This document shows, one piece after another, positions 1 through 64,000 of a stretch of DNA of 64,000 nt (positions are counted from its first letter, which is position 1; every line of letters starts with the position of its first letter). The stretch is taken from the sequence record MT446407.1. One strand, given 5' to 3'. A program made the position numbers and the translations under genes. The notes below the pieces were generated by a model. That model had not been told where the DNA came from. It worked only from the letters and a program-made list of their open reading frames with translations, and made no database searches. The DNA is from Escherichia virus TH34.

Positions 1-1
1 A

Positions 2-214
2 AATTACGACACTGGCAAGAAGTCCAGCAAGGTAGTATTGATTGACCTGAATGACTACGACAACAAGGTTGTTGATAGCAAATATGCGATGCTTGTTAAC
101 GAAGCTACAGGCAAACAAATTACTATTGATCACATGATGCGGTCTAGTATGACGTTGTTCGATGAGTCGATGAACGAAATATCATCCGGTAACGGCACTT
201 GCACCAATCCGTAA
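2..214 (+). CDS. 3' end of an upstream gene (partial; 5' end outside window)
   Basis: Reading frame open from the window edge to TAA at 212-214; an intrinsic terminator follows immediately. Confidence 0.35.
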   Translation, partial: NYDTGKKSSKVVLIDLNDYDNKVVDSKYAMLVNEATGKQITIDHMMRSSMTLFDESMNEISSGNGTCTNP

Positions 215-233
215 CCAACCCGTAAGACTTCCT

Positions 234-259
234 AAGCGCCCTTTTGAGGCGCTTTTTTC
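234..259 (+). terminator. rho-independent terminator
   Basis: Stem AAGCGCC (234-240) / GGCGCTT (248-254), 7-nt loop, T6 run 253-258. Confidence 0.55.
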
Positions 260-761
260 ATTTCTAAGGTGATTGCACATCTTGCCCCTGTTTAGCTCGT
301 TAGAACGCCTCCTGTATGCCTTATTTTCGATTATAAGGCTTGTTTTCTTCCTCCCCTGATGTTATTCGTGCGCGTGCTCATCTATACCTAAAAGAAAGTG
401 AAATTATTTTAGAAAAAGGTATTGCTTTCTTTGCTTGATAGATTTATATTTGAATCTCAGGTTTAGTTATGCAGTCGGTAACAAGCCTGATAGGCTAGAC
501 TTTTAGCCTTGCTCTTTAAAAACAAGGTTTGCTTAGGAGTGGTGCTAACAAGCGTCATTACTATAAGGCACTTAGTTGATTATCCTAGTCGATTCCTCTT
601 TCATGCGTGGATTTGGCGGCCTATAAGGTCGATACTTCAAAGAAATCAGCGTTTAACAGTGTACTAGATTCTCTCAAGGCAAACTTTGTTTACTAGCTCT
701 TTAAAAATTCGATTAGTGTATCTTGATAAACTCCCAACCATGCCATAATGAGGATTTATCC

Positions 762-962
762 ATGAACATTTACACCTTCTCAAGCAAAGACACGCAAATC
801 ACTTGCACTAGCATTAACGTTACTAACATGATTATGAGAATAGTCGGTAGCACGTTACAGCAAGCGAAAGAAATGATAGCTGATGCCGACAATGGCAAAT
901 CTATCGCGGTGTTATCGCTGGTAAGTACGGATAAAGATTTAACCTTTAAACGTATGAACTAA
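762..962 (+). CDS. hypothetical small protein (67 aa)
   Basis: ATG 762 with GAGGA 7 nt upstream; track ORF 723 is the TTG-extended version; no similarity recognised. Confidence 0.25.
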   Translation: MNIYTFSSKDTQITCTSINVTNMIMRIVGSTLQQAKEMIADADNGKSIAVLSLVSTDKDLTFKRMN

Positions 963-1023
963 GGTAGGTTAGCGGCCTCAATGGTCGCTAGTTTATCAAG
1001 ATGCATTAATCGAAAAATAGTTG

Positions 1024-1051
1024 TTGACACGTCGAATCACTATGATAAGAT
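1024..1051 (+). promoter_or_regulatory. sigma70-type promoter candidate
   Basis: -35 TTGACA 1024-1029, 16-bp spacer, extended -10 TGaTAAGAT 1043-1051. Confidence 0.3.
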
Positions 1052-1255
1052 GTGATCTCAGCAGTACAGAACACTTCCAGATAGATGATTAGCATCATGT
1101 AAAAAGGCTTAAACTGGAAGGAGTGGGAACACTCAAGGCACGACGCCGAGGAAGACGGCGACATATTTAACGCTCTTTAACAAATTATCATCTTGCCCTT
1201 TCGCATAGATTCAAGCGAGATAAGGGAATAGAATAAAAGAAGATGATAAAAAGAG

Positions 1256-1283
1256 TTGACAAGGTGAAACACTCTGTTAGAAT
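1256..1283 (+). promoter_or_regulatory. strong sigma70-type promoter candidate
   Basis: -35 TTGACA 1256-1261, 16-bp spacer, extended -10 TGtTAGAAT 1275-1283, A-rich tract upstream. Confidence 0.5.
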
Positions 1284-1553
1284 GTTCACTAAGCAAGGCA
1301 ACTTGCTAAACAGTTCCCTAAGTGACGTAGCGCGGGAAAGGTGGCACATAGTGCAGCGCGTAGGTCGGGTATAGCCGCCCCGTTAGTGCATAAGTAGGCT
1401 TAAAAATGAAATGTTTGCGGAGTCATGAAAACCGCACCGCTCTTTAAAAATATGAATCAGAAAGTTAAGCGCAACCGCTTACAATCTTGTTAATCCAATG
1501 CGTGATTAACTAGTCATTCGAAAGAATAGACGAGAAAAAGATTTAAAAAGTGG

Positions 1554-1582
1554 TTGACACGCTAAACGGGATGATTCATAAT
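1554..1582 (+). promoter_or_regulatory. strong sigma70-type promoter candidate
   Basis: -35 TTGACA 1554-1559, 17-bp spacer, -10 CATAAT 1577-1582, A-rich tract upstream. Confidence 0.5.
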
Positions 1583-2493
1583 GAGCACTCACTAGGCAAC
1601 TAGTGAAACGCGAAACCACGGCGAACGGTGGCGGGAGGTGAGAAAGCACCTCGATAGATTTACCGCTCTTTAACAATTTAAACTTCTTCCTATATCGGTT
1701 GAACATGATGAGCAATAATAACCATTGCAAGTCATGCCAGATAAAACGATGTAAGGCGCTCTAGAGTATCAGAGAAAACGGCCTTGCAATCCCTTACTGG
1801 AAACGATGCCACTGATAAACGAAGTTATCGAGTACATGCAATGCTTAAGCTAATCACCTACGGTTAAAGGGTAGCGGCGGCGGGGCTAGTAAAGTGCTAC
1901 GGTAATAGACGTTAATCAGGGTAATCAATCCCGACTAATTTAGCTCAATAGCGAGCGACGGAATGAAGGTTAAAGAGTAGCAAATTGCTATTTAATAATA
2001 AGGTTTAAGTGTGAGTGTTTACTGAGCAAGTTGTTTGATGCACATCAATATGATGTGAGTACATAACAATGCAATGTAGTAAACCGTGAGAGAGATAATC
2101 AAACGCCAATTTATCAGGCGGTTAATGACTCTTTGCCATATACTTTCCCGTAGTAGGTGATAAGTCGGCTTAGAGAGTTAATATAAAAGGGTATCGCGGA
2201 GCGAACGTAAAGTAAACAGTAATGCTATCGGCTAGAAGGTTAGCTAATTAGAGATAGACACACTGCCTTATTATGATGATTAATCATCGCTGGCAAATCG
2301 GCTTCGTTTATAGCGATTAATAGAATCCACCGGATGAAACATCATGGCAAGTTAGGCGGCAAGGTTAACTCCTGATAAGTCCGCCTGATTTACCACTGAT
2401 TACTAATAGTTAGTGATTAGTGTTAAGTCATTGTGACTTGAATAGCTCATAGAGAGCGGCGCATAGAGCGTTTCAATTAAAAGGTAAATTATC

Positions 2494-3396
2494 ATGGCTA
2501 AATCTTTCAATCTGGTTAATGAATCCGGTTTTAACGCACTGGCTAACAACATTCGCAGCAATAACGCAGCAATTAAGCAAGATGTTTCTAACTTCCTGTT
2601 AGGTCACTTACAGCACTTCCGTGCTAACGGTAAGAAGTTAGACGTGTTACAGGCGGCGGTAGACTTCCTGTTAACTGAACGTTACCGTGATTTAGATGTG
2701 ATTGCAGTTGCAATTTCTTTCCTAACTCCTGTTAAGTACAACAGCGACGCGGCGAACGGTAAAAAGAAATGGATTAATCTGGAAGGTGAAGCGAAAGCGA
2801 AAGAAGACGCTAAACCTGAACAAGTTAAGGCCAAAATGGAACAAAACCGTGCCCGCTGGTCTAACTCCTTTGAACGCTTTGCGAAAGGCGAAGACGTGCA
2901 GGTTGATAACCCAGCATTTTATAAAGGTTGCAACGACAACGTTCCGGTAGCAAATCAGATTAACCAGAAGGTTAACGAAAACTTTAATCAGGACATTTAC
3001 GCTTTAACTGATCGTTTGGCTGCAATCCGTATTGAAGCGGCACTACTGGCCGATGAACGCAACGGAGCATCTTCTGATAACACTATCGCATTGAGTGAAG
3101 AAGTAGGCAAAGTTAAGAAAACTTTCGATTCACTCCTTAAGAAAGTAACCGCATCAACTGTATCTATCAGCGATGACTACTTGATTAACGCATCTTCAAA
3201 AGAGCTTGAATCTCTGGACTCATACGCTGATGAAATGGAAAAGGCGATCAACGAAATGACCGAAAAATTGTCTAACCTTCGCGGTCGTATCTCAAATGCT
3301 TCAACTGTCAAAGCGAACGAGAAAGCGGCGGCAGACGAGGAAGAAGTATTGCGTAAAGCTGCCGAGATCATGGCAGCACGCCAACAAGCTGCATAA
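2494..3396 (+). CDS. hypothetical early protein (300 aa)
   Basis: First long ORF after the promoter leader; ATG 2494 with AAAGG upstream; no motif recognised. Confidence 0.6.
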   Translation: MAKSFNLVNESGFNALANNIRSNNAAIKQDVSNFLLGHLQHFRANGKKLDVLQAAVDFLLTERYRDLDVIAVAISFLTPVKYNSDAANGKKKWINLEGEAKAKEDAKPEQVKAKMEQNRARWSNSFERFAKGEDVQVDNPAFYKGCNDNVPVANQINQKVNENFNQDIYALTDRLAAIRIEAALLADERNGASSDNTIALSEEVGKVKKTFDSLLKKVTASTVSISDDYLINASSKELESLDSYADEMEKAINEMTEKLSNLRGRISNASTVKANEKAAADEEEVLRKAAEIMAARQQAA

Positions 3397-3417
3397 CCTA
3401 CAATAAAGAACATATAA

Positions 3418-3450
3418 GGCGCTATTCGAAAGGGTAGCGCCTTTTCTTTT
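3418..3450 (+). terminator. rho-independent terminator
   Basis: Stem GGCGCTA (3418-3424) / TAGCGCC (3435-3441) followed by TTTTCTTTT. Confidence 0.55.
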
Positions 3451-3504
3451 ACTAGTGCATTGATTCAGTGTACTAATCAAAGAAACTAAAAAGAGATAAA
3501 CACC

Positions 3505-3729
3505 ATGCCAAAATTGAAAACAGAAGTTAAGATGTATCGTAACGTCATCAACAACATGACCTATCGAAAAACCGATAAATATGGAATCGAGTGTAAGTGC
3601 ATTCTTACCGGTGAATGGTATCCGTCGCCGATTCAAGAACAAGCGTTAATTGAAAACTCTGTTACTTACACTATCACGCAGGAAACTAAGCTAGGCCGAT
3701 TCCTTCGTAAGTTAGGGCTACGCAAATGA
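3505..3729 (+). CDS. hypothetical protein (74 aa)
   Basis: ATG-initiated ORF in compact array; no similarity recognised. Confidence 0.45.
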   Translation: MPKLKTEVKMYRNVINNMTYRKTDKYGIECKCILTGEWYPSPIQEQALIENSVTYTITQETKLGRFLRKLGLRK

Positions 3730-3947
3730 TCTTAACTCAATCCCATTTGTGTCCTATCTGTAAGAAAGCGCGTGCTAATAACAATCATCGCAAGTGTAGC
3801 AGAATCCTACAGCGTCGTCGTAATGATGCCGAGATGGATAAAATGCACAAAAACCAGCATGAGCACGAAAGAAAACAAGCGGCGATCAATGCATCTTCTG
3901 TAATGTATCGTCGTGTAAGATCACTCCAATATAAGGATGCTATCTAA
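3726..3947 (+). CDS. hypothetical basic Cys/His-containing protein (73 aa)
   Basis: ATGA overlap with upstream stop; CPIC...HRKC residues suggest possible metal binding. Confidence 0.45.
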   Translation: MILTQSHLCPICKKARANNNHRKCSRILQRRRNDAEMDKMHKNQHEHERKQAAINASSVMYRRVRSLQYKDAI

Positions 3948-4156
3948 TGACCAGTTTAAGCACGTTAGAGAAGAAAGCTACTCGACTGCTAGGGCGTCGT
4001 GTCCGCTATCACTACCTGAATAAAGGTAAGGCATTAACCGGACGTATTACCACGGTGTCCAGTCGCTGCGGTAAGTTAATATCTGTAAGTGTCCTCTTTG
4101 ATGGCGAACGTGTAGCAATTACACGTAGTTGGAAGTCGTTTAGTTTAATTGATTAA
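3947..4156 (+). CDS. hypothetical protein (69 aa)
   Basis: TAATG start/stop overlap with upstream gene; TAAGGA upstream. Confidence 0.45.
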   Translation: MTSLSTLEKKATRLLGRRVRYHYLNKGKALTGRITTVSSRCGKLISVSVLFDGERVAITRSWKSFSLID

Positions 4157-4226
4157 GTTATTTGGTTAAGCCTTGCTATGTGGTAAGGCTTGCACGATAT
4201 AATTTATCAGCGAAAGGAATAAAGCA

Positions 4227-4670
4227 ATGGCTAAATCTAAAATCAGCATGAAAGGCGGGCGTGTGTTCTCGATGAGTGAACTGGAAAAAGATAAGCCAGT
4301 CGCTACTAACCACATTAGCAAACGTAGCCTTAAACGTAGAGCTATCAAACAAACCGCTCAAGAACATAAACCCTCTACCGTAGCAAAGGTGTTAGGTCGT
4401 CGTGTTCATCGTGCTGATGCGCTTCTTAAAGCTGATCATAACCGTTCACTGTTAACCAACGGTGCAGCGAAAACAGAAGAAGAGAAACGTTTAGAAATCT
4501 ATTGCAACGGTCGCACTAAAGGTAAGCAGAAGAATAAAGGTAGCACTAAGCCACCGAAAGCTTTCCCTACTACTAGTCAATGTGCACCGGATGTTTTCTA
4601 CGCTGACAGTCAGCATAAGTGGGGAGTCGAAAAATACATTGACCCCATCAAGGAAGCGAGAGTAAAGTAA
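4227..4670 (+). CDS. hypothetical Lys/Arg-rich basic protein (147 aa)
   Basis: ATG 4227 with AAAGGA upstream; highly basic composition. Confidence 0.5.
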   Translation: MAKSKISMKGGRVFSMSELEKDKPVATNHISKRSLKRRAIKQTAQEHKPSTVAKVLGRRVHRADALLKADHNRSLLTNGAAKTEEEKRLEIYCNGRTKGKQKNKGSTKPPKAFPTTSQCAPDVFYADSQHKWGVEKYIDPIKEARVK

Positions 4671-4728
4671 GCCTCTTCTCTGTACCAGTAGTCAACTACT
4701 ATGACGCTCTTCTTGAGCGTCTTTGTGT
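4671..4728 (+). repeat. conserved post-stop element, copy 1 (GCCTCTTCTCT...CTACTATGACGC + hairpin)
   Basis: Near-identical 11-12-nt blocks shared with 11773-11828; both copies start right after a stop codon and end in a terminator hairpin. Confidence 0.4.
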
Positions 4729-4751
4729 CTGCCGCCTTTGTGCGGCTTTTT
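4703..4751 (+). terminator. tandem rho-independent terminators
   Basis: Hairpin GACGCTC/GAGCGTC (4703-4721) + TTTGTGT; hairpin GCCGC/GCGGC (4731-4746) + TTTTT. Confidence 0.5.
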
Positions 4752-4911
4752 GCGTAGCTAGTGATGCCTAAAGGGCACTCCCTTTGTGAATCATTGGCAT
4801 GGTTCAATCCCTATTGGATGGTCATTTGACCGGGCCTTTAACGAGGCCGCTTTTTTAAGAGTCTTTACGAGGATTCTTAAATGAGTGAGGTCATGTTCAC
4901 TCTTTCAGGTC

Positions 4912-4938
4912 GCCCCGTCTTCGGATGGGGCTTTTTTA
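4912..4938 (+). terminator. rho-independent terminator
   Basis: Stem GCCCC (4912-4916) / GGGGC (4927-4931), then T6. Confidence 0.55.
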
Positions 4939-4989
4939 TGCCCGTAAAACAGGAGGTAGTAAGTTCTGATAACGACAGCCCAGCTACTT

Positions 4990-5376
4990 TTGACATTGAC
5001 TATTTATTATGAGGCAGGGAATCAGCCAACCGCTTGCAAAGCATTAGTAGCGGATACCGTAATAAACAGAATGTCACAACGAAAACTGACTGCCGAGCAG
5101 GTTATAAACCAACGAAACCAGTTCGAGTGGATACCCGTCTTATTAAAGAAGGAGAAACCTTTCAAACGTTATGTAAAGCTAATTCGTGATGATAATCCCC
5201 TGATAAAGAAGTCAATCAGAGAGAGCGAGCGGCTTGCAAGGCGTGCACTGAAGAAAAGTTATGTGCCTTTATACAGTGGTACATACTTTCAGAGTAAGAG
5301 CGAAGGGGTGCCAAAGTGGTATACCAATCCAATGTATTGTGGTGATTTAGTGTTCAATAATAGTGCCCGTGACTGA
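4990..5376 (+). CDS. SleB/CwlJ-like cell-wall hydrolase domain protein (start uncertain)
   Basis: YYEAGNQP...VINRM...NQFEW resembles the EARGE...NR...QF pattern of the cell-wall hydrolase family; track start is TTG; frame is open upstream to 4963 behind a strong AGGAGG. Confidence 0.4.
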   Translation: MTLTIYYEAGNQPTACKALVADTVINRMSQRKLTAEQVINQRNQFEWIPVLLKKEKPFKRYVKLIRDDNPLIKKSIRESERLARRALKKSYVPLYSGTYFQSKSEGVPKWYTNPMYCGDLVFNNSARD

Positions 5377-5577
5377 TTCATAGGTGCCAAGATTGACAAA
5401 CTAAATTTCCTTATAAATCACCTACTTATGATTTTCTCTGCAAAAAGTGGTAGTGATTCGGAACCAGAGGTAATGACTGTATATAGACCTCTGAAAATTA
5501 TTGATAGAAATTAAGTTTAGAAATAATAAATTCTAAATAATATTTCTTATAATATCTTACTTTAAGAGGATAAAGAT

Positions 5578-5883
5578 ATGTCTTTAGAGGTGTATAAGTT
5601 CCTTCTCGTACTCACTGTAACGATTTCTACTCTGGGATTTATTGCTTTAAGTAATAAGTCAGCAAGCTGGAAGCGTCGTTATGAGTTTCTTCTTAAGCAA
5701 GAGGAAGTCTTTAATGCTGATGTTCGTTCCAAGTTGGTCAAGATGCAGGAGCAAATTGAAGCACGTAATGATCGTTTGGCTTCTTTGGGTTGGGAGATTA
5801 AGAGTATTCAAGATCTCAACAAGCAACTCACTGAAGAGATTAAACGCCAGAATGAGGAAACAGAGGATGCGCTCAAAGGTTAA
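5578..5883 (+). CDS. membrane-anchored coiled-coil protein (101 aa)
   Basis: AAGAGGA upstream; N-terminal hydrophobic helix then charged heptad-like region. Confidence 0.5.
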   Translation: MSLEVYKFLLVLTVTISTLGFIALSNKSASWKRRYEFLLKQEEVFNADVRSKLVKMQEQIEARNDRLASLGWEIKSIQDLNKQLTEEIKRQNEETEDALKG

Positions 5884-6043
5884 GTTTACCACTGGTCACA
5901 CTGTTCGCCTTGTTGGCGGTACTCAAACAGGCGTTATTCGTCGGAGAACAACAATTGACGGTGTTCTCTGTTATCTTGTTCAGTGGAATGGTGAATCCTC
6001 TCCTTCCTTCGAACGTCGTACTGATTTGGTGTTAATCAAATGA
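5867..6043 (+). CDS. hypothetical small protein (58 aa)
   Basis: ATG 5867 with GAGGA upstream; track ORF 5681 is an overlapping extension. Confidence 0.4.
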   Translation: MRSKVKFTTGHTVRLVGGTQTGVIRRRTTIDGVLCYLVQWNGESSPSFERRTDLVLIK

Positions 6044-6225
6044 CAAGTAAAGTAAAGATCAATGATAACGTTGTCTATGCACAAAAAGGTTTCTCATTGG
6101 TTCCTTTAATTGGGAAGGTTATTTGGGTGTGTGGTGGTGTTGTTCAAATTAAAGCACCAAGTGGTCGTCTTGTTACTCGTTGGCGTGATGAAGTCATCAT
6201 TCTTCCGAAGGAGTACGGTCAATGA
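6040..6225 (+). CDS. hypothetical small protein (61 aa), resembles preceding ORF
   Basis: ATGA-coupled start; shares a KVK...V..G... pattern with 5867..6043. Confidence 0.45.
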   Translation: MTSKVKINDNVVYAQKGFSLVPLIGKVIWVCGGVVQIKAPSGRLVTRWRDEVIILPKEYGQ

Positions 6226-6461
6226 AGATGAATTTCGAAATCGTCCCAAGGACTAAACAGAAGACGTTAACTTTCGGTGATTTATCTAATGGAGATATCT
6301 TCAAGTTTAAAAATCCCGATGCTGACACTTTTTTCTGGATGAAGATTGCTTCGCCGTTTTCGTCGGCTATGAAGTTAAGCAACACCTCTGACATACTCAA
6401 GGTTTCTGCGAACGCTGAAGTTAAAAAGTATGAATACAAAATTCTTATTGAGGGTAAATAA
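6222..6461 (+). CDS. small protein, GD(V/I)F paralog family
   Basis: Motif TFGDLSNGDIFKF near N-terminus; ATGA-coupled. Confidence 0.5.
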   Translation: MKMNFEIVPRTKQKTLTFGDLSNGDIFKFKNPDADTFFWMKIASPFSSAMKLSNTSDILKVSANAEVKKYEYKILIEGK

Positions 6462-6691
6462 TGAAAATCAACCTCTCCCCTGAAGTTGTTACTAAAAAGC
6501 TCGATGAGTTGCGTCCGGGTGATGTGTTCCGTTTACCTGTTAACTCAGAACACCTCTACCTAAAAACTGATGTGTGTTTGAGTGGTATGCGTCGAGTGGT
6601 TGGTCTTGGTCAGGGAACACTGTTCCAGTTACAGGAAGATCACGAAGTTATTCCTGTACGTAATGTTCAAGTAACTCGTATCGGTGGTTAA
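6461..6691 (+). CDS. small protein, GD(V/I)F paralog family
   Basis: Motif LRPGDVFRL; TAATG-coupled. Confidence 0.5.
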   Translation: MKINLSPEVVTKKLDELRPGDVFRLPVNSEHLYLKTDVCLSGMRRVVGLGQGTLFQLQEDHEVIPVRNVQVTRIGG

Positions 6692-6916
6692 ATGAAGATT
6701 GATATCGACAATACACCAGCGGTTGTAACTCTCGGTGATCTAAATCCGGGTGAAGTCTTCCAGTTTAATTACAACGAAACTCAATATTACATGCGTACTG
6801 CATGTTACGGTGAAAACAAAAGTTATTTTGTTAACCTTTATACAGGTAAACGTGAATCTGAGTGTAAATCAACTGTAGTCAGACCTTTGCCTAACGCACG
6901 ATTAACCAATAAGTAA
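6692..6916 (+). CDS. small protein, GD(V/I)F paralog family
   Basis: Motif LGDLNPGEVFQF. Confidence 0.5.
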   Translation: MKIDIDNTPAVVTLGDLNPGEVFQFNYNETQYYMRTACYGENKSYFVNLYTGKRESECKSTVVRPLPNARLTNK

Positions 6917-6923
6917 CATCGAC

Positions 6924-7040
6924 TTATAGCCCTTGTGCTTATCAGAGGGCTATGTGAGGATGTTCCTCAATTAACTATAATCTCAATGCCATATGGCTCA
7001 CCGCTAGGGCGAGACTTGTCTCAAACATCCGGTGATAGAC
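6924..7040 (+). repeat. conserved intergenic element, copy A (possible structured RNA or operator)
   Basis: Shares with 12771-12900 an identical hairpin ATAGCCCT/AGGGCTAT (12-nt loop) plus two further stems that differ in sequence but keep pairing (GAGGA/TCCTC vs GAGC/GCTC; GAGAC/GTCTC vs GAGGA/TCCTC). Confidence 0.4.
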
Positions 7041-7146
7041 TAAAACCTGTTTAATTTTCGAATGGCATTCCGATATGTAGGGGTATGTATCGGTTTGGGA
7101 TAGAGAACAATCTAGGGGTAGAGAGTTCTCGACAGTTTGTACAAGC

Positions 7147-7180
7147 GGAAGCCTTAACGTGTAGGGCTTCCCTTTATATT
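7147..7180 (+). terminator. rho-independent terminator candidate
   Basis: Stem GGAAGCC (7147-7153) / GGCTTCC (7165-7171), then CTTTATATT. Confidence 0.4.
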
Positions 7181-7219
7181 AACTGGCAACCCTGCCTCCA
7201 CTAACAAAGAGAGAACGTT

Positions 7220-7360
7220 ATGAAGAAGTCAACCAAGCGTATGAACCGTCCTGAACGTATGGATGCAGTAGCAAATGGCGCTCTGAAGATTGAGTCTGCC
7301 ATGCTTCGTCTGACAACTAACATCCGTAAACGTCAAGGTGATTGGTTCTATGGCGGCTGA
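7220..7360 (+). CDS. hypothetical small protein (46 aa)
   Basis: ATG 7220 to TGA 7358-7360; below the track length cut-off; weak RBS. Confidence 0.3.
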   Translation: MKKSTKRMNRPERMDAVANGALKIESAMLRLTTNIRKRQGDWFYGG

Positions 7361-7547
7361 GCATGATGTTGGTATTCGTGAGATTATTCGTCTTGCGATA
7401 ATTGATCACCCTAACAGTCGCAATGGCCTATTGTTACAGGTTTCTAAATGTCTTAATTGTGACAAAGATGTGGCCAAAGAATTATTCTTTGCATTCATCT
7501 ATAACGCAGATGATCGCTTCTTGAATAACAAGTTGCGTAGTGCTTAA
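7350..7547 (+). CDS. hypothetical protein (65 aa)
   Basis: ATG 7350 with AAGGTG upstream, in frame with track ORF 7338. Confidence 0.4.
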   Translation: MAAEHDVGIREIIRLAIIDHPNSRNGLLLQVSKCLNCDKDVAKELFFAFIYNADDRFLNNKLRSA

Positions 7548-7552
7548 TAAGA

Positions 7553-7583
7553 GGCTGCCCTTCGGGGTGGCCTTTGTTGTTTT
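7553..7583 (+). terminator. rho-independent terminator
   Basis: Stem GGCTGCCC / GGGTGGCC (two G-U pairs), TTCG loop, then TTTGTTGTTTT. Confidence 0.5.
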
Positions 7584-7626
7584 AATTAAGAGGTAGCTCT
7601 TACTTAAACTAATAAGAGAGGTTGAT

Positions 7627-7857
7627 ATGAAGATTAACGTTGTAAAGAAAGAAAAGAAATCTGCTACCTTTGCTGACTTAGCAATCGGCGACGTGTTTCA
7701 ACTTGCCGATGGTATAAAAACTCTGATCTACATGCGTGTTTTCAATAGCCGTGCTATCTGCCTTAACAATCCTACATGCCTCGAATCTACAACACGGATT
7801 AACAGCGATACTTCTATCATCCAGCTCCGTGCAGAGCTAATTGTCACCGAGGTTTGA
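7627..7857 (+). CDS. small protein, GD(V/I)F paralog family
   Basis: Motif FADLAIGDVFQL. Confidence 0.5.
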   Translation: MKINVVKKEKKSATFADLAIGDVFQLADGIKTLIYMRVFNSRAICLNNPTCLESTTRINSDTSIIQLRAELIVTEV

Positions 7858-7858
7858 T

Positions 7859-8068
7859 GTGAACATTCGTTTAGTTCGTAAGCAAGATGGCAGACAGGTT
7901 GTGCTAGGTGAGATTGTTTGTGCTGCACATAACCTACTCCCTGAAAAAGATGAAACTATCTGGTTTGATGGAGAGCAGCGCCGAGTATTGTCGGTTGTTA
8001 AATCTTTCGAGCCAAAGCGTAACAATGAAAAAGCTCTTACCTGTTGGTTTGAGGTTGATATTACATAG
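7859..8068 (+). CDS. hypothetical protein (start GTG 7859 or TTG 7841)
   Basis: No in-frame ATG; GTG 7859 follows upstream stop and a GAGG. Confidence 0.4.
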   Translation: MNIRLVRKQDGRQVVLGEIVCAAHNLLPEKDETIWFDGEQRRVLSVVKSFEPKRNNEKALTCWFEVDIT

Positions 8069-8076
8069 AGGTTGAT

Positions 8077-8328
8077 ATGCGTAATCCATTTTTTGATCGT
8101 AAAGGTCGCACCGAAATTCTGATACCTTCTATCGGTGTGCCGGTTAAGTTTGGTGAGATGCGTGCTGGTGATTTCTTCATGGAATCAGGACATCTTTATC
8201 TGAAGATCGACCTTGAACATGCTGTTGAAATTCTTAGTGATAATAAGCCAATCATAGGAACTTCAATGTTCAGTACAAATCACACTGTATTTGTTGTCAA
8301 CGTCCAGATTGAGATTAAAGCGCCATGA
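8077..8328 (+). CDS. small protein, GD(V/I)F paralog family
   Basis: Motif FGEMRAGDFFME. Confidence 0.5.
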   Translation: MRNPFFDRKGRTEILIPSIGVPVKFGEMRAGDFFMESGHLYLKIDLEHAVEILSDNKPIIGTSMFSTNHTVFVVNVQIEIKAP

Positions 8329-8633
8329 CAATTTCATCTTCAACTCGCTGCAACCCTAATGTAGATATCCGTGCTCAAATGTCTAAGATGCCCGGTGTGA
8401 CTCATTTAGAGTTCACCTACAGTCACTCGCGGTATGAACCGGGCTTTACTGTGGTAATAAAATCCCCGTGGTTAACAATGACATTACTGTCGGATGAAGT
8501 TGAGAAGGCAGTGAATGGTATTAAATCAGGCGGGCTTAAACTTTTATCCACTGAACTGGCTGATGAGTTCATGCCTCTTATCCGTAAAGGTGTGGCTAAA
8601 ATGAATAAAATGATGGAGGCTGCAAAGCAATGA
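8325..8633 (+). CDS. hypothetical protein (102 aa)
   Basis: ATGA-coupled ORF. Confidence 0.5.
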   Translation: MTISSSTRCNPNVDIRAQMSKMPGVTHLEFTYSHSRYEPGFTVVIKSPWLTMTLLSDEVEKAVNGIKSGGLKLLSTELADEFMPLIRKGVAKMNKMMEAAKQ

Positions 8634-8884
8634 CAAACTTCCGAGCAGCAGTTATTACGAAAGTAATAGCAGTTGGTGACGTAATGATGCAGGTTCCTCT
8701 AAACACTCGTTACATTGCCATTGACCAAACAGGTTATGTGTGGGCGTGGAAGTGGAAGCCTACTTATAATGAGCTGTTCGACGAATACCAGTGCGCTGGA
8801 CCTTACATGCCAACCTTAATTGGTGTGTATGAAGGCAGCTCTTGTCATACTCCTCAGTTAATTGAACTACCGGCGTGTGCTTAA
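8630..8884 (+). CDS. hypothetical protein (84 aa)
   Basis: ATGA-coupled ORF. Confidence 0.5.
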   Translation: MTNFRAAVITKVIAVGDVMMQVPLNTRYIAIDQTGYVWAWKWKPTYNELFDEYQCAGPYMPTLIGVYEGSSCHTPQLIELPACA

Positions 8885-8885
8885 T

Positions 8886-9047
8886 ATGATTAAGTGGCTA
8901 AAGCGCGTCTTCCATTGTCATGATTGGAAGATTATTAACACCCGTCCTCTGGTCTATACAGATTCAGATGGGAACAATGACAAGGGCACACGTTACGTTA
9001 TTCAGTGTAAGGTGTGTGGTGATGTTAGTCATCGTGATATAATCTAA
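8886..9047 (+). CDS. small HxW...CKVCG protein, paralog 1 of 3
   Basis: ATG 8886 follows upstream TAA; MIKWLKRVFHCHDW...CKVCG. Confidence 0.45.
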   Translation: MIKWLKRVFHCHDWKIINTRPLVYTDSDGNNDKGTRYVIQCKVCGDVSHRDII

Positions 9048-9056
9048 GGAATCATT

Positions 9057-9221
9057 ATGATCAAATGGTTCAAACGCTTCTTTCATTTCCATGAGTGGGA
9101 AGATCTTCATACTTATGAACTGACGATCACGAATAGACTTACTGACAGAGAGCGACAAGGTTTGCGTATCTACTCTCGATGTAAAGTGTGTGGTCTGCAC
9201 AAGAAAACAGATCTGATCTAA
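9057..9221 (+). CDS. small HxW...CKVCG protein, paralog 2 of 3
   Basis: ATG 9057 with AAGGA upstream; MIKWFKRFFHFHEW...CKVCG; below track cut-off. Confidence 0.45.
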   Translation: MIKWFKRFFHFHEWEDLHTYELTITNRLTDRERQGLRIYSRCKVCGLHKKTDLI

Positions 9222-9229
9222 GGGGTGTT

Positions 9230-9439
9230 ATGTTCTTTCGTAAGAAAAAGCCCGAAGATTCTGGATGTAAACACGAGTGGGTGATCACTGAAAACCTACA
9301 CATCACTCACGCTAAAGACACTCCAGTCGAAGCGAAAGAGTCTCGTGTGTCTCGTGTTTGTAAACTCTGTTTGAAAATAGAGCAGCACAAAGTTCCCGGT
9401 CATATCGGTCACGATGTGGCCTTGCGTATCTTCAGTTAA
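9230..9439 (+). CDS. small HxW...CKLC protein, paralog 3 of 3
   Basis: ATG 9230 with AAGGGG upstream; CKHEW...CKLC. Confidence 0.45.
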   Translation: MFFRKKKPEDSGCKHEWVITENLHITHAKDTPVEAKESRVSRVCKLCLKIEQHKVPGHIGHDVALRIFS

Positions 9440-9448
9440 ACAAACTCA

Positions 9449-9524
9449 GCACCCTTAGCTCAATGGATAGAGCAGCGACCTTCTAAGTCGTTGGTTACAG
9501 GTTCGAGTCCTGTAGGGTGCACCA
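9449..9524 (+). tRNA. tRNA-Arg: tRNA-Arg (anticodon UCU)
   Basis: Cloverleaf by eye: acceptor GCACCCT/AGGGTGC, D-arm GCTC-AATGGATA-GAGC, anticodon loop CUUCUAA, T-arm CAGG-TTCGAGT-CCTG, encoded CCA. Confidence 0.8.
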
Positions 9525-9542
9525 ATCAATATAGGAGGGCAT

Positions 9543-9869
9543 ATGAGCTGGGGTGGTGTAATTACCTTAACCTGTATCTTTATCGCCTGTGTAGCTCTTA
9601 CAGGCTGCGTACAGCATCGTCCTGATGGGTGGTGTGCATTATCTGTAGAAGGTGTCTGTGTTTCCCGTTGGCACAGCGGAGAGAAGATTCCTAGTGGAGA
9701 AATTGATATGCGTTATGCTGGTGCTTCTTGTTCCAATGGCGGTGCTGTTGACGAGAAGGCTTATGCAGGTCGTGACATGGCTACCCAAGGTGATTGGTCA
9801 CGTTACGACTTCATCTCCCGTGGTGAGATGTGTGGTGGCTCTGTGACAACAACTGGTAAGGAGTGGTGA
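9543..9869 (+). CDS. predicted lipoprotein (108 aa)
   Basis: Strong RBS AGGAGGG; signal peptide ending in lipobox LTGC. Confidence 0.55.
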   Translation: MSWGGVITLTCIFIACVALTGCVQHRPDGWCALSVEGVCVSRWHSGEKIPSGEIDMRYAGASCSNGGAVDEKAYAGRDMATQGDWSRYDFISRGEMCGGSVTTTGKEW

Positions 9870-9870
9870 T

Positions 9871-10125
9871 ATGTCCGGTCATTATTCTGATACGAAAGCT
9901 CTACTTGAAACAGCGGCTCAAACTTCATGCCAACAGCAAGTAAAGATGTTGTTGGTTGATATTCGTAATCTTCGCTGGCTTATCAAAGAAGGTCATATCG
10001 GAAACGCTGCCTATTACAACGTTAAAGATATCCTTCGCCGCCAGCACTTCCTTATCCACGGAAACGTGGTAACTCGCAACTATCAATGGAACGGTCAATG
10101 GTTACAGCAGCGTATGTCCTCCTGA
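9871..10125 (+). CDS. hypothetical protein (84 aa)
   Basis: ATG 9871 with TAAGGAG upstream. Confidence 0.45.
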   Translation: MSGHYSDTKALLETAAQTSCQQQVKMLLVDIRNLRWLIKEGHIGNAAYYNVKDILRRQHFLIHGNVVTRNYQWNGQWLQQRMSS

Positions 10126-10352
10126 TTTATGTTATTGGTTGGTGGTTGGCAGCCATTGTAGTTAAATGGTGCTTCAAAACCAATACTCTCTACAACTTCT
10201 TCCATTCCTCATGGAGTGGTAAGCCTGATGAATACTCTATTTGGACGGTGATATTCTTCTGGCCTTTTATGCTGATCTTTATCCTCTTCTTACCTTTACT
10301 TATGTTGATAGGCTGGGTAATGGATAAGGTGACAGTCTTTATTACTAAGTAA
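10086..10352 (+). CDS. small integral membrane protein
   Basis: Two or three hydrophobic helices; start 10086 or 10098. Confidence 0.45.
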   Translation: MERSMVTAAYVLLIYVIGWWLAAIVVKWCFKTNTLYNFFHSSWSGKPDEYSIWTVIFFWPFMLIFILFLPLLMLIGWVMDKVTVFITK

Positions 10353-10631
10353 TATCGTGAAGGATTCTTACGAGAGTCCTTTGAGATAGGACTTCAGATC
10401 TCCTATCAACTAACCGCTCAATGTTGAGCATTTTAATCACACAAGCCCCTCATGGGCTGGGTTTAATGCCGGTAAGCGTTTTACGCTATCCACTACAGCA
10501 TCGGATTGTTAGGTCTTACATGCAATATTAATTAATAGGATATGGGAGGATTCGTCCCCTCCCCCTATTTATGAAAGCATTCTTCCGAGAGTTCTCTCAT
10601 AAATTGGTCCATAACTAAAGGTGATGAAGTT

Positions 10632-10862
10632 ATGCCGGTAACAATCTGGGAAACAAAGCGACACCTTAAAGCTATTCAGATGGAACGCAAAAACGAACTG
10701 AGAATGATTTATGAAAAGTTAACCTACTCGGTTCTCTACCATCGTCGTCTGGTTAGAATTATAAAACCTAGTGCATTCGGTACTGCTCACTGGTATAAAG
10801 TTACCAATGCGTATCGAGATGCAGTTAATGCTCTTGAAGAGTTCGTAAACTCTCACAAATAA
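10632..10862 (+). CDS. hypothetical protein (76 aa)
   Basis: ATG 10632 with AAAGGTGA upstream. Confidence 0.45.
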   Translation: MPVTIWETKRHLKAIQMERKNELRMIYEKLTYSVLYHRRLVRIIKPSAFGTAHWYKVTNAYRDAVNALEEFVNSHK

Positions 10863-10872
10863 AGGTGATGAA

Positions 10873-11127
10873 ATGAAAGTTAACATGCCAGCAGGTAAAA
10901 ATTCAATACCCCTCAGTGCTTTGCGACTTGGGGATTGCTTCATGTACCCTAACAGTGAAGATGGTGATTTGTACATCTTACTGTCTACCGAGTTCTCAAC
11001 TCGACTCTGCATCAAGGGCGCGGATGAGCACAGACTTGTAGCCTGTCTTAACACGGGCAGAGCGACAGCACCTCGTAAAGATGTTGCTGTTATTCCTATT
11101 AAAGCTGAAGCAACTATTAAGGAATGA
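10873..11127 (+). CDS. small protein, GD(V/I)F paralog family (divergent)
   Basis: Motif LRLGDCFMY; AAAGGTGA upstream. Confidence 0.5.
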   Translation: MKVNMPAGKNSIPLSALRLGDCFMYPNSEDGDLYILLSTEFSTRLCIKGADEHRLVACLNTGRATAPRKDVAVIPIKAEATIKE

Positions 11128-11130
11128 GCA

Positions 11131-11397
11131 ATGACAATCCTTACTATCAATAAGACCCATGTTGCAGACATTCCTGTGACTGTGAAGGATGTTCCTGAGG
11201 GTTCATTCTTTACCTTAAATGAAGACGATGTACAGATTGTATATCTTAAGGTAAATAAATCTTCTAACAACGCTGAATACAACCGAGCGGTAGTTGTTAG
11301 CTCCGGATATGTCCGTCAACTGGCGCACAACCTTCGTGTACGTGTTCTCTACACATCAGCAACTCTGGATTTAGTGGAGAAGATCAGTGAAACATAA
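11131..11397 (+). CDS. small protein, possible GD(V/I)F family member
   Basis: Motif VPEGSFFTL; AAGGA upstream. Confidence 0.45.
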   Translation: MTILTINKTHVADIPVTVKDVPEGSFFTLNEDDVQIVYLKVNKSSNNAEYNRAVVVSSGYVRQLAHNLRVRVLYTSATLDLVEKISET

Positions 11398-11659
11398 GGA
11401 TGGTTCAAAGTATGTATCACTATTGGATGCAGCCCTTCTCTGCACGTACTGGCTCCTTATTGTTATTGGGGTCGTGCTAGGGCTATGTGGTATCGTACAA
11501 TTCTTTATGTACCTGCAAAGCGTGTTAGATATCACACTAGCTAACACTATAATCCTTGCAATTCTCGGTATTATTGCTTTCTGTGTGATTGTCTTCTTCG
11601 TTTGGTTATCTATGAACGACGACTCTACACACCTTCTATTGACAGGAGAAAATCAGTGA
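11387..11659 (+). CDS. small integral membrane protein
   Basis: GTG start with GGAG upstream; two hydrophobic helices. Confidence 0.45.
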   Translation: MKHKDGSKYVSLLDAALLCTYWLLIVIGVVLGLCGIVQFFMYLQSVLDITLANTIILAILGIIAFCVIVFFVWLSMNDDSTHLLLTGENQ

Positions 11660-11772
11660 GAAAACGTGCCTACTCTGAAGAAGAGATGGTTAGCCTGAAA
11701 GGCTTTGGTCAGCGACAGCCTGATGGCTCAGTTATCTGGTACATTAACGGACAGAAAAAGGCAAGTAAATAA
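11656..11772 (+). CDS. hypothetical small protein (38 aa)
   Basis: GTG 11656 overlapping upstream TGA, AGGAG 7 nt upstream; ends directly at repeat copy 2. Confidence 0.3.
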   Translation: MRKRAYSEEEMVSLKGFGQRQPDGSVIWYINGQKKASK

Positions 11773-11828
11773 GCCCTCTTCTCTCCTCCCTTTAGCTACT
11801 ATGACGCCTCTCTTTTCGGCGCTGTTTT
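11773..11828 (+). repeat. conserved post-stop element, copy 2 (GCCCTCTTCTCT...CTACTATGACGC + weak terminator)
   Basis: Same blocks as 4671-4728; GC stem 11805-11808/11818-11821 then CTGTTTT. Confidence 0.4.
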
Positions 11829-11840
11829 GGAGCTTCAAAA

Positions 11841-12254
11841 ATGTCTGGGAAATTCCCCAACGTAAGCAAGAAATTGGCTTACCTCACGTATAAAGAAAAC
11901 ATTGATCTTCTGGTCAAACTTTATCCGGCTTCATTCAACAAGCAATTCCCTCTTCCTTTGGAGCTTAACATCCATAAGGAAATCGCCCGCAAGACCGGTT
12001 GGTCAGCGGAGAAAACAAGCATGGTGCTCAACATCTGGACTACTCGTATGGAGTATGTGATGATGGCATGTAGCACTGGTAAGCGCTTCAAGCTGCACTC
12101 TGTAGCTATGAAGATTCGTAGTCCTATTGACCCTGAGCCGATGGCTGGGTTCAGCAGTCGTCTGAAAGCTTTCCGTGATAAACGTCGTGTGGTGAAGTTC
12201 AAGCACGATTTCTCGTACAAGTTTGGATACGAAGCGTTCCAATTCGTTGTTTAA
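11841..12254 (+). CDS. ProQ/FinO-like RNA-binding protein candidate
   Basis: LVKLYPASF..FPLPLELNIHKEIARKTGWSAEKTSMVLNIWTTRMEY aligns by eye to the ProQ/FinO N-terminal domain. Confidence 0.4.
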   Translation: MSGKFPNVSKKLAYLTYKENIDLLVKLYPASFNKQFPLPLELNIHKEIARKTGWSAEKTSMVLNIWTTRMEYVMMACSTGKRFKLHSVAMKIRSPIDPEPMAGFSSRLKAFRDKRRVVKFKHDFSYKFGYEAFQFVV

Positions 12255-12282
12255 TCTCTCTTTAATTTAAGGTAATAAAAAC

Positions 12283-12516
12283 ATGTCTAAAGTTAGCGCA
12301 ATTGATGCCATCCGTCAGCCGTTCCAGTTTGAATCCAAGTCAACTCAGACCCAAAGTGAACCGCGTCAGATTCGTCTGGGTGGTACAGAGAAGTCTGTGT
12401 TTGATATTGCGAAAAACAAAAGCGTGACCATCGTCGAAGGCGGTGAGCTGGTTAATGTTTCCCACCGTATCCGCACTGGCAAAACTGCCAAAGATCGTGC
12501 TAAGAAAGGTCTGTAA
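12283..12516 (+). CDS. hypothetical protein (77 aa)
   Basis: ATG-initiated ORF in compact array. Confidence 0.45.
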   Translation: MSKVSAIDAIRQPFQFESKSTQTQSEPRQIRLGGTEKSVFDIAKNKSVTIVEGGELVNVSHRIRTGKTAKDRAKKGL

Positions 12517-12767
12517 TGCAAATTGCTAATAAAACCCCTCCTGAATCAATTACCCAAGTAAAGGATATGTCACCGGGAGATGTATTTCGTGCAACGGAAT
12601 ATCCGGGGGAGTTCTTTATTCGAATCCCCTCAGCTTCTGTTGGTGGCATTGCTAAACCTGTAACAGCAGTTCAGCTAAGTACAGGACATCTCTTCCGTTT
12701 AGAGATTGACATGGTTGTAATCCCTGTTCCAACAGCAATCCTTCGCTTTGACGGAGCCACAGAGTAA
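12516..12767 (+). CDS. small protein, GD(V/I)F paralog family
   Basis: Motif MSPGDVFRATEYPGEFF. Confidence 0.5.
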   Translation: MQIANKTPPESITQVKDMSPGDVFRATEYPGEFFIRIPSASVGGIAKPVTAVQLSTGHLFRLEIDMVVIPVPTAILRFDGATE

Positions 12768-12770
12768 CAT

Positions 12771-12900
12771 TTATAGCCCTTGTGAGTATCAGAGGGCTAT
12801 GTGAGCTATTCTGGCTCAACTAACCTAAACTTAATTTAATCTTACCCGTATGGGGCCGATGCTAGGGAGAGGAATAGTCCTCGAACATCCGTCGGATAGA
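12771..12900 (+). repeat. conserved intergenic element, copy B
   Basis: See copy A (6924-7040); also follows the stop of a GD(V/I)F family gene. Confidence 0.4.
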
Positions 12901-12963
12901 ATATTTTAAGAGCAGGTTATCCACAGATATTGGGTGATATCTATTTAATTGGCCTTAAAGCTT

Positions 12964-12988
12964 GGCTCTCTTAGGAGAGTCCTTTTTT
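12964..12988 (+). terminator. rho-independent terminator
   Basis: Stem GGCTCTC / GAGAGTCC then T6. Confidence 0.5.
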
Positions 12989-13008
12989 AAGTTCAAAGAA
13001 GAGGTTGT

Positions 13009-13176
13009 ATGGATAATAAGTTGAAAGTTAAGTTCTTATTGGCAGCAATCTTTATTTGCTTAGCCACCGTGGGGTTTGTCAGAACCTATTCTTTTGCATC
13101 TTGTGAGTTAAGCAAGAACAACAGAGGGGCTTACAACTGGCTGACCAATCAATGTGATAAACAGGAGAAGTTATGA
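13009..13176 (+). CDS. small secreted/membrane protein (55 aa)
   Basis: ATG 13009 with AGAAGAGG upstream; N-terminal hydrophobic segment; ATGA-coupled to next gene. Confidence 0.3.
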   Translation: MDNKLKVKFLLAAIFICLATVGFVRTYSFASCELSKNNRGAYNWLTNQCDKQEKL

Positions 13177-13535
13177 ACCTACGCCCCATCAAAGGCCATG
13201 TGAACCTGTCTACGCTGCATAAAGTAGCAAATGATTTGGGTGGCATGGACGAGAATGATTTGGAGCAGAATTTGCTCTGGATTGCTAATGGTATCAAGGC
13301 GGCAAAGGCCAAAATGGCTCGTGCACAAAGCAAACTAAAGGCGAATAAATATCTTATTCGTCGTCGTAATACCTTACCTCAGGATGTGGTGAGTTTGGCT
13401 GTGGCAGGATACAATGCAGCAGAGGTAGAACTTCAGGAAGCAGAATTTGAAAAGATGCGCTTCCAAGAGAACTATCGAAACTTCCGTAGCATTGCCTACA
13501 TTCGTAAATCTCTGAGCCTTTTGGTAGCAGAGTAA
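13173..13535 (+). CDS. hypothetical protein (120 aa)
   Basis: ATG 13173 with ACAGGAGAAG upstream. Confidence 0.5.
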   Translation: MNLRPIKGHVNLSTLHKVANDLGGMDENDLEQNLLWIANGIKAAKAKMARAQSKLKANKYLIRRRNTLPQDVVSLAVAGYNAAEVELQEAEFEKMRFQENYRNFRSIAYIRKSLSLLVAE

Positions 13536-13546
13536 AGAGGTAAAAG

Positions 13547-14764
13547 ATGTTCCCTGTAACACTTCAAAGCTGGAAAGAATCAGAAGACGTTGTAACCGTC
13601 TGGCCCCCTTGTTATGGTTTCCTGAAAGCAGGTTACTATCAGGGTGGTGATTATGACGAAGATGAAGATGGTGATCCTGATTACTATAATACATACGATA
13701 GTAATTTCGGCTGGAATATCCGCATCAAGGTGTGGAGTGGAAATATGATGGTTCGTCAAGGCACTGCTGAAGAGAACGTTCTTGAGAATATGTTGCCTAT
13801 GTCTGAAATCAAGTATATCTGGAACTCCGGAACACATCTTCCAGCTCACGGTGTAAGACGTTATGGTGATACTGAATATATCGCTACTCAGTATTTCCGT
13901 GAAGGGTTAGAAAATGAAGACCCTCGTCCTCCTTCTCATGTGGAAACATGGGCAGAAGAAAACAACCGTCCTGATATCACTGATCGTGTTGTTATGGAAA
14001 CCTTTGCAGCATTCATGGATAAAGACCTTGACTCATGTCTGGTATGGCATGAAGTAGGGTTCATGGGTGTTTGTACTGATGGCTGTCCCGCTGATCGTGC
14101 TCTGTTCTATCTGATGTTGAATCGCACATTCTATACAGATGATGAAAAATCTGCTGTGTATGAAATGTTGAACAAGATGTATAAGAAGGGCTGGTCTCCT
14201 TTAGCCTCTCTTGCATTCAGCCGACTGATCAACTCTTCAGTGGATGTGTTCGGTAACGAACGTGTTGCTTTAACAGGGAATGATTACGATTCCTGTATCT
14301 TCCAAGCATCTCTGTATACAGTGGGTGTTGGTAGTACGATGATTGAGCCTCGCCAGACCAAATGGCGACAGTGTGAATACACTGAAGGTGAAGGTCATCT
14401 TCGTGATGAAGACTTCTCCAGTCTGATCTATCGCGGTGAAGGTGTTCGTGATTGTCGAGTGAACAACTCGATGTTCTTGCCAATCCTTTTGCCTCAATAT
14501 TGCCATCTGTCGGAAGATACCCGCCCAATCATCACAGAAAAGTCACTCTTGGTTGAATTTATCCGAGAGGTGGCTGAATCTGAAACATCTTTTGCTAAAA
14601 TTGTGTTCGGTTATAACTGGAACAATGAAACAGCTTCAGCTCGAAGCTACAACATGTATAACATTATCAGTAGTATGTCCAATGGACTGACAGGTAGTAA
14701 TTATACAGTACGTCCCTCAGAAGAGTGGGAAAACATTTTGGAAAAATTATTCTTCAATAAATAG
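13547..14764 (+). CDS. hypothetical acidic protein (405 aa), first gene of amide-ligase cluster
   Basis: ATG 13547 with AAGAGG upstream; Asp/Glu-rich N-terminus; no motif recognised. Confidence 0.6.
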   Translation: MFPVTLQSWKESEDVVTVWPPCYGFLKAGYYQGGDYDEDEDGDPDYYNTYDSNFGWNIRIKVWSGNMMVRQGTAEENVLENMLPMSEIKYIWNSGTHLPAHGVRRYGDTEYIATQYFREGLENEDPRPPSHVETWAEENNRPDITDRVVMETFAAFMDKDLDSCLVWHEVGFMGVCTDGCPADRALFYLMLNRTFYTDDEKSAVYEMLNKMYKKGWSPLASLAFSRLINSSVDVFGNERVALTGNDYDSCIFQASLYTVGVGSTMIEPRQTKWRQCEYTEGEGHLRDEDFSSLIYRGEGVRDCRVNNSMFLPILLPQYCHLSEDTRPIITEKSLLVEFIREVAESETSFAKIVFGYNWNNETASARSYNMYNIISSMSNGLTGSNYTVRPSEEWENILEKLFFNK

Positions 14765-14772
14765 AGGCGAAT

Positions 14773-15723
14773 ATGTCAATCTCCGCATCGACTGCTCCGG
14801 TAACACCAGCAGAGAACTTTGGTGAGTCAGTGTTCAGAGGGCGAGCTTGTTTTGGTACTTTCAACTGTCAGCATATGTATTCTGTTACAGACATTAATGG
14901 CGACAGTATCAATCTCTCAAGCCTTCGTGATAGAACTTCAGAAATTGGAGTTATTAACTTCTGGCCTCACAATTTTTATGGCGTACCAGCTAAAGATATC
15001 GAAAGAGCTTTAGTTGAAGCAACAGACATTTTTAACTCAATGTCTTGCTATAAAAACATGTTCTCTGTCACTTCGGTGAACTCAGTTGCCGTGAACCTTC
15101 GAGACCACCCAGCAGACAAGGTGTTTACTGGATTAATGACCCTCCGGAGTTATCTGGATGGGGATTTTATGGGAATGGAGTTCCTTCAGGAAGGCGTTCA
15201 AGACAAGGAAGAGTTGCTCAAGCGACAACGAATCGGCTTAGCTTTACGCTTGGCTGGTTTAAGTCGTAACTTCTTTGGTCGTTGGGATTATTCACATGAT
15301 GTGGATACTGATGATGAATCAGCAGCGACCTATTTTACCGGTGAAATGAGTGCAATCGCATTCTTGCCACTGGTCTGTTCAACTGATGAATTTTCTGAAA
15401 ACGTATGGGTTCAGAATGTATTTGGTGTTGACGATAACAGAGATGGTTATGTACGAAACCATAATGACGGAGTTCTCCGCCGTATGGCTCGTCGTCGTGA
15501 CCAAGACCCTGACTATTACGAGAGTATGAGTGAGTGGTTGCGTCTCTGGTCAATGTGTGCAGGCCATAAACGTGAAGTATTAGATCAGCGTATGGACAGA
15601 ATTACTGTTCACAGTTTTATTGAACGCTTGATGCAAGCAGTACCTTCCTCAATGACACCAGAAGAAGCTGGTGCCCGTGTTGTTTCCCTTTTTGATGAAC
15701 TTGTGGAGTATTACAATGACTAA
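14773..15723 (+). CDS. hypothetical protein (316 aa), amide-ligase cluster
   Basis: ATG 14773 with AGAGG upstream; no motif recognised. Confidence 0.6.
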   Translation: MSISASTAPVTPAENFGESVFRGRACFGTFNCQHMYSVTDINGDSINLSSLRDRTSEIGVINFWPHNFYGVPAKDIERALVEATDIFNSMSCYKNMFSVTSVNSVAVNLRDHPADKVFTGLMTLRSYLDGDFMGMEFLQEGVQDKEELLKRQRIGLALRLAGLSRNFFGRWDYSHDVDTDDESAATYFTGEMSAIAFLPLVCSTDEFSENVWVQNVFGVDDNRDGYVRNHNDGVLRRMARRRDQDPDYYESMSEWLRLWSMCAGHKREVLDQRMDRITVHSFIERLMQAVPSSMTPEEAGARVVSLFDELVEYYND

Positions 15724-16522
15724 GCGTGCTTTCCTTATTGGTTCTGACCCTGAAATGTTTGTTCGTACTGCTTCTGGTGTTATCACCTCTGTGGCTGGTA
15801 AGCTGGGCTGTTCTAAAGATAACAAAATCGATCTGGCCCCTGATGTTCGTCTTCAAGAAGACAACGTTCTGGCTGAATTTGATATTAACCCACAGAAAGG
15901 GTTCGAAGCGTTTGATGATAACATCCAGCGTGGTATTGATCTGACCAACAAAGTTCTTAATGAACGTGGTATGGAAGCTGCACTTGGGATTAGTTCTCAT
16001 GTGTACACTTCTGAAGAGCTGCAATCATTCCATCCATCAGCCTTTGTGTTTGGCTGTACTCCTGATTTCAACGCCTTCACTGGTCAGAAAAACCCATCTC
16101 CGGTAGCGACAGACAAAGGTCTGCGTACTGCTGGCGGTCACGTACACCTCGGTGTTGCAGGGTCTTTGGAAGTAACTCGACAGACTCAGATGATGCTGGG
16201 TGTTCTCTGTGATTACTTCCTGTCACTTCCAGCAGTAATTATGGATAAGGACACTCGTCGTAAAGAGCTTTACGGCAAGGCATCTGCTATTCGTTATAAA
16301 GATTATGGTATTGAATACCGTTCTCTGTCGAACTTCTGGATTGGTGAACAGTCCACTCGTAAGTTTGTTTACGATCAAGTTGATAAGGTTATTCAGGGCT
16401 GTGATATGGAAATTCTCATGTCTCTGCACTCCCGTCTGCCTATCGAAAAGCTTCACAACATCATCAATAGCAATGATGTTAAAGAAGCGGATAAGTTCTC
16501 CTCTAAACTCCAGATTATCTAA
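15716..16522 (+). CDS. amidoligase-like (glutamine-synthetase-fold COOH-NH2 ligase) protein
   Basis: ATG 15716 with GGAG upstream; acidic IGSDPEMFV segment and GGHVHLG resemble the phage amidoligase family. Confidence 0.45.
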   Translation: MTKRAFLIGSDPEMFVRTASGVITSVAGKLGCSKDNKIDLAPDVRLQEDNVLAEFDINPQKGFEAFDDNIQRGIDLTNKVLNERGMEAALGISSHVYTSEELQSFHPSAFVFGCTPDFNAFTGQKNPSPVATDKGLRTAGGHVHLGVAGSLEVTRQTQMMLGVLCDYFLSLPAVIMDKDTRRKELYGKASAIRYKDYGIEYRSLSNFWIGEQSTRKFVYDQVDKVIQGCDMEILMSLHSRLPIEKLHNIINSNDVKEADKFSSKLQII

Positions 16523-16531
16523 GGTGTTATC

Positions 16532-17158
16532 GTGAGCCTGTTAAGAGATTTTCAGCATTATTATTGCGGAACATGGATTGCCCAACGTGCAGAACGAGGG
16601 ATTAATTTACCTCTTTATGTACTCAACGTGAACCAAGCAAACCGCTTTGGAGAAGATGACTTCTCTCACGAAGCAGAAATGGCCTTAACTTTTGAAGTTG
16701 AACGCTGGTCTAAGAACGCCGAAGGGCAGTTTGAACGACAGGTTGTTCAGGGCATTCCTGTGTTTGATCAAAGCCTTATTCTGGAATCTCCAGATGTGGG
16801 ATACTTACAACACGGCAACAACATGGTAAGCTGGACTCATATCAACCCTGTTCGTCAGCGAGCTAAGGGTCTGATGGGGAACAAATTACGTGGTGCACCT
16901 CCTTCAATGGGTCGTTCGATTCCGGGAGAGCTGGTGTATAATCTGTTTAATCCTGACTTCGAAGGTCTGGTTACTCGCTTCATCTACATCAACCCTGTCG
17001 ATGGTAAAGTTTATTACAAAGGGGCACTTGTAGGTCAAGTTGATCTTTCTGCTGGTTACGGCGACAATGGTCGTCAATCTTTAAATCTTCTGGAGAAGTT
17101 CAAGCATATTTCTTCAGATCTGTCATCATATAATGTAGAGTTGGTGGAAACGTTATGA
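16532..17158 (+). CDS. hypothetical protein (208 aa), amide-ligase cluster
   Basis: GTG 16532 with AAGGTG upstream. Confidence 0.5.
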   Translation: MSLLRDFQHYYCGTWIAQRAERGINLPLYVLNVNQANRFGEDDFSHEAEMALTFEVERWSKNAEGQFERQVVQGIPVFDQSLILESPDVGYLQHGNNMVSWTHINPVRQRAKGLMGNKLRGAPPSMGRSIPGELVYNLFNPDFEGLVTRFIYINPVDGKVYYKGALVGQVDLSAGYGDNGRQSLNLLEKFKHISSDLSSYNVELVETL

Positions 17159-18255
17159 CAACCGTAGCACAAGTTTTTGGATACCGTAATGCTCGTCTGG
17201 CTGAGCCGCACCCAAGCATCGCTTTTCAGTGTGGTATTGGCATCGAGCTGGAAGTTGAAGGAACCTCTGAAATTGATGCAGACCTTTGGGTTTGTACTGA
17301 AGATGGTTCACTTCGTGATGGCTGTGAGATGGTTTGTGCACGGCCTTACAACGGTGTAGAATTGCTTAGTGCTATTAACAATCTGAGTGAAGCAGTACAA
17401 GACTCTGAAGCTGAAGGGACTTGGCGCTGCTCTACTCACGTTCATATGGATATGCGTGACGCTGATAGTAACATCCTGAAGAAAGTAATTCTTGGATGGA
17501 CGTTCTATGAAAAGATGATGTTCAAATGTTCTGGATACCATCGCTATCGTAGCAACTTCTGTCCTGCCTTTGCTGTTGTTCAAGCACAGGTAATGAATGC
17601 TTCCGCAGCGTTCAACCGAGATGGTGAAGCCTTCTTCAATACTCTTGTTAATAGCTGGGACAAGTACACCTCCCTTAACCTATTACCTCTGGCTCAGTTT
17701 GGTTCTGTTGAATTTCGTATCTCAGAGCCAAAGTGGAAGAAAAGCCAACTCCTTAATCTGGTCAACCGCTTCTTAGTTCTCAAGAAACTGGCTGTTGAGT
17801 ATGCAGATTTGGATAATGAAGCATATGTTGAGAAACTGAATGAGCTACGCTTCGCTCCTATGATTCAGTATCTGCCTCTGGACTACACACCTAATGATGA
17901 TGACCTGACTGGTGGTTATCGTTTGGCTCGTGATATTCTGTTCTGTCGTGAACATTCTGTTACTCTGGTTGGTCGTGTTCGTGTACAGCAGACCGGACCT
18001 GATGGTGAAATCCTTATCAACTTGCGTGATATGGGTGACTTCTACGGTTTCTTGGGATATGTACGTGGTAATGCCAACTCTATTTATGAAGAGATCATGA
18101 CCTATTACACCCCTCAGATTGAAAACACTCGAATCGCAACGGTTCGTGAAATTCGTCACATGTTTGCTCTGATGCGTGAATCAGGTAGCAGTGATGATAA
18201 CGTCACTGGTTACATTCCAGACCATCTGGAAATGCAATTAGAACGACTGCTGTAA
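17155..18255 (+). CDS. amidoligase-like (glutamine-synthetase-fold COOH-NH2 ligase) protein, second copy
   Basis: GIGIELEVEG...EDGSLRDGCEMV...STHVHMD resembles the amidoligase family; ATGA-coupled. Confidence 0.45.
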   Translation: MTTVAQVFGYRNARLAEPHPSIAFQCGIGIELEVEGTSEIDADLWVCTEDGSLRDGCEMVCARPYNGVELLSAINNLSEAVQDSEAEGTWRCSTHVHMDMRDADSNILKKVILGWTFYEKMMFKCSGYHRYRSNFCPAFAVVQAQVMNASAAFNRDGEAFFNTLVNSWDKYTSLNLLPLAQFGSVEFRISEPKWKKSQLLNLVNRFLVLKKLAVEYADLDNEAYVEKLNELRFAPMIQYLPLDYTPNDDDLTGGYRLARDILFCREHSVTLVGRVRVQQTGPDGEILINLRDMGDFYGFLGYVRGNANSIYEEIMTYYTPQIENTRIATVREIRHMFALMRESGSSDDNVTGYIPDHLEMQLERLL

Positions 18256-18332
18256 CACAATGGGCGCTCTGATAAAGGGCGCATTTAAAGGTTAATTAGA
18301 TGAAAGGGTTTACCCTTCAGGTGGATTAGAAA

Positions 18333-20366
18333 ATTTGTGGTATCGTATTAGCTGGGGGCAACATGACCTCCACAGACTTAGACGTATTCAACCAGCTTCT
18401 GTATGCTGGAGTCTTCCGTGGTCAGCACTCAACTGGTGTGTTCGGTCAGCGTAAAGGTGATGAAAAAGTATTTTCTTATAAAGAAGCACTTCCTTCCTAT
18501 GCCTTCATGCTCCAGACAGGGTACACGAATCTTACTAAGGGGCTTACGAACTATGTAGTTCCTCCATCGTGGATTGTTGGTCATAGCCGACATGCCACAC
18601 GTGGTGCGGTCAATGCTCGAAATGCTCACCCATTCTCTCATGGTGACATTACTCTGGTTCATAATGGTACACTGTTAGATCAGGAACTGTTACCAGATCA
18701 TAAGAATTTCGAAGTTGATAGCGAAAACATCTGTCATTCAATCAACACCATCGGTGCAGCAGAGACTATCCAGAAGTTGGATGGTGCGTTCACTTTAATC
18801 TGGCATGACGCCAAAGACAATACTCTGCATATCATTCGTAACGATGAACGTCCTTTCCATCTGGCCCGTTGTGGTCTAGATTGGTTTGGTGCTTCTGAAG
18901 AAGATATGTTGATGTGGATTCTTAATCGTTCCAAGTCACACAAGAACCGTATCAATGATCACTTTGAGTGTAAAGTGGGAACTGAATACATCTTTGATTT
19001 GTCTGGCAACCGTATGACTCTGACTCAAGAGGTGGAGCACAAGCTTCCGGTTTTTACGGTAACGAGTCGCTGGGGCGGCTATTACTCGAACTCTTCTCTG
19101 TATCAGAACCAACAGACAAACAAATCAAGCAGCAGCACAAGCGACATTTACGGAAACAAAGACGACAAGCCCGGCGTGACAAGCGGAGACATTCGTCGTC
19201 GTAAAGCGATTGAAGATCAGAATAAACTGGCTGCCGATCGTGGTCTTCCGTATCGTCGTGACGGTCGTGTGGATATCATTCCTCATGAGTTCCACGCTTA
19301 TAACAACACTGACCGTGGTAAGATGGTTGGTTATATTTATGATGATGCTGCTCAAGAGTATGTTGAGGGTGATGTTCATAATGTAGCCAAGAGTGAATAC
19401 TTGAAGGCTCTCGAAAACCCAAAGGTAGTGTATCGCGGGACAGTTGCTTGTATCTCCGAAGTGGACAGTATGATTCGCCTCGTACTCACTTCAGGGCTGT
19501 TTGTTGATGCTACCGATAAGGAGCCTCAAAGCACTACCGCTGATTTTGATGATGATATCCCTTTTGATTTAGAAGACTCCTTCATCACTAAGAATGGTGT
19601 GGAAGTCACCCGTAAGTTCTGGGAATCACATTCTCATGGTGATTGTGGCGGTTGTGACAAGCATATTGAATGGAAAGATGCTAAGAAAGCTGTGTTCGCT
19701 TACCAAGCATATTGGCATCCGGCCTGTTTCGAAGCATTGTCCAAACCGTCTGAAGAAGATGAAGACATTCCTTTGGGTGTCTGTGCTGTATGTGGCAATG
19801 TTAAAACTGATTTCGAGTTTGATAACGAAATGAGTAAACTTCGTGGTGAAGATATTTGTTATGTCTGTGCCAAAGAGATCAAAGACAAAGTGACTAACAC
19901 TACATTGTCTGAAGGTTACATTTGGACTAAAGCAGTTGACACAACCAACCCACGTCGCCCTGAAGTAGCAGTTCGTGTTGATCAGCGTATGCTTAGCCGG
20001 ATGATTGTAATGGTCAGCTCAGCTAAACGTTCTGGTGACATTGAATTGTCTGATGTTCCAAATTCTTATTTGGAAAAACGTGGTGGTGATACCTATGCCA
20101 TCTCTGTTTATGGTCCAAAGAATGCCCCAAAGGAGGTGCCCGCTGAGAAAGCGGAAACATTTCCAGAAAAGCAAACAACTCTCCGAAAAACAGTTGTCAG
20201 TTACGACGGACAACGAACAGCTGAGTTCACAAAAGCCCTCTGGACTTCAATTGGGTTTTGTGCGGTCTGTTATAAACAAATTCCGTGGCGTGATGCAGAA
20301 ATTTGCTCACTGAACAAAGAAAACAGGGTGATCTGTAATTCAGATTACTGTAAAGGTAAACATTAA
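18333..20366 (+). CDS. class-II (Ntn-type) glutamine amidotransferase domain fused to Cys-rich zinc-ribbon-like C-terminal region; probable AUU start
   Basis: VGHSRHATRG..NAHPF..LVHNGTLLD matches GlmS/PurF-type GATase motifs; CGIV nucleophile lies 9 codons upstream of first ATG (18363), right after ATT 18333 and behind AGGTGGA; C-terminus has 5+ CxxC pairs. Confidence 0.5.
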   Translation: MCGIVLAGGNMTSTDLDVFNQLLYAGVFRGQHSTGVFGQRKGDEKVFSYKEALPSYAFMLQTGYTNLTKGLTNYVVPPSWIVGHSRHATRGAVNARNAHPFSHGDITLVHNGTLLDQELLPDHKNFEVDSENICHSINTIGAAETIQKLDGAFTLIWHDAKDNTLHIIRNDERPFHLARCGLDWFGASEEDMLMWILNRSKSHKNRINDHFECKVGTEYIFDLSGNRMTLTQEVEHKLPVFTVTSRWGGYYSNSSLYQNQQTNKSSSSTSDIYGNKDDKPGVTSGDIRRRKAIEDQNKLAADRGLPYRRDGRVDIIPHEFHAYNNTDRGKMVGYIYDDAAQEYVEGDVHNVAKSEYLKALENPKVVYRGTVACISEVDSMIRLVLTSGLFVDATDKEPQSTTADFDDDIPFDLEDSFITKNGVEVTRKFWESHSHGDCGGCDKHIEWKDAKKAVFAYQAYWHPACFEALSKPSEEDEDIPLGVCAVCGNVKTDFEFDNEMSKLRGEDICYVCAKEIKDKVTNTTLSEGYIWTKAVDTTNPRRPEVAVRVDQRMLSRMIVMVSSAKRSGDIELSDVPNSYLEKRGGDTYAISVYGPKNAPKEVPAEKAETFPEKQTTLRKTVVSYDGQRTAEFTKALWTSIGFCAVCYKQIPWRDAEICSLNKENRVICNSDYCKGKH

Positions 20367-20377
20367 GAGGTGAAGTT

Positions 20378-20611
20378 ATGGAAGTTCGTAAATTGATGTT
20401 GGATAACGTTGTAACCACTCGACGTATCCCAATGACAAGCACAGGATGTGATAACCTTCGAGCTATTCAGAAATGGATGCAAGAAGGTATTGGGGGACTG
20501 GTTAACTCTCCAGTTGAAATCCCTTTCCCAACCGTTATCAATAACGTGTTGGCTGACTATGTGAAATTGAAGGGGATTAAAGTTGAGCCTCATGTCAAGC
20601 AAGGGAGCTAA
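20378..20611 (+). CDS. hypothetical protein (77 aa)
   Basis: ATG 20378 with AAGAGG upstream. Confidence 0.45.
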   Translation: MEVRKLMLDNVVTTRRIPMTSTGCDNLRAIQKWMQEGIGGLVNSPVEIPFPTVINNVLADYVKLKGIKVEPHVKQGS

Positions 20612-20813
20612 GCCTCACCTGACAATGCTGGAGTATCAACAACTCCGACTTCAACAACTGGTAACGGAGCAGCGAAAGCTGTATCCGTTTGCTTTTAACC
20701 TAATTGATTCACCAAGCGATGACCAAGAAGACGAGATGTTCTCCAAGTATTGGGAAATCGAAGTTAAAATTCAATCCTGTCGTAACGAAATTCTTAAACT
20801 AAAAGGTATCTAA
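20592..20813 (+). CDS. hypothetical protein (start uncertain)
   Basis: Track ORF starts TTG 20583; first ATG at 20592. Confidence 0.35.
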   Translation: MSSKGAKPHLTMLEYQQLRLQQLVTEQRKLYPFAFNLIDSPSDDQEDEMFSKYWEIEVKIQSCRNEILKLKGI

Positions 20814-20815
20814 AA

Positions 20816-22063
20816 ATGACTACTCGTATCCGTGTTCTTCCGTATGGCCCTTCTGATTCTGTTAACGCTCTGGTAACTGCCATTAGTGATACTATCCGTG
20901 ATGAACGTATCAACGCTAACGTAATGGGTCTTCTTTCTGAGAACAGTCGCTGGCGTTCTCGTGAGGGTGATGTGGTTGTGAACTACGGGAACCGCCGCTA
21001 TCCTGAATCCTTCTTTGGTTCTGCAACTGTTCTTAACCGTACCGCAGCCTTACACATGGCAGCGAACAAACGTCGTGCTTTCAGCGTGATGGACCAAGCA
21101 GGTGTTAAAACTGTTGAGTATACAGATGTTCAAGAGATTGCTCAGGAGTGGTCAAACTCTGGCAACATTGTGTATGAACGTCATGAACTGACTGGTCACT
21201 CTGGTTCGGGTATTATTGTTGTTGAGCCTCGTGATTCAGTTGGTCAAGCTGAACTGTACACCAAAGGTATTCAAGGCCCACGTCGTGAATGGCGTGTCCA
21301 TGTGTTCAAAGGTGCAATCACCTATGTTCAGAAGAAAATTCGTCGTAATGGTTATCGTGAAGACCCTAACTATCGTGAAGATGTTCGTAACCATCACACT
21401 GGTTGGGTTTACTCAAGCTCTTTTACGGATGTTCCGAACGATGCATCTCTGATCAACGCAGTGAAGGCCGTTGAATCGATGGGTCTGGATTTTGGTGCAG
21501 TTGATATCATTACTAAAGGTCGAGAAGCATGGGTACTGGAAGTTAATACAGCACCGGGCCTGACTGGTACAACTCTGGATACCTACCGTCACAACATCCT
21601 TGAGTTTGTTAAAGCTCAAAACCCTCTCTATACTCCTCAGTATAAAGTGGTTTACCAGACTCCTGTTGAAGCTCCAATTGAAGATGGAGATGGTGAATTG
21701 GTTGCTGACAGTGAAAGTGCTGATGATGAAAACTTCGCACTGGAAGGCCAAGTCGCACAGCCGGTTGATTCAGTGGATGTAGTTCCTGAAGAAATGCAAC
21801 TGGAAGGTCAGATGAATACTCAGACAATCCGTAATGCACCTACTGGTTATGTGTTGTCTCGTGGTTACTGGATTGCAGATATTCGTCATGTTCATAACAA
21901 CCTGCAACCTAATGCAATGTCTGCCAATGTCATTCTGTTCTGCGATGGTCGTAACTTCTACCGCAGTGGCTGGAACGTTCCGGTTCATCCGCAACAAGTC
22001 CACAACCCTCGTAAGTTAGAGTCTGTAACTGTTGAAGGTAGTGAAGTGGCAGTAACTCTGTAA
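20816..22063 (+). CDS. ATP-grasp fold ligase
   Basis: LDFGAVDIITKGREAWVLEVNTAPGL is a typical ATP-grasp C-terminal motif. Confidence 0.55.
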   Translation: MTTRIRVLPYGPSDSVNALVTAISDTIRDERINANVMGLLSENSRWRSREGDVVVNYGNRRYPESFFGSATVLNRTAALHMAANKRRAFSVMDQAGVKTVEYTDVQEIAQEWSNSGNIVYERHELTGHSGSGIIVVEPRDSVGQAELYTKGIQGPRREWRVHVFKGAITYVQKKIRRNGYREDPNYREDVRNHHTGWVYSSSFTDVPNDASLINAVKAVESMGLDFGAVDIITKGREAWVLEVNTAPGLTGTTLDTYRHNILEFVKAQNPLYTPQYKVVYQTPVEAPIEDGDGELVADSESADDENFALEGQVAQPVDSVDVVPEEMQLEGQMNTQTIRNAPTGYVLSRGYWIADIRHVHNNLQPNAMSANVILFCDGRNFYRSGWNVPVHPQQVHNPRKLESVTVEGSEVAVTL

Positions 22064-22083
22064 TTAAACAAAAGGAATTTGTA

Positions 22084-22326
22084 ATGTTGTCTATCGAAGA
22101 TTTGATCAGTCGTGGAATGACCGAACAAAAAGAACCTCTGATTGTTGGTTCTCGTAAAGCTATTAACCAACTCTGTGAAGAGTTTGGAATCACAAACAAG
22201 AGAATGATTGGTAATCAGTTCTCTGCAATTGTCACCTTCCTTAAACGAGGTGATAAATATTCAATGGAATGTGTTGAGCGTATCATCGCAATTGCACAAG
22301 AAGATAAGGGAGTAACAACTCTGTGA
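22084..22326 (+). CDS. hypothetical protein (80 aa)
   Basis: ATG 22084 with AAAAGGA upstream. Confidence 0.45.
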   Translation: MLSIEDLISRGMTEQKEPLIVGSRKAINQLCEEFGITNKRMIGNQFSAIVTFLKRGDKYSMECVERIIAIAQEDKGVTTL

Positions 22327-22508
22327 ATAAATACACAATCATGTTTCGTACAGTAAACTCAGAAGGTAATATTCAATCTCTAGATATTCAAGCAGATCGC
22401 TTTGAATCACTTGGAACAAGTGTTAACTTCTTCCGAGGAGTAGAGTTGGTAGGTACATTCCAATCTGACGTGTTGACTGGTGTGATCAAACACTTCGAAG
22501 TAGAATAA
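22323..22508 (+). CDS. hypothetical protein (start GTG 22323 or ATG 22341)
   Basis: GTGA overlap with upstream stop. Confidence 0.35.
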   Translation: MNKYTIMFRTVNSEGNIQSLDIQADRFESLGTSVNFFRGVELVGTFQSDVLTGVIKHFEVE

Positions 22509-22573
22509 TTTGCTTTAGCCTCTTCGGAAGAGGGGGCTAGTTCAAATTTAACTGAAACACAAAAGGTAATATA

Positions 22574-23005
22574 ATGTCTGATAAAGTATTAGTAGCAACT
22601 TACGGCAGCTTGAGAAAAGGTCAACACAACCACGCTATCAATGCTCGTGCCGGTGGTGTGTCTATTGGTGAGGGTTGGACAGTGAACAACTGTAACCTGT
22701 ATCAGTATTGCACAGCATACTTCCCAAGTGTGTCTCTGGAGCACGACAGCAATGGCAAGCCTGTTCGTGTGGAAGTATTTGAAACAACTCAAGCTGGTTT
22801 GGAAGGTCCGTATGACGGTCTGGAAGGTTATCGTGGTAAAGACAATCCATACACTTTCTACAATCGTACACTAATTCCAGTAGTGCTGGATAGTGGTGAA
22901 ACTGTGGAAGCATGGATTTATCATATCGACGAAGAACAAGATGTTCTGGTTGAATCTGGCGACTGGACAGCGTATCTGGCAGGTGATCAGGATGACAGTA
23001 ACTGA
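22574..23005 (+). CDS. AIG2/gamma-glutamyl cyclotransferase-like protein
   Basis: N-terminal VATYGSLRKGQHNH matches the YGSL motif of the GGCT/AIG2 fold. Confidence 0.45.
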   Translation: MSDKVLVATYGSLRKGQHNHAINARAGGVSIGEGWTVNNCNLYQYCTAYFPSVSLEHDSNGKPVRVEVFETTQAGLEGPYDGLEGYRGKDNPYTFYNRTLIPVVLDSGETVEAWIYHIDEEQDVLVESGDWTAYLAGDQDDSN

Positions 23006-23198
23006 GCGACAGAAGCTGAGAAAGCTCGAGTCTGACTACTTAAAGTTACGGTGGAAGATTAACCGCTATGACAAGTTTGTCAGTATGCTTGACCGCAATA
23101 AACATTCTGAAGATTTTATCATGAGAACCCAATCAGCTTTACAGGGTTTTAAAAGTCTTCAAGATGATGTGTGGGAAGAAATACGTTCGTTTTATTGA
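22992..23198 (+). CDS. hypothetical protein (68 aa)
   Basis: ATG 22992 with AGGTGA upstream; track ORF 22893 is an overlapping extension. Confidence 0.35.
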   Translation: MTVTERQKLRKLESDYLKLRWKINRYDKFVSMLDRNKHSEDFIMRTQSALQGFKSLQDDVWEEIRSFY

Positions 23199-23234
23199 AG
23201 AAGTCTGCTCAAGGAATTCCAAGGAGGATAGAGC

Positions 23235-25025
23235 ATGTCAAAGATCATTTTAGGGGATACAGGTTGTAAAGAATGTATCTCTCATGGTCGTGATAAGACC
23301 CACAATCACATGATTCTCTTCCGAAACGAAGAGTCCGGTGAAGAGTGGGGCAGTTGTAATCGTTGTGGTAGTTATGAAGTTTTCGAAAAGGGAACAACTC
23401 CTACACCGAATGAAAAGAAAGAACTATCCCCTGAAGAACTCCGAGAGATCTTAGACGATTGCTTAGAGCTGCCTCAGGGTGAGCTTACTCGTCGTTTGAT
23501 TCCTAAAGCTGTCTCTGAACGGTATGAATGCCGTATTGGTTTGAGTCAGACAGATGGGCAAACTCCTGATAGTTACTTCTTCCCTCGTGAACGTGATGGA
23601 AACATTGTTGGTTATGAAGTTAAGCTTCTAGACAGCAAGAAATTCTATTACATCGGCAGTGTTAAAGAAGCTGACCTATTCGGTATGGCTCAAGCACAAC
23701 GCGGGGACGTGTACAACAAGAAGCTCTTCATCTTTGAAGACCCACTCTCTTGTATGTCTGGCTTCCATGTGCTCACTGCGTTCACGAACGCTACAAACAT
23801 CAAACCTGCGTGTGTATCTCTACCGTTTGGTGCAGGTTCAATCTCTTCCGTTCTCTCACGTAACCGTGACTTCTTGAATGGTTTTGAGGAGATTGTGCTC
23901 TGCATGGACAATGATGATGCAGGTGAGATTGCATTAACTAAAGGTCGTGCATTATATCCCCATGTTAAATTTGCTCGTATTCCGAAAGGAACCTTCACTT
24001 ACAATGGTCAAGAGAAGGAAATCAAAGATGCAAATGACATGTTACTCGCTGGTCGAGGTCAAGAGCTATTCAACAATCTGAAATATTCAGCGAAGCGGGA
24101 ATCACCTGCTGGTGCTGTTACTGTCTTTGATTGTTTAGAAGACGCTCTGAAGAAAGCGGAATGGGGTATTCCTTATCCGTGGAAAACTCTGAATGAAATG
24201 ACCTTCGGCATTCGTTGGGGAGAGATGGTTGCAATCGGTGGTGGTGTTGGTTCAGGTAAAACCTTAATCGCACACGAACTGGTAGCATGGCTTTGCCTTG
24301 AGCATGGTTTTAATGGTGGTGGCTTCTTCTTGGAAGAGAAGGTAGGCATGTCTGTTAAAAACATTGCAGGTAAATCAGCATCTGTACCTTTCCACCGACC
24401 TGATGTTGAATATGAGGAATCTCAGCTACGTGACGAAGCACTCCGTTACGCTGACAAGTTCTTCTTGTATGACAACTTCGGACAGAATGAGTGGGATGAT
24501 ATTAAGCAGTGTATTCGCTTCTGGGTAGTTGAGAATCAGTGTAAGTTTATCATTCTTGATAACATCACTGCATTAGTTTCTCACCTAACTCCATCTGAGG
24601 TGAATACAGAAATCAGTAAGATTGCTTCAGAGCTTGCTGGTATGTGTAAGGAATTAGACTTCACTGCTTTTGTATTATCTCACTTGAATGCTCCGGCAGG
24701 TGGTGCTCCTCACGAAGAAGGTGGGCAGGTGAAAGAAGTTCAGTTCACTGGTTCACGTTCACTGATGCGTTGGTGTCAGTGCATCATCGGTTTTGAGCGA
24801 GATAAGCAAGCGGATGGGTTAGGCAAGAACTTGTCAATCATACGACTTCTCAAGGAGCGTAACTACGGTCAGACAGGTGTTTGCTACACCAAGTATATCA
24901 ATGAAACAGGTCGACTTGTAGAACGAGAAGATCACGAAGTTGATGAAGCTAATCCGTTTGTCTTGACCAATGGTGAGGATGCAGCTTCTCTGCTCACACA
25001 AGACGGGGAGGCACGACCTTGGTAA
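23235..25025 (+). CDS. primase-helicase (zinc-ribbon/primase N-terminus, DnaB-type helicase C-terminus)
   Basis: Strong RBS AAGGAGG; N-terminal CxxC..CxxC; Walker [10 protein letters not shown] and Walker B IILDNI. Confidence 0.7.
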
Positions 25026-25567
25026 AGAAAATATTCGCCTTCGATATCGAGGGTGATAATCTCTATGAGGGCATCCAAAATGTCTGGTGTATCTGGATAT
25101 TTGATGTTCTTACAGGTGAACGGTGGGGGTATCGCCCTCACCAAATTGAAGAAGCTCTTCACAAACTGAAGGAAGCTGATATAGTTGTAGGACACAACAT
25201 CATAGATTTTGACCTACCAGCTCTCTTTAAATTCTACTCTCATGTAATACCTTTCCACTTCAATGTCTTTGATACACTTTGCCTGAGTCGTTATCTCAAG
25301 CCTGACCGTATTGGAGATAATCCAGAATATCCCAAAGGCGACCCTAGACATGGCCCTCGTGGTCATGGCCTCAAGCAATGGGGCGAATTTCTGGGTGAAC
25401 TGAAGGGTGATTATGGTGAGCAGGAAGAAGCATGGGATGCATTCACTGAAGACATGTTCACATATTGTGAGCAAGACGTTAACTTAACAGTTAAGGTTTA
25501 CATGTGTCTTTGCCAAATGGCAGGATTTGATTATAAGAATCCCCCATCTCTCAACTGGAAAATGTAG
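25019..25567 (+). CDS. stand-alone DnaQ-like 3'-5' exonuclease (DEDDy)
   Basis: Exo I FDIEG, Exo [11 protein letters not shown], Exo III YCEQD; TTG start overlapping helicase stop, GGGGAGG 7 nt upstream. Confidence 0.55.
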
Positions 25568-25569
25568 AA

Positions 25570-27006
25570 ATGATTAAGATTCCATTGTCTGAATTAAACC
25601 TTCAAGAAGGAGAAGCCCTCAGTGTAGGGCTTGACCTGATTCGTAATTTGATCAGAGATAACGTAGTCCCTGATGGTATCTATCCTGTTATTGCGGGTGG
25701 TGCTATCCGTGATACGTTCTTCCAAAATCGAACTCCGAATGACGTTGATATCTTCCTAGTTCAAGGAGGATTTCGTTGGAACACTCGTCAGGAAAACAGC
25801 CCTGCTAACGTGGGTAATGCTGCACTGTTCCTTGACAACTTCTTGTCTTGGACAGAGAGTAAAGGGCTTCAAACTACATCTCGCCTAGTTCAGCCTGTTA
25901 GTGGGACAAATTACGCTGAAGCACTTTTCACTTTCCAAGAGATTTTGGAAGTGGAGATTGACGAAGTGAAGATTCAGATGATGATTAACCTCCCTCTGGA
26001 TATGGATACTCTGAGAGGTCGCTTCCCTATGATTTGTCAAGGGTTTATGACTCTCGATGATATGTATGTGTCGAACGAAGGTATGTTTGCAATGGCATAT
26101 ACTAATGATATCCCTGTGGTGACAAGTCGTGACATGAAGTATGTCCACAAAAAGTGGCCTGAAGCAACAGTTGCAGTTTACAGCAGTTCTACTGAGTATA
26201 TGCACCTTGCAATGGGAGCTTTTGGTGAACCAGAAGTTCATCTGATCAGTGATTTAGTTGGGCCTATGGCTGGTGTAAACTTGTATCAGAATCAACGTCG
26301 CCACTACACCTTGAAGATGATGGAAACTGTATTAAATATTCCTCAGGAAGCGGGTCGTAACTATCTGGATGAAGAGGTTAACCTACAGACAGATTGGTCT
26401 AGTGAATTAACCACTATTGGTGTTGAAGCAATTACGCAGCCTTGGACTCCGGGAACTGACAGACGTGACTCTTGGCAACAGACAAGATTCGCAGCACCTG
26501 CTACAGAGGCACCTCGTGATACTTTCACTGGTAGTTTTGGTAGTGCCCGTTCTTCTGGAATGGGTACTCGTACATGGCACGTCACTCATGATACAGGTGG
26601 AGTAACTGTTCGACCTGCTTCTTCTCCATCTATGGGTGATTTGCAGCGTTCCCGTCGTTCATGGGAAACAGTTAGCTCTGTTGTTCAGGGTCTACGTTCT
26701 AGTGATATAGAACGTGTAGAAGTTGGTGATTTGCCAACCCCTACAGAAGATCGGGTAGCAGCTATAGCGGCTCGTGAAGCTGCTCGTACTGGCTTTGCAT
26801 CTTTAGCTAACGACGCTCGACCTGTTGGTCGTCGTAATGGTCTGGCTCATTCTAACACTGCACTTGGTGCAGAACTCCGAGCAACAGCTCGTGAATTAGT
26901 TGGTGAACTTGATAGTAACTTAGCAGGTGTTACGCTGACTCGTGAAACAGCTCGTAACATGATTAACAATTTGACATCATCTGTACAAGGAAACAGAAAC
27001 TCATGA
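25570..27006 (+). CDS. CCA-adding-enzyme/poly(A)-polymerase-family nucleotidyltransferase with low-complexity C-terminal half
   Basis: VIAGGAIRD...NDVDIF matches the GGxVRD...DxD head-domain motif; C-terminal ~200 aa Ser/Thr/Arg/Gly-rich. Confidence 0.5.
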   Translation: MIKIPLSELNLQEGEALSVGLDLIRNLIRDNVVPDGIYPVIAGGAIRDTFFQNRTPNDVDIFLVQGGFRWNTRQENSPANVGNAALFLDNFLSWTESKGLQTTSRLVQPVSGTNYAEALFTFQEILEVEIDEVKIQMMINLPLDMDTLRGRFPMICQGFMTLDDMYVSNEGMFAMAYTNDIPVVTSRDMKYVHKKWPEATVAVYSSSTEYMHLAMGAFGEPEVHLISDLVGPMAGVNLYQNQRRHYTLKMMETVLNIPQEAGRNYLDEEVNLQTDWSSELTTIGVEAITQPWTPGTDRRDSWQQTRFAAPATEAPRDTFTGSFGSARSSGMGTRTWHVTHDTGGVTVRPASSPSMGDLQRSRRSWETVSSVVQGLRSSDIERVEVGDLPTPTEDRVAAIAAREAARTGFASLANDARPVGRRNGLAHSNTALGAELRATARELVGELDSNLAGVTLTRETARNMINNLTSSVQGNRNS

Positions 27007-27536
27007 GTCTTTTAGGTTCTCAAGAACTACACAACGTTATTGATAATGGCTTTTTAGATGCGGAGCATAAATATGTTAACGCTGCTAGCGTGGATATCCG
27101 TATTGGTGATACTATCCTTGTTGAAGAACAGGCTGACGGCATTGTTGACATTGATGCTAAAGAAAATCTCAAGTGGAAAGAAGTGAAAATCCCTGAAGAT
27201 GGTATTGTCATCACTCCGGGACAATTCTTCTTAGCTCACTCAATGGAAGAGTTTAACCTTCCAGATAACATCTCAAGTCTGTTTGTACTTCGCTCCTCAA
27301 TGGCTCGTTGTGGTTTGAACCACTTACATGCTGGTTGGGCTGATGCAGGGTTTAACAGCAGTAAGCTGACCTTTGAATTCCATAACGTTACCCACAACCA
27401 CAGCTTACGAGTTCGTGCTGGGATGCGTGTTGGTCAGATGGTTATGTTTGAACACTCTCACGCTGGTGATGATTCCTATGCAGTGAAGGGTCGTTACAAT
27501 GGCAGCAATGGGGTAGTTGCATCTAAAGGTGTATAA
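27003..27536 (+). CDS. dCTP deaminase / dUTPase-superfamily protein
   Basis: ASVDIRIGD and GWADAGF motifs typical of Dcd/Dut fold. Confidence 0.55.
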   Translation: MSLLGSQELHNVIDNGFLDAEHKYVNAASVDIRIGDTILVEEQADGIVDIDAKENLKWKEVKIPEDGIVITPGQFFLAHSMEEFNLPDNISSLFVLRSSMARCGLNHLHAGWADAGFNSSKLTFEFHNVTHNHSLRVRAGMRVGQMVMFEHSHAGDDSYAVKGRYNGSNGVVASKGV

Positions 27537-27541
27537 CCAAG

Positions 27542-27733
27542 ATGAAAGAAGAAAAAGCTACTTACTTAGCTATTGGTTTTGTAGTTGGGGCATTTGCTAT
27601 GGGAGTATTTATATCTAACGTTGGTCCAGATTCTAGCGTTAAGATTGAGACGAGAAGAGCCGCTTGTGAAATAAATCTCCCTCGTAATCAGGTCTGTGTA
27701 ATGCAGTTTGTCCCTAAATCGGTTGACAGATAA
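27542..27733 (+). CDS. small membrane-anchored protein (63 aa)
   Basis: N-terminal hydrophobic helix. Confidence 0.4.
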   Translation: MKEEKATYLAIGFVVGAFAMGVFISNVGPDSSVKIETRRAACEINLPRNQVCVMQFVPKSVDR

Positions 27734-27945
27734 TGGAGTTTGGAACAATGAAAAGACGTTGGGTAGTTCGTATTCACTGGAGCAGTGGTACAGAGTCAAT
27801 GGGTATTAGGAATACCCGTCAAGAAGCTCGCGCTCATAAGAAGTTCTTGTTAAGTTGTGAAAGCACAATTAATAAGATCACTATCCACAAAGCTCAAGAC
27901 TTTAAATCAGGTCGTTTCTATATCAGCGGAAAGGTACATTACTAA
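27733..27945 (+). CDS. small protein, TRQEAR paralog family (1 of 3)
   Basis: NTRQEARAHKK...KVHY; alternative ATG 27748. Confidence 0.45.
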   Translation: MEFGTMKRRWVVRIHWSSGTESMGIRNTRQEARAHKKFLLSCESTINKITIHKAQDFKSGRFYISGKVHY

Positions 27946-28160
27946 TGGATAAATTATGGGCAGTTCGTACTAAATGGGCTAACAAAGCTCTTGGTGGTGA
28001 TTGTATTCAATTATTCAACACAAGACAAGAGGCTCGTCTTGCTAAGAAAACTATAAAAGCTACAAAAGCTTTAGGAATCGCTGAAAAGGTGGAGATTCAT
28101 CGTTGGATTGAAAATATCCAGAACAGTGCTGGATTCATATCCAGCAAGGTTTATTACTAG
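27945..28160 (+). CDS. small protein, TRQEAR paralog family (2 of 3)
   Basis: NTRQEARLAKK...KVYY. Confidence 0.45.
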   Translation: MDKLWAVRTKWANKALGGDCIQLFNTRQEARLAKKTIKATKALGIAEKVEIHRWIENIQNSAGFISSKVYY

Positions 28161-28230
28161 TTGGTAGTAGATATGATAACTCTCAAATGTATATACAGTA
28201 TAAGAATATTGTATGAAACAGGAGAGAGTT

Positions 28231-28560
28231 ATGTTAGATTTGAGTAAAGTGGCCCCGCCATCTGAAGAGATTAGCAAAGCTAAAGTTATGCAGCAGTTCT
28301 ATCATCGTGATATGCTTGGTCGTTATATCAAGAATCGTGATGTTGTTGCATGGTCTATTGGAAATCAAGGTTATCTTCTCAAAGTGTTGCAAGTTACTGG
28401 CTCAACAGCCAAGCGAGTCAAAGTCTATGACCCTGAAATGGGGCGTTCTAAGTCTGTAGACCCACAGAATTGCATTGTTATTACCCAGCAGGTCATGGAC
28501 AACATTGCTCGTAACGTAGCCAATTCAACCAATTTAGAAGGAGAGACTCCTAATGCATAA
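28231..28560 (+). CDS. hypothetical protein (109 aa)
   Basis: ATG 28231 with AGGAGAG upstream; track start 28213 contains the RBS. Confidence 0.4.
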   Translation: MLDLSKVAPPSEEISKAKVMQQFYHRDMLGRYIKNRDVVAWSIGNQGYLLKVLQVTGSTAKRVKVYDPEMGRSKSVDPQNCIVITQQVMDNIARNVANSTNLEGETPNA

Positions 28561-29119
28561 TAATGTCTTCGACTTACCTGAACTAACACGAGTGGGTTCT
28601 AGTAACCCATTCTCTACAACTGACTCCTCTATCTCTCGTCTTGAGGGAATGAATAAACTGATCAGCGGTAACAGTCTAGAGCACATCCTATGCGGTGTGC
28701 AGGCTAACCTTGAGCTTCTACACATCAAAGCAAAGAATTACCACTGGAACGTCTCTGGAGCTGGTTTCCAAGGTGTTCATGGTATGTTCGATGAATTAGA
28801 AGACTATGCTCGTGAAACAGGAGACCGAGTAGCTGAGCGAATGCGTTATCACTGTATCAAAGTGGATGCAACAGCTAGTAGCTATCTTAGTTGTGCTTGG
28901 TTCAGAGAAGGTAGTGCTGATCTCGACATGGACGGTATGCTTTCCGACATGTGCATGACTCTGATGTGTATCATTGAAAAGATGGACGAGTTTGATTCAG
29001 ACTTGTGCACTTATCCAGTAGACCAGAGTATGCTTCAAGAAATTAATGAAGGTCTTGGCAAGTTCTGTTACTTCGTCAAGAGCAACATGTCCCACTCTAG
29101 TGGCGATGTGTCTTACTAA
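28553..29119 (+). CDS. Dps-like ferritin-fold protein
   Basis: HWNVSGAGFQGVH and DRVAERM fit both Dps signature patterns; RBS GAAGGAGAG. Confidence 0.55.
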   Translation: MHNNVFDLPELTRVGSSNPFSTTDSSISRLEGMNKLISGNSLEHILCGVQANLELLHIKAKNYHWNVSGAGFQGVHGMFDELEDYARETGDRVAERMRYHCIKVDATASSYLSCAWFREGSADLDMDGMLSDMCMTLMCIIEKMDEFDSDLCTYPVDQSMLQEINEGLGKFCYFVKSNMSHSSGDVSY

Positions 29120-29182
29120 TCAAACCTCCGCCCTGTCTCTTTGTTTAAGAGGTGGGGCGAACTTCTTTATAAGGATGTGAAT

Positions 29183-29362
29183 ATGTTTTCAGCAATCGTA
29201 TGGTCTGTGTGGGCAATTCTTGTTGGTGGTATTGTTTATCTGGCTCAAAAGCAAATGCTTAAAGAAAATCCAAATGATGCCAAACCTATTAAACATGGTA
29301 GCATTGCTCTGGTAGTTTTCTCTGTTGTTATTCCTTTCCTTCTCCACCTGTGGACTGCATAA
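29183..29362 (+). CDS. small membrane protein (59 aa)
   Basis: ATG 29183 with AAGGA upstream; two hydrophobic segments. Confidence 0.35.
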   Translation: MFSAIVWSVWAILVGGIVYLAQKQMLKENPNDAKPIKHGSIALVVFSVVIPFLLHLWTA

Positions 29363-29538
29363 TGAAATTAAACCTCCCTGAAGAATTACAAGCACATGCC
29401 ATTATCATTAGTGGCTGTGTGATGGGTCTTGGTCAGACAAAGAAGATTGCTCATGACTTAGCAAAAGGTCAGTATAAATCTTTTATTGTTGTTCCTGCTA
29501 CCCAGCGTCATATCAACCTGTTTATTAACAAGGAATAG
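29362..29538 (+). CDS. hypothetical protein (58 aa)
   Basis: TAATG overlap with upstream stop. Confidence 0.35.
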   Translation: MKLNLPEELQAHAIIISGCVMGLGQTKKIAHDLAKGQYKSFIVVPATQRHINLFINKE

Positions 29539-29539
29539 A

Positions 29540-29815
29540 ATGAGTAAAGTAATTAAGTTTTATAGTAATTCATGTGCTCCATGTGCAGCTATGGCTCCTG
29601 TGTTTAAGAAGGTTGTGGCTGACTACAGTGTAGAAGTTGAAGAAGTAAATATCTCTGAAGGTGATGGTCGAGAGCGAGCCATTGAATATGGTGTTCGCAG
29701 TATCCCAGCCTTTGTCGTCCCTGATAAGAATAGTGGCGCTCATTACAGCTTATCAGGTATTCAAACTGAATCTAATCTCCGTGCATTTTTAGACACGGCT
29801 CTGAAAGGTGTTTAA
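29540..29815 (+). CDS. thioredoxin/glutaredoxin-like protein
   Basis: ATG 29540 with AAGGA upstream; FYSNSCAPC active-site-like CxxC. Confidence 0.5.
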   Translation: MSKVIKFYSNSCAPCAAMAPVFKKVVADYSVEVEEVNISEGDGRERAIEYGVRSIPAFVVPDKNSGAHYSLSGIQTESNLRAFLDTALKGV

Positions 29816-29816
29816 T

Positions 29817-30032
29817 ATGGAAAAGAAACCTTGGACTACTTTTTGGGTAGTTAAGTGGTTTAATTTTGATAGCACAATCCCTAGCTTCTCCTCATACACA
29901 ACACGGAGAGAGGCTCGCCGCTTTAAGCGAGCTTTAAAAATTGCTAACACTGGCGCTTCTAAGATTACAATTCAGAAAGGGATTGAAACAGAAAGTGGAA
30001 GCAACATGATTTATAAAAAGATTCATTATTAA
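29817..30032 (+). CDS. small protein, TRQEAR paralog family (3 of 3)
   Basis: TTRREARRFKR...KIHY; ATG 29817 with AAAGGTG upstream. Confidence 0.45.
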   Translation: MEKKPWTTFWVVKWFNFDSTIPSFSSYTTRREARRFKRALKIANTGASKITIQKGIETESGSNMIYKKIHY

Positions 30033-30039
30033 GGAAGTG

Positions 30040-30510
30040 ATGTTATACGGTAATTTGGAATACAACCCTGAAACTGGAGACTTCTTTAGGAATAGCAAAA
30101 AGCTAGGAGGAAAGAGGAGCAAGTATGCAACCCTTCGGTTTCAAGGTAAAGTAAGAAAAGCACATGTGGTTGCTTGGTTTATTTATTATGGGGAGTGGCC
30201 TACTTCTCAAATAGACCATGAAGATGGTAATAAGAGGAACAACTCAATCTCTAATCTTCGATTAGTAGACACCTCTACTAACTGTCACAATCAGTTTGGT
30301 GCAAGATCTTCAAACATACAATCAGGTTTTCAAGGGGTTAAAGTTGTTAAGTACAAATCAGGCACTATTCGATATAGAGCAGTTATTTGTATTAATGGCA
30401 AAGATATACACCTAGGGATGTATGGAACTCCTGAAGAAGCACATCAAGTCTATATAGAACGGAAAAAGGAACTTTTACGTGAACGAACAACTAACAGCAA
30501 CATTGATTGA
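30040..30510 (+). CDS. HNH homing endonuclease
   Basis: HEDGNKRNNSISNLRL HNH motif; ATG 30040 with AAGGAAG upstream. Confidence 0.55.
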   Translation: MLYGNLEYNPETGDFFRNSKKLGGKRSKYATLRFQGKVRKAHVVAWFIYYGEWPTSQIDHEDGNKRNNSISNLRLVDTSTNCHNQFGARSSNIQSGFQGVKVVKYKSGTIRYRAVICINGKDIHLGMYGTPEEAHQVYIERKKELLRERTTNSNID

Positions 30511-31129
30511 ACATATGGGAAGCGATAAATCCGTTGTGAATGCGGCAAGGGTTTCTTTTGGTGTTGTACGAGAAGGTGATTTAAATGAACGTGATGAAAG
30601 ACTCATTAAATTCTTGGCAAGGGAAAAACACTGTACACCATTTCGTCATCCAACAATTAGCTTCCGATGCAAAGCGCCAATCGCAATTGCACGACAACTT
30701 GGAAAACATCAAGTGGGGTTCTCGTGGAACGAAATGTCCCGGCGGTATAAAGATGGAGCAGTTGAACTCTTCATCCCTAAAGAGATTTTTGAAAGACCTT
30801 CGGACCTCCATGCAGGTGCAGGGAATCTCCTCACCACAGGAGCACAAAACTCTGCACTAGTTCTGATTAACCGAGCATATGAAACAGCTCTTGAGTCGTA
30901 CGATGAATTGATTAAGTTCATTGCTCCAGAACAAGCTCGATTCGTATTACCTCAGGGTATGATCACTGAGTGGGTATGGACTGGTTCTCTATATGGTTGG
31001 TCAGAGTTGTGTCGTCAGCGACTGTCAGACCATGCTCAGTATGAGGTGCGTTTGTTCGCATCAACAATTGATGAAGAGCTTCGTAAAATATATCCAATCT
31101 CTTGGGATGCATTACGTGAAGCCCACTAA
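30479..31129 (+). CDS. thyX: flavin-dependent thymidylate synthase ThyX-like (variant signature)
   Basis: HCTPFRHPTISF...ARQLGKHQVGFSWNEMSRRY aligns to the ThyX core, but RHR reads KHQ; start GTG 30479 or ATG 30515. Confidence 0.55.
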   Translation: MNEQLTATLIEHMGSDKSVVNAARVSFGVVREGDLNERDERLIKFLAREKHCTPFRHPTISFRCKAPIAIARQLGKHQVGFSWNEMSRRYKDGAVELFIPKEIFERPSDLHAGAGNLLTTGAQNSALVLINRAYETALESYDELIKFIAPEQARFVLPQGMITEWVWTGSLYGWSELCRQRLSDHAQYEVRLFASTIDEELRKIYPISWDALREAH

Positions 31130-31301
31130 AGTATGTAGCTTCTGTCGAAAGCAGAAGCTTCTTATCAATTTCAAACTGAACGAGGAAACAGGTTTGGGTC
31201 ATGCTTTTTGTCATGATTGCAGGCACTACCTCGAACAGAAGCAATACATAAACTGGTTGCATTACTACAACCCTAACATCTATAAGCACAAGGTTATCTA
31301 A
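31107..31301 (+). CDS. small Cys-rich protein (start uncertain)
   Basis: CSFC...CHDC pairs; overlaps ThyX 3' end; ATG 31107 or GTG 31116. Confidence 0.3.
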   Translation: MHYVKPTKVCSFCRKQKLLINFKLNEETGLGHAFCHDCRHYLEQKQYINWLHYYNPNIYKHKVI

Positions 31302-31781
31302 ATGAAAGCTATTTTTGAAGGAAGGGAGTATGATGTTCCTGATTGGGTTAAATACATAGCCCGTGACTATGATAATCTGGTTTGGGCATATGGAGACGTA
31401 AGACCTGTGTTTAATGAAAACACTGGTAGTTGGTCTAACATGTCAAAATTACCAGGATTTATTCGGGCACTTGGCTCTTCTAGTCGTCCTGTAGGTTTCG
31501 CTGCTGACTCACTTGTTGAGGTTGGTGTTGAAAAGGAAATAGACAAGCCAGAAACAATTTGGGTTCTATCTTCAAGCACCCCAATTAAAGGAAGTCGTGG
31601 GATTTCCTTCTATGTTGAGCCTGTCGCTTACTTCAAAAACAAGCCGACCATTAATGCTCTGATGTTAAAGAACATTCCTTATTCACAAGTTGCTACTTTG
31701 TTAGATAACGGAACAGTGCTTGTTGAGAATAATGGGACAAATCAAATCTTTTATGATTTAGAAGAAAGGGTTTTAGAATGA
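31302..31781 (+). CDS. hypothetical protein (159 aa)
   Basis: TAAATG-coupled ORF. Confidence 0.5.
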   Translation: MKAIFEGREYDVPDWVKYIARDYDNLVWAYGDVRPVFNENTGSWSNMSKLPGFIRALGSSSRPVGFAADSLVEVGVEKEIDKPETIWVLSSSTPIKGSRGISFYVEPVAYFKNKPTINALMLKNIPYSQVATLLDNGTVLVENNGTNQIFYDLEERVLE

Positions 31782-31990
31782 AAGGTTTAGTGTTAGGAAA
31801 ACACCGTTTTACTTTCCGCATCTCCGACAGGAACCCATACCCTACCAAGATTGAACCTTACGAGATCATCTCTGAAGTGTTTATCTGGCCTTGGCAGAGT
31901 ATCTATGATGTTGCTCTTAAGTCCAAGAAGAAGCTGATACCTGTTGGTATTTGGGCTGATGTTGATTTAGTTAAAATCGAAAAGGTTTAA
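31778..31990 (+). CDS. hypothetical protein (70 aa)
   Basis: ATGA-coupled ORF. Confidence 0.45.
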   Translation: MKGLVLGKHRFTFRISDRNPYPTKIEPYEIISEVFIWPWQSIYDVALKSKKKLIPVGIWADVDLVKIEKV

Positions 31991-31991
31991 A

Positions 31992-32222
31992 ATGAAAGTT
32001 TGGATATTGACACGAGAGATTAACCAGTATGACCAAGATGGTGCATATTTTGAAGCAGTCTTTCTGAATAAACCAACAGCTGAGCAATTAGCAGAAGCTG
32101 GTGTATCTTCCTATTGTATTGACTATACGTTAAAACAAACCCACTCTGATGGCTCTTGTGGTGGTCGGTCTGAACACATGGAAGATGAATGGTGGCTTTT
32201 AGAAGAGATTGAGGTTAAATAA
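31992..32222 (+). CDS. hypothetical protein (76 aa)
   Basis: ATG 31992 with AAAGG upstream. Confidence 0.45.
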   Translation: MKVWILTREINQYDQDGAYFEAVFLNKPTAEQLAEAGVSSYCIDYTLKQTHSDGSCGGRSEHMEDEWWLLEEIEVK

Positions 32223-32543
32223 ATGATCAACGATAATACATTTAGGACTGGTAACGGAAACGAGATTAGTCCTGCTGAAGTGATTAAACGACACAGAACG
32301 CAGATGCTTATCCATTCCTATTTGTATTATTGGTTGGATGACCCAATCTGGTCTGATGACAAATGGCAACAAGTGGCTGATGACTTAACCACTTTACAAG
32401 AGATGTATCCTGAGCCTATTGAATTCTTTGATTCAGAGTTCAATGGATGGAATGGCTCTACTGGTATGCACCTCCCTCATGACGAGCGTATAGCTTGTAT
32501 GGCTACCGAAGTATATCGTTTACATAAGGACAAATCTATCTGA
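32223..32543 (+). CDS. hypothetical protein resembling NAD-dependent DNA ligase domain Ia (tentative)
   Basis: HSYLYYWLDDPIWSDDKWQQVADDLTTLQEMYPEP resembles the LigA N-terminal Y.YY..D.P..D..YD.L...L...YPE pattern. Confidence 0.3.
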   Translation: MINDNTFRTGNGNEISPAEVIKRHRTQMLIHSYLYYWLDDPIWSDDKWQQVADDLTTLQEMYPEPIEFFDSEFNGWNGSTGMHLPHDERIACMATEVYRLHKDKSI

Positions 32544-32725
32544 AATGTTTTAAATGTGAATCCACACTTCTCCATCTGGACTCGAAAGTAATACGAGAGC
32601 TTGCTAAAGGCTCTCCGACGAAAGGGAAGAATAAGAAATTTGTCGAAGTTAAGGTTACAGGTACTCATTGTTCAGAGTGTAAATCCTGTAGCTACACGTA
32701 TGAAGAACTTGGAGGTAGAAAATGA
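32540..32725 (+). CDS. zinc-ribbon-like ORF without canonical start (possible CUG start or pseudogene)
   Basis: 65-codon frame open from 32528 with KCFKC...HCSECKSC and no in-frame ATG/GTG/TTG; CTG 32540 overlaps upstream TGA, AAGGA 9 nt upstream. Confidence 0.2.
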   Translation: MKCFKCESTLLHLDSKVIRELAKGSPTKGKNKKFVEVKVTGTHCSECKSCSYTYEELGGRK

Positions 32726-33459
32726 ATCGCAGAGAAACTCGTAGAGAAGCACGGAAAGCAGCTCGTCGTGGTGAACAGGTGACTAATAAAGGTAAACGTG
32801 AGTATCAAGAAGTTGTTCTCGCTAAGCCTGTAGTTCCTCAGAATCAGTTTCAATCTGAACTGCTCAATGCTATCAAGACTAAACAAGTAGTCTTTACGGA
32901 TGCTCCTGCTGGATGTGGTAAGACTTATGTTATCACAACAACTGTTATTGATGCTCTGAAAAGTGGGAAGATTCAAAAGATCATCCTAAGCCGTCCTGCT
33001 GTTGGTATGGGTAATTCACTTGGGTTACTTCCCGGTGGGTTGCGTGAGAAGTTCGAACCATACCTGATGCCAATCGTTGATGTTATCACTCAGCGTTACG
33101 GTAAAGGCTTCTACGAGTGTCAAATTGGTAATGGTAACATTGAGTTCGTACCTCTGGAATACCTCCGTGGTCGTTCATTCAATGACGCTATTGTGATTGT
33201 TGATGAGTTCCAGAACACTACTCCTGATGAAGCATATTCAATCATGACCCGTCTTGGTGAAACCTCTCAGATGTTCTGTATGGGTGATACTAACCAGCAT
33301 GACATGCGTGGTGAGAGTGGTTTGGAATGGGCTACTGACTTCATTGATCGTCATGACTTATTTGAGTTTGCTGCTTTGGTTGACGGTGAGTCAGATGATA
33401 TTGTTCGTTCAGGTTTCTGTAAAGCTATTGTTAAAGCAATGGAATCTGAAAAATCCTAA
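32722..33459 (+). CDS. phoH: PhoH-like P-loop ATPase
   Basis: Walker A APAGCGKTYV and PhoH-like context; RBS GGAGG. Confidence 0.6.
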   Translation: MNRRETRREARKAARRGEQVTNKGKREYQEVVLAKPVVPQNQFQSELLNAIKTKQVVFTDAPAGCGKTYVITTTVIDALKSGKIQKIILSRPAVGMGNSLGLLPGGLREKFEPYLMPIVDVITQRYGKGFYECQIGNGNIEFVPLEYLRGRSFNDAIVIVDEFQNTTPDEAYSIMTRLGETSQMFCMGDTNQHDMRGESGLEWATDFIDRHDLFEFAALVDGESDDIVRSGFCKAIVKAMESEKS

Positions 33460-33462
33460 ACA

Positions 33463-33474
33463 TAATGTATACTC
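33463..33474 (+). promoter_or_regulatory. TAATGTATA element (candidate phage-specific promoter)
   Basis: Exact TAATGTATA 29 nt upstream of ATG 33504; same core as 39779-39790 and minus-strand 49307-49318. Confidence 0.3.
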
Positions 33475-33503
33475 CTTAGTGTACACTGATATATTAAGGA
33501 GTT

Positions 33504-33827
33504 ATGATGACTGATAAGGCAAAACGTGATTATGCACAAGAAAGACGTACCGCAATCAAACGTGGGGAGACAGGTGTTGGTAGCAAGAGCGGAGATGCTC
33601 AGCGCCACCGTGCACGTCGCATCGTTGAAAAGCGCGATGGAAAAGCTGCTGTCCGAGGTAAAGATGTTGGACATAAACGATCAATCAAGTCGGGAGGTTC
33701 TAATGCGTCAAGTAACTTACGTGTTGAATCAGTCTCTGGAAATCGCTCGAACGGCGGCAAAAGTGGAGATCGTGCTGGAAAATCAGCAGGAGGAGTCAAA
33801 TCGAGAAAAGGCGCTCTAAGTCAATGA
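33504..33827 (+). CDS. hypothetical basic Gly/Ser/Arg-rich protein (107 aa)
   Basis: ATG 33504 with AAGGAG upstream; stop ATGA-coupled to next gene. Confidence 0.45.
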   Translation: MMTDKAKRDYAQERRTAIKRGETGVGSKSGDAQRHRARRIVEKRDGKAAVRGKDVGHKRSIKSGGSNASSNLRVESVSGNRSNGGKSGDRAGKSAGGVKSRKGALSQ

Positions 33828-34318
33828 TTCCGATTTCCGACTACTTGTCATACGACCTGGATACTGTTTTATTGATTTTTACCGAATCTAGCTCTAAAGG
33901 TAAGAAATGGAATAAATCACATCCGGGAAAAGTGGCAGGGGCTGTTGATGAAAAAGGGTATATCAGAGTTTACTTTGAAGAGAGGAGATGGAAAGCTCAC
34001 AGACTTATAGCTTCTGTGCTCATACCTAACCCTGAAAATAAACCACAAATTAACCACATCAATGGTAACAAAAGTGATAATAGGTTAGAGAACCTAGAGT
34101 GGGTCACTGGTCATGAAAATATGCAACATGCTTTTTCAACAGGTCTTAATGTTGGTAAAGAGAGGGATGCTAATGGAATGACTAAAATCAACACATTGGA
34201 TGTGGAGAAGATCAAGAGTTTATATGTTAAAGGCTCTACCACTCATGGAACAAGAGCACTAGGTAAGATGTTTGGCGTAAGTCACACAGCTATCCGACAT
34301 GCTTTAAGCTCAAGTTAA
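33824..34318 (+). CDS. HNH homing endonuclease
   Basis: HINGNKSDNRLENLEWVT HNH motif. Confidence 0.55.
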   Translation: MIPISDYLSYDLDTVLLIFTESSSKGKKWNKSHPGKVAGAVDEKGYIRVYFEERRWKAHRLIASVLIPNPENKPQINHINGNKSDNRLENLEWVTGHENMQHAFSTGLNVGKERDANGMTKINTLDVEKIKSLYVKGSTTHGTRALGKMFGVSHTAIRHALSSS

Positions 34319-34323
34319 TATAA

Positions 34324-34354
34324 GGCTACCCATTTCGGGTGGCCTTTTCTTTTA
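34324..34354 (+). terminator. rho-independent terminator
   Basis: Stem GGCTACCC / GGGTGGCC then TTTTCTTTT. Confidence 0.5.
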
Positions 34355-34374
34355 TATAATCTAAGGTAATAAAT

Positions 34375-34626
34375 ATGTCTAAAGTAACTTATATCACTGT
34401 AACTGATTTCTTTCCTTTTCTGGATGTAACTGAAAGCTACACCTTCCCCGTGAGCAATGTTACAAGCTCTGTTGAGATGATTCAATTTAACCCAACAACA
34501 GCTCGTACTAACGTGGCTCTTCGTGGTCCTGATGGCAAGTTCATCTCCTTCCGCGATAAGGCTGTTCCTAAGCGTATTGCTAAGTCTATTGAAAATCTGA
34601 AACCTTTCCCTAACTTTGGTGCATAA
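34375..34626 (+). CDS. small protein, tandem paralog A (TARTNV...NLKPFP)
   Basis: Shares TARTNVxxRGxDGKFxSxRD...NLKPFP with next ORF. Confidence 0.5.
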   Translation: MSKVTYITVTDFFPFLDVTESYTFPVSNVTSSVEMIQFNPTTARTNVALRGPDGKFISFRDKAVPKRIAKSIENLKPFPNFGA

Positions 34627-34627
34627 T

Positions 34628-34885
34628 ATGAAGATTAGCTTAATCCAAATTCGTGATCATCTCTTTAACGGTGACGCTCAGACTCATGATTACAAGGTTA
34701 ATCAAGGACAACACCCTACCAATCATCTTATTGGAGGGATTTCTCTATTACCTAATAAAACAGCACGGACGAATGTAATGATTCGTGGTAAGGATGGTAA
34801 ATTCCTTTCTTATCGTGATCTTGAAATCTGTGCTGATGTTCGTACAGCTATGAACAATCTGAAACCTTTCCCGACAGTGGAGTAA
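34628..34885 (+). CDS. small protein, tandem paralog B (TARTNV...NLKPFP)
   Basis: ATG 34628 follows upstream TAA. Confidence 0.5.
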   Translation: MKISLIQIRDHLFNGDAQTHDYKVNQGQHPTNHLIGGISLLPNKTARTNVMIRGKDGKFLSYRDLEICADVRTAMNNLKPFPTVE

Positions 34886-34888
34886 GTT

Positions 34889-35242
34889 ATGCCAGTACCT
34901 CAACGCCTAGAACGTCACTGCGTTCTCAAATGGGACAATATTCATGACAACCTCTCCATTCAAGAGTTTCGTCAGTTTATTGAATTAACAGCGAAGATTA
35001 ACCGAAACCAACCAGCTCGAAACTTTGTAGTGGTTAGTGATAAGTATCCTGAGTTGTATGAGCAGGTGTGGGGTATGAAACTTGCACAGGTTCAGAGAAA
35101 CAGCAATGAACGAAGAGAAACTCGTAGACAGCGAGCAGAAGATATTCCAGCAGTCTTTTATGTGGATGAATTAACGGAATCCTATGAACAGTTAGATATT
35201 GTCGAGGATAACCAAGCGTTCACTGATTTAATATACCAATAA
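34889..35242 (+). CDS. hypothetical protein (117 aa)
   Basis: ATG 34889 with GGAG upstream. Confidence 0.5.
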   Translation: MPVPQRLERHCVLKWDNIHDNLSIQEFRQFIELTAKINRNQPARNFVVVSDKYPELYEQVWGMKLAQVQRNSNERRETRRQRAEDIPAVFYVDELTESYEQLDIVEDNQAFTDLIYQ

Positions 35243-35258
35243 TTATAAGGAGTGGGTG

Positions 35259-37103
35259 ATGGATAACCCTGATAAGTTACCTTTCATAACGGAGATGACA
35301 GTCGCTGATATAATCTCAAAGCAGGCGAAGCATGGCGTCAACTTCCACAGAAGAAACGCTCGGTGGTTTGTTCACCTTCTCAAAGAGATTATTGTCAATA
35401 TTGATAAAGAACTGATTCCTCTCCTCCCCAAAATGCGGGTGGATGGTTCAACTTATTCGAAACCTTTTAAGAAGTCAGGTTCTTTACAGAAGTGGCCTCA
35501 GCTCTATTGTGACAGAGTTGGTCTTAAAAGGGAAGATATCGGTGGGGCGTTTACTTGCGTTGAGTATGTAGACTTCGACCCATCGAAAGATGCACGTATC
35601 AAAGAAGCCTTGATGGACGAAGGCTTTATTCCTCCAGAGTGGAACACATCCAAGAAACCTTGGAATACTTACGAAATCCGTAAAGCGATGAAGAAGTATG
35701 GCACATATGCTGCTTGGTATTCTGCTTGGATGCGGGGAAACGCTAAAGAAAAACAGACAGCTGAGATGATTGACGCTGACATTCGTCGGTTCTTGGATAA
35801 ACACTTCCGTTATCACACTGTCAATTACATGAAAGCGTACGTTAGTGGTTTAGGCTTGAATCCGAACAGGAAGAAGCCTGTAACCTTTGATGAAATTAAG
35901 AAAGCTTTAGCCATGTCAAACAAGTGGCCTACAGCTCCTACAAACCTCGAGGAGACGCTTGAAGAAGGTCTTGGGGGTGAGCTAGGGGGTGTGGGAGGTT
36001 TGCTTAAGAGACGTGTTGTAGCGGCTCACAGGCTTGGCTTGATTAATGGTCTTATAGACAAGGAACGAGAAGATGGTAAGTTGTCCGCCGAAGCTAATAG
36101 CTGCGCTACTCCGACATTTCGTTTTAAACACCGTATTGTTGTTAATATTCCTTCTCGCGGTTTGTTTGGTCACGAGTGCCGCAGTCTATTTCAGTCTGAC
36201 TGTACCTCAAGTGATAGTAATCACAATCCTATCATCATTACCAACCATATCCCTGATGGGTGTTACGTACGAAAAGGTACAAACACTATCTACGAAGTGG
36301 GAAAACCGGGCAAGAAAGACAAACCGATAGGTGCTCTGAAATATTACATACCTTCTGGTCATGAAGTATTTCTTGGTTATGATGGTTCAGGGTTAGAACT
36401 GCGTATGCTGGCTCACTACCTTATTAAAGAGTGTCGTGAGATGTTGGCAGAGGCAGAACAAGAGAATAACCCAGCTAAGAAACGAGAAGCTGAACGCGGT
36501 TTAGCATCTGCCGTATTGTACAGAGATATTCTCTTACAGGGTGATATTCACTCCCATAACCAGAAACTTGCTGGCTTGCCTACCCGTGATAATGCTAAGA
36601 CGTTTATCTACGCATTCAACTACGGAGCTGGTGATGCTAAGCTAGGTAGTATTGTTGGTGGTGGGGCTGATGAAGGTTCTATAATGAGAGCTAGATTCTT
36701 AGCAGAGAACCCTTGTATTGCAATCCTTATTGAACGTATGACAGAGAAAGCACAAAGTGGATACATCTACGGTGTTGACGGTCGTCGTATTACAATGAGA
36801 CGTGACGGTACAGGAAAGGTCATGACACACAAAGCCTTAAATACGCTCTTACAGAGCGCTGGGGCGATTGTTATGAAGTATGCAATGCTATTCCTCAATA
36901 AATGGATTGAGCGTGATGGTGTTCGTTGTGCGAAGGTTATCGACATGCATGATGAAGGTCAGTTCACTGTACATCGTGATGATGTTAACAAACTTCGCAC
37001 TCTCACTGAGGAATGTGTTCGTAAAGCGGGTGAATACCTCAAGATGGAATGCCCTCTTGCATCAGATTGTAAGATTGGACTGAATTGGCAGCATACGCAC
37101 TAA
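35259..37103 (+). CDS. family-A DNA polymerase, polymerase domain
   Basis: Motif A YDGSGLELRMLAHY, motif B RDNAKTFIYAFNYGAG, motif C MHDEGQF; ATG 35259 with AAGGAG upstream. Confidence 0.7.
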   Translation: MDNPDKLPFITEMTVADIISKQAKHGVNFHRRNARWFVHLLKEIIVNIDKELIPLLPKMRVDGSTYSKPFKKSGSLQKWPQLYCDRVGLKREDIGGAFTCVEYVDFDPSKDARIKEALMDEGFIPPEWNTSKKPWNTYEIRKAMKKYGTYAAWYSAWMRGNAKEKQTAEMIDADIRRFLDKHFRYHTVNYMKAYVSGLGLNPNRKKPVTFDEIKKALAMSNKWPTAPTNLEETLEEGLGGELGGVGGLLKRRVVAAHRLGLINGLIDKEREDGKLSAEANSCATPTFRFKHRIVVNIPSRGLFGHECRSLFQSDCTSSDSNHNPIIITNHIPDGCYVRKGTNTIYEVGKPGKKDKPIGALKYYIPSGHEVFLGYDGSGLELRMLAHYLIKECREMLAEAEQENNPAKKREAERGLASAVLYRDILLQGDIHSHNQKLAGLPTRDNAKTFIYAFNYGAGDAKLGSIVGGGADEGSIMRARFLAENPCIAILIERMTEKAQSGYIYGVDGRRITMRRDGTGKVMTHKALNTLLQSAGAIVMKYAMLFLNKWIERDGVRCAKVIDMHDEGQFTVHRDDVNKLRTLTEECVRKAGEYLKMECPLASDCKIGLNWQHTH

Positions 37104-37111
37104 TTGAAAAT

Positions 37112-37139
37112 GAACTAGTCTTATTGATTAGTTCTTTTT
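37112..37139 (+). terminator. rho-independent terminator
   Basis: Stem GAACTA / TAGTTC then T5. Confidence 0.5.
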
Positions 37140-37153
37140 AAGGAGACAAGGAA

Positions 37154-37288
37154 GTGGAAGAAGTAAAAAGTTCTGAATGGTGCTTGAAGCAACAAAAGCT
37201 CGCACAGGATGAAGGTCGTTTTGAAGACGCTAAAGCTTATGGTGAATTATTTCAAACATGGGTAGAACGAGAGGAGAAAGCTAAATGA
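37154..37288 (+). CDS. hypothetical small protein (44 aa)
   Basis: GTG 37154 with AAGGAG upstream; below track cut-off. Confidence 0.3.
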   Translation: MEEVKSSEWCLKQQKLAQDEGRFEDAKAYGELFQTWVEREEKAK

Positions 37289-37452
37289 TGGACCTGATTC
37301 GTAAACCCGCCCCAAAGTGGAACATCTATTACCAAGATTCCACTGGTAAATTTCATAACCAACTGGTTTATACTGATGAAGAGCGAGATGAAGTCGTTGC
37401 TCAGATTGAAGCAGATGGTGGTACAGTTCTCAAAATCTACGAAAGGAATTAA
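37285..37452 (+). CDS. hypothetical small protein (55 aa)
   Basis: ATG overlapping upstream stop; below track cut-off. Confidence 0.3.
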   Translation: MMDLIRKPAPKWNIYYQDSTGKFHNQLVYTDEERDEVVAQIEADGGTVLKIYERN

Positions 37453-37454
37453 TA

Positions 37455-37697
37455 GTGACTCTAACCTCTAAAGAATTAAAAGAAACTCTGGAAACAACCG
37501 AAGGTAAACAACATCTCCTTGCACAGATTCACTCTATGGGTAAGGATACCTTACGTCAAGCTTTGTATGAACTGACTACTGCTGTTATCCAGATTGAAGC
37601 TAACGCTGAAGAAAGTTTGATTAAGTTAGAAGCTGCTAATGCAGAAATCAATGGATTGAAGGTTCGTATTATCGAGCTGGAAACACAAAATAAATAA
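37455..37697 (+). CDS. small coiled-coil protein (80 aa)
   Basis: GTG start; heptad-like charged sequence. Confidence 0.45.
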   Translation: MTLTSKELKETLETTEGKQHLLAQIHSMGKDTLRQALYELTTAVIQIEANAEESLIKLEAANAEINGLKVRIIELETQNK

Positions 37698-37720
37698 GCT
37701 ACCTTCGGGTGGCTTTTCTT
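37698..37720 (+). terminator. rho-independent terminator
   Basis: Stem GCTACC / GGTGGC with TTCG loop then TTTCTT. Confidence 0.5.
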
Positions 37721-37735
37721 GTCTAAGGAGCTGGT

Positions 37736-38128
37736 ATGAAGATTGGCTTAGATTATGACGACACTTTTACAGCGGACAAAGAGATGTGGACACACATCGT
37801 AGGACTTATGAAGTCCCGTGGTCATGATGTTCGTATCGTGACTTACCGATTCGCTGAACCTAATGGGTATACAAATGAAGAACTACTGGCAGATGCTGCT
37901 AGTCTAGATATCCCGGTTATCTTTTGCAATGGTGTTCAGAAGGATTCTGTTACTCAGAGCTTAGGTTTCTTTGTGGATGTTTGGATTGATGACTTCCCTG
38001 TTGGTATTCCTAAAATGGACCACCTAGAAGGGATGCTGAAGGGCGTAAGACTTAACGACCTTAGAGCAGCACCTCCAGTAGAAATAACCTCTCCTGTGTA
38101 CTCTGAAGAGCCTCTGGTGATACGATGA
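37736..38128 (+). CDS. HAD-superfamily hydrolase-like protein (possible nucleotidase)
   Basis: N-terminal IGLDYDDTF resembles HAD motif I; later WIDDFP acidic motif. Confidence 0.35.
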   Translation: MKIGLDYDDTFTADKEMWTHIVGLMKSRGHDVRIVTYRFAEPNGYTNEELLADAASLDIPVIFCNGVQKDSVTQSLGFFVDVWIDDFPVGIPKMDHLEGMLKGVRLNDLRAAPPVEITSPVYSEEPLVIR

Positions 38129-38307
38129 AGAAGTTCCTATGCTGGTCTATTGCCATTGCTTTATTTCTTTGGGTGATGGATGCTCTTGGAGATTATAGTA
38201 AAGAAGATTGCGAGACTCGAATCTCAAAAGAGTTTAATGCACCTACTAAGTTTGTAGGTGGTCGCTGTTACGTTGAGGGTTGGAGTCGTACTAACACCCG
38301 TTACTAA
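38125..38307 (+). CDS. small secreted/membrane protein (60 aa)
   Basis: N-terminal hydrophobic segment. Confidence 0.4.
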   Translation: MKKFLCWSIAIALFLWVMDALGDYSKEDCETRISKEFNAPTKFVGGRCYVEGWSRTNTRY

Positions 38308-38315
38308 GGATTAAA

Positions 38316-38540
38316 ATGATTTACGTTCACACTTATAAGATTGGAAAGAAGACAGTTGACCGAGTTCATACTGATGAAGCCGAAGCTCAGGCTTCTTTAG
38401 CGGTTCTAGGTGGTAAGGTTAAAAATTATGTAGAGGCTGGTAAACCAGCTAGTAGCCCACCTGTTCTAGAGTATCTCGGAACAAATAATCCAGTCACAGC
38501 GATGACTGTCATCAATAATAAACAGAGAGAATTGTTGTAA
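38316..38540 (+). CDS. hypothetical protein (74 aa)
   Basis: ATG 38316 with TAAGGA upstream. Confidence 0.45.
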   Translation: MIYVHTYKIGKKTVDRVHTDEAEAQASLAVLGGKVKNYVEAGKPASSPPVLEYLGTNNPVTAMTVINNKQRELL

Positions 38541-38740
38541 TGTCTAACGAATATATCATAAAGAATGCATCCCAAAGTGATTACAAATACCAAGTGATTG
38601 CTGACCGGAATGAACTACTAACTTTTGTTGACCTTATGGCTCTGAAAGAAGAGGTTGATAAGCTGGTGTCAGATGAACAATCCCGACTCTTACAAGAGTC
38701 TCTCAGCGGAGATTATATCTGCGATGGTTGTACTATCTAA
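38540..38740 (+). CDS. hypothetical protein (66 aa)
   Basis: TAATG-coupled. Confidence 0.45.
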   Translation: MSNEYIIKNASQSDYKYQVIADRNELLTFVDLMALKEEVDKLVSDEQSRLLQESLSGDYICDGCTI

Positions 38741-38891
38741 AAGGTTTAAAGTCTGGCTAGACGAAGGAGCTGAATATCCTGAAAGTTCTGGCTGGAGAGT
38801 GATTCTGGAAACAGATGATAGGGAAGAGGCTGAAACGAAAGCTGAATCCTTCAACTACTCATATTACGAGGACACGTACGAGAATGGCTGA
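38724..38891 (+). CDS. hypothetical acidic small protein (55 aa, uncertain)
   Basis: ATG 38724 in frame with track ORF 38655. Confidence 0.25.
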   Translation: MVVLSKRFKVWLDEGAEYPESSGWRVILETDDREEAETKAESFNYSYYEDTYENG

Positions 38892-39504
38892 AGTTTACTT
38901 TGCAGGTGATGGTCACCTAGGCCATCGTAACATCTGTAATTTTAGAAAGAAGTTTAGCAGTATTGAAGAACATGACAAAGCTATCCTAGCAGCTTTTGAC
39001 CATGTTACTAAACGTGATAAAACTTTCTTTACAGGTGATTGGGTGTTTGAGAGATATGCACTTGATGTTATCGCTGAAGTAAAAGGAGAGAAACATCTTG
39101 TCCTAGGAAACCATGACAGATTAGAACTTCTCCCTGATATGATGAAAGTCTTTAGACACATCAGTGGTGATTATAAATACAAAGAGTTTTGGGTAACTCA
39201 TATTCCTATTCACTCTGATGAAATGAGAGGAAAGTATAATATCTATGCTCATACTCATAACTCTACTATTAAAGATTGGAGATACTTTTGTACTTCTATG
39301 GAACAAATTGATTATAGAGCTGTGTCTCTGCAAGAGATTAGAAAAGAACTGGAAAGTAGGAAAGAGTGGGTAGCTTCTTTATTACAAAAAGATTATCCAA
39401 TTACCAGCGAAGTACAAGAGATGTTAAGCAAGCAAGCTGAATCTAACTTACCTTTTCAGAGAACAGTAGAACAAACTAGCTTTAAAGGTCTTTTAGAATG
39501 GTAG
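38884..39504 (+). CDS. calcineurin-like metallophosphoesterase
   Basis: GDGHLGH...FTGDW...LGNHD metallophosphatase motifs; ATG 38884. Confidence 0.5.
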   Translation: MAEVYFAGDGHLGHRNICNFRKKFSSIEEHDKAILAAFDHVTKRDKTFFTGDWVFERYALDVIAEVKGEKHLVLGNHDRLELLPDMMKVFRHISGDYKYKEFWVTHIPIHSDEMRGKYNIYAHTHNSTIKDWRYFCTSMEQIDYRAVSLQEIRKELESRKEWVASLLQKDYPITSEVQEMLSKQAESNLPFQRTVEQTSFKGLLEW

Positions 39505-39778
39505 AAGTTATTGTTTTTAAGTTAAGTTAATTAGTTTTCTTTTGATTTTAATAGAGAATCAAAGTCCTAGGAGTCCTCAACCTAAATCAAGGATTTCCTT
39601 AATTCTCTATTTTTATCTCGCAGGTGTCTCCTGCCCTTCGGTACTTGCAAGGGTTACGATGATTGCCCAATATACAAGCCTGCAATAGCTTTACTAGCTA
39701 TACCATATATACATTACTACTTACTATTATCTACTACCAAAAAGGTTATAGTATAATAGAACCTTATCTGTATAGGTG

Positions 39779-39790
39779 TAATGTATATAG
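39779..39790 (+). promoter_or_regulatory. TAATGTATATAG element (candidate phage-specific promoter) inside an inverted repeat
   Basis: Exact 12-mer 57 nt upstream of SSB-like gene; near-inverted copy at 39705-39716; AT-rich hairpin-dense context. Confidence 0.35.
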
Positions 39791-39846
39791 TATACCAACC
39801 GCTCAAAGAGAGCAACAATCTTGAATTTATATAAGGAAATATTAAT

Positions 39847-40587
39847 ATGTCTATGATCCCTGAACTGTCTGTATCCCGTAAATCCAACTACGATGTAATC
39901 CCTGATGGCGAGTACGAAGCACGCATTGTTCGTGTAGTAGGTTTAGGTGTTCACAATCGTGACCCTTGGATTGACCCTAAGACCAAAGCAGTTACTCCTA
40001 AGAACCCAGCTTTCCGTATGGACTTGGCATTTGAACTGATTGGTGTTGATGCTACTGGCACAGATAATGATGGTAAGGCATTGGACCCACGTCCTGCTTG
40101 TCAGTTTAAATCCTTCGATGTAAACCCACGAGCTAAGAACTCTGGTATTCTGAACCTAATTAAAATGATCGACCCAAGTGTTCAAGCACTGAAAGGTGAT
40201 TTGGGTTGGTTCAAAGATATGCTGCTTGGTCAGCCTGTCAACATTCTGGTTAACTCTTACACCAACAAAGCTGGTGAGAAGAAAAACTCTATCAAGAGCA
40301 TCACTCCAATCCCAACTAAGTATCGTGATGCTGTAGGTGCTCCTCGTAGTGAGTTGATCTTCTTCGAACCGTATGCTGAAACTGACGCTAACTTGGCTGC
40401 TTATCAAGCTATGTTTCCATTCCAACGTAACCTTCTGACCCAAGCTAATGATGCTAAAAACATCCCTCTGGCTGGTCGTGAAGTTACTCGCGCTTCTGAC
40501 ACTGAACAGAAAGACGCGACTCCAAGTATCCCTACTATTAATGAAGAGCCGCAATCTACCTTTGAAGAAGATGACAGCCCTTTCTAA
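39847..40587 (+). CDS. single-stranded DNA-binding protein candidate (gp2.5-like acidic C-terminal tail)
   Basis: Strong RBS TAAGGA; C-terminus STFEEDDSPF; strong terminator downstream. Confidence 0.45.
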   Translation: MSMIPELSVSRKSNYDVIPDGEYEARIVRVVGLGVHNRDPWIDPKTKAVTPKNPAFRMDLAFELIGVDATGTDNDGKALDPRPACQFKSFDVNPRAKNSGILNLIKMIDPSVQALKGDLGWFKDMLLGQPVNILVNSYTNKAGEKKNSIKSITPIPTKYRDAVGAPRSELIFFEPYAETDANLAAYQAMFPFQRNLLTQANDAKNIPLAGREVTRASDTEQKDATPSIPTINEEPQSTFEEDDSPF

Positions 40588-40610
40588 TGAATCTCTCCTT
40601 GTAATAGCTT

Positions 40611-40634
40611 AGCCACCTTCGGGTGGCTTTTTTC
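40611..40634 (+). terminator. rho-independent terminator
   Basis: Stem AGCCACC / GGTGGCT with TTCG loop then T6. Confidence 0.6.
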
Positions 40635-40646
40635 GTTGGAGTTAAA

Positions 40647-40994
40647 ATGGAAAAGCTTCAAAACAATATCGGCTTCTTAGTCTTTACAGCCCTTGTATTC
40701 TTTGGTGGGATGAAGTTTGAGCAATATCGAAATGATAGTAACACTCTTGACCAAGAGAAGAAACAACAAGAGATTGAGATTGAGAGAGCTAAGGCTGCTG
40801 ATGAAGTAGCTCAGAAAGTTCTTACCAGTATAACCAACTGGAAGAAGAACACAGAAACTATTTATAAAGAGATGCATTATGAAAAGACTAAGCCAGTTTT
40901 TTACAATGTGTGCGCTAGCGATGAGTATGTCAGCTTGTTCAACGAGCGACAACAGCAGGCAGCTAATGCCCTTACCAACAAACCTAAAAGCTGA
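40647..40994 (+). CDS. i-spanin (Rz-like) candidate
   Basis: ATG 40647 with GGAG upstream; N-terminal TM helix then coiled-coil. Confidence 0.4.
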   Translation: MEKLQNNIGFLVFTALVFFGGMKFEQYRNDSNTLDQEKKQQEIEIERAKAADEVAQKVLTSITNWKKNTETIYKEMHYEKTKPVFYNVCASDEYVSLFNERQQQAANALTNKPKS

Positions 40995-41139
40995 GTGTGA
41001 TGTTGATCTCCCTTTGCTTCAGAGTGCACAGGGAGTGGCATTTGCAACAACATTAGAGTGGTATCAGGACAACTACACAACCTGTGCTGCTAACCATAAT
41101 GGTTTACTGAAAGCTCTCAAGGAGAGAGGAATACAATGA
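40879..41139 (+). CDS. o-spanin (Rz1-like) lipoprotein candidate, overlapping Rz-like gene in +1 frame
   Basis: Signal peptide with lipobox-like MSAC; Pro-containing mature region; overlapped gene pair. Confidence 0.4.
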   Translation: MKRLSQFFTMCALAMSMSACSTSDNSRQLMPLPTNLKAECDVDLPLLQSAQGVAFATTLEWYQDNYTTCAANHNGLLKALKERGIQ

Positions 41140-41360
41140 TCAGAGCGGAACTTACAATACCAGAAGGTGTTACTCAACTTCATGCAGTATGGGAATATAA
41201 TAATCAGGTTTGGGGACGAACTTTTAAATTCTTTGTAGATGGAGATCAATCCTATTGGGCCTATTACGACCCTGAAGAAGATATGTGGATTAAGGTAAGT
41301 GGTATTCAGACAGCCATCCCTTGTCCTGACACAGCAATGTATTTGTTCTGTGTAGTTTAA
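41136..41360 (+). CDS. hypothetical protein (74 aa)
   Basis: ATG 41136 with GGAGAGAGG upstream. Confidence 0.45.
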   Translation: MIRAELTIPEGVTQLHAVWEYNNQVWGRTFKFFVDGDQSYWAYYDPEEDMWIKVSGIQTAIPCPDTAMYLFCVV

Positions 41361-41384
41361 TATAAAGTAAGTTAAGGACGACTT

Positions 41385-42035
41385 ATGAAGAAGAAGACAA
41401 CACCCACACGCTATCGTATTCATGGCATTCCTATTAAATATTATCCAACCTTCGATGAATTCTATCGAGAGAACTGGAAAGTTGTGCATCGCTATTTTAT
41501 GTATGACATTAAAGATTATCACGAAGCAGAGGATGTTGCTCAGGAAGTATTACTGAACGCTTGGCGTTTTGTGTTTGCAAAGCAAGAAGAACTTCTGCTC
41601 GCTGATGAAAAAGATATTGAACACATGACTTATCGTGTTAAGAATATCATCTGGTCTATTCGTTCTAACCGTCAGACAGTTGGAGATCGACGTATCTACT
41701 CTATTCCAGAGGCTGATATGTTTAGACCTCCTGAGATGAACTCATGGGAAAGTCCTTTAGAGATTGCGATGGATAAGCATGACTCTACTGGAGACCCCTT
41801 CTTGGAATCTAGAATCTTTTTCTTCTTCCAAGACTTAAGTGATATTATGGATACCAAGAAAATGGCAAGCATGTTCTCTATGCTCTTCCTTGGAATACCT
41901 CACGATCACATCCAGCAAGAGCTGGGAATTTCACACGGAACTTTCTATCGCCGATATGCAGAGAATCGTGATCTGTACGAAGCTGTAGTAGAGAAGCACT
42001 TTGATAAAGAAGATCTTCAAGGGATGATTCAATAA
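41385..42035 (+). CDS. phage sigma factor (ECF/sigma70 family)
   Basis: Region-2-like [16 protein letters not shown] and region-4-like [23 protein letters not shown]. Confidence 0.55.
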
Positions 42036-42631
42036 TGAGTAAACCATTAGTAGTAATTCTGAATGGACCACCGGGTTGTGGTAAAGATACAATCGCTAAT
42101 GCTTGGTTAGAGAAGACCGTCGGTAACACTGAGTTTAGGCCGCATGTAAAGGCTTTTAAGGAGCCTATGTATCGAGTGGCTGCTGCTGCATTAGGACTTC
42201 CTCTTTATGAGTTCATGGAGCTATACAACGATCGTGAGTGGAAAGAATATAGCCGTCCTGAATGGGGCGGTAAGACAGTTCGAGATTTAATGATTGCGAC
42301 TAGTGAGAACTACCTGAAACCAATGTTTGGTGACACCTGCATGGGTAAGCTTGCTGTTAGCAGTATTCAACAACGCATCCCAACACAGAATGATGTTATT
42401 GTATTCTCTGATGGTGGATTTAAAGCAGAAGTTGAAGAACTGGAAAAACATTTCCATGTTCGAGTAATTCAGATTCATCGTGATGGCTGTACTTTTGAAG
42501 GAGACTCTCGTTCCTATATTGAAGGCGCGAACCTTTCAACCTACCTTCTCTTTAATGATTGTTCTATAGAAGAGGCGGTGGAGTATTTAGAATACAGTAT
42601 TGCACAGACACGGAGAGATCTCTATGCCTGA
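42035..42631 (+). CDS. P-loop nucleotide/nucleoside kinase (dNMP-kinase-like)
   Basis: Walker A ILNGPPGCGKDT near N-terminus. Confidence 0.45.
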   Translation: MSKPLVVILNGPPGCGKDTIANAWLEKTVGNTEFRPHVKAFKEPMYRVAAAALGLPLYEFMELYNDREWKEYSRPEWGGKTVRDLMIATSENYLKPMFGDTCMGKLAVSSIQQRIPTQNDVIVFSDGGFKAEVEELEKHFHVRVIQIHRDGCTFEGDSRSYIEGANLSTYLLFNDCSIEEAVEYLEYSIAQTRRDLYA

Positions 42632-43445
42632 TGTAATCTATCCTGAAGTAGCAATTGTGGATGCAGATGTTCTTAGGTATGAAGTTGGTGCTCTTACACA
42701 AGAGCATCCTTTCCTAGACACAGGTCGTGTTCCAGTTGATTATGGATTCTTGATTGAACGTCTCCAACATAAGATTGATGTAATCATCTCAAGAACTGGT
42801 TGTGAAAGAACAATCTTTTATTTCAGCGAAGGTGGTAACTTCCGCTTCGATGTTGCCAAGCAGCAAGGTTATAAAGCTAACCGACCTCCGGGAGAAAGGC
42901 CACATCACTGGCAGAACGTTAGTGATTATATCAAAGAACATTACCAGTATGTTGAAGTGTTTGGCAGAGAAGCAGATGATGCACTCGCTGAACGACAGCG
43001 TATAGAAAAGAACACAATCATCTGTACTCGTGATAAGGATTTGTTAATCACTCCCGGATGGCATTACCGCTGGGCTTGCGGTGAACGACAGAAAGAAGTA
43101 CCCCCTCATTACGTATCAGAGGAAGTAGCATGGCAGAACTTCTTCTATCAGATGTTGATTGGAGACAGTACAGATAACATCCCCGGATGTGGTGAGAAAG
43201 TTGAAATGATGTGGGGCGGTAACTTAGTTATGCGTCGTAAGGGTATTGGTAGCAAAGCTGCTATCAAACTTATTGAGAAGGTATTCGATAAGTGGACTCT
43301 TTATCATATTATACGAATGGAATACTATAAGAGGTTCGAGGAAGAAGCAGAAGCTAAGATGTTAGAAAATGCTCGATTGCTCTTCGTTGGACAAGCTGAA
43401 GGCGACCTCTTTGATTGGTCGTGGTTAGATAAATCTTGGGAATAA
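42624..43445 (+). CDS. FEN-type 5'-3' exonuclease / flap endonuclease
   Basis: EADDALA, RDKDLL and GDSTDNIPG motifs typical of T5 D15/T4 RNase H/Pol I 5' nuclease; ATG 42624 with GGAGAG upstream. Confidence 0.55.
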   Translation: MPDVIYPEVAIVDADVLRYEVGALTQEHPFLDTGRVPVDYGFLIERLQHKIDVIISRTGCERTIFYFSEGGNFRFDVAKQQGYKANRPPGERPHHWQNVSDYIKEHYQYVEVFGREADDALAERQRIEKNTIICTRDKDLLITPGWHYRWACGERQKEVPPHYVSEEVAWQNFFYQMLIGDSTDNIPGCGEKVEMMWGGNLVMRRKGIGSKAAIKLIEKVFDKWTLYHIIRMEYYKRFEEEAEAKMLENARLLFVGQAEGDLFDWSWLDKSWE

Positions 43446-43455
43446 GGATATTATA

Positions 43456-43647
43456 ATGGGTAAATTTGACTATCGTTCGTATGATGAAAATTCCTCTAAT
43501 CGTGAGTCTCGTAAAGACCAGAAGATTAAACACCAAGCATTTGATCGTCGTACAGGACGTATCCCTCGTGCTGAAAAAGAATCACATCGTATTAACAAAC
43601 GTATTTGGGAAGATGCTGACATGGATGTAGGTTATGGAGAAAGCTGA
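43456..43647 (+). CDS. small basic protein (63 aa)
   Basis: Arg/Lys-rich. Confidence 0.4.
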   Translation: MGKFDYRSYDENSSNRESRKDQKIKHQAFDRRTGRIPRAEKESHRINKRIWEDADMDVGYGES

Positions 43648-44086
43648 GAAAACTAGATGCTCTTTTAGTTATAACCCGGAGACTGGATTGTTCTCCGGAC
43701 TTTCTATATACACTGACAGAGATGGTTATCTGTACACTTTTATTGATAGAAAGAATTTCCGCTTGCACCGATTGGTTTTTCTTTTAGAAGGTGAAGATAT
43801 TTCTGGAAAACTTATAGATCACATTGATGGTGATAGGCAGAATAATAAAAGAAATAACTTAAGGCTTGTAAACTCTCAAGAGAATACCTACAATAAAAGA
43901 GTAGGAAGAAACAATACTACCGGACATAAGGGAATTACTCAAGAGCCAAATGGTAAGTGGAGAGCTAGGATTTCTGCAAACAAGAAAAGATATTCTCTAG
44001 GAGTGTTTGATTCTTTAGAAGAAGCTGTTGCTGCTTTAAGTGAAGAGAGACAAAAACTACATGGAGAATATGCAAATGAAGGCTGA
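43634..44086 (+). CDS. HNH homing endonuclease with AP2-like DNA-binding domain
   Basis: HIDGDRQNNKRNNLRLVN HNH motif; GHKGITQEPNGKWRARI AP2-like segment. Confidence 0.55.
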   Translation: MEKAEKTRCSFSYNPETGLFSGLSIYTDRDGYLYTFIDRKNFRLHRLVFLLEGEDISGKLIDHIDGDRQNNKRNNLRLVNSQENTYNKRVGRNNTTGHKGITQEPNGKWRARISANKKRYSLGVFDSLEEAVAALSEERQKLHGEYANEG

Positions 44087-44477
44087 AAAAACCAGATGTT
44101 CAAATCAGTGGACTGAAGCACGATACAATTCCTTCATCAAGTCAGGGATTCGTTCTCTCACTAGAAAGTGGAAGCCTATGTTTGACTCTCTTAAAGAGGC
44201 TCAGACAGAGCGTAAGATCAACCCCAAAACTGGTAAACTGGCAATGCACTATAAGTGTGCCATGTGCGGTAATGACTCTCCTCTTAAAGAGGTAGCTGTT
44301 GACCATATCAACCCTATTGTTCCAGTGGACCATGCAGCTTCTTGGGATGAAATCATCGAGAGAGCTTTGGTTGAAGTAGATGGCTTTCAAGTCTTGTGTA
44401 AAGAGCCTTGTCATAAGATTAAAACTAAGGAAGAGAATGATGCAAGACGAGAATTTAAAAAATCTAGAGACTCCTGA
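44061..44477 (+). CDS. HNH endonuclease (start uncertain)
   Basis: VDHINPIVP...CHKIK HNH-like motif; N-terminus MKAEKTRCS duplicates the N-terminus of the preceding HNH gene. Confidence 0.5.
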   Translation: MENMQMKAEKTRCSNQWTEARYNSFIKSGIRSLTRKWKPMFDSLKEAQTERKINPKTGKLAMHYKCAMCGNDSPLKEVAVDHINPIVPVDHAASWDEIIERALVEVDGFQVLCKEPCHKIKTKEENDARREFKKSRDS

Positions 44478-44739
44478 AGAAAGAGAAGTCTTTGAATCTA
44501 TGAATAAGGAAAACACCTATGATCAAGTATCTACGAAACAAGTTCTTCGCTTTAGCTATCGTAATTGGAGAGGTGAAATTGCAGACCGCTCCGTTGTTCC
44601 TATACGAACCTCAGTTGCTTCTTCCCGTTATCATAATGGGGGCAAACCTTGTTGGATAATGACCGCTTGGGACAATGACAAGAATGACATTCGAGAGTTT
44701 AAGCTCTCTGATATTATTAAGTATTATGATCTAATCTAG
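44437..44739 (+). CDS. hypothetical protein (100 aa)
   Basis: ATG 44437 with AAGGAAGAG upstream; track ORF 44380 is an overlapping extension. Confidence 0.35.
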   Translation: MMQDENLKNLETPEEREVFESMNKENTYDQVSTKQVLRFSYRNWRGEIADRSVVPIRTSVASSRYHNGGKPCWIMTAWDNDKNDIREFKLSDIIKYYDLI

Positions 44740-44810
44740 GAGGTCTTATGATTGACTTCGAAGAAGAAAATTGGGATGTATGATGAATTCGATGGATTCT
44801 AACATCTAGA

Positions 44811-44850
44811 AATAAAGAAGCCCCCTTCCTTTTCAGGTTGGGGGCTTTTC
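44811..44850. terminator. bidirectional intrinsic terminator at the convergent strand switch
   Basis: Stem GCCCCC / GGGGGC flanked by T-runs on both strands, between the rightward block and the leftward late block. Confidence 0.55.
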
Positions 44851-44854
44851 TCGT

Positions 44855-47800
44855 TTACTCCTTAGCTCGAACTCTAACACGGAGTTTAGCTTGACGCTTA
44901 CTTCTCTCCAACTTGTCAGACAGAGAACCACGTTTGACTTTCAACTCTCCCTCGTCATTATACTTCTCCAAGAACTGTAAATACTCTTGTCGAGTAGTTG
45001 TCTTGTAAGAAGGAATCTTAACATCAGGATTCTCTTCAATCACACGTCTAATCTTCGCCACATCATCCCGCCCTAAAAGTTTCCCTTTAGCTTGTTCAGC
45101 AGTAGAACCAAAGATTTTCTCCAGTGCTCTAGATTTGTTACCACCCGCTGAAGCAGCACCAAGTTTCGCAATAGCAGAGTAATCATCAGCACTAAACCAA
45201 GCCACTGGATTATCTCCATATTGTTTCTTGTTCTCCGCAGCAGTTTGTAAAGCACGCACAAAGCGACGGTTGTTACCAGCCTTATCAGCACCATGAACTC
45301 TATCTAGAACCTCTGCTACACTAGCCAGTTCCTGCAAGTCTTTACCTTCGATAAAAGCTTTCTCTGCTTTGTTAGCAAAGTCATCTTCCTGCTTCTTAAT
45401 GCTTTCCAGTATATCAGAGGAGGCTTGAGATCTTTCATCTTCCGGCAACGCCGAACGAACTTTCTCCATTTCCAACTCTTCATCCTGAAGTTTCTTCAAC
45501 TCAGAATCTACCTTCCTAGCATCTTCGATAGCTTTCGAAGTATCTGCATCTACCTCTACCTTCCCATCCATATCACCAGTTGCCTTAGCAATATCTTTCT
45601 CGATTGGTGTCATCTTCTCAAAATCCTTAGCAAACTTTGAAATATCCGACTCAATACGAGAACGAGCATTCTGGTGCTCAGTAGGAGTCATAGGTTTCTC
45701 CAGAAGAGAGTAACGGTTATCCATATAAGAACCTGCAAAGATTTCTGCATCTTCTTTAGGAATCCCTTTATCCTCCATAGAACGCATCAGGCGCTTATGA
45801 ATGTCATCACGTTGACGTTGTATTGCCATGCGATCGTTCTCTGCTTCCTGAGCTTCTTTGAGCTTCTTGTCACGTTGTACACGGGAATCAATGTCGTATT
45901 TACGGTTCATCTCTTCCGCCTGTTCGTACATCTTATTCCACTTAGCTTCTCGAGCATCTTCTTCCGCTTCAGTGAGACGACGCTTACGGTCGATGTAATC
46001 ACTTTCTGCGTTGTGGATACGTTCGATAATACTACGGAAACGCTCCGGTGGTACAGGAGAGTTTTTCTCGTGGTGAGCTGCTAACTGTTTCAGTGTACGA
46101 CCTTCCTGAGCCTCACGTACCGACTCTGGTAAATCTTTCAACAGGTTCTCCATCTCCGATTTCTGAGCCGCTATAGCCTCGAGAGACTGTCTTTCTGTCT
46201 CTACTGCTGCCTTGGCATCACTACGAGCTTTAGCCCTGTTACGGAGCGTCTCAAGACGTTCTTGACGTGCTTGCAAATGTTTAGCTGCTGCTTCGTACTG
46301 AGAGTTCTTATTAGCTTTGTTGAACATGTTAACTTCACGGTTATATGTGTTAATGAAGCCATCCCATATATCCTTCATCTGTCCCACTTCCAAAGCATCT
46401 TCCCTTCCAGCCTTCTCTGAAGCTTTAAACTTCCCATCTACAAAGTCTTCCATCAACTTACGCATAGCATCTTTTTGAGCTGGACGTAATGGCTCTGCAT
46501 CAAGAAGTAGATTGATTTCGCTGTGTAACTCTTTCTTCTGGTCAACCAGCTTAGGAGCATCAGCTTTATCAAGCTTTTTATTCTCTGCAAGAGCTTCTTC
46601 ATACATCCTATTAAACTCATCATCACGTTGTTTCTGATACAGACGTTCAGACCTACGCTTCAGTGAATCTAGACTAGTCACGTTTCCTCCAATACCTTTC
46701 TCCTCAGCACGTAATGCCTTGGTAGCAATATCAGAAGGTAGACCACGTTCCTTAACCCAATCAGCAAACGAAGAACGAACACGTTGTGACTTAGCAGCAG
46801 CAATACCCTGTTGAGAAGCAAGCTGGTTACGAGCCATCTCAGCATGGCGTTCAGCATTGTTAGCTTGGTCTTCCTGACGGATACGACGCATCAACTCTTT
46901 CGGGTCGCCTTTATAAGAAAGGAAGTTCTCAGCTGTGGCTTTAGCCTTAGCACCTGCCGTATACAGAGAACGAGCAAAGCGATCTGCACGATCTTTAGTA
47001 GCTTGACGGGCAGCACTTGACATAGCAGCCAGACGCTCTATTCCAGTAGCTGGTTTAACAGGCTCAGGCTCAATCTCAGGAGCTTTAGGAGCACGGGTAG
47101 GTAATGGCTCAGCTTGAACTGTAGGCTCCTCAGGAACGCTCTCAGCAGCCTTGCTAGCCTCTTCTGCTTCTTGACGTTTACGAGCTTCTGCAACAGCACG
47201 ACGTTGGGCAACTAAATCCCTTGCGGTAGTAACTGGTTCTTGTGGAACTGGCTCTGGAGTTGGTTCTTCCTGAACCCTGTTAGCTTCGGCTTCTTGACGT
47301 CTAGCTTCAGCTTCCTTCAAAGCACGTCTCTGTGCGACCAAATCACGAGCAGTTAAAGGAGAGGTTTCTGGAGAGGAAATTTCTTCCGTCACAGTAGTAG
47401 CAGAAGGCTCCCGAACCGGTTCGATTTCCGTGTCATTTTGAGTCTTAAATTTAATGTCATCAACTTCAGGTTCTTTCTCCATCGCAGCACGGGCTTCATC
47501 AGCCTGAGCACGAGCACGAGTTACTTCCATATCACTACGAGCAAGAGAACGAATAGCTTCACTGTTAGCAGCCTGCTGGCTTTCGCGTTGAGAGCGAGCA
47601 CGGTCAGAACGGAAACGGTTAAGAACATGCTTAGCAGCACCAAGAGGATTCTTAATCAGAACTGGAGGAGCAGCTTCTTTAAAACCATCAGCAGTCAGAG
47701 AAGTCCAACCACGGTCTTGATTACTCATTAACTTAGCTGTATTATTCAGAGTGAAAGCATCTTGGATTGGGTTGAAACCTTCAGGCATTCCTTTAAGTTT

Positions 47801-49273
47801 CTTCAAACCACCAATAGCAGTTTTCATTTCTGGAGATACATTATCAGCCAGTTTCTGAAGCTCTGTAGCTTTCTCTATGAAGTTATTAAAGTCTTCACCA
47901 TCACGAGCTTTGAATCGATTAGCTTCGTTATAGAAAGTTTTATAAGCATCAATGAAATCACGATCTGCTTGGGTACGATTCTTAATGTCCATAGCACTAC
48001 CAGTAAAATCACCACTGGCACGAGCAGCTATTAATTCACGATCAAGATTATCCAGAACATCAGACAGAGATTTAGTGTTGTCTTTTGTATAATCAGCCAT
48101 TGCATCTTTCATTGCCACAGCTTGTTTCTGGTTATGTTCGTTGTCTGCGTTAGCTTTACCTTGCTTTTTATTAGGAGCAGCAAGAGGATTTAAACCCGGA
48201 ACATTAGAACGATCTTCCAGAATAGTAGCAGCCTTCTCAGCACGACTTTGATCAGTATTAAGGATACGCTGAGCAGCAGGGGAGTCCATAGCCACAGCAT
48301 CAGTAACACGGAAACCGTTCTCATCGAGGAGGTTAAGAGCGGAAGCTGTGTTAGCGTTATCAGCTTTAGAGTAAGCCTCTCTTAGTTCGTCTGCATTTTT
48401 AGCTGAGCGAATAGCTTCATCTTCAGCGGCAATGTCAGTCTTAACGTGTTCTGGAGTACGGTCAAAGACTTGAGGACTAGGACGACTTATCAATCCATGA
48501 ACCCCACCGATAGCCCCACCGTAAGCAGCACCCATCGCACCTTCTTCTACAGCACCTTCAATAATGTTAGCAAGAGTAGTGTCATCACCATATTTGTTCT
48601 GTGCTTCAGCAGCACCTACAAGAGCACCACCTTTAGCACCAGCCACTGCGTTAGATGCTACACTCTGACCAACACGACCTAGAGTAGTAGAAGCAGTTCC
48701 TGTCATCCCCGGAAGAATCTTCTGAGCTGCAAAGTTAGCACCACCAACTAGACCAGCATCAAGAACAGACTTCTCTTCACCCTCTTCTGGAGTTTGGTCC
48801 GCATAAGCCCTACCTGTTTCACGAGCTGCAATAACAGCAGCAGCTACAGCTGGGTTAGCGACCGTAAGACCGATATCAGCGGCAACGCCAGCATACTGAC
48901 CTACAGATTTACCTACACCATCTTCGATTTGAGAAAGACGTTCTTCTAGTAAGTTTTTAGAGTTGTCTTGAATACGCTTACCATAACTTGTCTGTGTACC
49001 AGCTAGATTTTCTCCAATCTCAACTAATCCACCAATACCTCTAGCAGCACTAGCTGCAATGTTTGCACCACCTGATTGAATAGCGTTGGACACACCTTGG
49101 GCAAAATCACCAACCAACCCCGGTTGCTCTTCTTGTTTAGGAGCTGGAGCAGCCTCAGGAATCGTTCCACCCGCTGCTTTATACTGTTCTCGCATCTGAG
49201 ACTGTTGCTCAGGGGAGGCATTCAAATACGCAGGGCTTTTAGAAGCTTCTTCCCACGGTTTTAAGTTAGCCAT
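44855..49273 (-). CDS. giant virion-associated protein (1472 aa; ejection/internal-protein or tape-measure-like)
   Basis: RBS AAGGAG; Gly/Ala-rich N-terminal segment followed by very long charged alpha-helical region with repeated ARDLVAQRRA blocks. Confidence 0.6.
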   Translation of the reverse strand: MANLKPWEEASKSPAYLNASPEQQSQMREQYKAAGGTIPEAAPAPKQEEQPGLVGDFAQGVSNAIQSGGANIAASAARGIGGLVEIGENLAGTQTSYGKRIQDNSKNLLEERLSQIEDGVGKSVGQYAGVAADIGLTVANPAVAAAVIAARETGRAYADQTPEEGEEKSVLDAGLVGGANFAAQKILPGMTGTASTTLGRVGQSVASNAVAGAKGGALVGAAEAQNKYGDDTTLANIIEGAVEEGAMGAAYGGAIGGVHGLISRPSPQVFDRTPEHVKTDIAAEDEAIRSAKNADELREAYSKADNANTASALNLLDENGFRVTDAVAMDSPAAQRILNTDQSRAEKAATILEDRSNVPGLNPLAAPNKKQGKANADNEHNQKQAVAMKDAMADYTKDNTKSLSDVLDNLDRELIAARASGDFTGSAMDIKNRTQADRDFIDAYKTFYNEANRFKARDGEDFNNFIEKATELQKLADNVSPEMKTAIGGLKKLKGMPEGFNPIQDAFTLNNTAKLMSNQDRGWTSLTADGFKEAAPPVLIKNPLGAAKHVLNRFRSDRARSQRESQQAANSEAIRSLARSDMEVTRARAQADEARAAMEKEPEVDDIKFKTQNDTEIEPVREPSATTVTEEISSPETSPLTARDLVAQRRALKEAEARRQEAEANRVQEEPTPEPVPQEPVTTARDLVAQRRAVAEARKRQEAEEASKAAESVPEEPTVQAEPLPTRAPKAPEIEPEPVKPATGIERLAAMSSAARQATKDRADRFARSLYTAGAKAKATAENFLSYKGDPKELMRRIRQEDQANNAERHAEMARNQLASQQGIAAAKSQRVRSSFADWVKERGLPSDIATKALRAEEKGIGGNVTSLDSLKRRSERLYQKQRDDEFNRMYEEALAENKKLDKADAPKLVDQKKELHSEINLLLDAEPLRPAQKDAMRKLMEDFVDGKFKASEKAGREDALEVGQMKDIWDGFINTYNREVNMFNKANKNSQYEAAAKHLQARQERLETLRNRAKARSDAKAAVETERQSLEAIAAQKSEMENLLKDLPESVREAQEGRTLKQLAAHHEKNSPVPPERFRSIIERIHNAESDYIDRKRRLTEAEEDAREAKWNKMYEQAEEMNRKYDIDSRVQRDKKLKEAQEAENDRMAIQRQRDDIHKRLMRSMEDKGIPKEDAEIFAGSYMDNRYSLLEKPMTPTEHQNARSRIESDISKFAKDFEKMTPIEKDIAKATGDMDGKVEVDADTSKAIEDARKVDSELKKLQDEELEMEKVRSALPEDERSQASSDILESIKKQEDDFANKAEKAFIEGKDLQELASVAEVLDRVHGADKAGNNRRFVRALQTAAENKKQYGDNPVAWFSADDYSAIAKLGAASAGGNKSRALEKIFGSTAEQAKGKLLGRDDVAKIRRVIEENPDVKIPSYKTTTRQEYLQFLEKYNDEGELKVKRGSLSDKLERSKRQAKLRVRVRAKE

Positions 49274-49306
49274 AATTTCTCCTTATAAATAAAAATGTCC
49301 TACCTC

Positions 49307-49318
49307 CTATATACATTA
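49307..49318 (-). promoter_or_regulatory. TAATGTATATAG element (candidate phage-specific promoter)
   Basis: Exact 12-mer on minus strand 33 nt upstream of the 1472-aa gene start. Confidence 0.35.
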
Positions 49319-49338
49319 TAAGAGATAGGACTTAGGTC

Positions 49339-50970
49339 TTACTGAGTCATCCAATCAGTGTTAGAAGACAAAGCACCATTAAGTTTAGGATTGGTTGCTG
49401 AACCACCAACAGCTGCTTCAGACTCTGCTTCGAATACACCGAGAGGGTCATAGAAACCAGCAGAAGGAATAGCTCGGTTAACAAGAGCAGTTGCACGTTT
49501 CTTGTCCATACCAGAACCAACATAAGCTTCAATAGTTGCTTTCTTAGAATCCTTAACACCTTTCTCAGCAGAAGAAGCACCAACAGTTGCTTGCTTACGG
49601 GCATAGGAAAGAGCGGCATCGGATGGACGATAACCAGCTTTAAGAGACCAAGTGTTACCTACCTTAACAAGAATGGATGGGTCTTCTGCGAAGTGTGACA
49701 AGTCATCAGCTTGCAGAGAACGGTTAGCGCCAATCTCAGCTCTTGCGGAGTTCATAATAGCCTGCATGTAAGCAGAACGAGCAGTCTGATAATCACCATC
49801 CTTAACTGCTTTGTCTGCCAAATCCAAGTCTTTATGAGACTGGTTAAACAGTCCTGCCTTCTCTGCCCACTGTTTAGCAACCGTACCTTCAGCAGTGTTC
49901 TGAGCAAGACGAACTTCTTTCGGGTTAAAGTTAAAACTTTGAGCAGCTTGTTCTGCACGGTCTGCCTTAACTTGATCACGATAACCAATCAACTCTTTCT
50001 GTTTCTCAAACTGAGCATCAGCACGTTGTTCAGCAGCACGACGAGTTTCAGCAGCACGTTCCCGCATCGAATTCTCTTGAATCTGTTGACGTCTGTCCCA
50101 CTCTTGATTAGCACGAGCTTCGTCTTGAGCGGCTAGAGCCACCTTCTCTTGAGGACTAATCTGACGCATCTTCAGAAGAGAAGGATCACCAGCAGCTACA
50201 GCAGCAGCTACAGAATCCTGAGAGTAACCTTGTTCGATCAGGTTATCACGGTTCAGTTCTAATTGTTGTTTAGCTTCATCCTGAGATGCCATACCAGAGC
50301 CAATCTGGAATGCCTCAATCGGAGATTTACCAGACATAATAGAAAGACCCACACCCATCAATCCTGTATAGAAACTAGAGTTTTGATAGAAAGGCTGTTT
50401 CTGCATAGTCTTCCACGCATCTGCTGGGTTCTTAGATTGTGCAACTTTAAGAATATCCTGATTCACACGTTCCTGATCAGCAGCACGAGTAGCACCGCTC
50501 ATACCTTCACCCTGAGGAACACCAGAAGCGATAGTATTCATGACACCTTGTGCCTGTTGTACTTGTTCAGGGGCAAACTCTTTATCTGACTCTTCAATTG
50601 GTTTAGCAGGAGCTGTAACCGGAAGAGGGCTAGAAGCAGGAGCTACATCAGCAGGAATCATAGAGCCTTCATCACCCGGATTAATGCCAGCATCAATACC
50701 AGCCAAACTAGTAGGAGTGGAAATACCCTGCTGTTCATAAAGACGTTGCTTGAATCCCGGATTCATCATAGCTTCTTGGTCAGCCTGTGCTTGTTCAACT
50801 GTAGCTCCTAAGACAGCAGGAAGAGCTGGACGCTGATACATAGATAAGTCAGCTGCTGGACCAGCAGGTCTGGACATGTAAGGAGAGGCCGTAACCCCTC
50901 TCTGACGATCACCATAAATCTGATTTCGCGGGTCTTGACTACGAAGATACGCGTAAGATGTTTGTTGCAT
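49339..50970 (-). CDS. virion structural/internal protein (543 aa)
   Basis: RBS AGGAG; Ala/Gln-rich, partly low-complexity. Confidence 0.55.
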   Translation of the reverse strand: MQQTSYAYLRSQDPRNQIYGDRQRGVTASPYMSRPAGPAADLSMYQRPALPAVLGATVEQAQADQEAMMNPGFKQRLYEQQGISTPTSLAGIDAGINPGDEGSMIPADVAPASSPLPVTAPAKPIEESDKEFAPEQVQQAQGVMNTIASGVPQGEGMSGATRAADQERVNQDILKVAQSKNPADAWKTMQKQPFYQNSSFYTGLMGVGLSIMSGKSPIEAFQIGSGMASQDEAKQQLELNRDNLIEQGYSQDSVAAAVAAGDPSLLKMRQISPQEKVALAAQDEARANQEWDRRQQIQENSMRERAAETRRAAEQRADAQFEKQKELIGYRDQVKADRAEQAAQSFNFNPKEVRLAQNTAEGTVAKQWAEKAGLFNQSHKDLDLADKAVKDGDYQTARSAYMQAIMNSARAEIGANRSLQADDLSHFAEDPSILVKVGNTWSLKAGYRPSDAALSYARKQATVGASSAEKGVKDSKKATIEAYVGSGMDKKRATALVNRAIPSAGFYDPLGVFEAESEAAVGGSATNPKLNGALSSNTDWMTQ

Positions 50971-50984
50971 AATTAATCTCCTAA

Positions 50985-51953
50985 TTAAGAACTAGCCAAC
51001 CCACCGATAACCCCACCTGCTAACGCACCCCAAGGTCCGAAGGAAGAGCCTGCTGCTGCGCCACTCATAGCACCACCTAAGAAACCACTCCCACCACCTG
51101 AAACCTTATTAGTAGTTGTAGTACCTAAAGCACCGTTGAGAACACCAGCTGCACCGAGTTGGTTGTTAATGTCTTGCCAGCCCCAATTGGCTGCATTCTG
51201 AGCATTTGTATAAGCATTATCCAGACCAGCTTGTTGCTGTTGCTGTTGCTGCAAACCTGCTGCCCACTGATTCTGCATCTGCTGCTGAGATAGTTGACCT
51301 GCTTGGGTTCCTAAATTAGATAAAGAACTACCAATTCCAGAGAGTCCACTTAGAGCAGAAGCTTGAGATTGTCTATTACCTGACAGAATGCTTTGAGCTT
51401 GATTAAGAGCTGAATCATAAGCACTGTTGGTAATATTGGTTGCTGTGTTCTGCATCTGATTAAGAGCATCACCTTGAGCAAAAGATTTAGCCATTCTAGC
51501 ACCTGAACCTTGCTGTCCAGCATATTGCTGAGCCAACTGAGGTAGAGCATTACGAGCCAAATCCTGTTGTGTCTGTTCATTGTTAGCTGTAATAGCAGCC
51601 TGAACAGCTTCATCGTCATAGAGCTGACCAGCCAAGGCACCAATCTGTTCACCAGTAATTTGACCAGAGTTAGATAGGTTGTTATAGCCTGAATTGGCTT
51701 GGTCGAGATACCCCAGACCAGATTGAGCAGCATCCATATATTGAGAAGACAGAGCACCAAGTGCTCCTGATTGAGAAAGGTTATTCAGAGCCTCAGTTTG
51801 GTTCTGATTGAAACCTACATTATCTCTATAAACATAATCGCCTGAACTTGTGTTATTCACCTGATTAACCAGTTGGTCAATATAGGATTGAATATATTCA
51901 GGTCTTGTCATTTTGGAAGTAGAAGAGCTACTCCCTCCACCGAATAAAGCCAT
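50985..51953 (-). CDS. Gln/Asn/Gly/Ala-rich virion protein, paralog A
   Basis: RBS AAGGAGGG; begins MALFGGG; similar composition to the next gene. Confidence 0.55.
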   Translation of the reverse strand: MALFGGGSSSSTSKMTRPEYIQSYIDQLVNQVNNTSSGDYVYRDNVGFNQNQTEALNNLSQSGALGALSSQYMDAAQSGLGYLDQANSGYNNLSNSGQITGEQIGALAGQLYDDEAVQAAITANNEQTQQDLARNALPQLAQQYAGQQGSGARMAKSFAQGDALNQMQNTATNITNSAYDSALNQAQSILSGNRQSQASALSGLSGIGSSLSNLGTQAGQLSQQQMQNQWAAGLQQQQQQQAGLDNAYTNAQNAANWGWQDINNQLGAAGVLNGALGTTTTNKVSGGGSGFLGGAMSGAAAGSSFGPWGALAGGVIGGLASS

Positions 51954-51962
51954 AAACCCTCC

Positions 51963-53012
51963 TTAGTTTGCCCCGAAGGCACCTAGAACACCACCCAAAA
52001 TATTACTCCCAGCTGTAGACAACCAGTTATTCTGATTACTCTGATTGGACAGGTTAGACCCACCGATCATAGGACCAGCCATACCAGATTGACCACCCGA
52101 AGCATTATAAGAGTTCCAAGCATTCTGAGTTTGTTGACTAGGAGTGAAAGCACCCAATCTACCAGCAATACCTAGACCAGTCACTCCAGCACCAAGAATT
52201 TGCTGGGATGTGTTAGGAGAGGCTCCTTTATTAGTAATTGTATAACCAGCCATAGGGCTTACTGAGTTTAATACATTTAATTGGTTGTTGAGTTGATTCC
52301 ATCCGTACTGTTGACTGCCAATAGCATTCTGCCAATTAAGGTCAGCTTGAGCCTGATCTTGCTGCTGTTGTAAGTTGCCAGCAGTAAGTTGATTCTGGAT
52401 AGCCTGTTGAGCTGCCTGAGTGCCTTGAGAGCCAAGGTTAAGGTTTTGTCCAGCCAACCCTGTTTGTGCGTTCAGAAGGCCTTGCTGGAAGGAACTGTTA
52501 GACCTTAAAGCGTCAACACCTAAGTTCTTACCAGAGATAGTACGAGATAGGTTGGTATTAGCAGAATTCAAAGCAGCACCCTGAGCAGCAGCCCTACGAA
52601 GAGACCCTGAATCAGAACCATTACCAAGAGATACGTTAGATGCAGCCTTTCCTGTTGCTTGAGCCAGTGCAGAACTATTTAAACCAGAACTGAACTTGTT
52701 AACATCATTAGCGCTGATTGAGCTGTTAGCCAAGTCTTGATATCTCTGAGCCAAAGTGTTCATCTGATCCAGACCTTGTTGTGTCCGAGGAGTGTACATA
52801 TTACTCAGTTGATTCAAGGTGGAAGAGTTAGCTAAGTTGGATAGAGCAGCTTGTTGGTTAGGGTTAAGGCCAGCTAGTTGCTGAGAAATAAATCCAGCAT
52901 CATTACTGTTCATGTTCTGAGCGTTAGCTACAATCTGTTTTAACAGAGCATCAACCTGAGAGGATGGAGCCACTGTAGTTTTAGTCTTAGAAGCAGACCC
53001 GAATAAAGACAT
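51963..53012 (-). CDS. Gln/Asn/Gly/Ala-rich virion protein, paralog B
   Basis: RBS AAGGAGG; begins MSLFGSA. Confidence 0.55.
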   Translation of the reverse strand: MSLFGSASKTKTTVAPSSQVDALLKQIVANAQNMNSNDAGFISQQLAGLNPNQQAALSNLANSSTLNQLSNMYTPRTQQGLDQMNTLAQRYQDLANSSISANDVNKFSSGLNSSALAQATGKAASNVSLGNGSDSGSLRRAAAQGAALNSANTNLSRTISGKNLGVDALRSNSSFQQGLLNAQTGLAGQNLNLGSQGTQAAQQAIQNQLTAGNLQQQQDQAQADLNWQNAIGSQQYGWNQLNNQLNVLNSVSPMAGYTITNKGASPNTSQQILGAGVTGLGIAGRLGAFTPSQQTQNAWNSYNASGGQSGMAGPMIGGSNLSNQSNQNNWLSTAGSNILGGVLGAFGAN

Positions 53013-53024
53013 ACGTCCTCCTTA

Positions 53025-53819
53025 TTATTTAATAACACCAACACTTGCCAAACGTCTAAGAACGGCTTGTGTCTGTGGGCTGTATTGAGAACCTGCTTGA
53101 GTTGGTGCATGTGCTCTCTGAACTGTTTGAGACTTAGGAGCCTTTCCTGCTAACATCGCAGCAGCAGCTAGTGCAGCATTACCGAAGTTCTGTTGTGGTT
53201 TCTGATCTTCCCCAGCCTCTGCTACATCATCAGAATAAAACTCAGCAGGAGAACCTCCTAGAGCGCCTGTCTTAGCAGCAGCAATCTCAGCTTGAGTAGG
53301 AGCATTAGCAGCACCTTCTTTAGTAACCAACTCAGGAGAGAACTGGTTCACTGGCTGTGCTGATTGTAAAGCCCCAACCGGATTAGCCACCTGACCAGCA
53401 GCATCATTAGCTGTATAGAAAGGAAGGAAGTTCTTATTGTTCATAGAATCCAAGGCTTGAGGTGTAAACCCCTTCTTACCAGCGAACATTTGTTTTGCTC
53501 CACCAGTCCCTTCAGAGTATCCCACCATAGCTTTCTTCACATCACCATTAAAAGCTTTCAAATTATCACGAATATATCTAGCACCCATGTCAATGTTTTT
53601 GGCTGGGTCTAAACGATCTTCTAGTTTGTATCCATAGTCTTTAGCCAACCCTTTACTGATTTGCATTAAACCTACTGGCCCTGTACCTGATGCAACAGAA
53701 GGTCTACCACTAGACTCCCTCTGAATGACCGCATGGATAAGAGCAGCAGGAATGCCATACTTCTTAGAAGCTTGCTGGACCATAGGGTCAAGCTCAGACA
53801 CTCCCATGCGTATTGTCAT
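53025..53819 (-). CDS. soluble lytic transglycosylase (SLT) domain virion protein
   Basis: RESSGRPSVASGTGPVGLMQIS matches the SLT catalytic motif; RBS AAGGAGG. Confidence 0.6.
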   Translation of the reverse strand: MTIRMGVSELDPMVQQASKKYGIPAALIHAVIQRESSGRPSVASGTGPVGLMQISKGLAKDYGYKLEDRLDPAKNIDMGARYIRDNLKAFNGDVKKAMVGYSEGTGGAKQMFAGKKGFTPQALDSMNNKNFLPFYTANDAAGQVANPVGALQSAQPVNQFSPELVTKEGAANAPTQAEIAAAKTGALGGSPAEFYSDDVAEAGEDQKPQQNFGNAALAAAAMLAGKAPKSQTVQRAHAPTQAGSQYSPQTQAVLRRLASVGVIK

Positions 53820-53831
53820 AAATCCTCCTTA

Positions 53832-54863
53832 TTATAGACCCGCAAAAACTTTAGCCGCATTTATTACCGGAATTGATATATTAATGGCAGAGTTAGAACC
53901 TAGGTCATAATTAGTAGACCACTGGAACATGTACCTACCATAGCCAGTTCCTATAGAAGATCCTGTCATTACATGAGATCTCATTTGCTGATAGTACCAA
54001 CCACTACCACTACCCCGAATAGCACCTACCCCAGAGGAGAGTGGTATCATTGGGTATGCCATACCAGTATCACCTCCAGCAGAACCTACAAAATTATCAA
54101 CAGTAAAAGGTGTTCTATTAGTAGAGAACACACACTGAGTTGTTCCGGGAGAATAAATATTTAATCCACCATTGTGCTCAGGAACTCCTGCTCCATTACA
54201 GAATACTGCGACCCTAGCAAATACAGAACCGCCTTCGTTAGAGTTTCCGTTATTATAAGATCTGTTCTGATATACACGGATTACTCTATCTCCAGATGTA
54301 TAAGAAAGGCCAACCCCTCCATCAGACCAGTTAGCAAAGACTACAGCATTAGGCATATAAAACCCACCAATGTCAGGAATCTGTAAAGCGCCGTTTATAG
54401 TCCCTTGCCAAGCCCAAATACACTGACCAACAACACCAGCATCAGAGATAGAGAAGTAATCAGCTGTATTAGAGAAGGTAATACCATAATTTCTGTCAGC
54501 TCTTGGGTAGATTTGGTAAACGTTAAACCCACAATCGAACAGGGGGTTACTTCCGGGATTCTGGTTTAAGTTAACTCTGAAAGAGGAGTTATTCTCTACA
54601 TAAATGTTATTAACACAATAAACATCAGGAACCAAGTTAGGAGGAACTTCCCACTGCCAGCACAGAGATCCAGTAGGGACGATAATTATCTGACCGCTAC
54701 CATCCCAACCATTAATAGGGAAAGATCTCCCACCCCCATTAAAGTTGAAACTCCCACTAATAGAGTTCTTAATCTGAGGGAATGTACTCCCACTATCAAT
54801 AAACAAAGGAGCCGGAGAGGCTGGCCCCGGTCCTACAGGTTGACACCATATTCCATATGCCAT
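53832..54863 (-). CDS. tail/receptor-binding-type structural protein (343 aa)
   Basis: Gly/Asn/Ser-rich beta-type sequence; late operon position. Confidence 0.5.
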   Translation of the reverse strand: MAYGIWCQPVGPGPASPAPLFIDSGSTFPQIKNSISGSFNFNGGGRSFPINGWDGSGQIIIVPTGSLCWQWEVPPNLVPDVYCVNNIYVENNSSFRVNLNQNPGSNPLFDCGFNVYQIYPRADRNYGITFSNTADYFSISDAGVVGQCIWAWQGTINGALQIPDIGGFYMPNAVVFANWSDGGVGLSYTSGDRVIRVYQNRSYNNGNSNEGGSVFARVAVFCNGAGVPEHNGGLNIYSPGTTQCVFSTNRTPFTVDNFVGSAGGDTGMAYPMIPLSSGVGAIRGSGSGWYYQQMRSHVMTGSSIGTGYGRYMFQWSTNYDLGSNSAINISIPVINAAKVFAGL

Positions 54864-54864
54864 A

Positions 54865-55875
54865 TTACCAACTCCCTATTCTAATTCTCAAAGCACCACC
54901 ACCATCGTAGAAATCAATCCTGTTACCATTCATCCACAGCTGTGCCCCACCTGTACCACCCATAACAAAATCCCCACCAACTGTAAGTCTCCAGTTAGAA
55001 CCACTCATAGAGCCAGCAGTAATCTTATTAGCAGTAAGGTTAGCAATCTGTCCATCTTGAATCCACACGTTATCAATCTGAGCAAATTGGATTCGAGCAT
55101 TAGCAATCTGAGCAGTTGTAATGTTGACATTCTTGATATCAGCGAATTCCATTCTAGCTCTACCACCTTCAAAAACAAAAGGAGTATTACCAGAGTTGCC
55201 ATCACCAACAATAAACTTATTAGCCGTTACTTGGAATTGGCTGTTCGTGCCGTTGTTAGTTAGTTTAACACCAGCATACTGACCATTAACAGAAGAGTTG
55301 ACACCCCATGTAGCTTCGTAACTATCTAGTCTCATGTATTGAGAAAGAGAGTTCTGTACAGTAGTAACCTTACCATCCACTTCGGCAATCTGAGTACCTT
55401 GAGCAGTGAGTTCTGTCTGAACTAAAGCAATCTCTTGTCCTTGTTCATTCACAATACCTTGTACTGTCTGAATCTTTAAATCATTGCCTTCAATAGAAGT
55501 TTTGAAACCTGCAACTGTACCATCTAGTTTAGTCGGAGGGTTAGTGCTTCTATCCCAAATGTCTTCAGTAGAAAGATTACCCATCTGTGTTTGGATATCA
55601 GCAATAGCTGTTTCAATCTCTGTAGTAATTCGGTTCTCAAGTTCATCAAACTGTAGGTTCATTGCATTAAGAGCTTTAATACGAACATCTATCTCTTCAT
55701 GAATCTCGTCGATTGCTTGGAACATCTGATTGGTTGCTGTACTGACTTTCTGTAATTCATCATAAACTGCAACGTTATATTTATCCGTATCCTCTACATT
55801 GTTTAGAAACCCAACGTTGTAGGGAAGTGTGGTGTTGTTTCTTCCAGTGTTCTTACGAAAACCTCCAGCACCCAT
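54865..55875 (-). CDS. tail fiber-like protein (N-terminal coiled coil, C-terminal beta-rich)
   Basis: ATG at 55875 with GGAGG 5 nt upstream; track start 55887 is a TTG extension. Confidence 0.5.
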   Translation of the reverse strand: MGAGGFRKNTGRNNTTLPYNVGFLNNVEDTDKYNVAVYDELQKVSTATNQMFQAIDEIHEEIDVRIKALNAMNLQFDELENRITTEIETAIADIQTQMGNLSTEDIWDRSTNPPTKLDGTVAGFKTSIEGNDLKIQTVQGIVNEQGQEIALVQTELTAQGTQIAEVDGKVTTVQNSLSQYMRLDSYEATWGVNSSVNGQYAGVKLTNNGTNSQFQVTANKFIVGDGNSGNTPFVFEGGRARMEFADIKNVNITTAQIANARIQFAQIDNVWIQDGQIANLTANKITAGSMSGSNWRLTVGGDFVMGGTGGAQLWMNGNRIDFYDGGGALRIRIGSW

Positions 55876-55890
55876 AAGTACCTCCAATTA

Positions 55891-55918
55891 TAAACAATAA
55901 AAGGGAGCCGAAGCTCCC
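55891..55918 (-). terminator. intrinsic terminator within late operon (minus strand)
   Basis: Stem GGGAGC / GCTCCC with CGAA loop; minus-strand T-run follows. Confidence 0.45.
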
Positions 55919-55924
55919 TAGTTG

Positions 55925-58900
55925 TTATCTTCGACCGCCAACAGCAAACTCTATGGTTAGACCATTCATAGACGCATTACTGTTAACATCATTATCTATA
56001 ACATTATAGAATAGGTATGGATGGTTCAGTCTGACTGCTACGTGACGATCTATACCAACCCTATACTCTTTAGTAGAGTGATTATGTCCGTACTCATTAG
56101 AGAACTGACTACCACCTGCTTCAAAAGTATAAGTCCCTGTTCCTGTTACTTGAGGTCTGAATCGGTTGATGTGTTTCTGATTCCATTCGTTAGTAACGTT
56201 ATCAAAATCAATCCCCGTTCTCTCTAGTCTCATTTCCAGAGGTTTCTCTATAACCACATCATTAGTTCTGTCATAGATGTAATCTAAAGCTCCTATATCA
56301 ACTTGATAGAATCCTTTCAAGAAAGAACCTATGATTGTAACTCGCTGACGGAAGTTAGTTGCATCTTTTCTCCACACCAGTTTGTCAATCGAAGGGTCAT
56401 CCCAAGTGATCTCTTGGAAATCAGCCCAAATAGGACCACGTTCCAGAACCGGAGGATCAACCAGACCGATACAATAAGAGTAAGGAATCGTACGGAAAGA
56501 CCAAGTATCGAACTCATAATTCCATACTGCTGCTTTAGTACAGGCAAAACTTTCCTTAGGCTCACCCGGACCAACATAAAGAACCCATACTTCTTTCTTA
56601 TCCTGATGAAGATGAACTCGTGTAGCAATTGGGTTCACTAAACAAATCTCATTAATGAGCATGTTCTTCACTCGGTTAGAAGCAATAGATTTCTTAGAAG
56701 CACCGTTGTGCAGAATGACGTCGTTCTGAGTTACTACAAAATGACCACCCTCAACTTCCACCACACACTCAGGAGCAAGTATCCCTGAATCGTTAAACAG
56801 CTTCTTAAACATCAAAGGCTGATAAGTGTTGTTAGTAGGAGAACCAATGTAGGTTTCAAACTCAGTATAAACGAACAGGTAATCTTTCAGAGGAAGAACA
56901 TCTAACAAACTACCGTTAGAGTCAGCCAAGTCGATATAGCCTGCGTAACCATTCTCAAGAGCTTCTGTCTGTCCTACGATGTTAGCTGCTAAGTCAGATG
57001 TTACTGCTCGGTCGTATGCATAATCATCCCAAAGCTGAGGGGCTTTGTTTTCCTCTGCAAAGTTAGACCAACGCAAACGAAGAGGATAGTGAGTAGTAAC
57101 ACCAGAGGCATTAGACTCTCTCATATTCAGAGCAAACAATCTATTGTTAAAAGCTCTCACTCGTTCACATTTCCAGTTATACTTCTTAACAGAAGGATTA
57201 CCATCTGCATCAACAACTGTCTGCTCACCCCATCCCGGAAGGTCAGTGAAGTATTCAGAATCGAATTCTTTAACCTGAGGAGTTTCATAATGAGTGGTTG
57301 CCACTGCACAGTTAGAGATGATTGCATGATACCAAGGATAGTCTTCAAATGCATCATAATCTTTCTGGACCATCTGGCTTACAGTACAAGTTACTTTAAC
57401 TTCACCCTTACGAATAGCAGTAAGTTTCAAAGTAGGATTAGTTGTAGAAGTAGTAGAAACATAACCACTCTTATCAACTGTCCACTTATAAGTGTAACTT
57501 CCGGTAGGAGATGCTGTAGCTGTGATAACGATCTCTTCACCTACGTCAAGAGAAGCATCAATAACATCAAGAGTAACTCCGGTCAAAGGTGGGTCATTAG
57601 CAAGCATTGCTGCTCTACCAAAACCTTCCAAGTCCATAACGTTAGAGTAGTCGTAGAAGTTGTTTCCTTCCGCCATCCCTGTTGTATCAATGCCAATTGT
57701 ATCAGCGTCAAAATAAGTAACTTCTTCTGACTCAACAATTGGTTCTTCTACAGGAGCTTCTGTAGTGATAGTCATTGCTGACATAGCCCTACTTGCCAGA
57801 CGAGAAGATAAATCAACACGTACAGTACAAACTGCTGAACGACCTCCTTCCGCTGTAACTGCTGTAATCTCTGTATACCCCGCAAGCAATCCAGTTATTG
57901 TAGCTTCTGTACCTGTACCACTTATTGTAGCAATGTTGGTGTTAGAAGAAGTCCAAGTGATCGTTTGGTTGGGTGCGTTAGCTGGACTAACTGTTGCAGT
58001 TAAGATGTACTGAGTACCACGACTCATTTGAATATCTGTCTGACTTAATGTGATGCTATCAATTTGAGGTATTGCTGTTACTGTACAAGATGCAGTCTTT
58101 GTTCCATTATCAGCAGTTATAGTTACCTGTCCTTCTCCAAGAGCTGTAAGAACAACTGTCTTTGTATTAGCATTAGGAGAAACAGAAACTAAGGATGGGT
58201 TAGAGGAAGACCAAGTTACAGATGGTTTGCCTGTAATTGCTGTAAGGGTTGATGTACCACCTTTACGCATAGTCAAAGTGTCTTGGCTCAAATAGATACC
58301 TGAATCACCATCAAGGATGTTAACTGCAATCTGAGCTGAGATAGATTCATTAGATGTGCTCACTGTCACAACTAAATTACCTTCAACAGACTTAGAAGTT
58401 AGGGTAGCCTTCTTGGAGTCAGTAGGGTCAACTTCAATACTACCATAAGAAGAGTTGCTTACTTCCCAAACTAGATTAGCATTTTGAGCATCTGTAGGGG
58501 TGACTTCAACTTCGAGAATCTTGGTCTGGTTAAAATTCATAGACACAGAAGTCTCTTTAGGAACAATATTTGAGACTACTGGATAAATCTTAATTGTCGC
58601 TGATGCTTTCTTTGTCGCTGTAGCAACCTTACGGCTGATATCAGTTAAACTCTCGTCGGTAAGTTTATACAGTTTCTTATCTGTACCTACCACAAGGAAG
58701 CTAGTACCTGCGCTATAATAATCGAAAGGCATTGAAAGGAACGAGAGAGGAGTCAGATCTTTATCTTCGTCTACATAAGAAAGAGGGGCATTGCCCCCCG
58801 TCTTAAAGACTCTCTGCTCAACAAACCGAGCATTAATAGCGTTAGTGAAAGCATTTGGTGCTAAGTCAGTAGGTGCTTGGTCAGCGATAACCCCAACTGC

Positions 58901-58930
58901 GCCTAGTGATTTAATTGGATAGAGAGCCAT
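55925..58930 (-). CDS. large structural protein with bacterial Ig-like (Big_2-type) domains
   Basis: Repeated Thr/Ser/Val-rich segments of Ig-like type (e.g. TITADNGTKTASCTVTA); RBS AAGGAGG. Confidence 0.55.
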   Translation of the reverse strand: MALYPIKSLGAVGVIADQAPTDLAPNAFTNAINARFVEQRVFKTGGNAPLSYVDEDKDLTPLSFLSMPFDYYSAGTSFLVVGTDKKLYKLTDESLTDISRKVATATKKASATIKIYPVVSNIVPKETSVSMNFNQTKILEVEVTPTDAQNANLVWEVSNSSYGSIEVDPTDSKKATLTSKSVEGNLVVTVSTSNESISAQIAVNILDGDSGIYLSQDTLTMRKGGTSTLTAITGKPSVTWSSSNPSLVSVSPNANTKTVVLTALGEGQVTITADNGTKTASCTVTAIPQIDSITLSQTDIQMSRGTQYILTATVSPANAPNQTITWTSSNTNIATISGTGTEATITGLLAGYTEITAVTAEGGRSAVCTVRVDLSSRLASRAMSAMTITTEAPVEEPIVESEEVTYFDADTIGIDTTGMAEGNNFYDYSNVMDLEGFGRAAMLANDPPLTGVTLDVIDASLDVGEEIVITATASPTGSYTYKWTVDKSGYVSTTSTTNPTLKLTAIRKGEVKVTCTVSQMVQKDYDAFEDYPWYHAIISNCAVATTHYETPQVKEFDSEYFTDLPGWGEQTVVDADGNPSVKKYNWKCERVRAFNNRLFALNMRESNASGVTTHYPLRLRWSNFAEENKAPQLWDDYAYDRAVTSDLAANIVGQTEALENGYAGYIDLADSNGSLLDVLPLKDYLFVYTEFETYIGSPTNNTYQPLMFKKLFNDSGILAPECVVEVEGGHFVVTQNDVILHNGASKKSIASNRVKNMLINEICLVNPIATRVHLHQDKKEVWVLYVGPGEPKESFACTKAAVWNYEFDTWSFRTIPYSYCIGLVDPPVLERGPIWADFQEITWDDPSIDKLVWRKDATNFRQRVTIIGSFLKGFYQVDIGALDYIYDRTNDVVIEKPLEMRLERTGIDFDNVTNEWNQKHINRFRPQVTGTGTYTFEAGGSQFSNEYGHNHSTKEYRVGIDRHVAVRLNHPYLFYNVIDNDVNSNASMNGLTIEFAVGGRR

Positions 58931-58939
58931 GCTACCTCC

Positions 58940-59743
58940 TTAGCTAATACGTCTCCAAATATGTGCTGCTCGGAATGGCGGTAATGTGTTGATAGGTTGA
59001 CGAGAAATGTCATCATAACCAAAACTAACAGAACCTGAGATTGAGTGTGAGTGAGTGTTTGTGTCAGTTACTTGAGTATAACCACCACCCGGACTATACC
59101 AGTTAGGGCTGCTGTTATGACCACTAGCATCCCCTCGGCCCATCGTAATGTTATGTGCGTGAGAGTAGGAGCTAACTTGGAAACTAGAACCATTGATTGT
59201 AGTTAGAGGCATATTCTCAGTACGAACTGTATTAAACACACGACCACCTGTACCACCTGCTTGGAACTCAACACGCTGGGCGTTAGGAACAGACCCGTCG
59301 GGGTTGACAACACCAGTACCCATAACAACACCAGTAACTTTAGCCCAAGAGCCAAAACCGAGAGAGCTAGAATCACCGGGGTTGATATCTTCTTCAGTGA
59401 TATAGTAAGCACCAATACGATACAGTTTGTTCTGCATCCAATTCAACATGAAAGCTTCCATCTGACCTTTGGTTACAGCATCTTTATCACCAGTTCCCGG
59501 AGTCAGGTTTTTAATCATCAGATTACCAACATCCATAGCATCGCCAGTAAAAGTGATTTTCTCTGACAAAGCTTTAAAGGATTCAGAAGAAAGGTTCACT
59601 GGTTCAGTGATGTTAGGGAATGTGTTAATCAAGACTTGTTTGATAAGGCGGAGTTGAGCCGCCCCTTCATAAACATAATCCCTGTCACGAGGGTACAGGG
59701 GGTTTAAATCGGTAGTAACTACCGCTGTAGTTTCAATAGCCAA
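58940..59743 (-). CDS. structural (tail) protein (267 aa)
   Basis: TTG start with GGAGG 5 nt upstream; no upstream in-frame ATG before stop. Confidence 0.5.
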   Translation of the reverse strand: MAIETTAVVTTDLNPLYPRDRDYVYEGAAQLRLIKQVLINTFPNITEPVNLSSESFKALSEKITFTGDAMDVGNLMIKNLTPGTGDKDAVTKGQMEAFMLNWMQNKLYRIGAYYITEEDINPGDSSSLGFGSWAKVTGVVMGTGVVNPDGSVPNAQRVEFQAGGTGGRVFNTVRTENMPLTTINGSSFQVSSYSHAHNITMGRGDASGHNSSPNWYSPGGGYTQVTDTNTHSHSISGSVSFGYDDISRQPINTLPPFRAAHIWRRIS

Positions 59744-59755
59744 AAGGCACCTCCA

Positions 59756-60247
59756 TTAGTATTTACCTGTGGTGTATAGGTCTGCTTCTGCAACCCTTCG
59801 GTTGTGAAGTCCCGGACTCTGTTGTTTTACACCTCTGACTGTTATTTTATCCCAACGTAAGAATTCAGAGTAAACATCACCTCTAACATCTCCGTTGATC
59901 ACTTTCCTTAGTTTAGAAGTAGCGAGAGCTGTACCACCAACATTAAAGTTGAAAGAGGTTAAAGCATCAAACTCATTAGTAAACAAAGGAACTCTTATAT
60001 TTTTCTGAGTAGCACGAACAGAGTCTTGAGTGTCACGATCTAATAAAACCAAACAATCCTCTATAGAATACGTTAATCCTTTTCTAACTGGATACCCATT
60101 CATATCGCGCGTTGCTCCGACACATATAGTCCATATGCCAGCGGAGTCTTGATAAGCACGGGTTCTCATACCTTCATGCTTCATAATGAACTCCAAACCC
60201 TCAGGACTTAAATTATGTTGTACAGGTGGCAATGCGATAGCGTCCAT
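59756..60247 (-). CDS. endolysin, GH24 (T4/lambda-type) lysozyme
   Basis: HEGMRTRAYQDSAGIWTICVGAT carries the Glu...Asp...Thr pattern of T4-type lysozymes; RBS GAGGAGG. Confidence 0.6.
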   Translation of the reverse strand: MDAIALPPVQHNLSPEGLEFIMKHEGMRTRAYQDSAGIWTICVGATRDMNGYPVRKGLTYSIEDCLVLLDRDTQDSVRATQKNIRVPLFTNEFDALTSFNFNVGGTALATSKLRKVINGDVRGDVYSEFLRWDKITVRGVKQQSPGLHNRRVAEADLYTTGKY

Positions 60248-60275
60248 CTTGACCTCCTCTATTTTTATTATTGTA

Positions 60276-60494
60276 TCAAGGTAGAACTTTTCTCAACGCT
60301 GAAGATTGGGCATCTGGACAAATAACTACAAGATTATTCTGAATAGTTCTTTGCTTACACTCAGCACTAAGTTTTTCTACTGGAGCTTCAATAACTGAAT
60401 GGGAGCTAACAGCATTAACGGGGATTGCTGTAGATACTACAAAACCGGTACCTAAGCAAGCCAGTCCATATGTGATTTGTTTCATTAATTTCAT
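60276..60494 (-). CDS. small membrane/secreted protein next to endolysin (lysis accessory candidate)
   Basis: N-terminal hydrophobic helix; RBS AGGAG. Confidence 0.4.
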   Translation of the reverse strand: MKLMKQITYGLACLGTGFVVSTAIPVNAVSSHSVIEAPVEKLSAECKQRTIQNNLVVICPDAQSSALRKVLP

Positions 60495-60560
60495 CTTCTT
60501 TCTCCTATGTGTTTATCCTTTTAGATATATTAGTTTCATTACCTATTCACTAATTTAACT

Positions 60561-60581
60561 TCTAAAAGCCCCCGAAGGGGC
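60561..60581 (-). terminator. intrinsic terminator after tail fiber gene (minus strand)
   Basis: Stem GCCCC / GGGGC with 4-nt loop, then TTTT on minus strand. Confidence 0.45.
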
Positions 60582-60588
60582 AGTCCTT

Positions 60589-62769
60589 TTACTTAGTAGC
60601 TAGTTGAGATTCTAACTCTTCTACACGCTTCAGCAAATTCTGAACAACCTGCATTGTGTCAAGCAGCATAGGAGTCGTGTCTAATTCTTTCTGCTCTTTC
60701 ATAGAATCGCCGTTTTCAGTTCCGGGATACTTACGAGTCTTGACATACAGAGGTTCTATAGTCTCTGCCTGCTGTGCAATGATACCGCGACGAGATCGAT
60801 TCTTCTCATCATCGTTGTAAACAAAAGATTTGAACTTCAGTCCTTTTATTACTTCAATAGCTCTATCTGCATTGATATCAATAATACTATGTTTCAGGTT
60901 TTCATCCGAGACACCACTTTTCGTGTAGCTAAAGTTTCCATAATTAGTTGAGCCATATATCTGCCCGTCTATATCGGAAAAATATCGACAGAACTTTCCG
61001 TTGTCTCCACCAATAGTTGTACAGGCGATACCGAAGGCGTCATTTCCCGGCAAATACATATGATACCCAACCTTGGTTGGATAACTATTAGGTTTAGAGC
61101 CTCCAATAGAATATCCACGCACCACTGTGTCAGAGCCATTAGAAATCGCCACCCTGTCCATTCCATTGGTGGTCAAATTATTTGGCCCAGCATCCGTCAG
61201 TCCAGTCCAAGTTCCAGTTGGTGTGTACATGCGGAATGCATTTGCCTTACCAGACTTCCTAAAATCAACAGTGCCATCCTCATAAAACTTATAAGCGTGA
61301 GTACTTGCACCTTGTGCTTCAATCACGGCAGAACAAACACCCCCCCAAGAAGAGGAAATATACATACGAGCATATTGAGAGGAGGTTGGGTTGGTATATT
61401 TAGATTCCACCTTACCACCAACTACAGAAGTATTTAAAGCCGGAGCTGCGCTACCACTGTTGATAACAGACCAAGAAGTGTTAGCTGCTACAAAACCACC
61501 ATGAGCACGGATAGTCCAAACACCAATGAAGTTACGAGGGATAGCATTCGCTGTGATTCCGTAGCGACCATAAGTAGCATCACTGTTGTTAGCGTTAAGC
61601 TGAATGTTGGTATAAAGACCGCCACCGCCAGACAAAGGCCAAACACCTGAGGTTGAGGTTGTAGAGGTAAAAGCTCCATCGGTAGCAACCTGTCCTTGAT
61701 TACTCGCAGCAGTTAAAAGAGTGTGGGCAGTGTAACCTACGATGTTAGGAAGTGCCGCATCATAAGCCATTCCATTATTACTACTATTACCACCATCACC
61801 ACGAGCAAAGAGTTCTTTCAGAGAGCCACTCTGAACACCATTCCTATCAGGAACACGGAAGGTAGTAGAACCATCACCAGTTGAATATTTACCTCGTTGC
61901 TGTGCATCAGCCAACCAAGCAGCATCTGTGATAGGAGTTAACAGCTGGGCATAAGCCCAAAGATCAGGGTAATCAGCACGATTCAGTAGCTGACCATCGG
62001 ATACAACTTCGAATGCAGGAATGAAAGCACGACTATCACGAAGATGGAAATCACCAATACCAAAGTTGGAGATACCACTCATGGTAGGACCACCAGAACC
62101 ACCACCCTGATTCTTAAGTTGACGGTAGGTAACTGCATCATAATCTCCTACAGCATCTGCAACAGTTACTGGTTGTGTGAAGGTTACTTTCTGAGTCATC
62201 TGAGTTATATCAGAGTTGATACCAGTACGAGTTACACCAATAGTGCGTCCTTTAGAATCCTTGACATATGAACCGATCGCTGCAAAAGGAAGTTCATCAA
62301 TCTCAGGACGATACCGTTTTGAGTAGACAGGATATTTAGTTTCTACACCACCGTCATTCAAATCCACAACCTGAAGACGACCAGCAGTGTGAACTTCTAC
62401 ACCCTGAACAGAAGAAGCGTAGCTACCGATTTTGATAGTGTTCTCTGGTGTAACTTTAATCATATCGACAGACTCTACACCATTAGCCCCAGCAGCACGG
62501 AATGGTACATCATTAGCTACAAAAGGATCAGATTTAAACAGAGCACCTTCCATAATAGGGGCAATAGAGTCTGAAACATAAACCTTAGTAGCACCTTCAG
62601 TTTTTGTCATATAGGTGTTTTCAGCTGCAGTCTTCTGTAAATATTTATTAGTTAGGTCGATAGCGCCAGCGGCACCATCAACAGTAGATACACCGACAAC
62701 AGCAGCATCTCGTGATACTACAACATGAGGCATCATTATCCCAGACTTGGGCATTAACTCTCTAGACAT
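60589..62769 (-). CDS. tail fiber/tailspike with C-terminal S74-type intramolecular chaperone domain
   Basis: C-terminus ...SRRGIIAQQAETIEPLYV...LLDTMQVVQNLLKRVEELESQL resembles auto-cleaving chaperone domains of T5 pb1 / K1F endosialidase; RBS GGAGG. Confidence 0.55.
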   Translation of the reverse strand: MSRELMPKSGIMMPHVVVSRDAAVVGVSTVDGAAGAIDLTNKYLQKTAAENTYMTKTEGATKVYVSDSIAPIMEGALFKSDPFVANDVPFRAAGANGVESVDMIKVTPENTIKIGSYASSVQGVEVHTAGRLQVVDLNDGGVETKYPVYSKRYRPEIDELPFAAIGSYVKDSKGRTIGVTRTGINSDITQMTQKVTFTQPVTVADAVGDYDAVTYRQLKNQGGGSGGPTMSGISNFGIGDFHLRDSRAFIPAFEVVSDGQLLNRADYPDLWAYAQLLTPITDAAWLADAQQRGKYSTGDGSTTFRVPDRNGVQSGSLKELFARGDGGNSSNNGMAYDAALPNIVGYTAHTLLTAASNQGQVATDGAFTSTTSTSGVWPLSGGGGLYTNIQLNANNSDATYGRYGITANAIPRNFIGVWTIRAHGGFVAANTSWSVINSGSAAPALNTSVVGGKVESKYTNPTSSQYARMYISSSWGGVCSAVIEAQGASTHAYKFYEDGTVDFRKSGKANAFRMYTPTGTWTGLTDAGPNNLTTNGMDRVAISNGSDTVVRGYSIGGSKPNSYPTKVGYHMYLPGNDAFGIACTTIGGDNGKFCRYFSDIDGQIYGSTNYGNFSYTKSGVSDENLKHSIIDINADRAIEVIKGLKFKSFVYNDDEKNRSRRGIIAQQAETIEPLYVKTRKYPGTENGDSMKEQKELDTTPMLLDTMQVVQNLLKRVEELESQLATK

Positions 62770-62814
62770 TTATAATCCTCCATAAAGCCCTCTGAAGAGA
62801 GGGCATTCTTAGTT

Positions 62815-64000
62815 TTACTTAGATGGCATTTCAATACGAACAGAGATGAAAGTATCTTTCGGTATGTCAATAGGGTCCCCATCAGAATATCCTTCAATCT
62901 CATTACGAGCAAAGACGGGAGAAGTAGGATGTGTTCTGTGGTAAGTTTTTACCAGAATAGAACCATCTTCTTTCACTTCGTAATCAAGCCATACTTTCGC
63001 TTGTTTGTTAATATCACACGGTATCTCAAAACCACCATTAACCCCACCCCACCCTGCATCTGAATTGAGACCTAGGCATCCTGAAACTAAATACACTCCA
63101 GCTGAAATTCTTTTAACACTAACTCCATCTGATTGTTCATTTGTTTCAAAACTTCCATCATGAAACACTTTTACTATTGGTGACGCTGCTTTAATAAAAC
63201 CATTGACGTCAACAGTTGTATTTACGGTATCGTATACCGTCCTCGAAGTTTTCCATCCCTGCCCCTCAGCACCACCAAAAACTTTTATCTTGCCAGCACT
63301 CTCAAATGGGATACTTATCATACTGTACGTATCACCTGCCTTAAAGAAAAGGTTTGAGGAATAATTCCATATGTCCCAAGGAGCTGGAATTTGTTGGTTA
63401 TTTCTAAAGACACTAAGACCGTAGTTGCCAAGTGATGCAAGAAGGGCGTCTTGGGACGTTGTATCAAAAACTAAAGCACCACCAGGTCTCCCAATACCAA
63501 AATCACCTACCTTAAGAACGTTATCACTATTTGTTCCAGTGTTCATTGTGGCTGAGTTGCCTAATCCAAGATTAGTTCTTGCTCCAGCTGCATTAGTTGC
63601 ACCTGTACCACCACTAGCAACAGGGACGTTATTTAGTGTAGAGATGTTCCCTAATCCAAGATTAGTTCTTGCTCCAGCTGCATTAGTTGCACCTGTACCA
63701 CCACTAGCAACAGGGACGTTATTTAGTGTAGAGATGTTCCCTAATCCAAGATTAGTTCTTGCTCCAGCTGCATTAGTTGCACCTGTACCACCCTGAGAAA
63801 CAGAGAGAGCAGTCGTAAGTCCTGTAATAGAGGTTATGTCTGAGTTTGCACCAGAAGAAGCAGCTCCTAGAGTAGTTCTAGAAATAGTAACATTACCTGT
63901 AGCTTCATCAGGAGCTTGATTGTTAACAGTAACCACATAAGGTTTCTGAGATTGAACAGACCCGTCATATTGAGAATCTTTGTCAGCGTCTGGAGCACGA
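62815..64000 (-). CDS. tail fiber protein with GGTGATNAAGARTNLGLG repeats (5' end beyond window)
   Basis: Frame stays open upstream of the track GTG start (63936) to the window edge; three 30-aa phage-fiber-type repeats. Confidence 0.55.
   Translation of the reverse strand, partial: RAPDADKDSQYDGSVQSQKPYVVTVNNQAPDEATGNVTISRTTLGAASSGANSDITSITGLTTALSVSQGGTGATNAAGARTNLGLGNISTLNNVPVASGGTGATNAAGARTNLGLGNISTLNNVPVASGGTGATNAAGARTNLGLGNSATMNTGTNSDNVLKVGDFGIGRPGGALVFDTTSQDALLASLGNYGLSVFRNNQQIPAPWDIWNYSSNLFFKAGDTYSMISIPFESAGKIKVFGGAEGQGWKTSRTVYDTVNTTVDVNGFIKAASPIVKVFHDGSFETNEQSDGVSVKRISAGVYLVSGCLGLNSDAGWGGVNGGFEIPCDINKQAKVWLDYEVKEDGSILVKTYHRTHPTSPVFARNEIEGYSDGDPIDIPKDTFISVRIEMPSK
63561..63792 (-). repeat. 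perfect 90-bp tandem repeat (2.6 copies) inside tail fiber gene
   Basis: 63561-63650 and 63651-63740 are identical; third copy identical for ~52 nt then diverges. Confidence 0.7.

Follow-up and report, generated by a model that had tools for sequence, protein, structure and literature searches.

Eight Small Genes in the Early Region

A 64,000-nucleotide stretch of Escherichia virus TH34 (MT446407.1; here called the window) carries eight small open reading frames (ORFs) whose products appeared, on inspection, to share a short N-terminal motif. The locus raises the question of whether these ORFs are genuine members of one family and, if so, what their products might do in the infected cell. The phage is a Gordonclarkvirinae coliphage, phiEco32/ECBP2-like and about 91% identical to ECBP2. 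All eight ORFs of 74–88 aa reported in the initial annotation were found at their reported starts:

6222–6461, + strand, o6222: 79 aa, pI 9.4; variable member that opens a tightly coupled trio
6461–6691, + strand, o6461: 76 aa; core member and source sequence of an AlphaFold model
6692–6916, + strand, o6692: 74 aa; variable member
7627–7857, + strand, o7627: 76 aa; variable member
8077–8328, + strand, o8077: 83 aa; core member, the most divergent of the eight, with an N-terminal extension
10873–11127, + strand, o10873: 84 aa; core member, first of a tandem pair
11131–11397, + strand, o11131: 88 aa; core member, second of the tandem pair
12516–12767, + strand, o12516: 83 aa, pI 5.2; core member

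The eight genes take up about 2 kb of the early region, roughly 2.6% of the 78-kb genome. A Shine-Dalgarno-like motif of the GGAG/GAGG/AAGG type lies 6–13 nt upstream of every one of them, and stop/start overlaps occur at several. Two adjacent sets, 6222/6461/6692 and 10873/11131, are translationally coupled. The start of o12516 overlaps the stop of a conserved preceding gene (12283–12516), and o7627 begins shortly after a terminator-like hairpin (7550–7575). Comparison with six relatives gave dN/dS values of 0–0.30 for the family members, indicating that the ORFs are genuine coding genes. The values were 0–0.09 for o10873, 0.03–0.18 for o12516, 0.11–0.15 for o6222, 0.15–0.19 for o8077, 0.17–0.26 for o11131 (with dS >1 against its orthologues), and 0.21–0.30 for o6461. 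No gene-wide positive selection was detected against these six relatives, dN/dS being ≤0.30 throughout.

The genes had been described as early, a designation with which both position and homology agree. Ahead of the entire early block, a spacer poor in ORFs contains three predicted near-consensus sigma-70-type promoters:

1024–1051, + strand, predicted sigma-70-type promoter
1256–1283, + strand, predicted sigma-70-type promoter
1554–1582, + strand, predicted sigma-70-type promoter

A perfect TTGACA is present in all three and an extended −10 element in two, and the eight genes follow 4.7–11.5 kb downstream on the same strand. This arrangement matches the early-gene layout of phiEco32 and SU10 (PMC4281155, PMC8948821), where genes 120 and 121 are separated by a spacer that contains three promoters (PMC4281155). 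No family member is among the early gene products listed in a proteomic study of SU10, for which the sample was virions and is uninformative on expression. An Rfam search of positions 1–14000 returned nothing but a tRNA-Arg.

Profile Comparisons Single Out Exactly Eight Paralogues

At the level of individual sequences the resemblance is slight. Pairwise identity among the eight is just 16%–26%, and phmmer links some pairs but not others, with no significant match of o10873 or o11131 to any other member. The motif on which the initial annotation was based, (F/L)(G/A)(D/E)(L/M)xxG(D/E)(V/I/F)F, holds in part: its G and final F are invariant, but the full pattern is matched by just four of the eight (o6222, o6692, o7627, and o8077). 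Likewise, the later aromatic-basic block is recognizable as [YFW][MLI][KR] in seven proteins, whereas HLYLK itself occurs only in o6461 and o8077. The low identity, the two members without pairwise matches, and the poor fit of the strict motif would all suit a feature without meaning, made up of chance ORFs or of decaying duplicates with a short motif in common.

Profile tests, however, separate the eight cleanly, and thus supply the statistical support on which the initial annotation had made the relatedness depend. In leave-one-out HMM searches against the 404 ORFs of ≥40 aa in the window, each held-out member ranked first, with E values of 2e-13 (o6461), 2e-9 (o12516), 8e-8 (o6692), 2e-7 (o7627), 3e-6 (o6222), 6e-5 (o11131), 9e-5 (o10873), and 1e-4 (o8077); the next ORF scored E ≥ 0.04. 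An HMM built exclusively from 99 external sequences, none of them ≥40% identical to any window member, recovered the same eight (5e-18 for o6692, 5e-17 for o6461, 2e-17 for o10873, 2e-15 for o7627, 1.5e-15 for o12516, 5e-12 for o6222, 5e-11 for o11131, and 5e-6 for o8077), the next window ORF being at 0.66. In hhalign, a test that is partly circular because the profile includes the eight, they reached probabilities of 96%–99%, compared with ≤31% for all other ORFs in the set (plus-strand ORFs that end before 44,500 and are no longer than 140 aa). Each of the three methods therefore singles out the expanded and diversified family of eight that was originally proposed. The HMM and hhalign tests revealed no ninth member in the window; the small ORFs at 6040–6225 and 7841–8068, considered as hidden members, did not score in either. 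Given this separation, the dN/dS range, the confident structure models, the orthologues in many phages, and the 739 related clusters elsewhere, a chance origin is extremely improbable, and the eight genes are confirmed as true paralogues of one family.

A Pan-Phage Family

Membership extends far beyond this phage: the related sequences, in 739 clusters at 50% identity, make up a very large pan-phage family that is undescribed so far. Members are present in N4, phiEco32, Salmonella phage 7-11, and hundreds of metagenomic phage lineages, and probably in LUZ24. They occupy the early regions of several phage groups, namely Kuravirus-like phages, N4 and N4-like contigs (early or middle), and LUZ24. 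The sole match in 45 kb of N4 is gp21 (74 aa, YP_950499; E 2.4e-17), which resembles the window members in length, in its early/middle position, and in its predicted fold (BFVD matches). LUZ24 gp7 (77 aa, YP_001671880) has a similar length and early position and, from its weak match (E 1e-7, 25 bits) and in spite of lacking the GD motif, is probably a member. Both proteins are single-copy or nearly so, in contrast to the eight copies of the window phage. At the other extreme, natural fusions with two to six tandem domain copies occur in other phages, and one metagenomic contig carries at least 15 adjacent tandem copies, indicating that the domain is an autonomous module.

No clear member was found in 124 kb of the early and middle regions of T4 or in the early region of LUZ7. 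T4 Ndd.1 gave a weak match to its N-terminal part only (16.5 bits), and T4 Pin and ModB showed motif-level echoes; none of the three was accepted.

The best-matching PHROGs of the members (7832, 16423, 6570, 9955, 7431, 12612, 10911, and 22099) are all labelled "unknown function". The members cross-match one another's groups, phrog_7832 with six of the eight and four others with four each. In PHROGs these groups stand apart and unannotated, neither unified nor called SH3-like, and they lack a Pfam or NCBIfam counterpart. Thousands of early genes now called "hypothetical" would gain an annotation in one step once the family is defined. Literature on N4 gp21, Kuravirus anti-defence, and phiEco32 early proteins contained no functional study of any member.

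Predicted SH3-like Fold and Pattern of Conservation

Structure prediction, one of the checks proposed in the initial annotation, gave all-beta AlphaFold2 models of the same architecture for o6461 (pLDDT 88.1, pTM 0.74) and o8077 (pLDDT 81.1, pTM 0.67). The predicted small five-strand barrel superposes on known SH3-like domains. The models thus suggest an SH3/Tudor/KOW-like barrel to which the N- and C-terminal segments add strands, and the members are predicted to be soluble, single-domain, phage-specific, and fast-diverging proteins of about 75–88 aa. The barrels compared were the ribosomal L2 C-domain, the DtxR/IdeR SH3 domain, EF-P domain I, KOW, Tudor, CarD, the UvrD C-terminal domain, FeoA, HspQ, and the VapX antitoxin. 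Sequence identity to these is just 3%–21%, with no family-level sequence match. Unlike them, the window family has additional strands at both termini, and no functional motif specific to any of those families was detected in it.

Database searches place the family outside described groups. Scans of Pfam, NCBIfam, and PADLOC (which models defence-system proteins, not inhibitors) gave no family-level match, and at E ≤1 no Pfam family was common to more than two of 118 members. Neither the eight nor the 118 matched Pfam SH3_3, SH3_4, or SH3_5, as bacterial SH3 domains would. A long SH3_3-repeat lysozyme (P0052) matched just the N-terminal half of the family profile, which points to a generic resemblance. 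A PDB sequence search with the 118-sequence profile returned nothing below E 0.4; EF-P domain I matched at E 0.85.

The consensus reads MKI-(about 10 variable residues)-F.DL..GDVF-(variable loop)-YMK-(variable indel-rich loop)-NAV.L.TG-...-D..V.PV-..L.I. Column conservation in the 118 sequences shows that the conserved positions, several of them glycines, fall in predicted strands, while residues 4–13, 24–31, and 37–44 are variable. Three segments are hypervariable: the N-terminal linker and the two loops that follow GDVF and connect strands 2 and 3, respectively. The conserved polar positions are K2, D16, D21, K35, N45, D60, and E70.

A fold of this kind could serve transcription. NusG/Spt5 KOW domains, the RNA-polymerase-interacting domains of CarD and Mfd, and the UvrD C-terminal domain provide models for KOW- or Tudor-like barrels that would bind nascent RNA or the RNA polymerase of the host and might, for instance, let early transcription read through terminator-like hairpins into the middle genes. 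Indeed, such hairpins are about twice as frequent in the early block as in shuffled controls, phage 7-11 is likely to use some form of antitermination that is still undefined (PMC8948821), and early transcription may continue into middle genes (PMC4281155). However, neither a KOW (NusG/Spt5/L24/EF-P type) nor a Tudor match was obtained from Pfam even at E ≤1 for the 118 members. Most members are acidic or neutral (median pI 5.75, with pI >8 in only 12%), a charge distribution that does not fit general nucleic-acid binding and argues against it. A single RNA polymerase or RNA target would also hardly account for eight or nine paralogues or for arrays of 15 copies, and the RNA-polymerase-binding protein of phiEco32, gp79 (L002 12602–12850), is outside the family. 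A transcription or RNA-directed function is accordingly unlikely. The spread of pI among the window paralogues, 5.2–9.4, suggests that they have different partners.

Copy Number and Divergence among Relatives

The comparison of copy number across related phages, also proposed earlier, gave five to nine copies in 11 Gordonclarkvirinae. A core of five (o6461, o8077, o10873, o11131, and o12516) recurs in every one of the seven phages that make up the window's clade. The three variable members are each found in only one to four of the seven: o6692 in four, with alleles 57%–93% identical among relatives, o6222 in three, and o7627 in the window phage alone, its closest sequences being phiEco32 gp109 and SU10_0107 (47%–49% identity).

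The core of five shared by all close relatives, together with the translationally coupled genes 6222/6461/6692 and 10873/11131 and the two- to six-domain fusions, a hint of the Rosetta-stone type, could mean that the paralogues hetero-oligomerize into one phage-internal complex, for example in replication or nucleotide metabolism. A fixed complex, however, would not tolerate copy numbers that vary from one (N4) through four to nine and up to at least 15, and three of the eight members are often missing in close relatives. Such an assembly is quite unlikely.

Family members are far more diverged than neighbouring genes. For four of them dS is 0.5–1.9, compared with 0.06–0.4 for most of their neighbours, a difference that suggests recombinational exchange of old alleles. 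The degree of divergence is unequal within the family: o10873 is the most conserved member (95%–100% identical among relatives), o12516 is 95%–100% conserved in most close relatives and 63% identical in SU7, and o11131 is just 65%–67% identical to its orthologues.

A Proposed Repertoire of Early Binders

The likeliest role that we infer is that of diversified, individually dispensable early binders for counter-defence or host modulation. More specifically, the products may be small, stoichiometric, non-toxic binders, expressed early, each paralogue directed at a different host protein, in a repertoire that changes; this explanation is favoured tentatively, at somewhat less than even chance. 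Position and homology suggest that host sigma-70 RNA polymerase would transcribe the eight genes within the early block right after infection. Each paralogue would then bind its own host protein through its variable loops and surface charge, the targets most likely being components of anti-phage defence or other strain-variable host factors, and the cell would be left alive. Duplication, allele exchange, and gain and loss would maintain the repertoire of five core and several variable members. The scaffold of conserved strands and glycines with variable loops and the accessory, dynamic nature of the copies speak for this explanation, as do the autonomy of the domain, the early location of members in several phage groups, the charge distribution, and the non-toxicity of LUZ24 gp7. 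On the other side, gene-wide dN/dS indicates purifying rather than positive selection and so does not establish an arms race, and the high conservation of o10873 and o12516 fits a housekeeping role equally well. Together, the conserved polar positions may make up a single functional site shared by the members, and one ligand for all would then be favoured over many.

Alternatively, each paralogue might block an essential host process such as replication, division, transcription, or proteolysis. The proteins are of the small size typical of early takeover inhibitors, and they are encoded in an early region that "likely plays a role in host takeover" (PMC8948821). Essential host targets are conserved, so that five to nine strongly diverged, partly dispensable copies would not be expected. 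In addition, the probable member LUZ24 gp7 was one of 13 early proteins screened in P. aeruginosa and did not inhibit growth, although four others (gp4, gp6, gp9, and gp11, the only inhibitory ones) did. This argues against host shut-off, which is decidedly unlikely, and is still compatible with counter-defence or host modulation. The non-toxicity of gp7 is the sole experimental datum found for the family, and it comes from a weak member assayed in Pseudomonas, not E. coli.

Small phage inhibitors of defence with predicted SH3-like domains offer a functional analogy to the binders favoured here: Nip of phage Phi3T inhibits SpbK (PMC11984713), and Orf65/TifA of an enterococcal phage inhibits type IV restriction (PMC10680825). 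Both are multi-domain proteins of phages of Gram-positive hosts, in contrast to the single-domain window proteins, and were compared by description; they provide a lead to function rather than a family assignment. Gordonclarkvirinae reportedly resist restriction to a remarkable degree, and no inhibitor is known (PMC11990801). Perhaps a phage-specific SH3-like "binder scaffold" has been expanded repeatedly into tandem arrays by many lytic lineages (8–9 copies in Gordonclarkvirinae, at least 15 in one metagenomic phage), its hypervariable loops making it a changeable inhibitor of host defence that could be the missing explanation of this resistance; so broad a proposal is rather unlikely.

What we have is a solid lead rather than a demonstrated new mechanism. 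The eight genes provide a concrete candidate set for the escape of Gordonclarkvirinae from restriction and other defences, and if the binder repertoire is real, the barrel would be a compact natural scaffold for protein inhibitors. Should they be merely ordinary accessory genes, a clean family definition and a predicted fold remain.

One Family of Eight Divergent Paralogues

The initial annotation described eight ORFs of 74–88 aa that share an N-terminal GD(V/I)F motif and a later aromatic-basic block. All eight are present on the + strand at the starts it gave (o6222, o6461, o6692, o7627, o8077, o10873, o11131 and o12516, named by start position), each preceded by a Shine-Dalgarno-like motif, with stop/start overlaps at 6040–6225/6222, 6222–6461/6461 and 12283–12516/12516. 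The literal motif is found in four members and missing from the other four; the later block, written [YFW][MLI][KR], fares better and is lacking in only one of the eight. In a MAFFT alignment, identity to the first member is 16%–26%, and the invariant positions are M1, one glycine, and one phenylalanine. Pairwise phmmer links only some pairs, leaving o10873 and o11131 with no significant partner. Because of this low identity and patchy pairwise similarity, the family claim required profile statistics.

Leave-one-out HMMs, an external HMM and hhalign agree that the eight ORFs constitute one family. Of the 404 window ORFs, the best match to each seven-member HMM was the held-out member (E = 2e-13 to 1e-4), and the runner-up had E of at least 0.04. 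An HMM of 99 outside sequences, none of them 40% or more identical to any window member, recovered exactly the eight (E = 5e-18 to 5e-6; next ORF, 0.66). With a 118-sequence profile, hhalign placed the eight at 96%–99% probability and other + strand ORFs (up to 140 aa, ending before 44,500) at 31% at most, a test that is partly circular because the eight sit in that profile. PHROG cross-matches (phrog_7832 by six of the eight; phrogs 16423, 6570, 9955 and 7431 by four each) lend independent support.

Genomic Setting and Expression Class

The window comes from a phiEco32/ECBP2-like podovirus that infects E. coli and belongs to the Gordonclarkvirinae. Positions 6000–13000 are ∼90%–93% identical to ECBP2, NC-B, IME267, Bas86-88 (BASEL), TH43 and others, over 66%–87% of the query; Kuravirus proper (MN05, SGF2) gives patchy matches only. 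On the + strand, small genes run from ∼2.5 kb and give way to larger ones for metabolism and replication; large genes on the − strand begin at ∼44.8 kb. Other features in and around the block are as follows.

1024–1582: three near-consensus sigma-70 promoters, at 1024, 1256 and 1554, within 560 nt
6924–7040 and 12771–12895: two copies of a ∼130-nt intergenic repeat
7627–8633: mosaic segment
8886–9044, 9057–9218 and 9230–9436: second small paralogue family, in tandem
9449–9524: tRNA-Arg(TCT)
3416, 7147, 7550, 10544 and 12964: terminator-like hairpins, which split the block

The promoters lie upstream of the gene block in a ∼2.4-kb ORF-poor spacer (all ORFs shorter than 100 aa); all three have a perfect TTGACA and two an extended −10 element. 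In SU10 and phiEco32, three sigma-70 promoters occupy the spacer preceding the long early gene cluster (PMC4281155), and by analogy the stretch at 1024–1582 is presumably a strong early promoter cluster of the same kind. The early class of phiEco32 was determined experimentally (PMC8948821), and from this likeness we infer that the eight genes would be expressed early. The same ligase/transferase gene block is present in LUZ24 (5443–13075) and in the window (13547–22063). Common to LUZ24 and phiEco32-like phages, it comprises an amidoligase, a COOH-NH2 ligase, a glutamine amidotransferase, a RimK-like ligase and a gamma-glutamyl cyclotransferase, and in LUZ24 it lies downstream of the small early genes. 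Distant podoviruses have thus kept a common early-region architecture.

ECBP2 lacks counterparts of three ORFs in the mosaic segment, namely family member 7627, 7841–8068 and 8325–8633, but has one of 8077–8328, which lies between them. By tblastn, neither 6040–6225 nor 7841–8068 matched anything in ECBP2, phiEco32 or MN05. The second paralogue family, just 5′ of the tRNA, consists of proteins of 52–68 aa that have F..H(D/E)W ... CK(V/L)C in common (29%–42% identity to the first, 11 invariant columns) and may bind zinc. The two copies of the intergenic repeat follow o6692 and o12516, beginning 4–8 nt past the stop codon in each case. They share a 35-nt core (TTATAGCCCTTGTG..TATCAGAGGGCTATGTGAG; 94% identical) with a 10-bp hairpin that lacks a T-run, and a second conserved block (..CTCGAACATCCG..). 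Folded as RNA, the copies have z-scores of −2.0 and −2.3; neither matches Rfam, and the repeat could serve in processing or regulation.

Selection and Gene Turnover

Six close relatives (ECBP2, SU7, Bas88, PAS59, Bas86 and TH43) supplied orthologues for comparison. In all seven members having orthologues, dN/dS is 0.00–0.30, similar to neighboring genes (0.05–0.37). The members are real genes and, despite the patchy motif and low identity, the profile statistics and these ratios make it highly improbable that the family is an artefact. Four members (o6222, o6461, o6692 and o11131) stand far above most neighbors in both dN and dS (dS 0.5–1.9 versus 0.06–0.4). Their alleles are therefore old and were probably exchanged through recombination, as opposed to simple fast evolution in place.

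The initial annotation proposed comparing copy number across related phages. Counted with the family profile (A2 HMM, E ≤ 0.01), the 11 Gordonclarkvirinae examined carry five to nine copies.

Family copies per phage
Window phage: 8
ECBP2: 7
PAS59: 7
Bas88: 6
TH43: 6
SU7: 5
Bas86: 5
phiEco32: 9 (gp95, 96, 97, 98, 104, 109, 113, 114, 115)
SU10: 9
SGF2: 9
MN05: 8
Salmonella phage 7-11 (right-hand 45 kb only): 4
N4 (first 45 kb only): 1

Five members (o6461, o8077, o10873, o11131 and o12516) are core in the window's clade of seven phages; o6222 occurs in three of the seven, o6692 in four, and o7627 in the window phage only, its nearest relatives being Kuravirus genes (47%–49% identity). Kuravirus sets occupy similar positions and are mostly <40% identical to the window's set; neighboring genes are 55%–89% identical. 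Judged from these comparisons, the members behave as accessory genes that are gained, lost and swapped.

Breadth of the Family

The eight-member profile, run against 1.84 billion cluster representatives, matched 739 at E ≤ 1e-3, mostly single-domain proteins of 69–97 aa. These share a clear consensus, in which MKI and ∼10 variable residues precede F.DL..GDVF; a loop leads on to YMK and a variable loop to NAV.L.TG, and D..V.PV and ..L.I close the pattern. There was no family-level match in Pfam, NCBIfam or PADLOC and no sequence match in the PDB. Long proteins with SH3_3, DUF5666 or RCC1 repeats were rejected as members, as only half of the profile was matched, a generic resemblance.

N4 gp21 is a named member (E = 2.4e-17), and LUZ24 gp7 is a weaker match (E = 1e-7). 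In T4 (124 kb of early and middle regions scanned) there is no clear member; Ndd.1 (71 aa; NC_000866 166101–166316) is perhaps distantly related, given a weak N-terminal match 'FKDVKVGEIFCL...LIRIS' of 16.5 bits (E = 8e-5 in a set of 244 ORFs). N4-like metagenomic contigs carry two members apiece; one of these sits within the early genes, immediately before a DUF4326 gene. Tandem pairs in two related metagenomic contigs (L011:833–1355 and L013:805–1327) lie directly upstream of T4 Rnl1-type RNA ligase and polynucleotide-kinase-like genes, a tRNA-repair module. The most extreme expansion seen is in L012 (Logan SRR20819488 contig 94917, 1–4659), a 4.7-kb contig cut off at both ends, in which 15 consecutive same-strand genes of ∼78–94 aa, with stop/start overlaps, all match the family HMM. 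A tRNA-Ser is encoded there too, and comparison with 50,697 phage records brought up no relative of the contig.

Some relatives are natural two-domain fusions (120–170 aa), and P0054, P0061 and P0071 contain three to six repeats. Such fusions and long arrays mark the domain as an autonomous module. Tandem-domain proteins (two to six copies) from the profile search are P0049, P0050, P0054, P0060–P0062, P0064 and P0071; P0054 has an added Cys-rich C-terminal tail.

Predicted Fold

AlphaFold2, run with the 118-sequence alignment, predicts five strands for o6461 (pLDDT 88.1, pTM 0.74). The model of o8077, the most divergent member (pLDDT 81.1, pTM 0.67), has the same core with long N- and C-terminal strands. 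The best-conserved columns lie in predicted strands or are glycines, and residues 4–13, 24–31 and 37–44 (o6461 numbering) are variable and indel-rich. Foldseek against predicted viral structures returned, in overlapping lists for the two models, solely uncharacterized small proteins from many lytic phages, including N4 gp21, GAP52, NJ01, Paul, Hera, Myduc, Cronus, Vp_R1, tf and ZC08. The eight belong to a new sequence family. Both its fold and its gene type, the small accessory early phage protein, are already known; what sets the family apart is how widespread it is and how it has repeatedly expanded in tandem.

Candidate Function

When 13 early LUZ24 proteins, including gp7, were expressed in P. 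aeruginosa, only gp4, gp6, gp9 and gp11 inhibited growth. By analogy with gp7, a probable member, the family would be non-toxic, which constrains its function; early host shut-off inhibitors appear quite unlikely. The median pI of the family is 5.75 and exceeds 8 in only 12% of members, a distribution that makes general nucleic-acid binding unlikely; factors directed at RNA polymerase or RNA, although the predicted barrel is SH3/Tudor/KOW-like, are an unlikely reading. Natural fusions hint that separate paralogues might associate with each other, as subunits of one phage complex would; a single complex seems rather unlikely. The pI of the window paralogues spans 5.2–9.4, suggesting different partners.

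Non-toxicity, acidity or neutrality, accessory status and modularity favor, tentatively, small early binder proteins, each of which would have a distinct host or defense target; as a functional interpretation of the family this is plausible. Two counter-defense proteins with SH3-like domains, Nip (PMC11984713) and Orf65/TifA (PMC10680825), are precedents by analogy only. The BASEL study found the Gordonclarkvirinae remarkably resistant to restriction-modification, with neither an inhibitor nor a modification pathway known for them (PMC11990801), which makes a counter-defense role of the family worth testing.

Follow-up and report, generated by a model that had tools for sequence, protein, structure and literature searches.

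A structured RNA domain present twice in the early transcripts of phiEco32-like phages, with a neighbouring segment antisense to the host nrdD leader

Two repeats found in the early region of Escherichia virus TH34 (MT446407.1) are copies of a previously undescribed RNA domain, supported by covariation and carried by the early transcripts of phiEco32-like phages. The window, that is the whole stretch of 64,000 nucleotides analysed, corresponds to the early arm of a C3 podophage of the phiEco32 type, most closely related to ECBP2, TH42, TH43 and the Suseptimavirus SU7 group (Gordonclarkvirinae). In the 64-kb window, a covariance model derived from related sequences identified exactly two copies, here called A and B, of an element of ~135-145 nt. 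Both match the model far beyond chance, and the next-best scores in the window are 8 bits or lower. An intergenic element had been predicted at 6924-7040 and 12771-12900, and both locations are confirmed by the model as well as by a repeat search, which detected a 35-nt repeat at 94% identity (6924-6958 and 12771-12805). The repeat corresponds to the hairpin ATAGCCCTT/GAGGGCTAT, already noticed as identical in the two copies and hereafter called P1. The blocks described as shared (TCAAyTAAC, GCTAGGG and AACATCCG...GATAGA) are likewise all present. The extent initially assigned to the element, ~120 nt, covers a real structure, which however is just the opening portion of a longer non-coding unit, conserved over ~245-300 nt.

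The domain folds into four hairpins, with five helical segments called P1, P2, P3, P4a and P4b. Each copy begins at the stop codon of the upstream gene, inside a conserved AGUAAC. P1 is a hairpin of 9-12 bp starting 9-12 nt past the stop codon, and is separated by 2 nt (J1/2) from P2, a hairpin of 5-10 bp which has a triloop in both A and B. An A/U-rich single strand of 10-27 nt (J2/3) lies between stable helices, and leads to P3, which consists of three G-C pairs closed by a RUAU tetraloop. P4a, the 6-bp outer stem of the last hairpin, closes an invariant internal loop of symmetric length (7x7), 5'-CUAGGG-N / N-AACAUC-3', beyond which P4b forms an inner hairpin of 3-5 bp with a variable loop. 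The features of the two copies are listed below by window coordinates.

6692-6916, + strand: gene upstream of copy A, TAA stop at 6914-6916
6914-7047, + strand: copy A of the structured RNA domain (covariance model, 95.9 bits, E 3e-19), beginning at the TAA 6914-6916
6926-6953, + strand: A-P1, AUAGCCCUU / GAGGGCUAU, 9 bp plus one U·G, 12-nt loop
6956-6968, + strand: A-P2, GAGGA-UGU-UCCUC, with a pair that is G·U in Kuravirus copies
6969-6987, + strand: A-J2/3, A/U-rich single strand with UUAAC
6988-6997, + strand: A-P3, GCC-AUAU-GGC, 3 bp, GGC/GCC in Kuravirus
6998-7035, + strand: A-P4, outer stem UCACCG/CGGUGA, inner hairpin GAGA-CUUG-UCUC
7004-7010 and 7023-7029, + strand: A-P4 internal loop, CUAGGG-C / A-AACAUC
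7220-7360, + strand: gene downstream of copy A, 46-aa basic protein, phi32_112 homologue
12516-12767, + strand: gene upstream of copy B, TAA stop at 12765-12767
12761-12907, + strand: copy B of the structured RNA domain (covariance model, 126.7 bits, E 6e-26), beginning at the TAA 12765-12767
12773-12800, + strand: B-P1, replaced in Kuravirus B copies by a UUCG/CUCC-loop hairpin on the same base
12803-12817, + strand: B-P2, GAGCUA-UUC-UGGCUC, in relatives GAGUUA/UGACUC or GAGUCA/UGACUC
12845-12854, + strand: B-P3, CCC-GUAU-GGG
12856-12895, + strand: B-P4, outer stem CCGAUG/CGUCGG, inner hairpin GAGGA-AUAG-UCCUC
12862-12868 and 12883-12889, + strand: B-P4 internal loop, CUAGGG-A / G-AACAUC

Covariation was assessed on a structure-registered alignment of 18 diverse sequences, in which the positions of P3 and P4a were set solely by their fixed distances from the loop motifs, so that neither helix was fitted to the structure. 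Standard pairs occupy 99.8% of the cells, vs 37-47% when partners are slid by 1-3 columns. Both sides have changed in 20 of the 36 pairs, and the observed values were reached by none of 500 shuffles. The pairing result holds likewise for all the 44 distinct sequences. P1, P3, P4a and P4b were also recovered independently by RNAalifold from a plain MAFFT alignment, with compensatory changes in 11 of 23 pairs. The two stems in which both arms had been reported to change together are present, and correspond to P2 (GAGGA/TCCTC in A vs GAGC..GCTC in B) and P4b (GAGAC/GTCTC vs GAGGA/TCCTC). P1, P2 and P4b were therefore correctly recognized by the earlier reader, but P3 and P4a were missed; these helices covary between the copies as well, P3 being GCC/GGC in A and CCC/GGG in B, P4a UCACCG/CGGUGA and CCGAUG/CGUCGG, respectively.

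Selection on an RNA structure or, alternatively, on a protein-binding palindrome had been proposed. The former is supported by helices covarying over ~45 distinct sequences, many pairs of which are G·U on the + strand. The same positions are A·C on the opposite strand, and the frequency of + strand G·U pairs indicates that it is the sense transcript which folds. Kuravirus B copies have C(UUCG)G or similar tetraloops in place of the 12-nt loop of P1, and the replacement by UUCG-type tetraloops is an RNA-level signature. Both the strand asymmetry and the tetraloop hairpins found in relatives are at odds with a DNA palindrome. Covariation extends to the nucleotides flanking P4b, which are A..G in 27 sequences, C..A in 15 and A..A in 2, both states occurring in several lineages. 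This pattern plausibly reflects a non-Watson-Crick pair within a structured internal loop, and makes the invariant loop a candidate new RNA-protein or catalytic motif. The loop was compared with K-turns, loop E and tetraloop-receptors, none of which fits cleanly. Putative pseudoknots (CUAGGG with CCUA in J2/3, AACAUCC with GGAUGUU in A-P2, J2/3 with the tail) were discarded, as either confined to one subtype or devoid of covariation.

The small ORFs which overlap the element and the longer unit (6935-7054 and 7085-7204) were rejected as genes: relatives differ by indels of 1-2 nt, and such indels in the alignments mark the element as non-coding. A sigma70 promoter inside the element was rejected, since the TATAAT of A-J2/3 lacks conservation and has no fitting -35 sequence; a phage promoter of the gp36 type (TAATGTATA; PMC4331800) was rejected as well. 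No Rfam 15 family matches the element. At E<10 no match overlaps the element on its own strand, either in copy A or in the contigs carrying A-type, B-type and two 7-11-like copies, and only chance-level overlaps (E 1.6-3.5), far below gathering scores, were obtained with the contig L067 described below. In a search of the window with ARAGORN and with Rfam at gathering thresholds, a tRNA-Arg was the only tRNA or known non-coding RNA detected, and nothing was found at the elements. No paper describing the element, and no transcriptome of phiEco32-like phages, were found in the literature covered, from which the primary papers on phiEco32 transcription (Pavlova 2012, Savalia 2008) were absent.

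Near-consensus sigma70 promoters occur at 1024, 1256 and 1554, and the early genes lie on the + strand, downstream of all three. In SU10 and phiEco32 the early genes, which extend as far as gene 69, are served by three such promoters lying in the spacer that separates gene 121 from gene 120 (PMC4281155). The three promoters and the span of the early genes place both copies inside a long transcript made by host RNA polymerase. The original prediction associated the element with an upstream gene of the GD(V/I)F family. A small gene does precede each copy, which begins at its stop codon, and the products of the two upstream ORFs, though only 27% identical, fall into common PHROG families and are distant paralogues. 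Yet the association is incidental, because copy A is preceded by a different protein in Bas92, 4E8, Paul and SU7, and homology begins exactly at the stop codon. Downstream genes are constant: the phi32_112 homologue follows copy A in every Gordonclarkvirinae record examined, and homologues of phi32_90/89/88 follow copy B, the next gene in the window being 13009-13176. That flanking sequences are less similar than the element holds true both within the window, as the identity of the upstream gene products indicates, and between phages. The two intergenic blocks align to phiEco32 at 81.5% (233 nt) and 87% (216 nt) identity, but the genes just upstream give no nucleotide match; a neighbouring protein of 405 aa is only ~41% identical.

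The search for the element in related phage genomes, suggested along with the original prediction, revealed that it is conserved, with covarying stems. By blastn both copies were found in ~100 phage records, including phiEco32, where A resides between phi32_113 and phi32_112, B between phi32_91 and phi32_90, and neither is annotated. A scan with the P4-core motif added Salmonella phage 7-11 (Grimontviridae), two 7-11-like metagenome contigs and L067, an unrelated phage-like contig binned with a Flavobacterium MAG. Phage 7-11 hosts a single B-type copy in the 45 kb searched. In L067 the sequences of P1, P2 and P4a are entirely different, but the architecture is unchanged, as are the P3 tetraloop and the internal loop; hairpins with G-rich loops follow the domain. 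The domain is absent, at blastn sensitivity, from 5,426 complete E. coli genomes. About half of the matches obtained in core-motif scans of viral, metagenome and genome collections were chance matches, scoring <25 bits with the model, and those of a 15-mer scan of IMG/VR were mostly due to chance and located in coding sequences.

Phages of the Suseptimavirus and Kuravirus types share the intergenic block over its whole length (A, 304 nt; B, 246 nt), at 80-88% identity; the genes before it are unrelated or show no nucleotide match. The block is organized as a domain, followed by a tail and a terminator-like hairpin, which lies 60-110 nt past each copy. The domain is common to A and B, and the tails are unrelated. 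The features of the tails are the following.

7070-7130, + strand: two hairpins of the A tail (7070-7093 and 7103-7130), both with loops carrying UAGGGGUA
7147-7180, + strand: SL7, terminator-like hairpin of the A tail, GGAAGCC..GGCUUCC then CUUUAUAUU, -16.6 kcal/mol
12901-12934, + strand: segment of the B tail, 34 nt, ATATTTTAAGAGCAGGTTATCCACAGATATTGGG, antisense to -43..-10 of the E. coli nrdD 5'UTR
12964-12988, + strand: T_B, intrinsic terminator after copy B, 7-bp stem plus U6

The stems of the two A-tail hairpins covary between phage groups, as read from the alignment. Covariation also maintains the stem of SL7, whose loop contains a 60-nt insertion in some relatives; the U-tract of this hairpin is weak in the window and absent in Kuravirus. 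T_B, located ~20 nt before the ribosome binding site of the gene 13009-13176, is annotated as a terminator in SU7, and its conservation, through compensatory changes, extends to phage 7-11.

Comparison of unit B with E. coli genomes yielded one significant match. The segment 12901-12934 is 32/34 identical, in 5423 of 5426 genomes, to the sequence immediately upstream of nrdD, the host anaerobic ribonucleotide reductase gene, on the strand opposite to the gene. The phage transcript is consequently antisense to nrdD from -43 to -10. In the predicted duplex 33 of the 34 positions pair (32 Watson-Crick pairs and one G·U, next to one U·U), and complementarity stops one nucleotide before the GGAG Shine-Dalgarno of nrdD. 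A published NrdR-box probe (PMC12176259), used to place the nrdD promoter, maps ~150 nt upstream of the ATG, beside a TATAAT, and the antisense target is thus within the transcribed 5'UTR. The A tail, in turn, has no detectable match in E. coli genomes. RNAduplex, applied to long sequences, returned over-extended interactions and was uninformative.

The 34-nt segment is invariant in 19 distinct tails of E. coli/Shigella phages, bar one A>G substitution in phage Paul, which keeps pairing as G·U; invariance is by itself weak evidence, because conservation extends over the entire block. Immediately 3' of the segment, both length and sequence vary. Three other enteric nrdD leaders have in common only the core CTGTGGATAACCTGTTCT, and lack the E. 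coli-specific flanks which E. coli phages match; the 7-11-like phages keep the core with different flanks. The stretch after copy B may thus be a regulatory RNA of a virulent phage aimed at the host gene nrdD. To our knowledge, functionally characterised trans-acting RNAs of virulent phages are rare. That a lytic phage targets a specific host mRNA through antisense pairing is a directly testable hypothesis, and nrdD is a gene of relevance in the anaerobic gut.

The explanation we favour, with a probability of roughly 0.35, is that each unit gives rise, by release from the early transcript, to a stable regulatory RNA, in which the domain would work as a scaffold and the tail would recognize the target. 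The two copies are paralogues of a new RNA domain, lying on the sense strand of a long early polycistron driven by sigma70 promoters, and the domain constitutes the 5' body of a longer non-coding unit, set in the 3'UTR after a cluster of small early genes. The 3' end of each RNA would be generated where transcription partly terminates, at the downstream hairpin, and the 5' end by an endonuclease cutting either ahead of the domain or within J2/3, the A/U-rich linker. With its RUAU tetraloop and the CUAGGG-N / N-AACAUC internal loop, the conserved P3-P4 core may fold into a scaffold protecting the RNA, or binding a protein, or both. The tail of copy B would form the 34-bp duplex with the nrdD leader and alter nrdD translation or stability. 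The fold, its strand, its phylogenetic spread, the layout of the unit and the complementarity to nrdD follow directly from the analyses, whereas the release of a discrete RNA, the role of the scaffold and any effect on nrdD, its direction included, are inferred.

The layout of the units resembles that of sRNAs derived from 3'UTRs. CpxQ and SroC are enterobacterial sRNAs which originate from 3'UTRs and are ended by terminators; DicF is an sRNA encoded by a prophage. Similarly to RNAs of the CpxQ/SroC/DicF type, unit B resides in the 3'UTR of a gene cluster, ends with a hairpin and U6 as an intrinsic terminator, and carries a stretch complementary to an mRNA leader beside the Shine-Dalgarno, conserved in B and without a match in A. 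In contrast to these RNAs, complementarity spans 34 nt rather than a seed of 7-12 nt, and is more reminiscent of a cis-antisense RNA; a covarying domain of ~140 nt lies in front, and the carrier is a virulent phage.

The regulatory RNA model accounts for a shared domain with unrelated tails, for the linkage to a terminator in 7-11, for the conserved non-coding character and for host-specific antisense complementarity. Several data count against it. The promoter search detected none inside the element and none conserved upstream, and a good terminator is found only after B. Since the A tail lacks an E. coli match, copy B is the one case behind the notion of exchangeable seeds. Acting as a scaffold does not on its own account for the invariant 7x7 internal loop, and repression of host nrdD would bring no obvious benefit to the phage. 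A bolder version of the same model must be regarded as quite tentative: a whole family of virulent coliphages would make modular RNAs, each combining a P1-P4 scaffold with exchangeable tails, one of which would directly reprogram anaerobic deoxynucleotide supply through RNA-RNA pairing with the nrdD leader, and the core would be a new protein-binding or catalytic motif.

A cis-acting role in antitermination or attenuation, analogous to that of HK022 put or lambda nut sites, seems unlikely, but has a number of points in its favour. By binding RNA polymerase, or bringing a factor to it, the nascent domain would let the enzyme read through the terminator-type hairpin located after each copy and through terminators further downstream. 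Two related copies occur in an early region transcribed by host RNA polymerase, with a stop codon just ahead of each and a terminator-like hairpin 60-110 nt further on, positions comparable to that of nutR. The distance between T_B and the next ribosome binding site leaves no room for a promoter, and the early genes downstream consequently need read-through. The linkage between element and terminator is kept in phage 7-11, and the 46-aa protein encoded after copy A has an arginine/lysine-rich N-terminus. The put RNA of HK022 is a cis-acting, factor-independent antitermination RNA, and the position of putR is also comparable to that of the element copies (PMC9378689). As the latter, putL and putR are two related structured RNAs in one phage, located in early transcripts of host RNA polymerase upstream of terminators, and one of them follows a short early gene (PMC9378689). 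However, put RNA is ~70 nt long and has two stems in a V shape (PMC9378689), whereas the element spans ~140 nt with four hairpins, differs in its conserved core and lies kilobases from the promoters; the comparison is with the description of put, not with its sequence. Nus-type antitermination may already be ensured by five boxA-like sequences, all located at 510-1676, near the early promoters, and several terminator-like hairpins (at 3416 and 4703-4931) precede copy A. A lambda-type nut site, that is a boxA (CGCUCUUUAACAA-like) and, after it, a boxB hairpin whose loop is conserved, is not found in either copy: boxA is missing, and the P1 loop, which is not conserved, is not boxB-like. In addition, SL7 is unconvincing as a terminator in Kuravirus. 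In a riboswitch or attenuator the 3' part of the aptamer would overlap an alternative terminator/antiterminator pairing; here a terminator does follow the domain, but 60-110 nt of other conserved sequence lie in between, and no conserved alternative pairing was seen.

It is also doubtful that the elements are punctuation signals, analogous to the RNase III sites of T7, ensuring processing or stability of the early polycistron. P1 and P2 would protect the upstream 3' end, a nuclease would cut J2/3, and P3 and P4 would protect the downstream 5' end. The layout is T7-like, with three tandem strong sigma70 promoters driving ~20 kb of small genes (PMC4281155), and repeated structured elements are placed exactly at gene boundaries. 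The strong P1 hairpin 9-12 nt past the stop, featuring UUCG-type tetraloops in relatives, and the A/U-rich single strand of 10-27 nt between stable helices fit this scheme. Sites of T7 and T3 are likewise related structured elements at the junctions of polycistron genes, downstream of three tandem strong host-type promoters, and their stems are kept by compensatory changes. Canonical RNase III sites, however, need helices longer than 12 bp. Those of the element do not exceed this length, the longest being 9-12 bp and P4 consisting of 6 + 3-5 bp, and a ~20-bp coaxial duplex, or about two helical turns, is not found; the conserved motif is instead a 7x7 internal loop closed by short stems. Only two sites are present among >50 gene junctions. 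Generic protection requires neither an invariant internal loop nor A..G / C..A covariation by P4b, and leaves the nrdD-antisense segment unexplained.

That the element is a new small self-cleaving ribozyme, cutting the early transcript by means of an active site made of the internal loop and the P3 loop, with P1, P2 and P4b as interchangeable scaffolding, is very improbable. A pattern of invariant junction and loop nucleotides with freely covarying helices, completely replaced in L067, is the one seen in small ribozymes, and the element is intergenic in a phage genome and matches no known class; but no pseudoknot or tertiary contact is supported by covariation, and a protein-binding site fits the same conservation pattern equally well.

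Equally improbable is a function at the DNA level, as a linker for recombination in swaps of early modules, as a protein-binding site, or both, the DnaA box serving as a roadblock or titration site. Homology between phages begins at the stop codon, megablast matches starting at window position 6910, and upstream genes differ. The 9-mer TTATCCACA at 12917-12925 is the only perfect DnaA box of the window and is kept in 7-11-like phages, and two such boxes occur in the nrdD leader of four enteric genomes. The presence of the box makes a DNA-level role a rival reading for 12901-12934, and the nrdD-like segment could act as DNA, which weighs against the regulatory RNA model. Yet the box covers 9 of the 34 matching nucleotides, leaving the match to the E. 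coli-specific flanks unexplained, and DnaA boxes with one mismatch are barely enriched in the window (29 vs 17.6 +/- 4.2 expected). Compensatory changes and strand-specific G·U pairs are unexpected for a DNA site, and recombination at such a block follows from its conservation rather than producing it.

PeSL cassettes, reportedly described by Arbiol et al. in 2010, combine an early promoter and a stem-loop in T4-type phages. They share with the element a conserved intergenic hairpin sequence bordering small early ORFs, at mosaic junctions, but the element has a complex covarying fold, no promoter-like site in or next to it, and two copies rather than dozens. By the features tested, the element is outside the Rfam, put, nut, RNase III-site and PeSL classes. 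The novelty would reside in a structured regulatory RNA of a new family, encoded by a phage and unusually linked to a host gene, though prior mention in the primary phiEco32 transcription papers is possible. phiEco32 serves as a model of how phages control host transcription, and no RNA element has so far been annotated in its early region. A covariation-supported RNA family is hence added to a well-studied phage group, to phage 7-11 and to an unrelated phage-like contig, and the small "hypothetical protein" calls which overlap the element in some records are corrected.

The stretch 962-2493 (+), about 1.5 kb, is a very long untranslated leader ahead of the first large early gene (2494-3396): it contains no + strand ORF of at least 50 aa, and hosts three tandem early promoters. 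The region is structured in appearance. Sequences fitting the boxA-like pattern [C/T/A]GCTCTTTAA[C/A]AA occur five times in the window, against 0.12 expected by chance:

510-522, + strand, boxA-like sequence
695-707, + strand, boxA-like sequence
1171-1183, + strand, boxA-like sequence
1438-1450, + strand, boxA-like sequence
1664-1676, + strand, boxA-like sequence

The last three are each found ~90-160 nt 3' of one of the three strong sigma70 promoters (1024, 1256, 1554), with a hairpin ahead of every one of them. A similar arrangement is known in the rrn and lambda nut leaders. The association of boxA-like sequences and hairpins with promoters suggests that the early transcripts are subject to Nus-factor antitermination.

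Two neighbouring covarying hairpins are located 3' of copy A of the four-hairpin RNA element, and carry in their loops the only two TAGGGGTA octamers of the window, at 7078-7085 and 7113-7120 (+). The octamers resemble the CUAGGG sequence of the P4 internal loop, and similar G-rich loops are found 3' of the element copy carried by the phage-like contig L067. A small protein is conserved further downstream:

7220-7360, + strand, 46-aa protein, PHROG 13305, conserved 3' of copy A

Its N-terminus (MKKSTKRMNRPER) is rich in arginine and lysine. The homologue in Salmonella phage 7-11, gp135, adjoins gp136, annotated as 'anti-termination protein Q-like', and stands ahead of a ~700-nt non-coding gap.

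The B tail, the conserved non-coding stretch 3' of copy B, includes at 12917-12925 the sole perfect DnaA box (TTATCCACA) of the window. In E. coli, as in three further enteric bacteria, the nrdD 5'UTR hosts two TGTGGATAA boxes at a spacing of ~70-80 nt:

L072 (E. coli treC-nrdD spacer region) 1217-1225, TGTGGATAA box
L072 1296-1304, TGTGGATAA box
L074-L076, further sequences with TGTGGATAA boxes of the nrdD 5'UTR

The paired boxes hint that nrdDG could be under DnaA control, of which we know no description. On the nrdD-antisense strand of the same spacer (L072 1225-1260, +) a short hairpin and a T-run (GGAAAGGCGTTTTCCGGTTTTTT) stand 3' of the stretch that spacer and phage have in common, a layout reminiscent of an antisense RNA terminator. 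Because of these terminator-like sequences, E. coli may itself encode an antisense RNA spanning the nrdD leader.

In the annotation of related coliphages, small 'hypothetical protein' CDSs overlie the RNA element:

PQ850610.1 58917-59018, Bas92_0083
NC_070992.1 64354-64449, Paul gp095

Both calls are probably spurious, since indels between relatives break the frame.

Between the two copies of the element resides a tRNA gene, flanked in some relatives (Bas92, Paul) by an inserted HNH endonuclease gene:

9449-9524, + strand, tRNA-Arg(TCT)

A short block at 11668-11821 (+), covering the region of the phiEco32 gene phi32_94 and the spacer 3' of it, is unusually conserved relative to phiEco32 (85% over 154 nt). 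It is a possible additional non-coding element under conservation. Close to the window end, three 90-nt tandem repeats (63556-63825; 100%, 99% and 76% identity) presumably lie within a minus-strand structural (fibre-like) gene.

Follow-up and report, generated by a model that had tools for sequence, protein, structure and literature searches.

An open reading frame on the + strand of Escherichia virus TH34 encodes a FinO-domain protein that is minimal and divergent and carries an additional basic helix towards its C terminus. The window, by which we mean the whole 64,000-nucleotide stretch of sequence record MT446407.1 analysed here, carries this ATG-initiated frame at exactly 11841..12254, and its product is 137 amino acids long. 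Four independent lines of evidence show that the protein has the ProQ/FinO fold. The domain call is correct yet unsurprising, and the protein adds a divergent member to a family that is already known.

A sequence-only reading of this DNA had proposed a ProQ/FinO domain from a motif (L..L.P..F...FPLPL.L.IH..I...G.S.....S.VL..WT.R.EY) that is literally present in residues 23-72, and Pfam, a family profile searched against the PDB and the predicted fold all agree with that proposal. In Pfam, which the reading had named as a check, the protein matches the ProQ/FinO family PF04352 over residues 18-89 (11892-12107, + strand; E 2.6e-6) with 27.8 bits against a gathering cut-off of 27, a single-sequence score that is marginal at 0.8 bits over the gathering score. 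The precomputed database Pfam call for a 96%-identical cluster is also PF04352. Neither NCBIfam nor PADLOC gave any match (0 each) for the ProQ-like protein, and no other defence-related signal was found.

Word-indexed homolog searching returned only the near-identical cluster, and an exhaustive search of representatives was needed: phmmer against 1.84 billion representatives retrieved 45 relatives at E <= 1e-3. The query and 38 of these 45 relatives make up a family alignment of 39 sequences (hereafter A1), in which mean column identity is ~21% and every sequence (39/39) matches PF04352, with a best E-value of 1.7e-20. Single-sequence phmmer against the PDB gave nothing meaningful (top match a mannosidase, E 1.3). 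The A1 profile recovered the E. coli ProQ N-terminal domain as its best match (5NB9, E 1.4e-16), along with RocC (7RGU, E 8.1e-14), Lpp1663 (6S10, E 1.3e-10), FinO (1DVO, E 1.7e-10) and NMB1681 (3MW6, E 1.4e-6); beyond FinO-domain entries, matches fall to E >= 0.5.

Structure prediction, also suggested as a check, likewise produced a FinO-domain fold. AlphaFold2 supplied with A1 gave a mean pLDDT of 92 and a pTM of 0.86, and the single-sequence run without an alignment was unusable (pLDDT 41). When the alignment-based model was compared with the PDB by Foldseek, ranks 1-26 were all FinO-domain chains at probability 1.00, after which the E-value jumps to 1.5. The fold occupies residues ~13-110 of the model (11877..12170, +) and consists of helices 10-27, 44-52, 56-66 and 70-79, a beta-hairpin formed by 81-83 and 93-95, and a final canonical helix at 98-110. 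Six-frame hmmsearch of the window found no second FinO-domain frame; phage 7-11 has one, the FinO-fold protein G0X575 listed in BFVD.

The protein is strongly basic (pI 10.0; 25 Lys and Arg against 11 Asp and Glu; net charge about +14), and its putative RNA-binding surface can be read against two studies, the structure and mutagenesis of RocC bound to the RocR terminator (PMC9674577) and a mutational study of E. coli ProQ (PMC10168233). In the window protein, RocC and ProQ alike, the pocket Tyr follows the helix N-cap Ser by 17 residues in a gap-free register. In RocC, a Tyr-Arg pocket holds the 3'-terminal nucleotide by its phosphate and its ribose hydroxyls (PMC9674577), and Y70/R80 form the corresponding 3'-terminal-nucleotide pocket in ProQ (PMC10168233). 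The pocket Tyr (RocC Y87, ProQ Y70) is Y72 in the window protein (12054-12056, +) and the pocket Arg (RocC R97, ProQ R80) is R82 (12084-12086, +); both are invariant in 39/39 A1 sequences, and their spacing of 10 residues equals that of the known Tyr/Arg pockets. At the periphery of the pocket, R107 (RocC K119, ProQ Q102) is basic as in RocC.

The segment that caps the stem-binding helix maps to S55-A56-E57-K58-T59-S60 (12003..12020, +), a placement that rests on the residue mapping and the model. The N-cap Ser (RocC S70, ProQ S53) is kept as S55, directly preceding predicted helix 56-66, in an A1 column with 15 Ser and 13 Thr among its 39 residues; the stem contact made by RocC K73 (ProQ Q56) is kept, relative to RocC, as K58. 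The stem-contacting Arg (RocC R75, ProQ R58) is not kept and is S60 here. This position is ~80% conserved, and the RocC R75D substitution weakens binding >100-fold (PMC9674577), while ProQ R58A abolishes binding to 7/7 RNAs tested (PMC10168233). The A1 column at S60 contains 13 Ser, 5 Arg, 4 Gly, 3 Asn and 3 Asp; the Arg is not an absolute family-defining residue, and Ser60 is still a marked departure. Neither of two moderate contributors is kept (RocC K71/ProQ K54, here A56; RocC V79/ProQ R62, here N64), nor is a variable contributor (RocC K50/ProQ K35, here E41), and RocC R83 and ProQ R69 correspond to T68 and E71, respectively.

The beta-turn Gly (RocC G52, ProQ G37), present in 34/39 A1 members, is likewise not kept and is N43 in the window protein and in its close relatives. 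Where a turn requires a positive phi angle, Asn replaces Gly more often than any other residue does, so the beta-turn may be retained at Asn43 despite the loss of Gly.

The phage family has its own signature, W66-T-x-R69-x-E71-Y72, in which R69 is invariant in A1. Invariance of Y72, R82 and R69 in a family with so low a mean column identity points to retention of the 3'-nucleotide pocket. Our reading is that the 3'-end pocket has been kept and the way in which the hairpin stem is held remodelled. The basic ridge represented by ProQ K54, R58 and R62 is gone (A56, S60 and N64 here), so stem recognition would have to use other residues; substitute contacts probably come from K58, from R69, which is invariant in the family, and from the basic helix near the C terminus. 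RNA specificity probably differs from that of host ProQ.

The C-terminal helix is predicted at residues 114-128 (12180..12224, +), in the tail SRLKAFRDKRRVVKFKHDFSYKFGYEAF. Lys and Arg abound in this helix, which comes after the last canonical helix (98-110) and is situated outside the region aligned to solved FinO domains; residues 101-130 have a pLDDT of ~97 in the alignment-based model. About two-thirds of the phage family have a related motif, F..(D/K)(F/Y)...(F/Y).....G..(A/P)(F/L), in A1 columns 150-185. In ECBP2/SU7-type proteins, to which the window protein belongs, the beta-hairpin is also longer by three inserted residues (K91-I92-R93). Across the 137 residues Pfam detects no further domain, and the model adds only the one helix after the FinO domain. 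Because just 12 residues precede the domain and ~27 follow it, the architecture is that of a minimal FinO-domain protein, like N. meningitidis ProQ and Lpp1663.

The sequence-only reading had gone further and suggested an RNA chaperone. The ProQ/FinO part of that label stands; the chaperone part reaches beyond the evidence, as the protein has neither the three-part build of enterobacterial ProQ nor the N-terminal extension of FinO. The term that can be defended is 'RNA 3'-end/hairpin-binding protein'.

Comparison with characterized systems places these features in context. The closest in build are NMB1681 (3MW6), which is 141 residues long with terminal extensions of 19 and 13 residues (PMC11912907), and Lpp1663 (6S10). 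Both are chromosomal and ~19-20% identical to the window protein, whereas the latter is phage-encoded, lacks the stem-contacting Arg, has Asn in place of the beta-turn Gly, and adds the K91-I92-R93 insertion and the family-specific C-terminal helix. RocC differs from the window protein at K71, R75, R83 and G52; its C-terminal region is long, and one sRNA is its sole known partner. E. coli/Salmonella ProQ (5NB9), the best match between profile and sequence, shares the Tyr/Arg pocket but not K35, K54, R58, R62 or R69. ProQ also has a basic linker and a Tudor-like C-terminal domain (~230 residues in total), both of which the window protein lacks, and is a global regulator; host E. coli encodes it, so that the two proteins would coexist in infected cells. 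Plasmid FinO (1DVO) and FopA have a long N-terminal helix or extension that is missing here and that in FinO contributes to strand exchange (PMC11912907). FinO and FopA also have FinP- or Inc-like antisense RNAs, for which scans of the window found no counterpart.

The frame at 11841-12254 is a real gene under strong purifying selection, as judged by its codon-position bias and its dN/dS across eight phages (the window, ECBP2, PAS59, EK010, NC-B, Bas87, MLP3 and SU7). Pairwise differences summed over these orthologs are distributed 105/57/420 among the three codon positions, and mean dN is 0.017 against a mean dS of 0.208 (ratio 0.083). The FinO core is almost invariant: within residues 13-92 the sole change among the eight phages is a conservative I44V, and the remaining variable residues are position 2 and positions in 93-131, where most of the variation lies. 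The start is preceded, at a distance of 8 nt, by a GGAG ribosome-binding site (11829-11832, +). Directly upstream, a 38-residue open reading frame at 11656-11772 (+) has a GTG start that overlaps the stop of the preceding gene (GTGA) and a GGAG 8 nt 5' of it. This small frame is annotated in ECBP2, PAS59, EK010 and MLP3 and carries no annotation in SU7; it is conserved, with changes mostly at third positions.

The window comes from a phiEco32-like podophage whose nearest relatives, at 89-94% nucleotide identity, are ECBP2, Bas88 and SU7, a group assigned to Gordonclarkvirinae, Suseptimavirus. Genes on the + strand run from ~1 kb to ~44 kb of the window, and the large structural genes are on the - strand. 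Strong sigma70-like promoters are found at 1024, 1256 and 1554, and the first exact + strand match to the consensus of promoters read by the phage sigma factor gp36, TAATGTATA, occurs at 33463. In the phiEco32 scheme, sigma70 holoenzyme reads the early genes, and early and middle genes lie opposite the late genes (PMC8948821, PMC12276001). By synteny with this scheme, we infer that the ProQ-like gene belongs to the early block. It appears to be the sixth open reading frame of a unit that extends from ~10.6 kb to an intrinsic-terminator-like hairpin (GGCTCTC-TTAG-GAGAGTC followed by T6) found by a terminator scan at 12964..12990 (+). That hairpin folds at -15.6 kcal/mol (z -2.1) and corresponds in position to an annotated terminator of SU7; the early transcription unit holding the ProQ-like gene probably has its 3' end here.

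Within the group, the gene is found in 21 phage records that represent 16 phages at 93-96% nucleotide identity, and all 21 label its product 'hypothetical protein'. Its neighbours are common to at least 97 records, of which 21 have the ProQ-like gene; because the neighbours also occur in records without it, we regard the gene as an accessory early gene. In phage 4E8, other small open reading frames sit where it would be. Taxonomic labels are inconsistent with gene content in this region: PAS59, NC-B and MLP3 are recorded as Kuravirus yet carry the ECBP2/SU7-type early region and the ProQ-like gene, whereas Kuravirus 4E8 does not.

More distant homologs, at 30-41% identity, are all phage-borne. 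They come from Erwinia Kolesnikvirus (where a few carry the label 'proQ: RNA chaperone' or 'sRNA-binding protein'), Salmonella phages 7-11 and SE131, Aeromonas LAh phages ('putative RNA chaperone'), Shewanella phage KASIA (KASIA_p031) and metagenomic phage contigs. The window protein also matches PHROG 18901 and PHROG 35316, both labelled 'unknown function'. By sequence and by fold (BFVD), the phage FinO-domain proteins (PHROG 18901/35316, 7-11 gp122, Kolesnikvirus, LAh, KASIA_p031) form one clade with the window protein, and the ECBP2/SU7-type proteins are its most derived members, with N43, K84 and S87 in place of the family's G, D and G, and with the KIR insertion. Recent acquisition from a plasmid was considered and ruled out: tblastn against plasmids found essentially nothing, the one match being a weak one in Photobacterium (E 8e-3).

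The domain call itself is already present in UniProt automatic annotation, and in BFVD both the SU7 ortholog (A0A8F3C9D8, 96% identical) and 7-11 gp122 are named 'ProQ/FinO domain-containing protein'. Reviews mention that phages encode FinO/ProQ homologs (PMC9977716), and the KASIA genome paper remarks on one in the early region that lacks a FinP-like neighbour (PMC8541194). Our literature search found no characterized virus-encoded FinO-domain protein and no experimental study of a member from a lytic phage.

Two further features of the distant relatives deserve mention. Phage 7-11 gp122 (locus L002, 2983-3687) and some metagenomic members (P0013-P0015, P0027, P0029) represent a long form of 227-250 residues with an extra ~95-residue C-terminal domain; this domain matches nothing in Pfam and contains a conserved motif, GNHP(F/L)R(D/N)G. 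In five diverged lineages (L002, which is 7-11; L004; L005-L007; L008/L010, which are Kolesnikvirus; and L021), the FinO-domain gene adjoins genes for PRPP synthetase (Prs) and for nicotinamide phosphoribosyltransferase (NAMPT), an enzyme of NAD salvage. The order is ProQ-Prs-NAMPT in most lineages and Prs-HNH-NAMPT-ProQ in Kolesnikvirus, and TerC often follows. This adjacency could reflect either module co-inheritance or a functional link. Neither a PRPP synthetase nor a NAMPT gene was found in the window by tblastn, so any metabolic link is not obligatory.

The sequence-only reading had also remarked on an apparent abundance of structured non-coding elements in the early region. Positions 1-8000 contain 18 terminator-like hairpins against 6.4 +/- 2.8 expected, nearly all of them on the coding strand. 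By analogy with known ligands, these hairpins would provide many generic candidates for FinO-type binding. An Rfam scan of the whole window returned only tRNA-Arg (9449-9521). Promoter and terminator matches on the minus strand are weak and no commoner than chance, and no FinP-like antisense candidate was found there.

The most conspicuous structured element is an ORF-poor array of 275 nt at 4671-4945 (+), whose predicted fold (-106 kcal/mol, z -6.2) is a row of some ten hairpins; those at 4703, 4731, 4833 and 4912 are terminator-like and have T-runs. It may be an ncRNA or an array of terminators. Its full length occurs in exactly the 21 records that have the ProQ-like gene, and other relatives have only its last ~58 nt; because the 21 records are one clade, this co-occurrence is not independent evidence of a connection.

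The array is also related to the leader of the ProQ-like gene, a conserved 68-nt intergenic segment (11773..11840, +) paralogous to 4668-4735. Besides the GGAG site and a U-run, the leader holds CTACTATGACGC and a weak hairpin (ACGCC/GGCG). The two copies of the shared element (4668-4735 and 11770-11835, +) begin at a TAA stop, read TAAGCC(C)TCTTCTCT...CTACTATGACGC and continue into a hairpin and T-run, so that the element is both the start of the array and the leader of the gene; within the window, the 12-mer CTACTATGACGC occurs exactly at 4696 and 11796 only. Across the eight phages, 41 consecutive nucleotides of the leader are invariant against a dS of ~0.21 in the adjacent gene, and the leader element is found in 7/7 ProQ-carrying relatives examined and missing from 4E8. 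Its RNA folding is unexceptional (z -0.15), and predicted RNA structure does not account for the conservation. The two-copy element could be a DNA-level signal or a linker at module boundaries or for recombination. The same ordinary folding energy gives no support to the hairpin and U-run upstream of the gene as a stable attenuator or ligand, strikingly conserved though their sequence is.

Several other repeats and small genes were observed in the region. Right after the start codon of the ProQ-like gene, the palindrome CTGGGAAATTCCCCAA (11845-11860) is conserved in all relatives. It scored as a terminator-like site on the minus strand. Considered there as the end of an antisense RNA, it was rejected, as its stem is 4-6 bp, it is situated in coding sequence and no promoter matches it; it is probably a chance occurrence or a hairpin of the translation-initiation region. 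An intergenic hairpin, TTATAGCCCTTGTG..TATCAGAGGGCTATGTGAG, is repeated at 6924-6958 and 12771-12805 (+) with 94% identity, in each case just past a stop codon, and a terminator core, TCTTAGGAGAGTCCTTT, occurs three times (10366, 10581 and 12969, +). These repeated hairpins suggest boundary elements reused between early gene cassettes. Motifs common to several early frames of ~80 residues at both the nucleotide and the protein level (6500-6535, 6731-6766, 8149-8179 and 12679-12701, +), L..(L/M).PGD.F among them, indicate that these small early proteins are a family of paralogs. The member at 12516-12767 is two genes downstream of the ProQ-like gene. At metagenomic locus L005, the frame that comes next after the ProQ-like gene encodes 82 residues with weak similarity (E 4.6e-4) to the member at 6497-6682.

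What might such a protein do for the phage? By analogy with characterized FinO-domain proteins, whose common ligand is a terminator hairpin with a 3' tail (PMC9977716), we consider it fairly probable that the protein, made early, uses its Y72/R82 pocket and the helix capped by S55 to bind RNAs ending in a hairpin and a short 3' tail. A phiEco32-like coliphage of the ECBP2/SU7 type would make this minimal FinO-domain protein early in infection, and the protein would dock on a hairpin with a short 3' tail, the shape left by intrinsic termination, as ProQ, FinO, RocC and NMB1681 do, with S55 capping a helix that reads consecutive phosphates of the stem. Burial of the 3' end would shield the RNA from 3' exonucleases and polyadenylation, and might possibly help with pairing; host ProQ is reported to protect RNA against poly(A) polymerase (PMC12086684). 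The most plausible ligands would be phage early transcripts and structured non-coding RNAs, made from sigma70-dependent early transcription that, by analogy with phiEco32 gp79, would be shut off later in infection.

Three other explanations rank below this model. The protein might instead serve a single phage ncRNA as its dedicated partner, as in the pairs FinO/FinP, FopA/Inc and RocC/RocR, such that an sRNA from the 4671-4945 array or from its own leader is stabilized and paired with a target mRNA, timing the passage from early to middle expression. FinO-domain proteins of mobile elements usually have one cognate RNA (PMC9977716, PMC9674577), and the strongly folded 275-nt array accompanies the gene at full length and shares an element with its leader, itself invariant over 41 nt. 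That co-occurrence is confounded by phylogeny, however, and there is neither an antisense promoter-terminator pair nor an Rfam family to point to; the leader hairpin is weak, and sequence variation is too scant for covariation. We thus regard a dedicated partner as unlikely, if the foremost of the three.

Mimicry of, or competition with, host ProQ on host RNA 3' ends seems less likely again. By covering 3' ends of host sRNAs and mRNAs that depend on ProQ, such a protein would rewire post-transcriptional control in the host, and labile type I antitoxin sRNAs (for example Sib) could outlast host shut-off with its help, so that abortive infection is prevented. Sib antitoxin RNAs are among the ligands of host ProQ (PMC10168233), phages of the phiEco32 type use gp79 to shut off sigma70 transcription (PMC12276001), the pocket for the 3' end is as in ProQ, and the gene is found among accessory host-takeover genes in 21/97 related records. 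Replacement of all three ProQ stem contacts (K54, R58 and R62) nevertheless argues against an identical ligand set, and the empty PADLOC search offers this explanation no help from the defence side. Least probable of all, and very unlikely in our view, is a FinO fold that has lost its RNA-binding ridge and been repurposed for binding protein or DNA or for a role in nucleotide or NAD metabolism. The missing R58/R75 equivalent and neighbouring basic residues, the replaced Gly and the PRPP synthetase and NAMPT genes beside homologs in other phage lineages fit such a change of use; against it are the invariant Tyr72, Arg82 and R69 in so divergent a family, the very basic character of the protein and the lack of either metabolic gene in the window. 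We know of no FinO-domain protein with a non-RNA function.

A bolder reading is that the phage clade with the WTxRxEY motif is a functionally distinct FinO-domain subtype, in which the 3'-end pocket is kept and the C-terminal basic helix replaces the stem-reading ridge, and which either selectively caps the phage's early RNAs or a dedicated hairpin-array ncRNA or rescues labile host antitoxin RNAs once transcription has been shut off. We think this improbable as a whole. If true, it would be the first post-transcriptional role in host takeover or against abortive infection for a virus-encoded ProQ-like protein, and in other phages the role may couple to NAD-salvage modules.

FinO/ProQ proteins, encoded by chromosomes and plasmids alike, rank among the major RNA-binding regulators. 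For annotation, the present assignment means that 21 GenBank records could be upgraded from 'hypothetical protein' to 'ProQ/FinO domain-containing protein'. The loss of an otherwise essential stem-contacting Arg is a mildly interesting point in itself: with the equivalent of the essential ProQ R58 absent, the phage clade is a natural experiment on which residues of the FinO domain are dispensable. The clade infects E. coli K-12-type hosts, includes phages Bas86-88 of the BASEL collection and coexists with a well-studied host ProQ, all of which makes it convenient for studies of how a virus benefits from encoding a 3'-end-binding protein.
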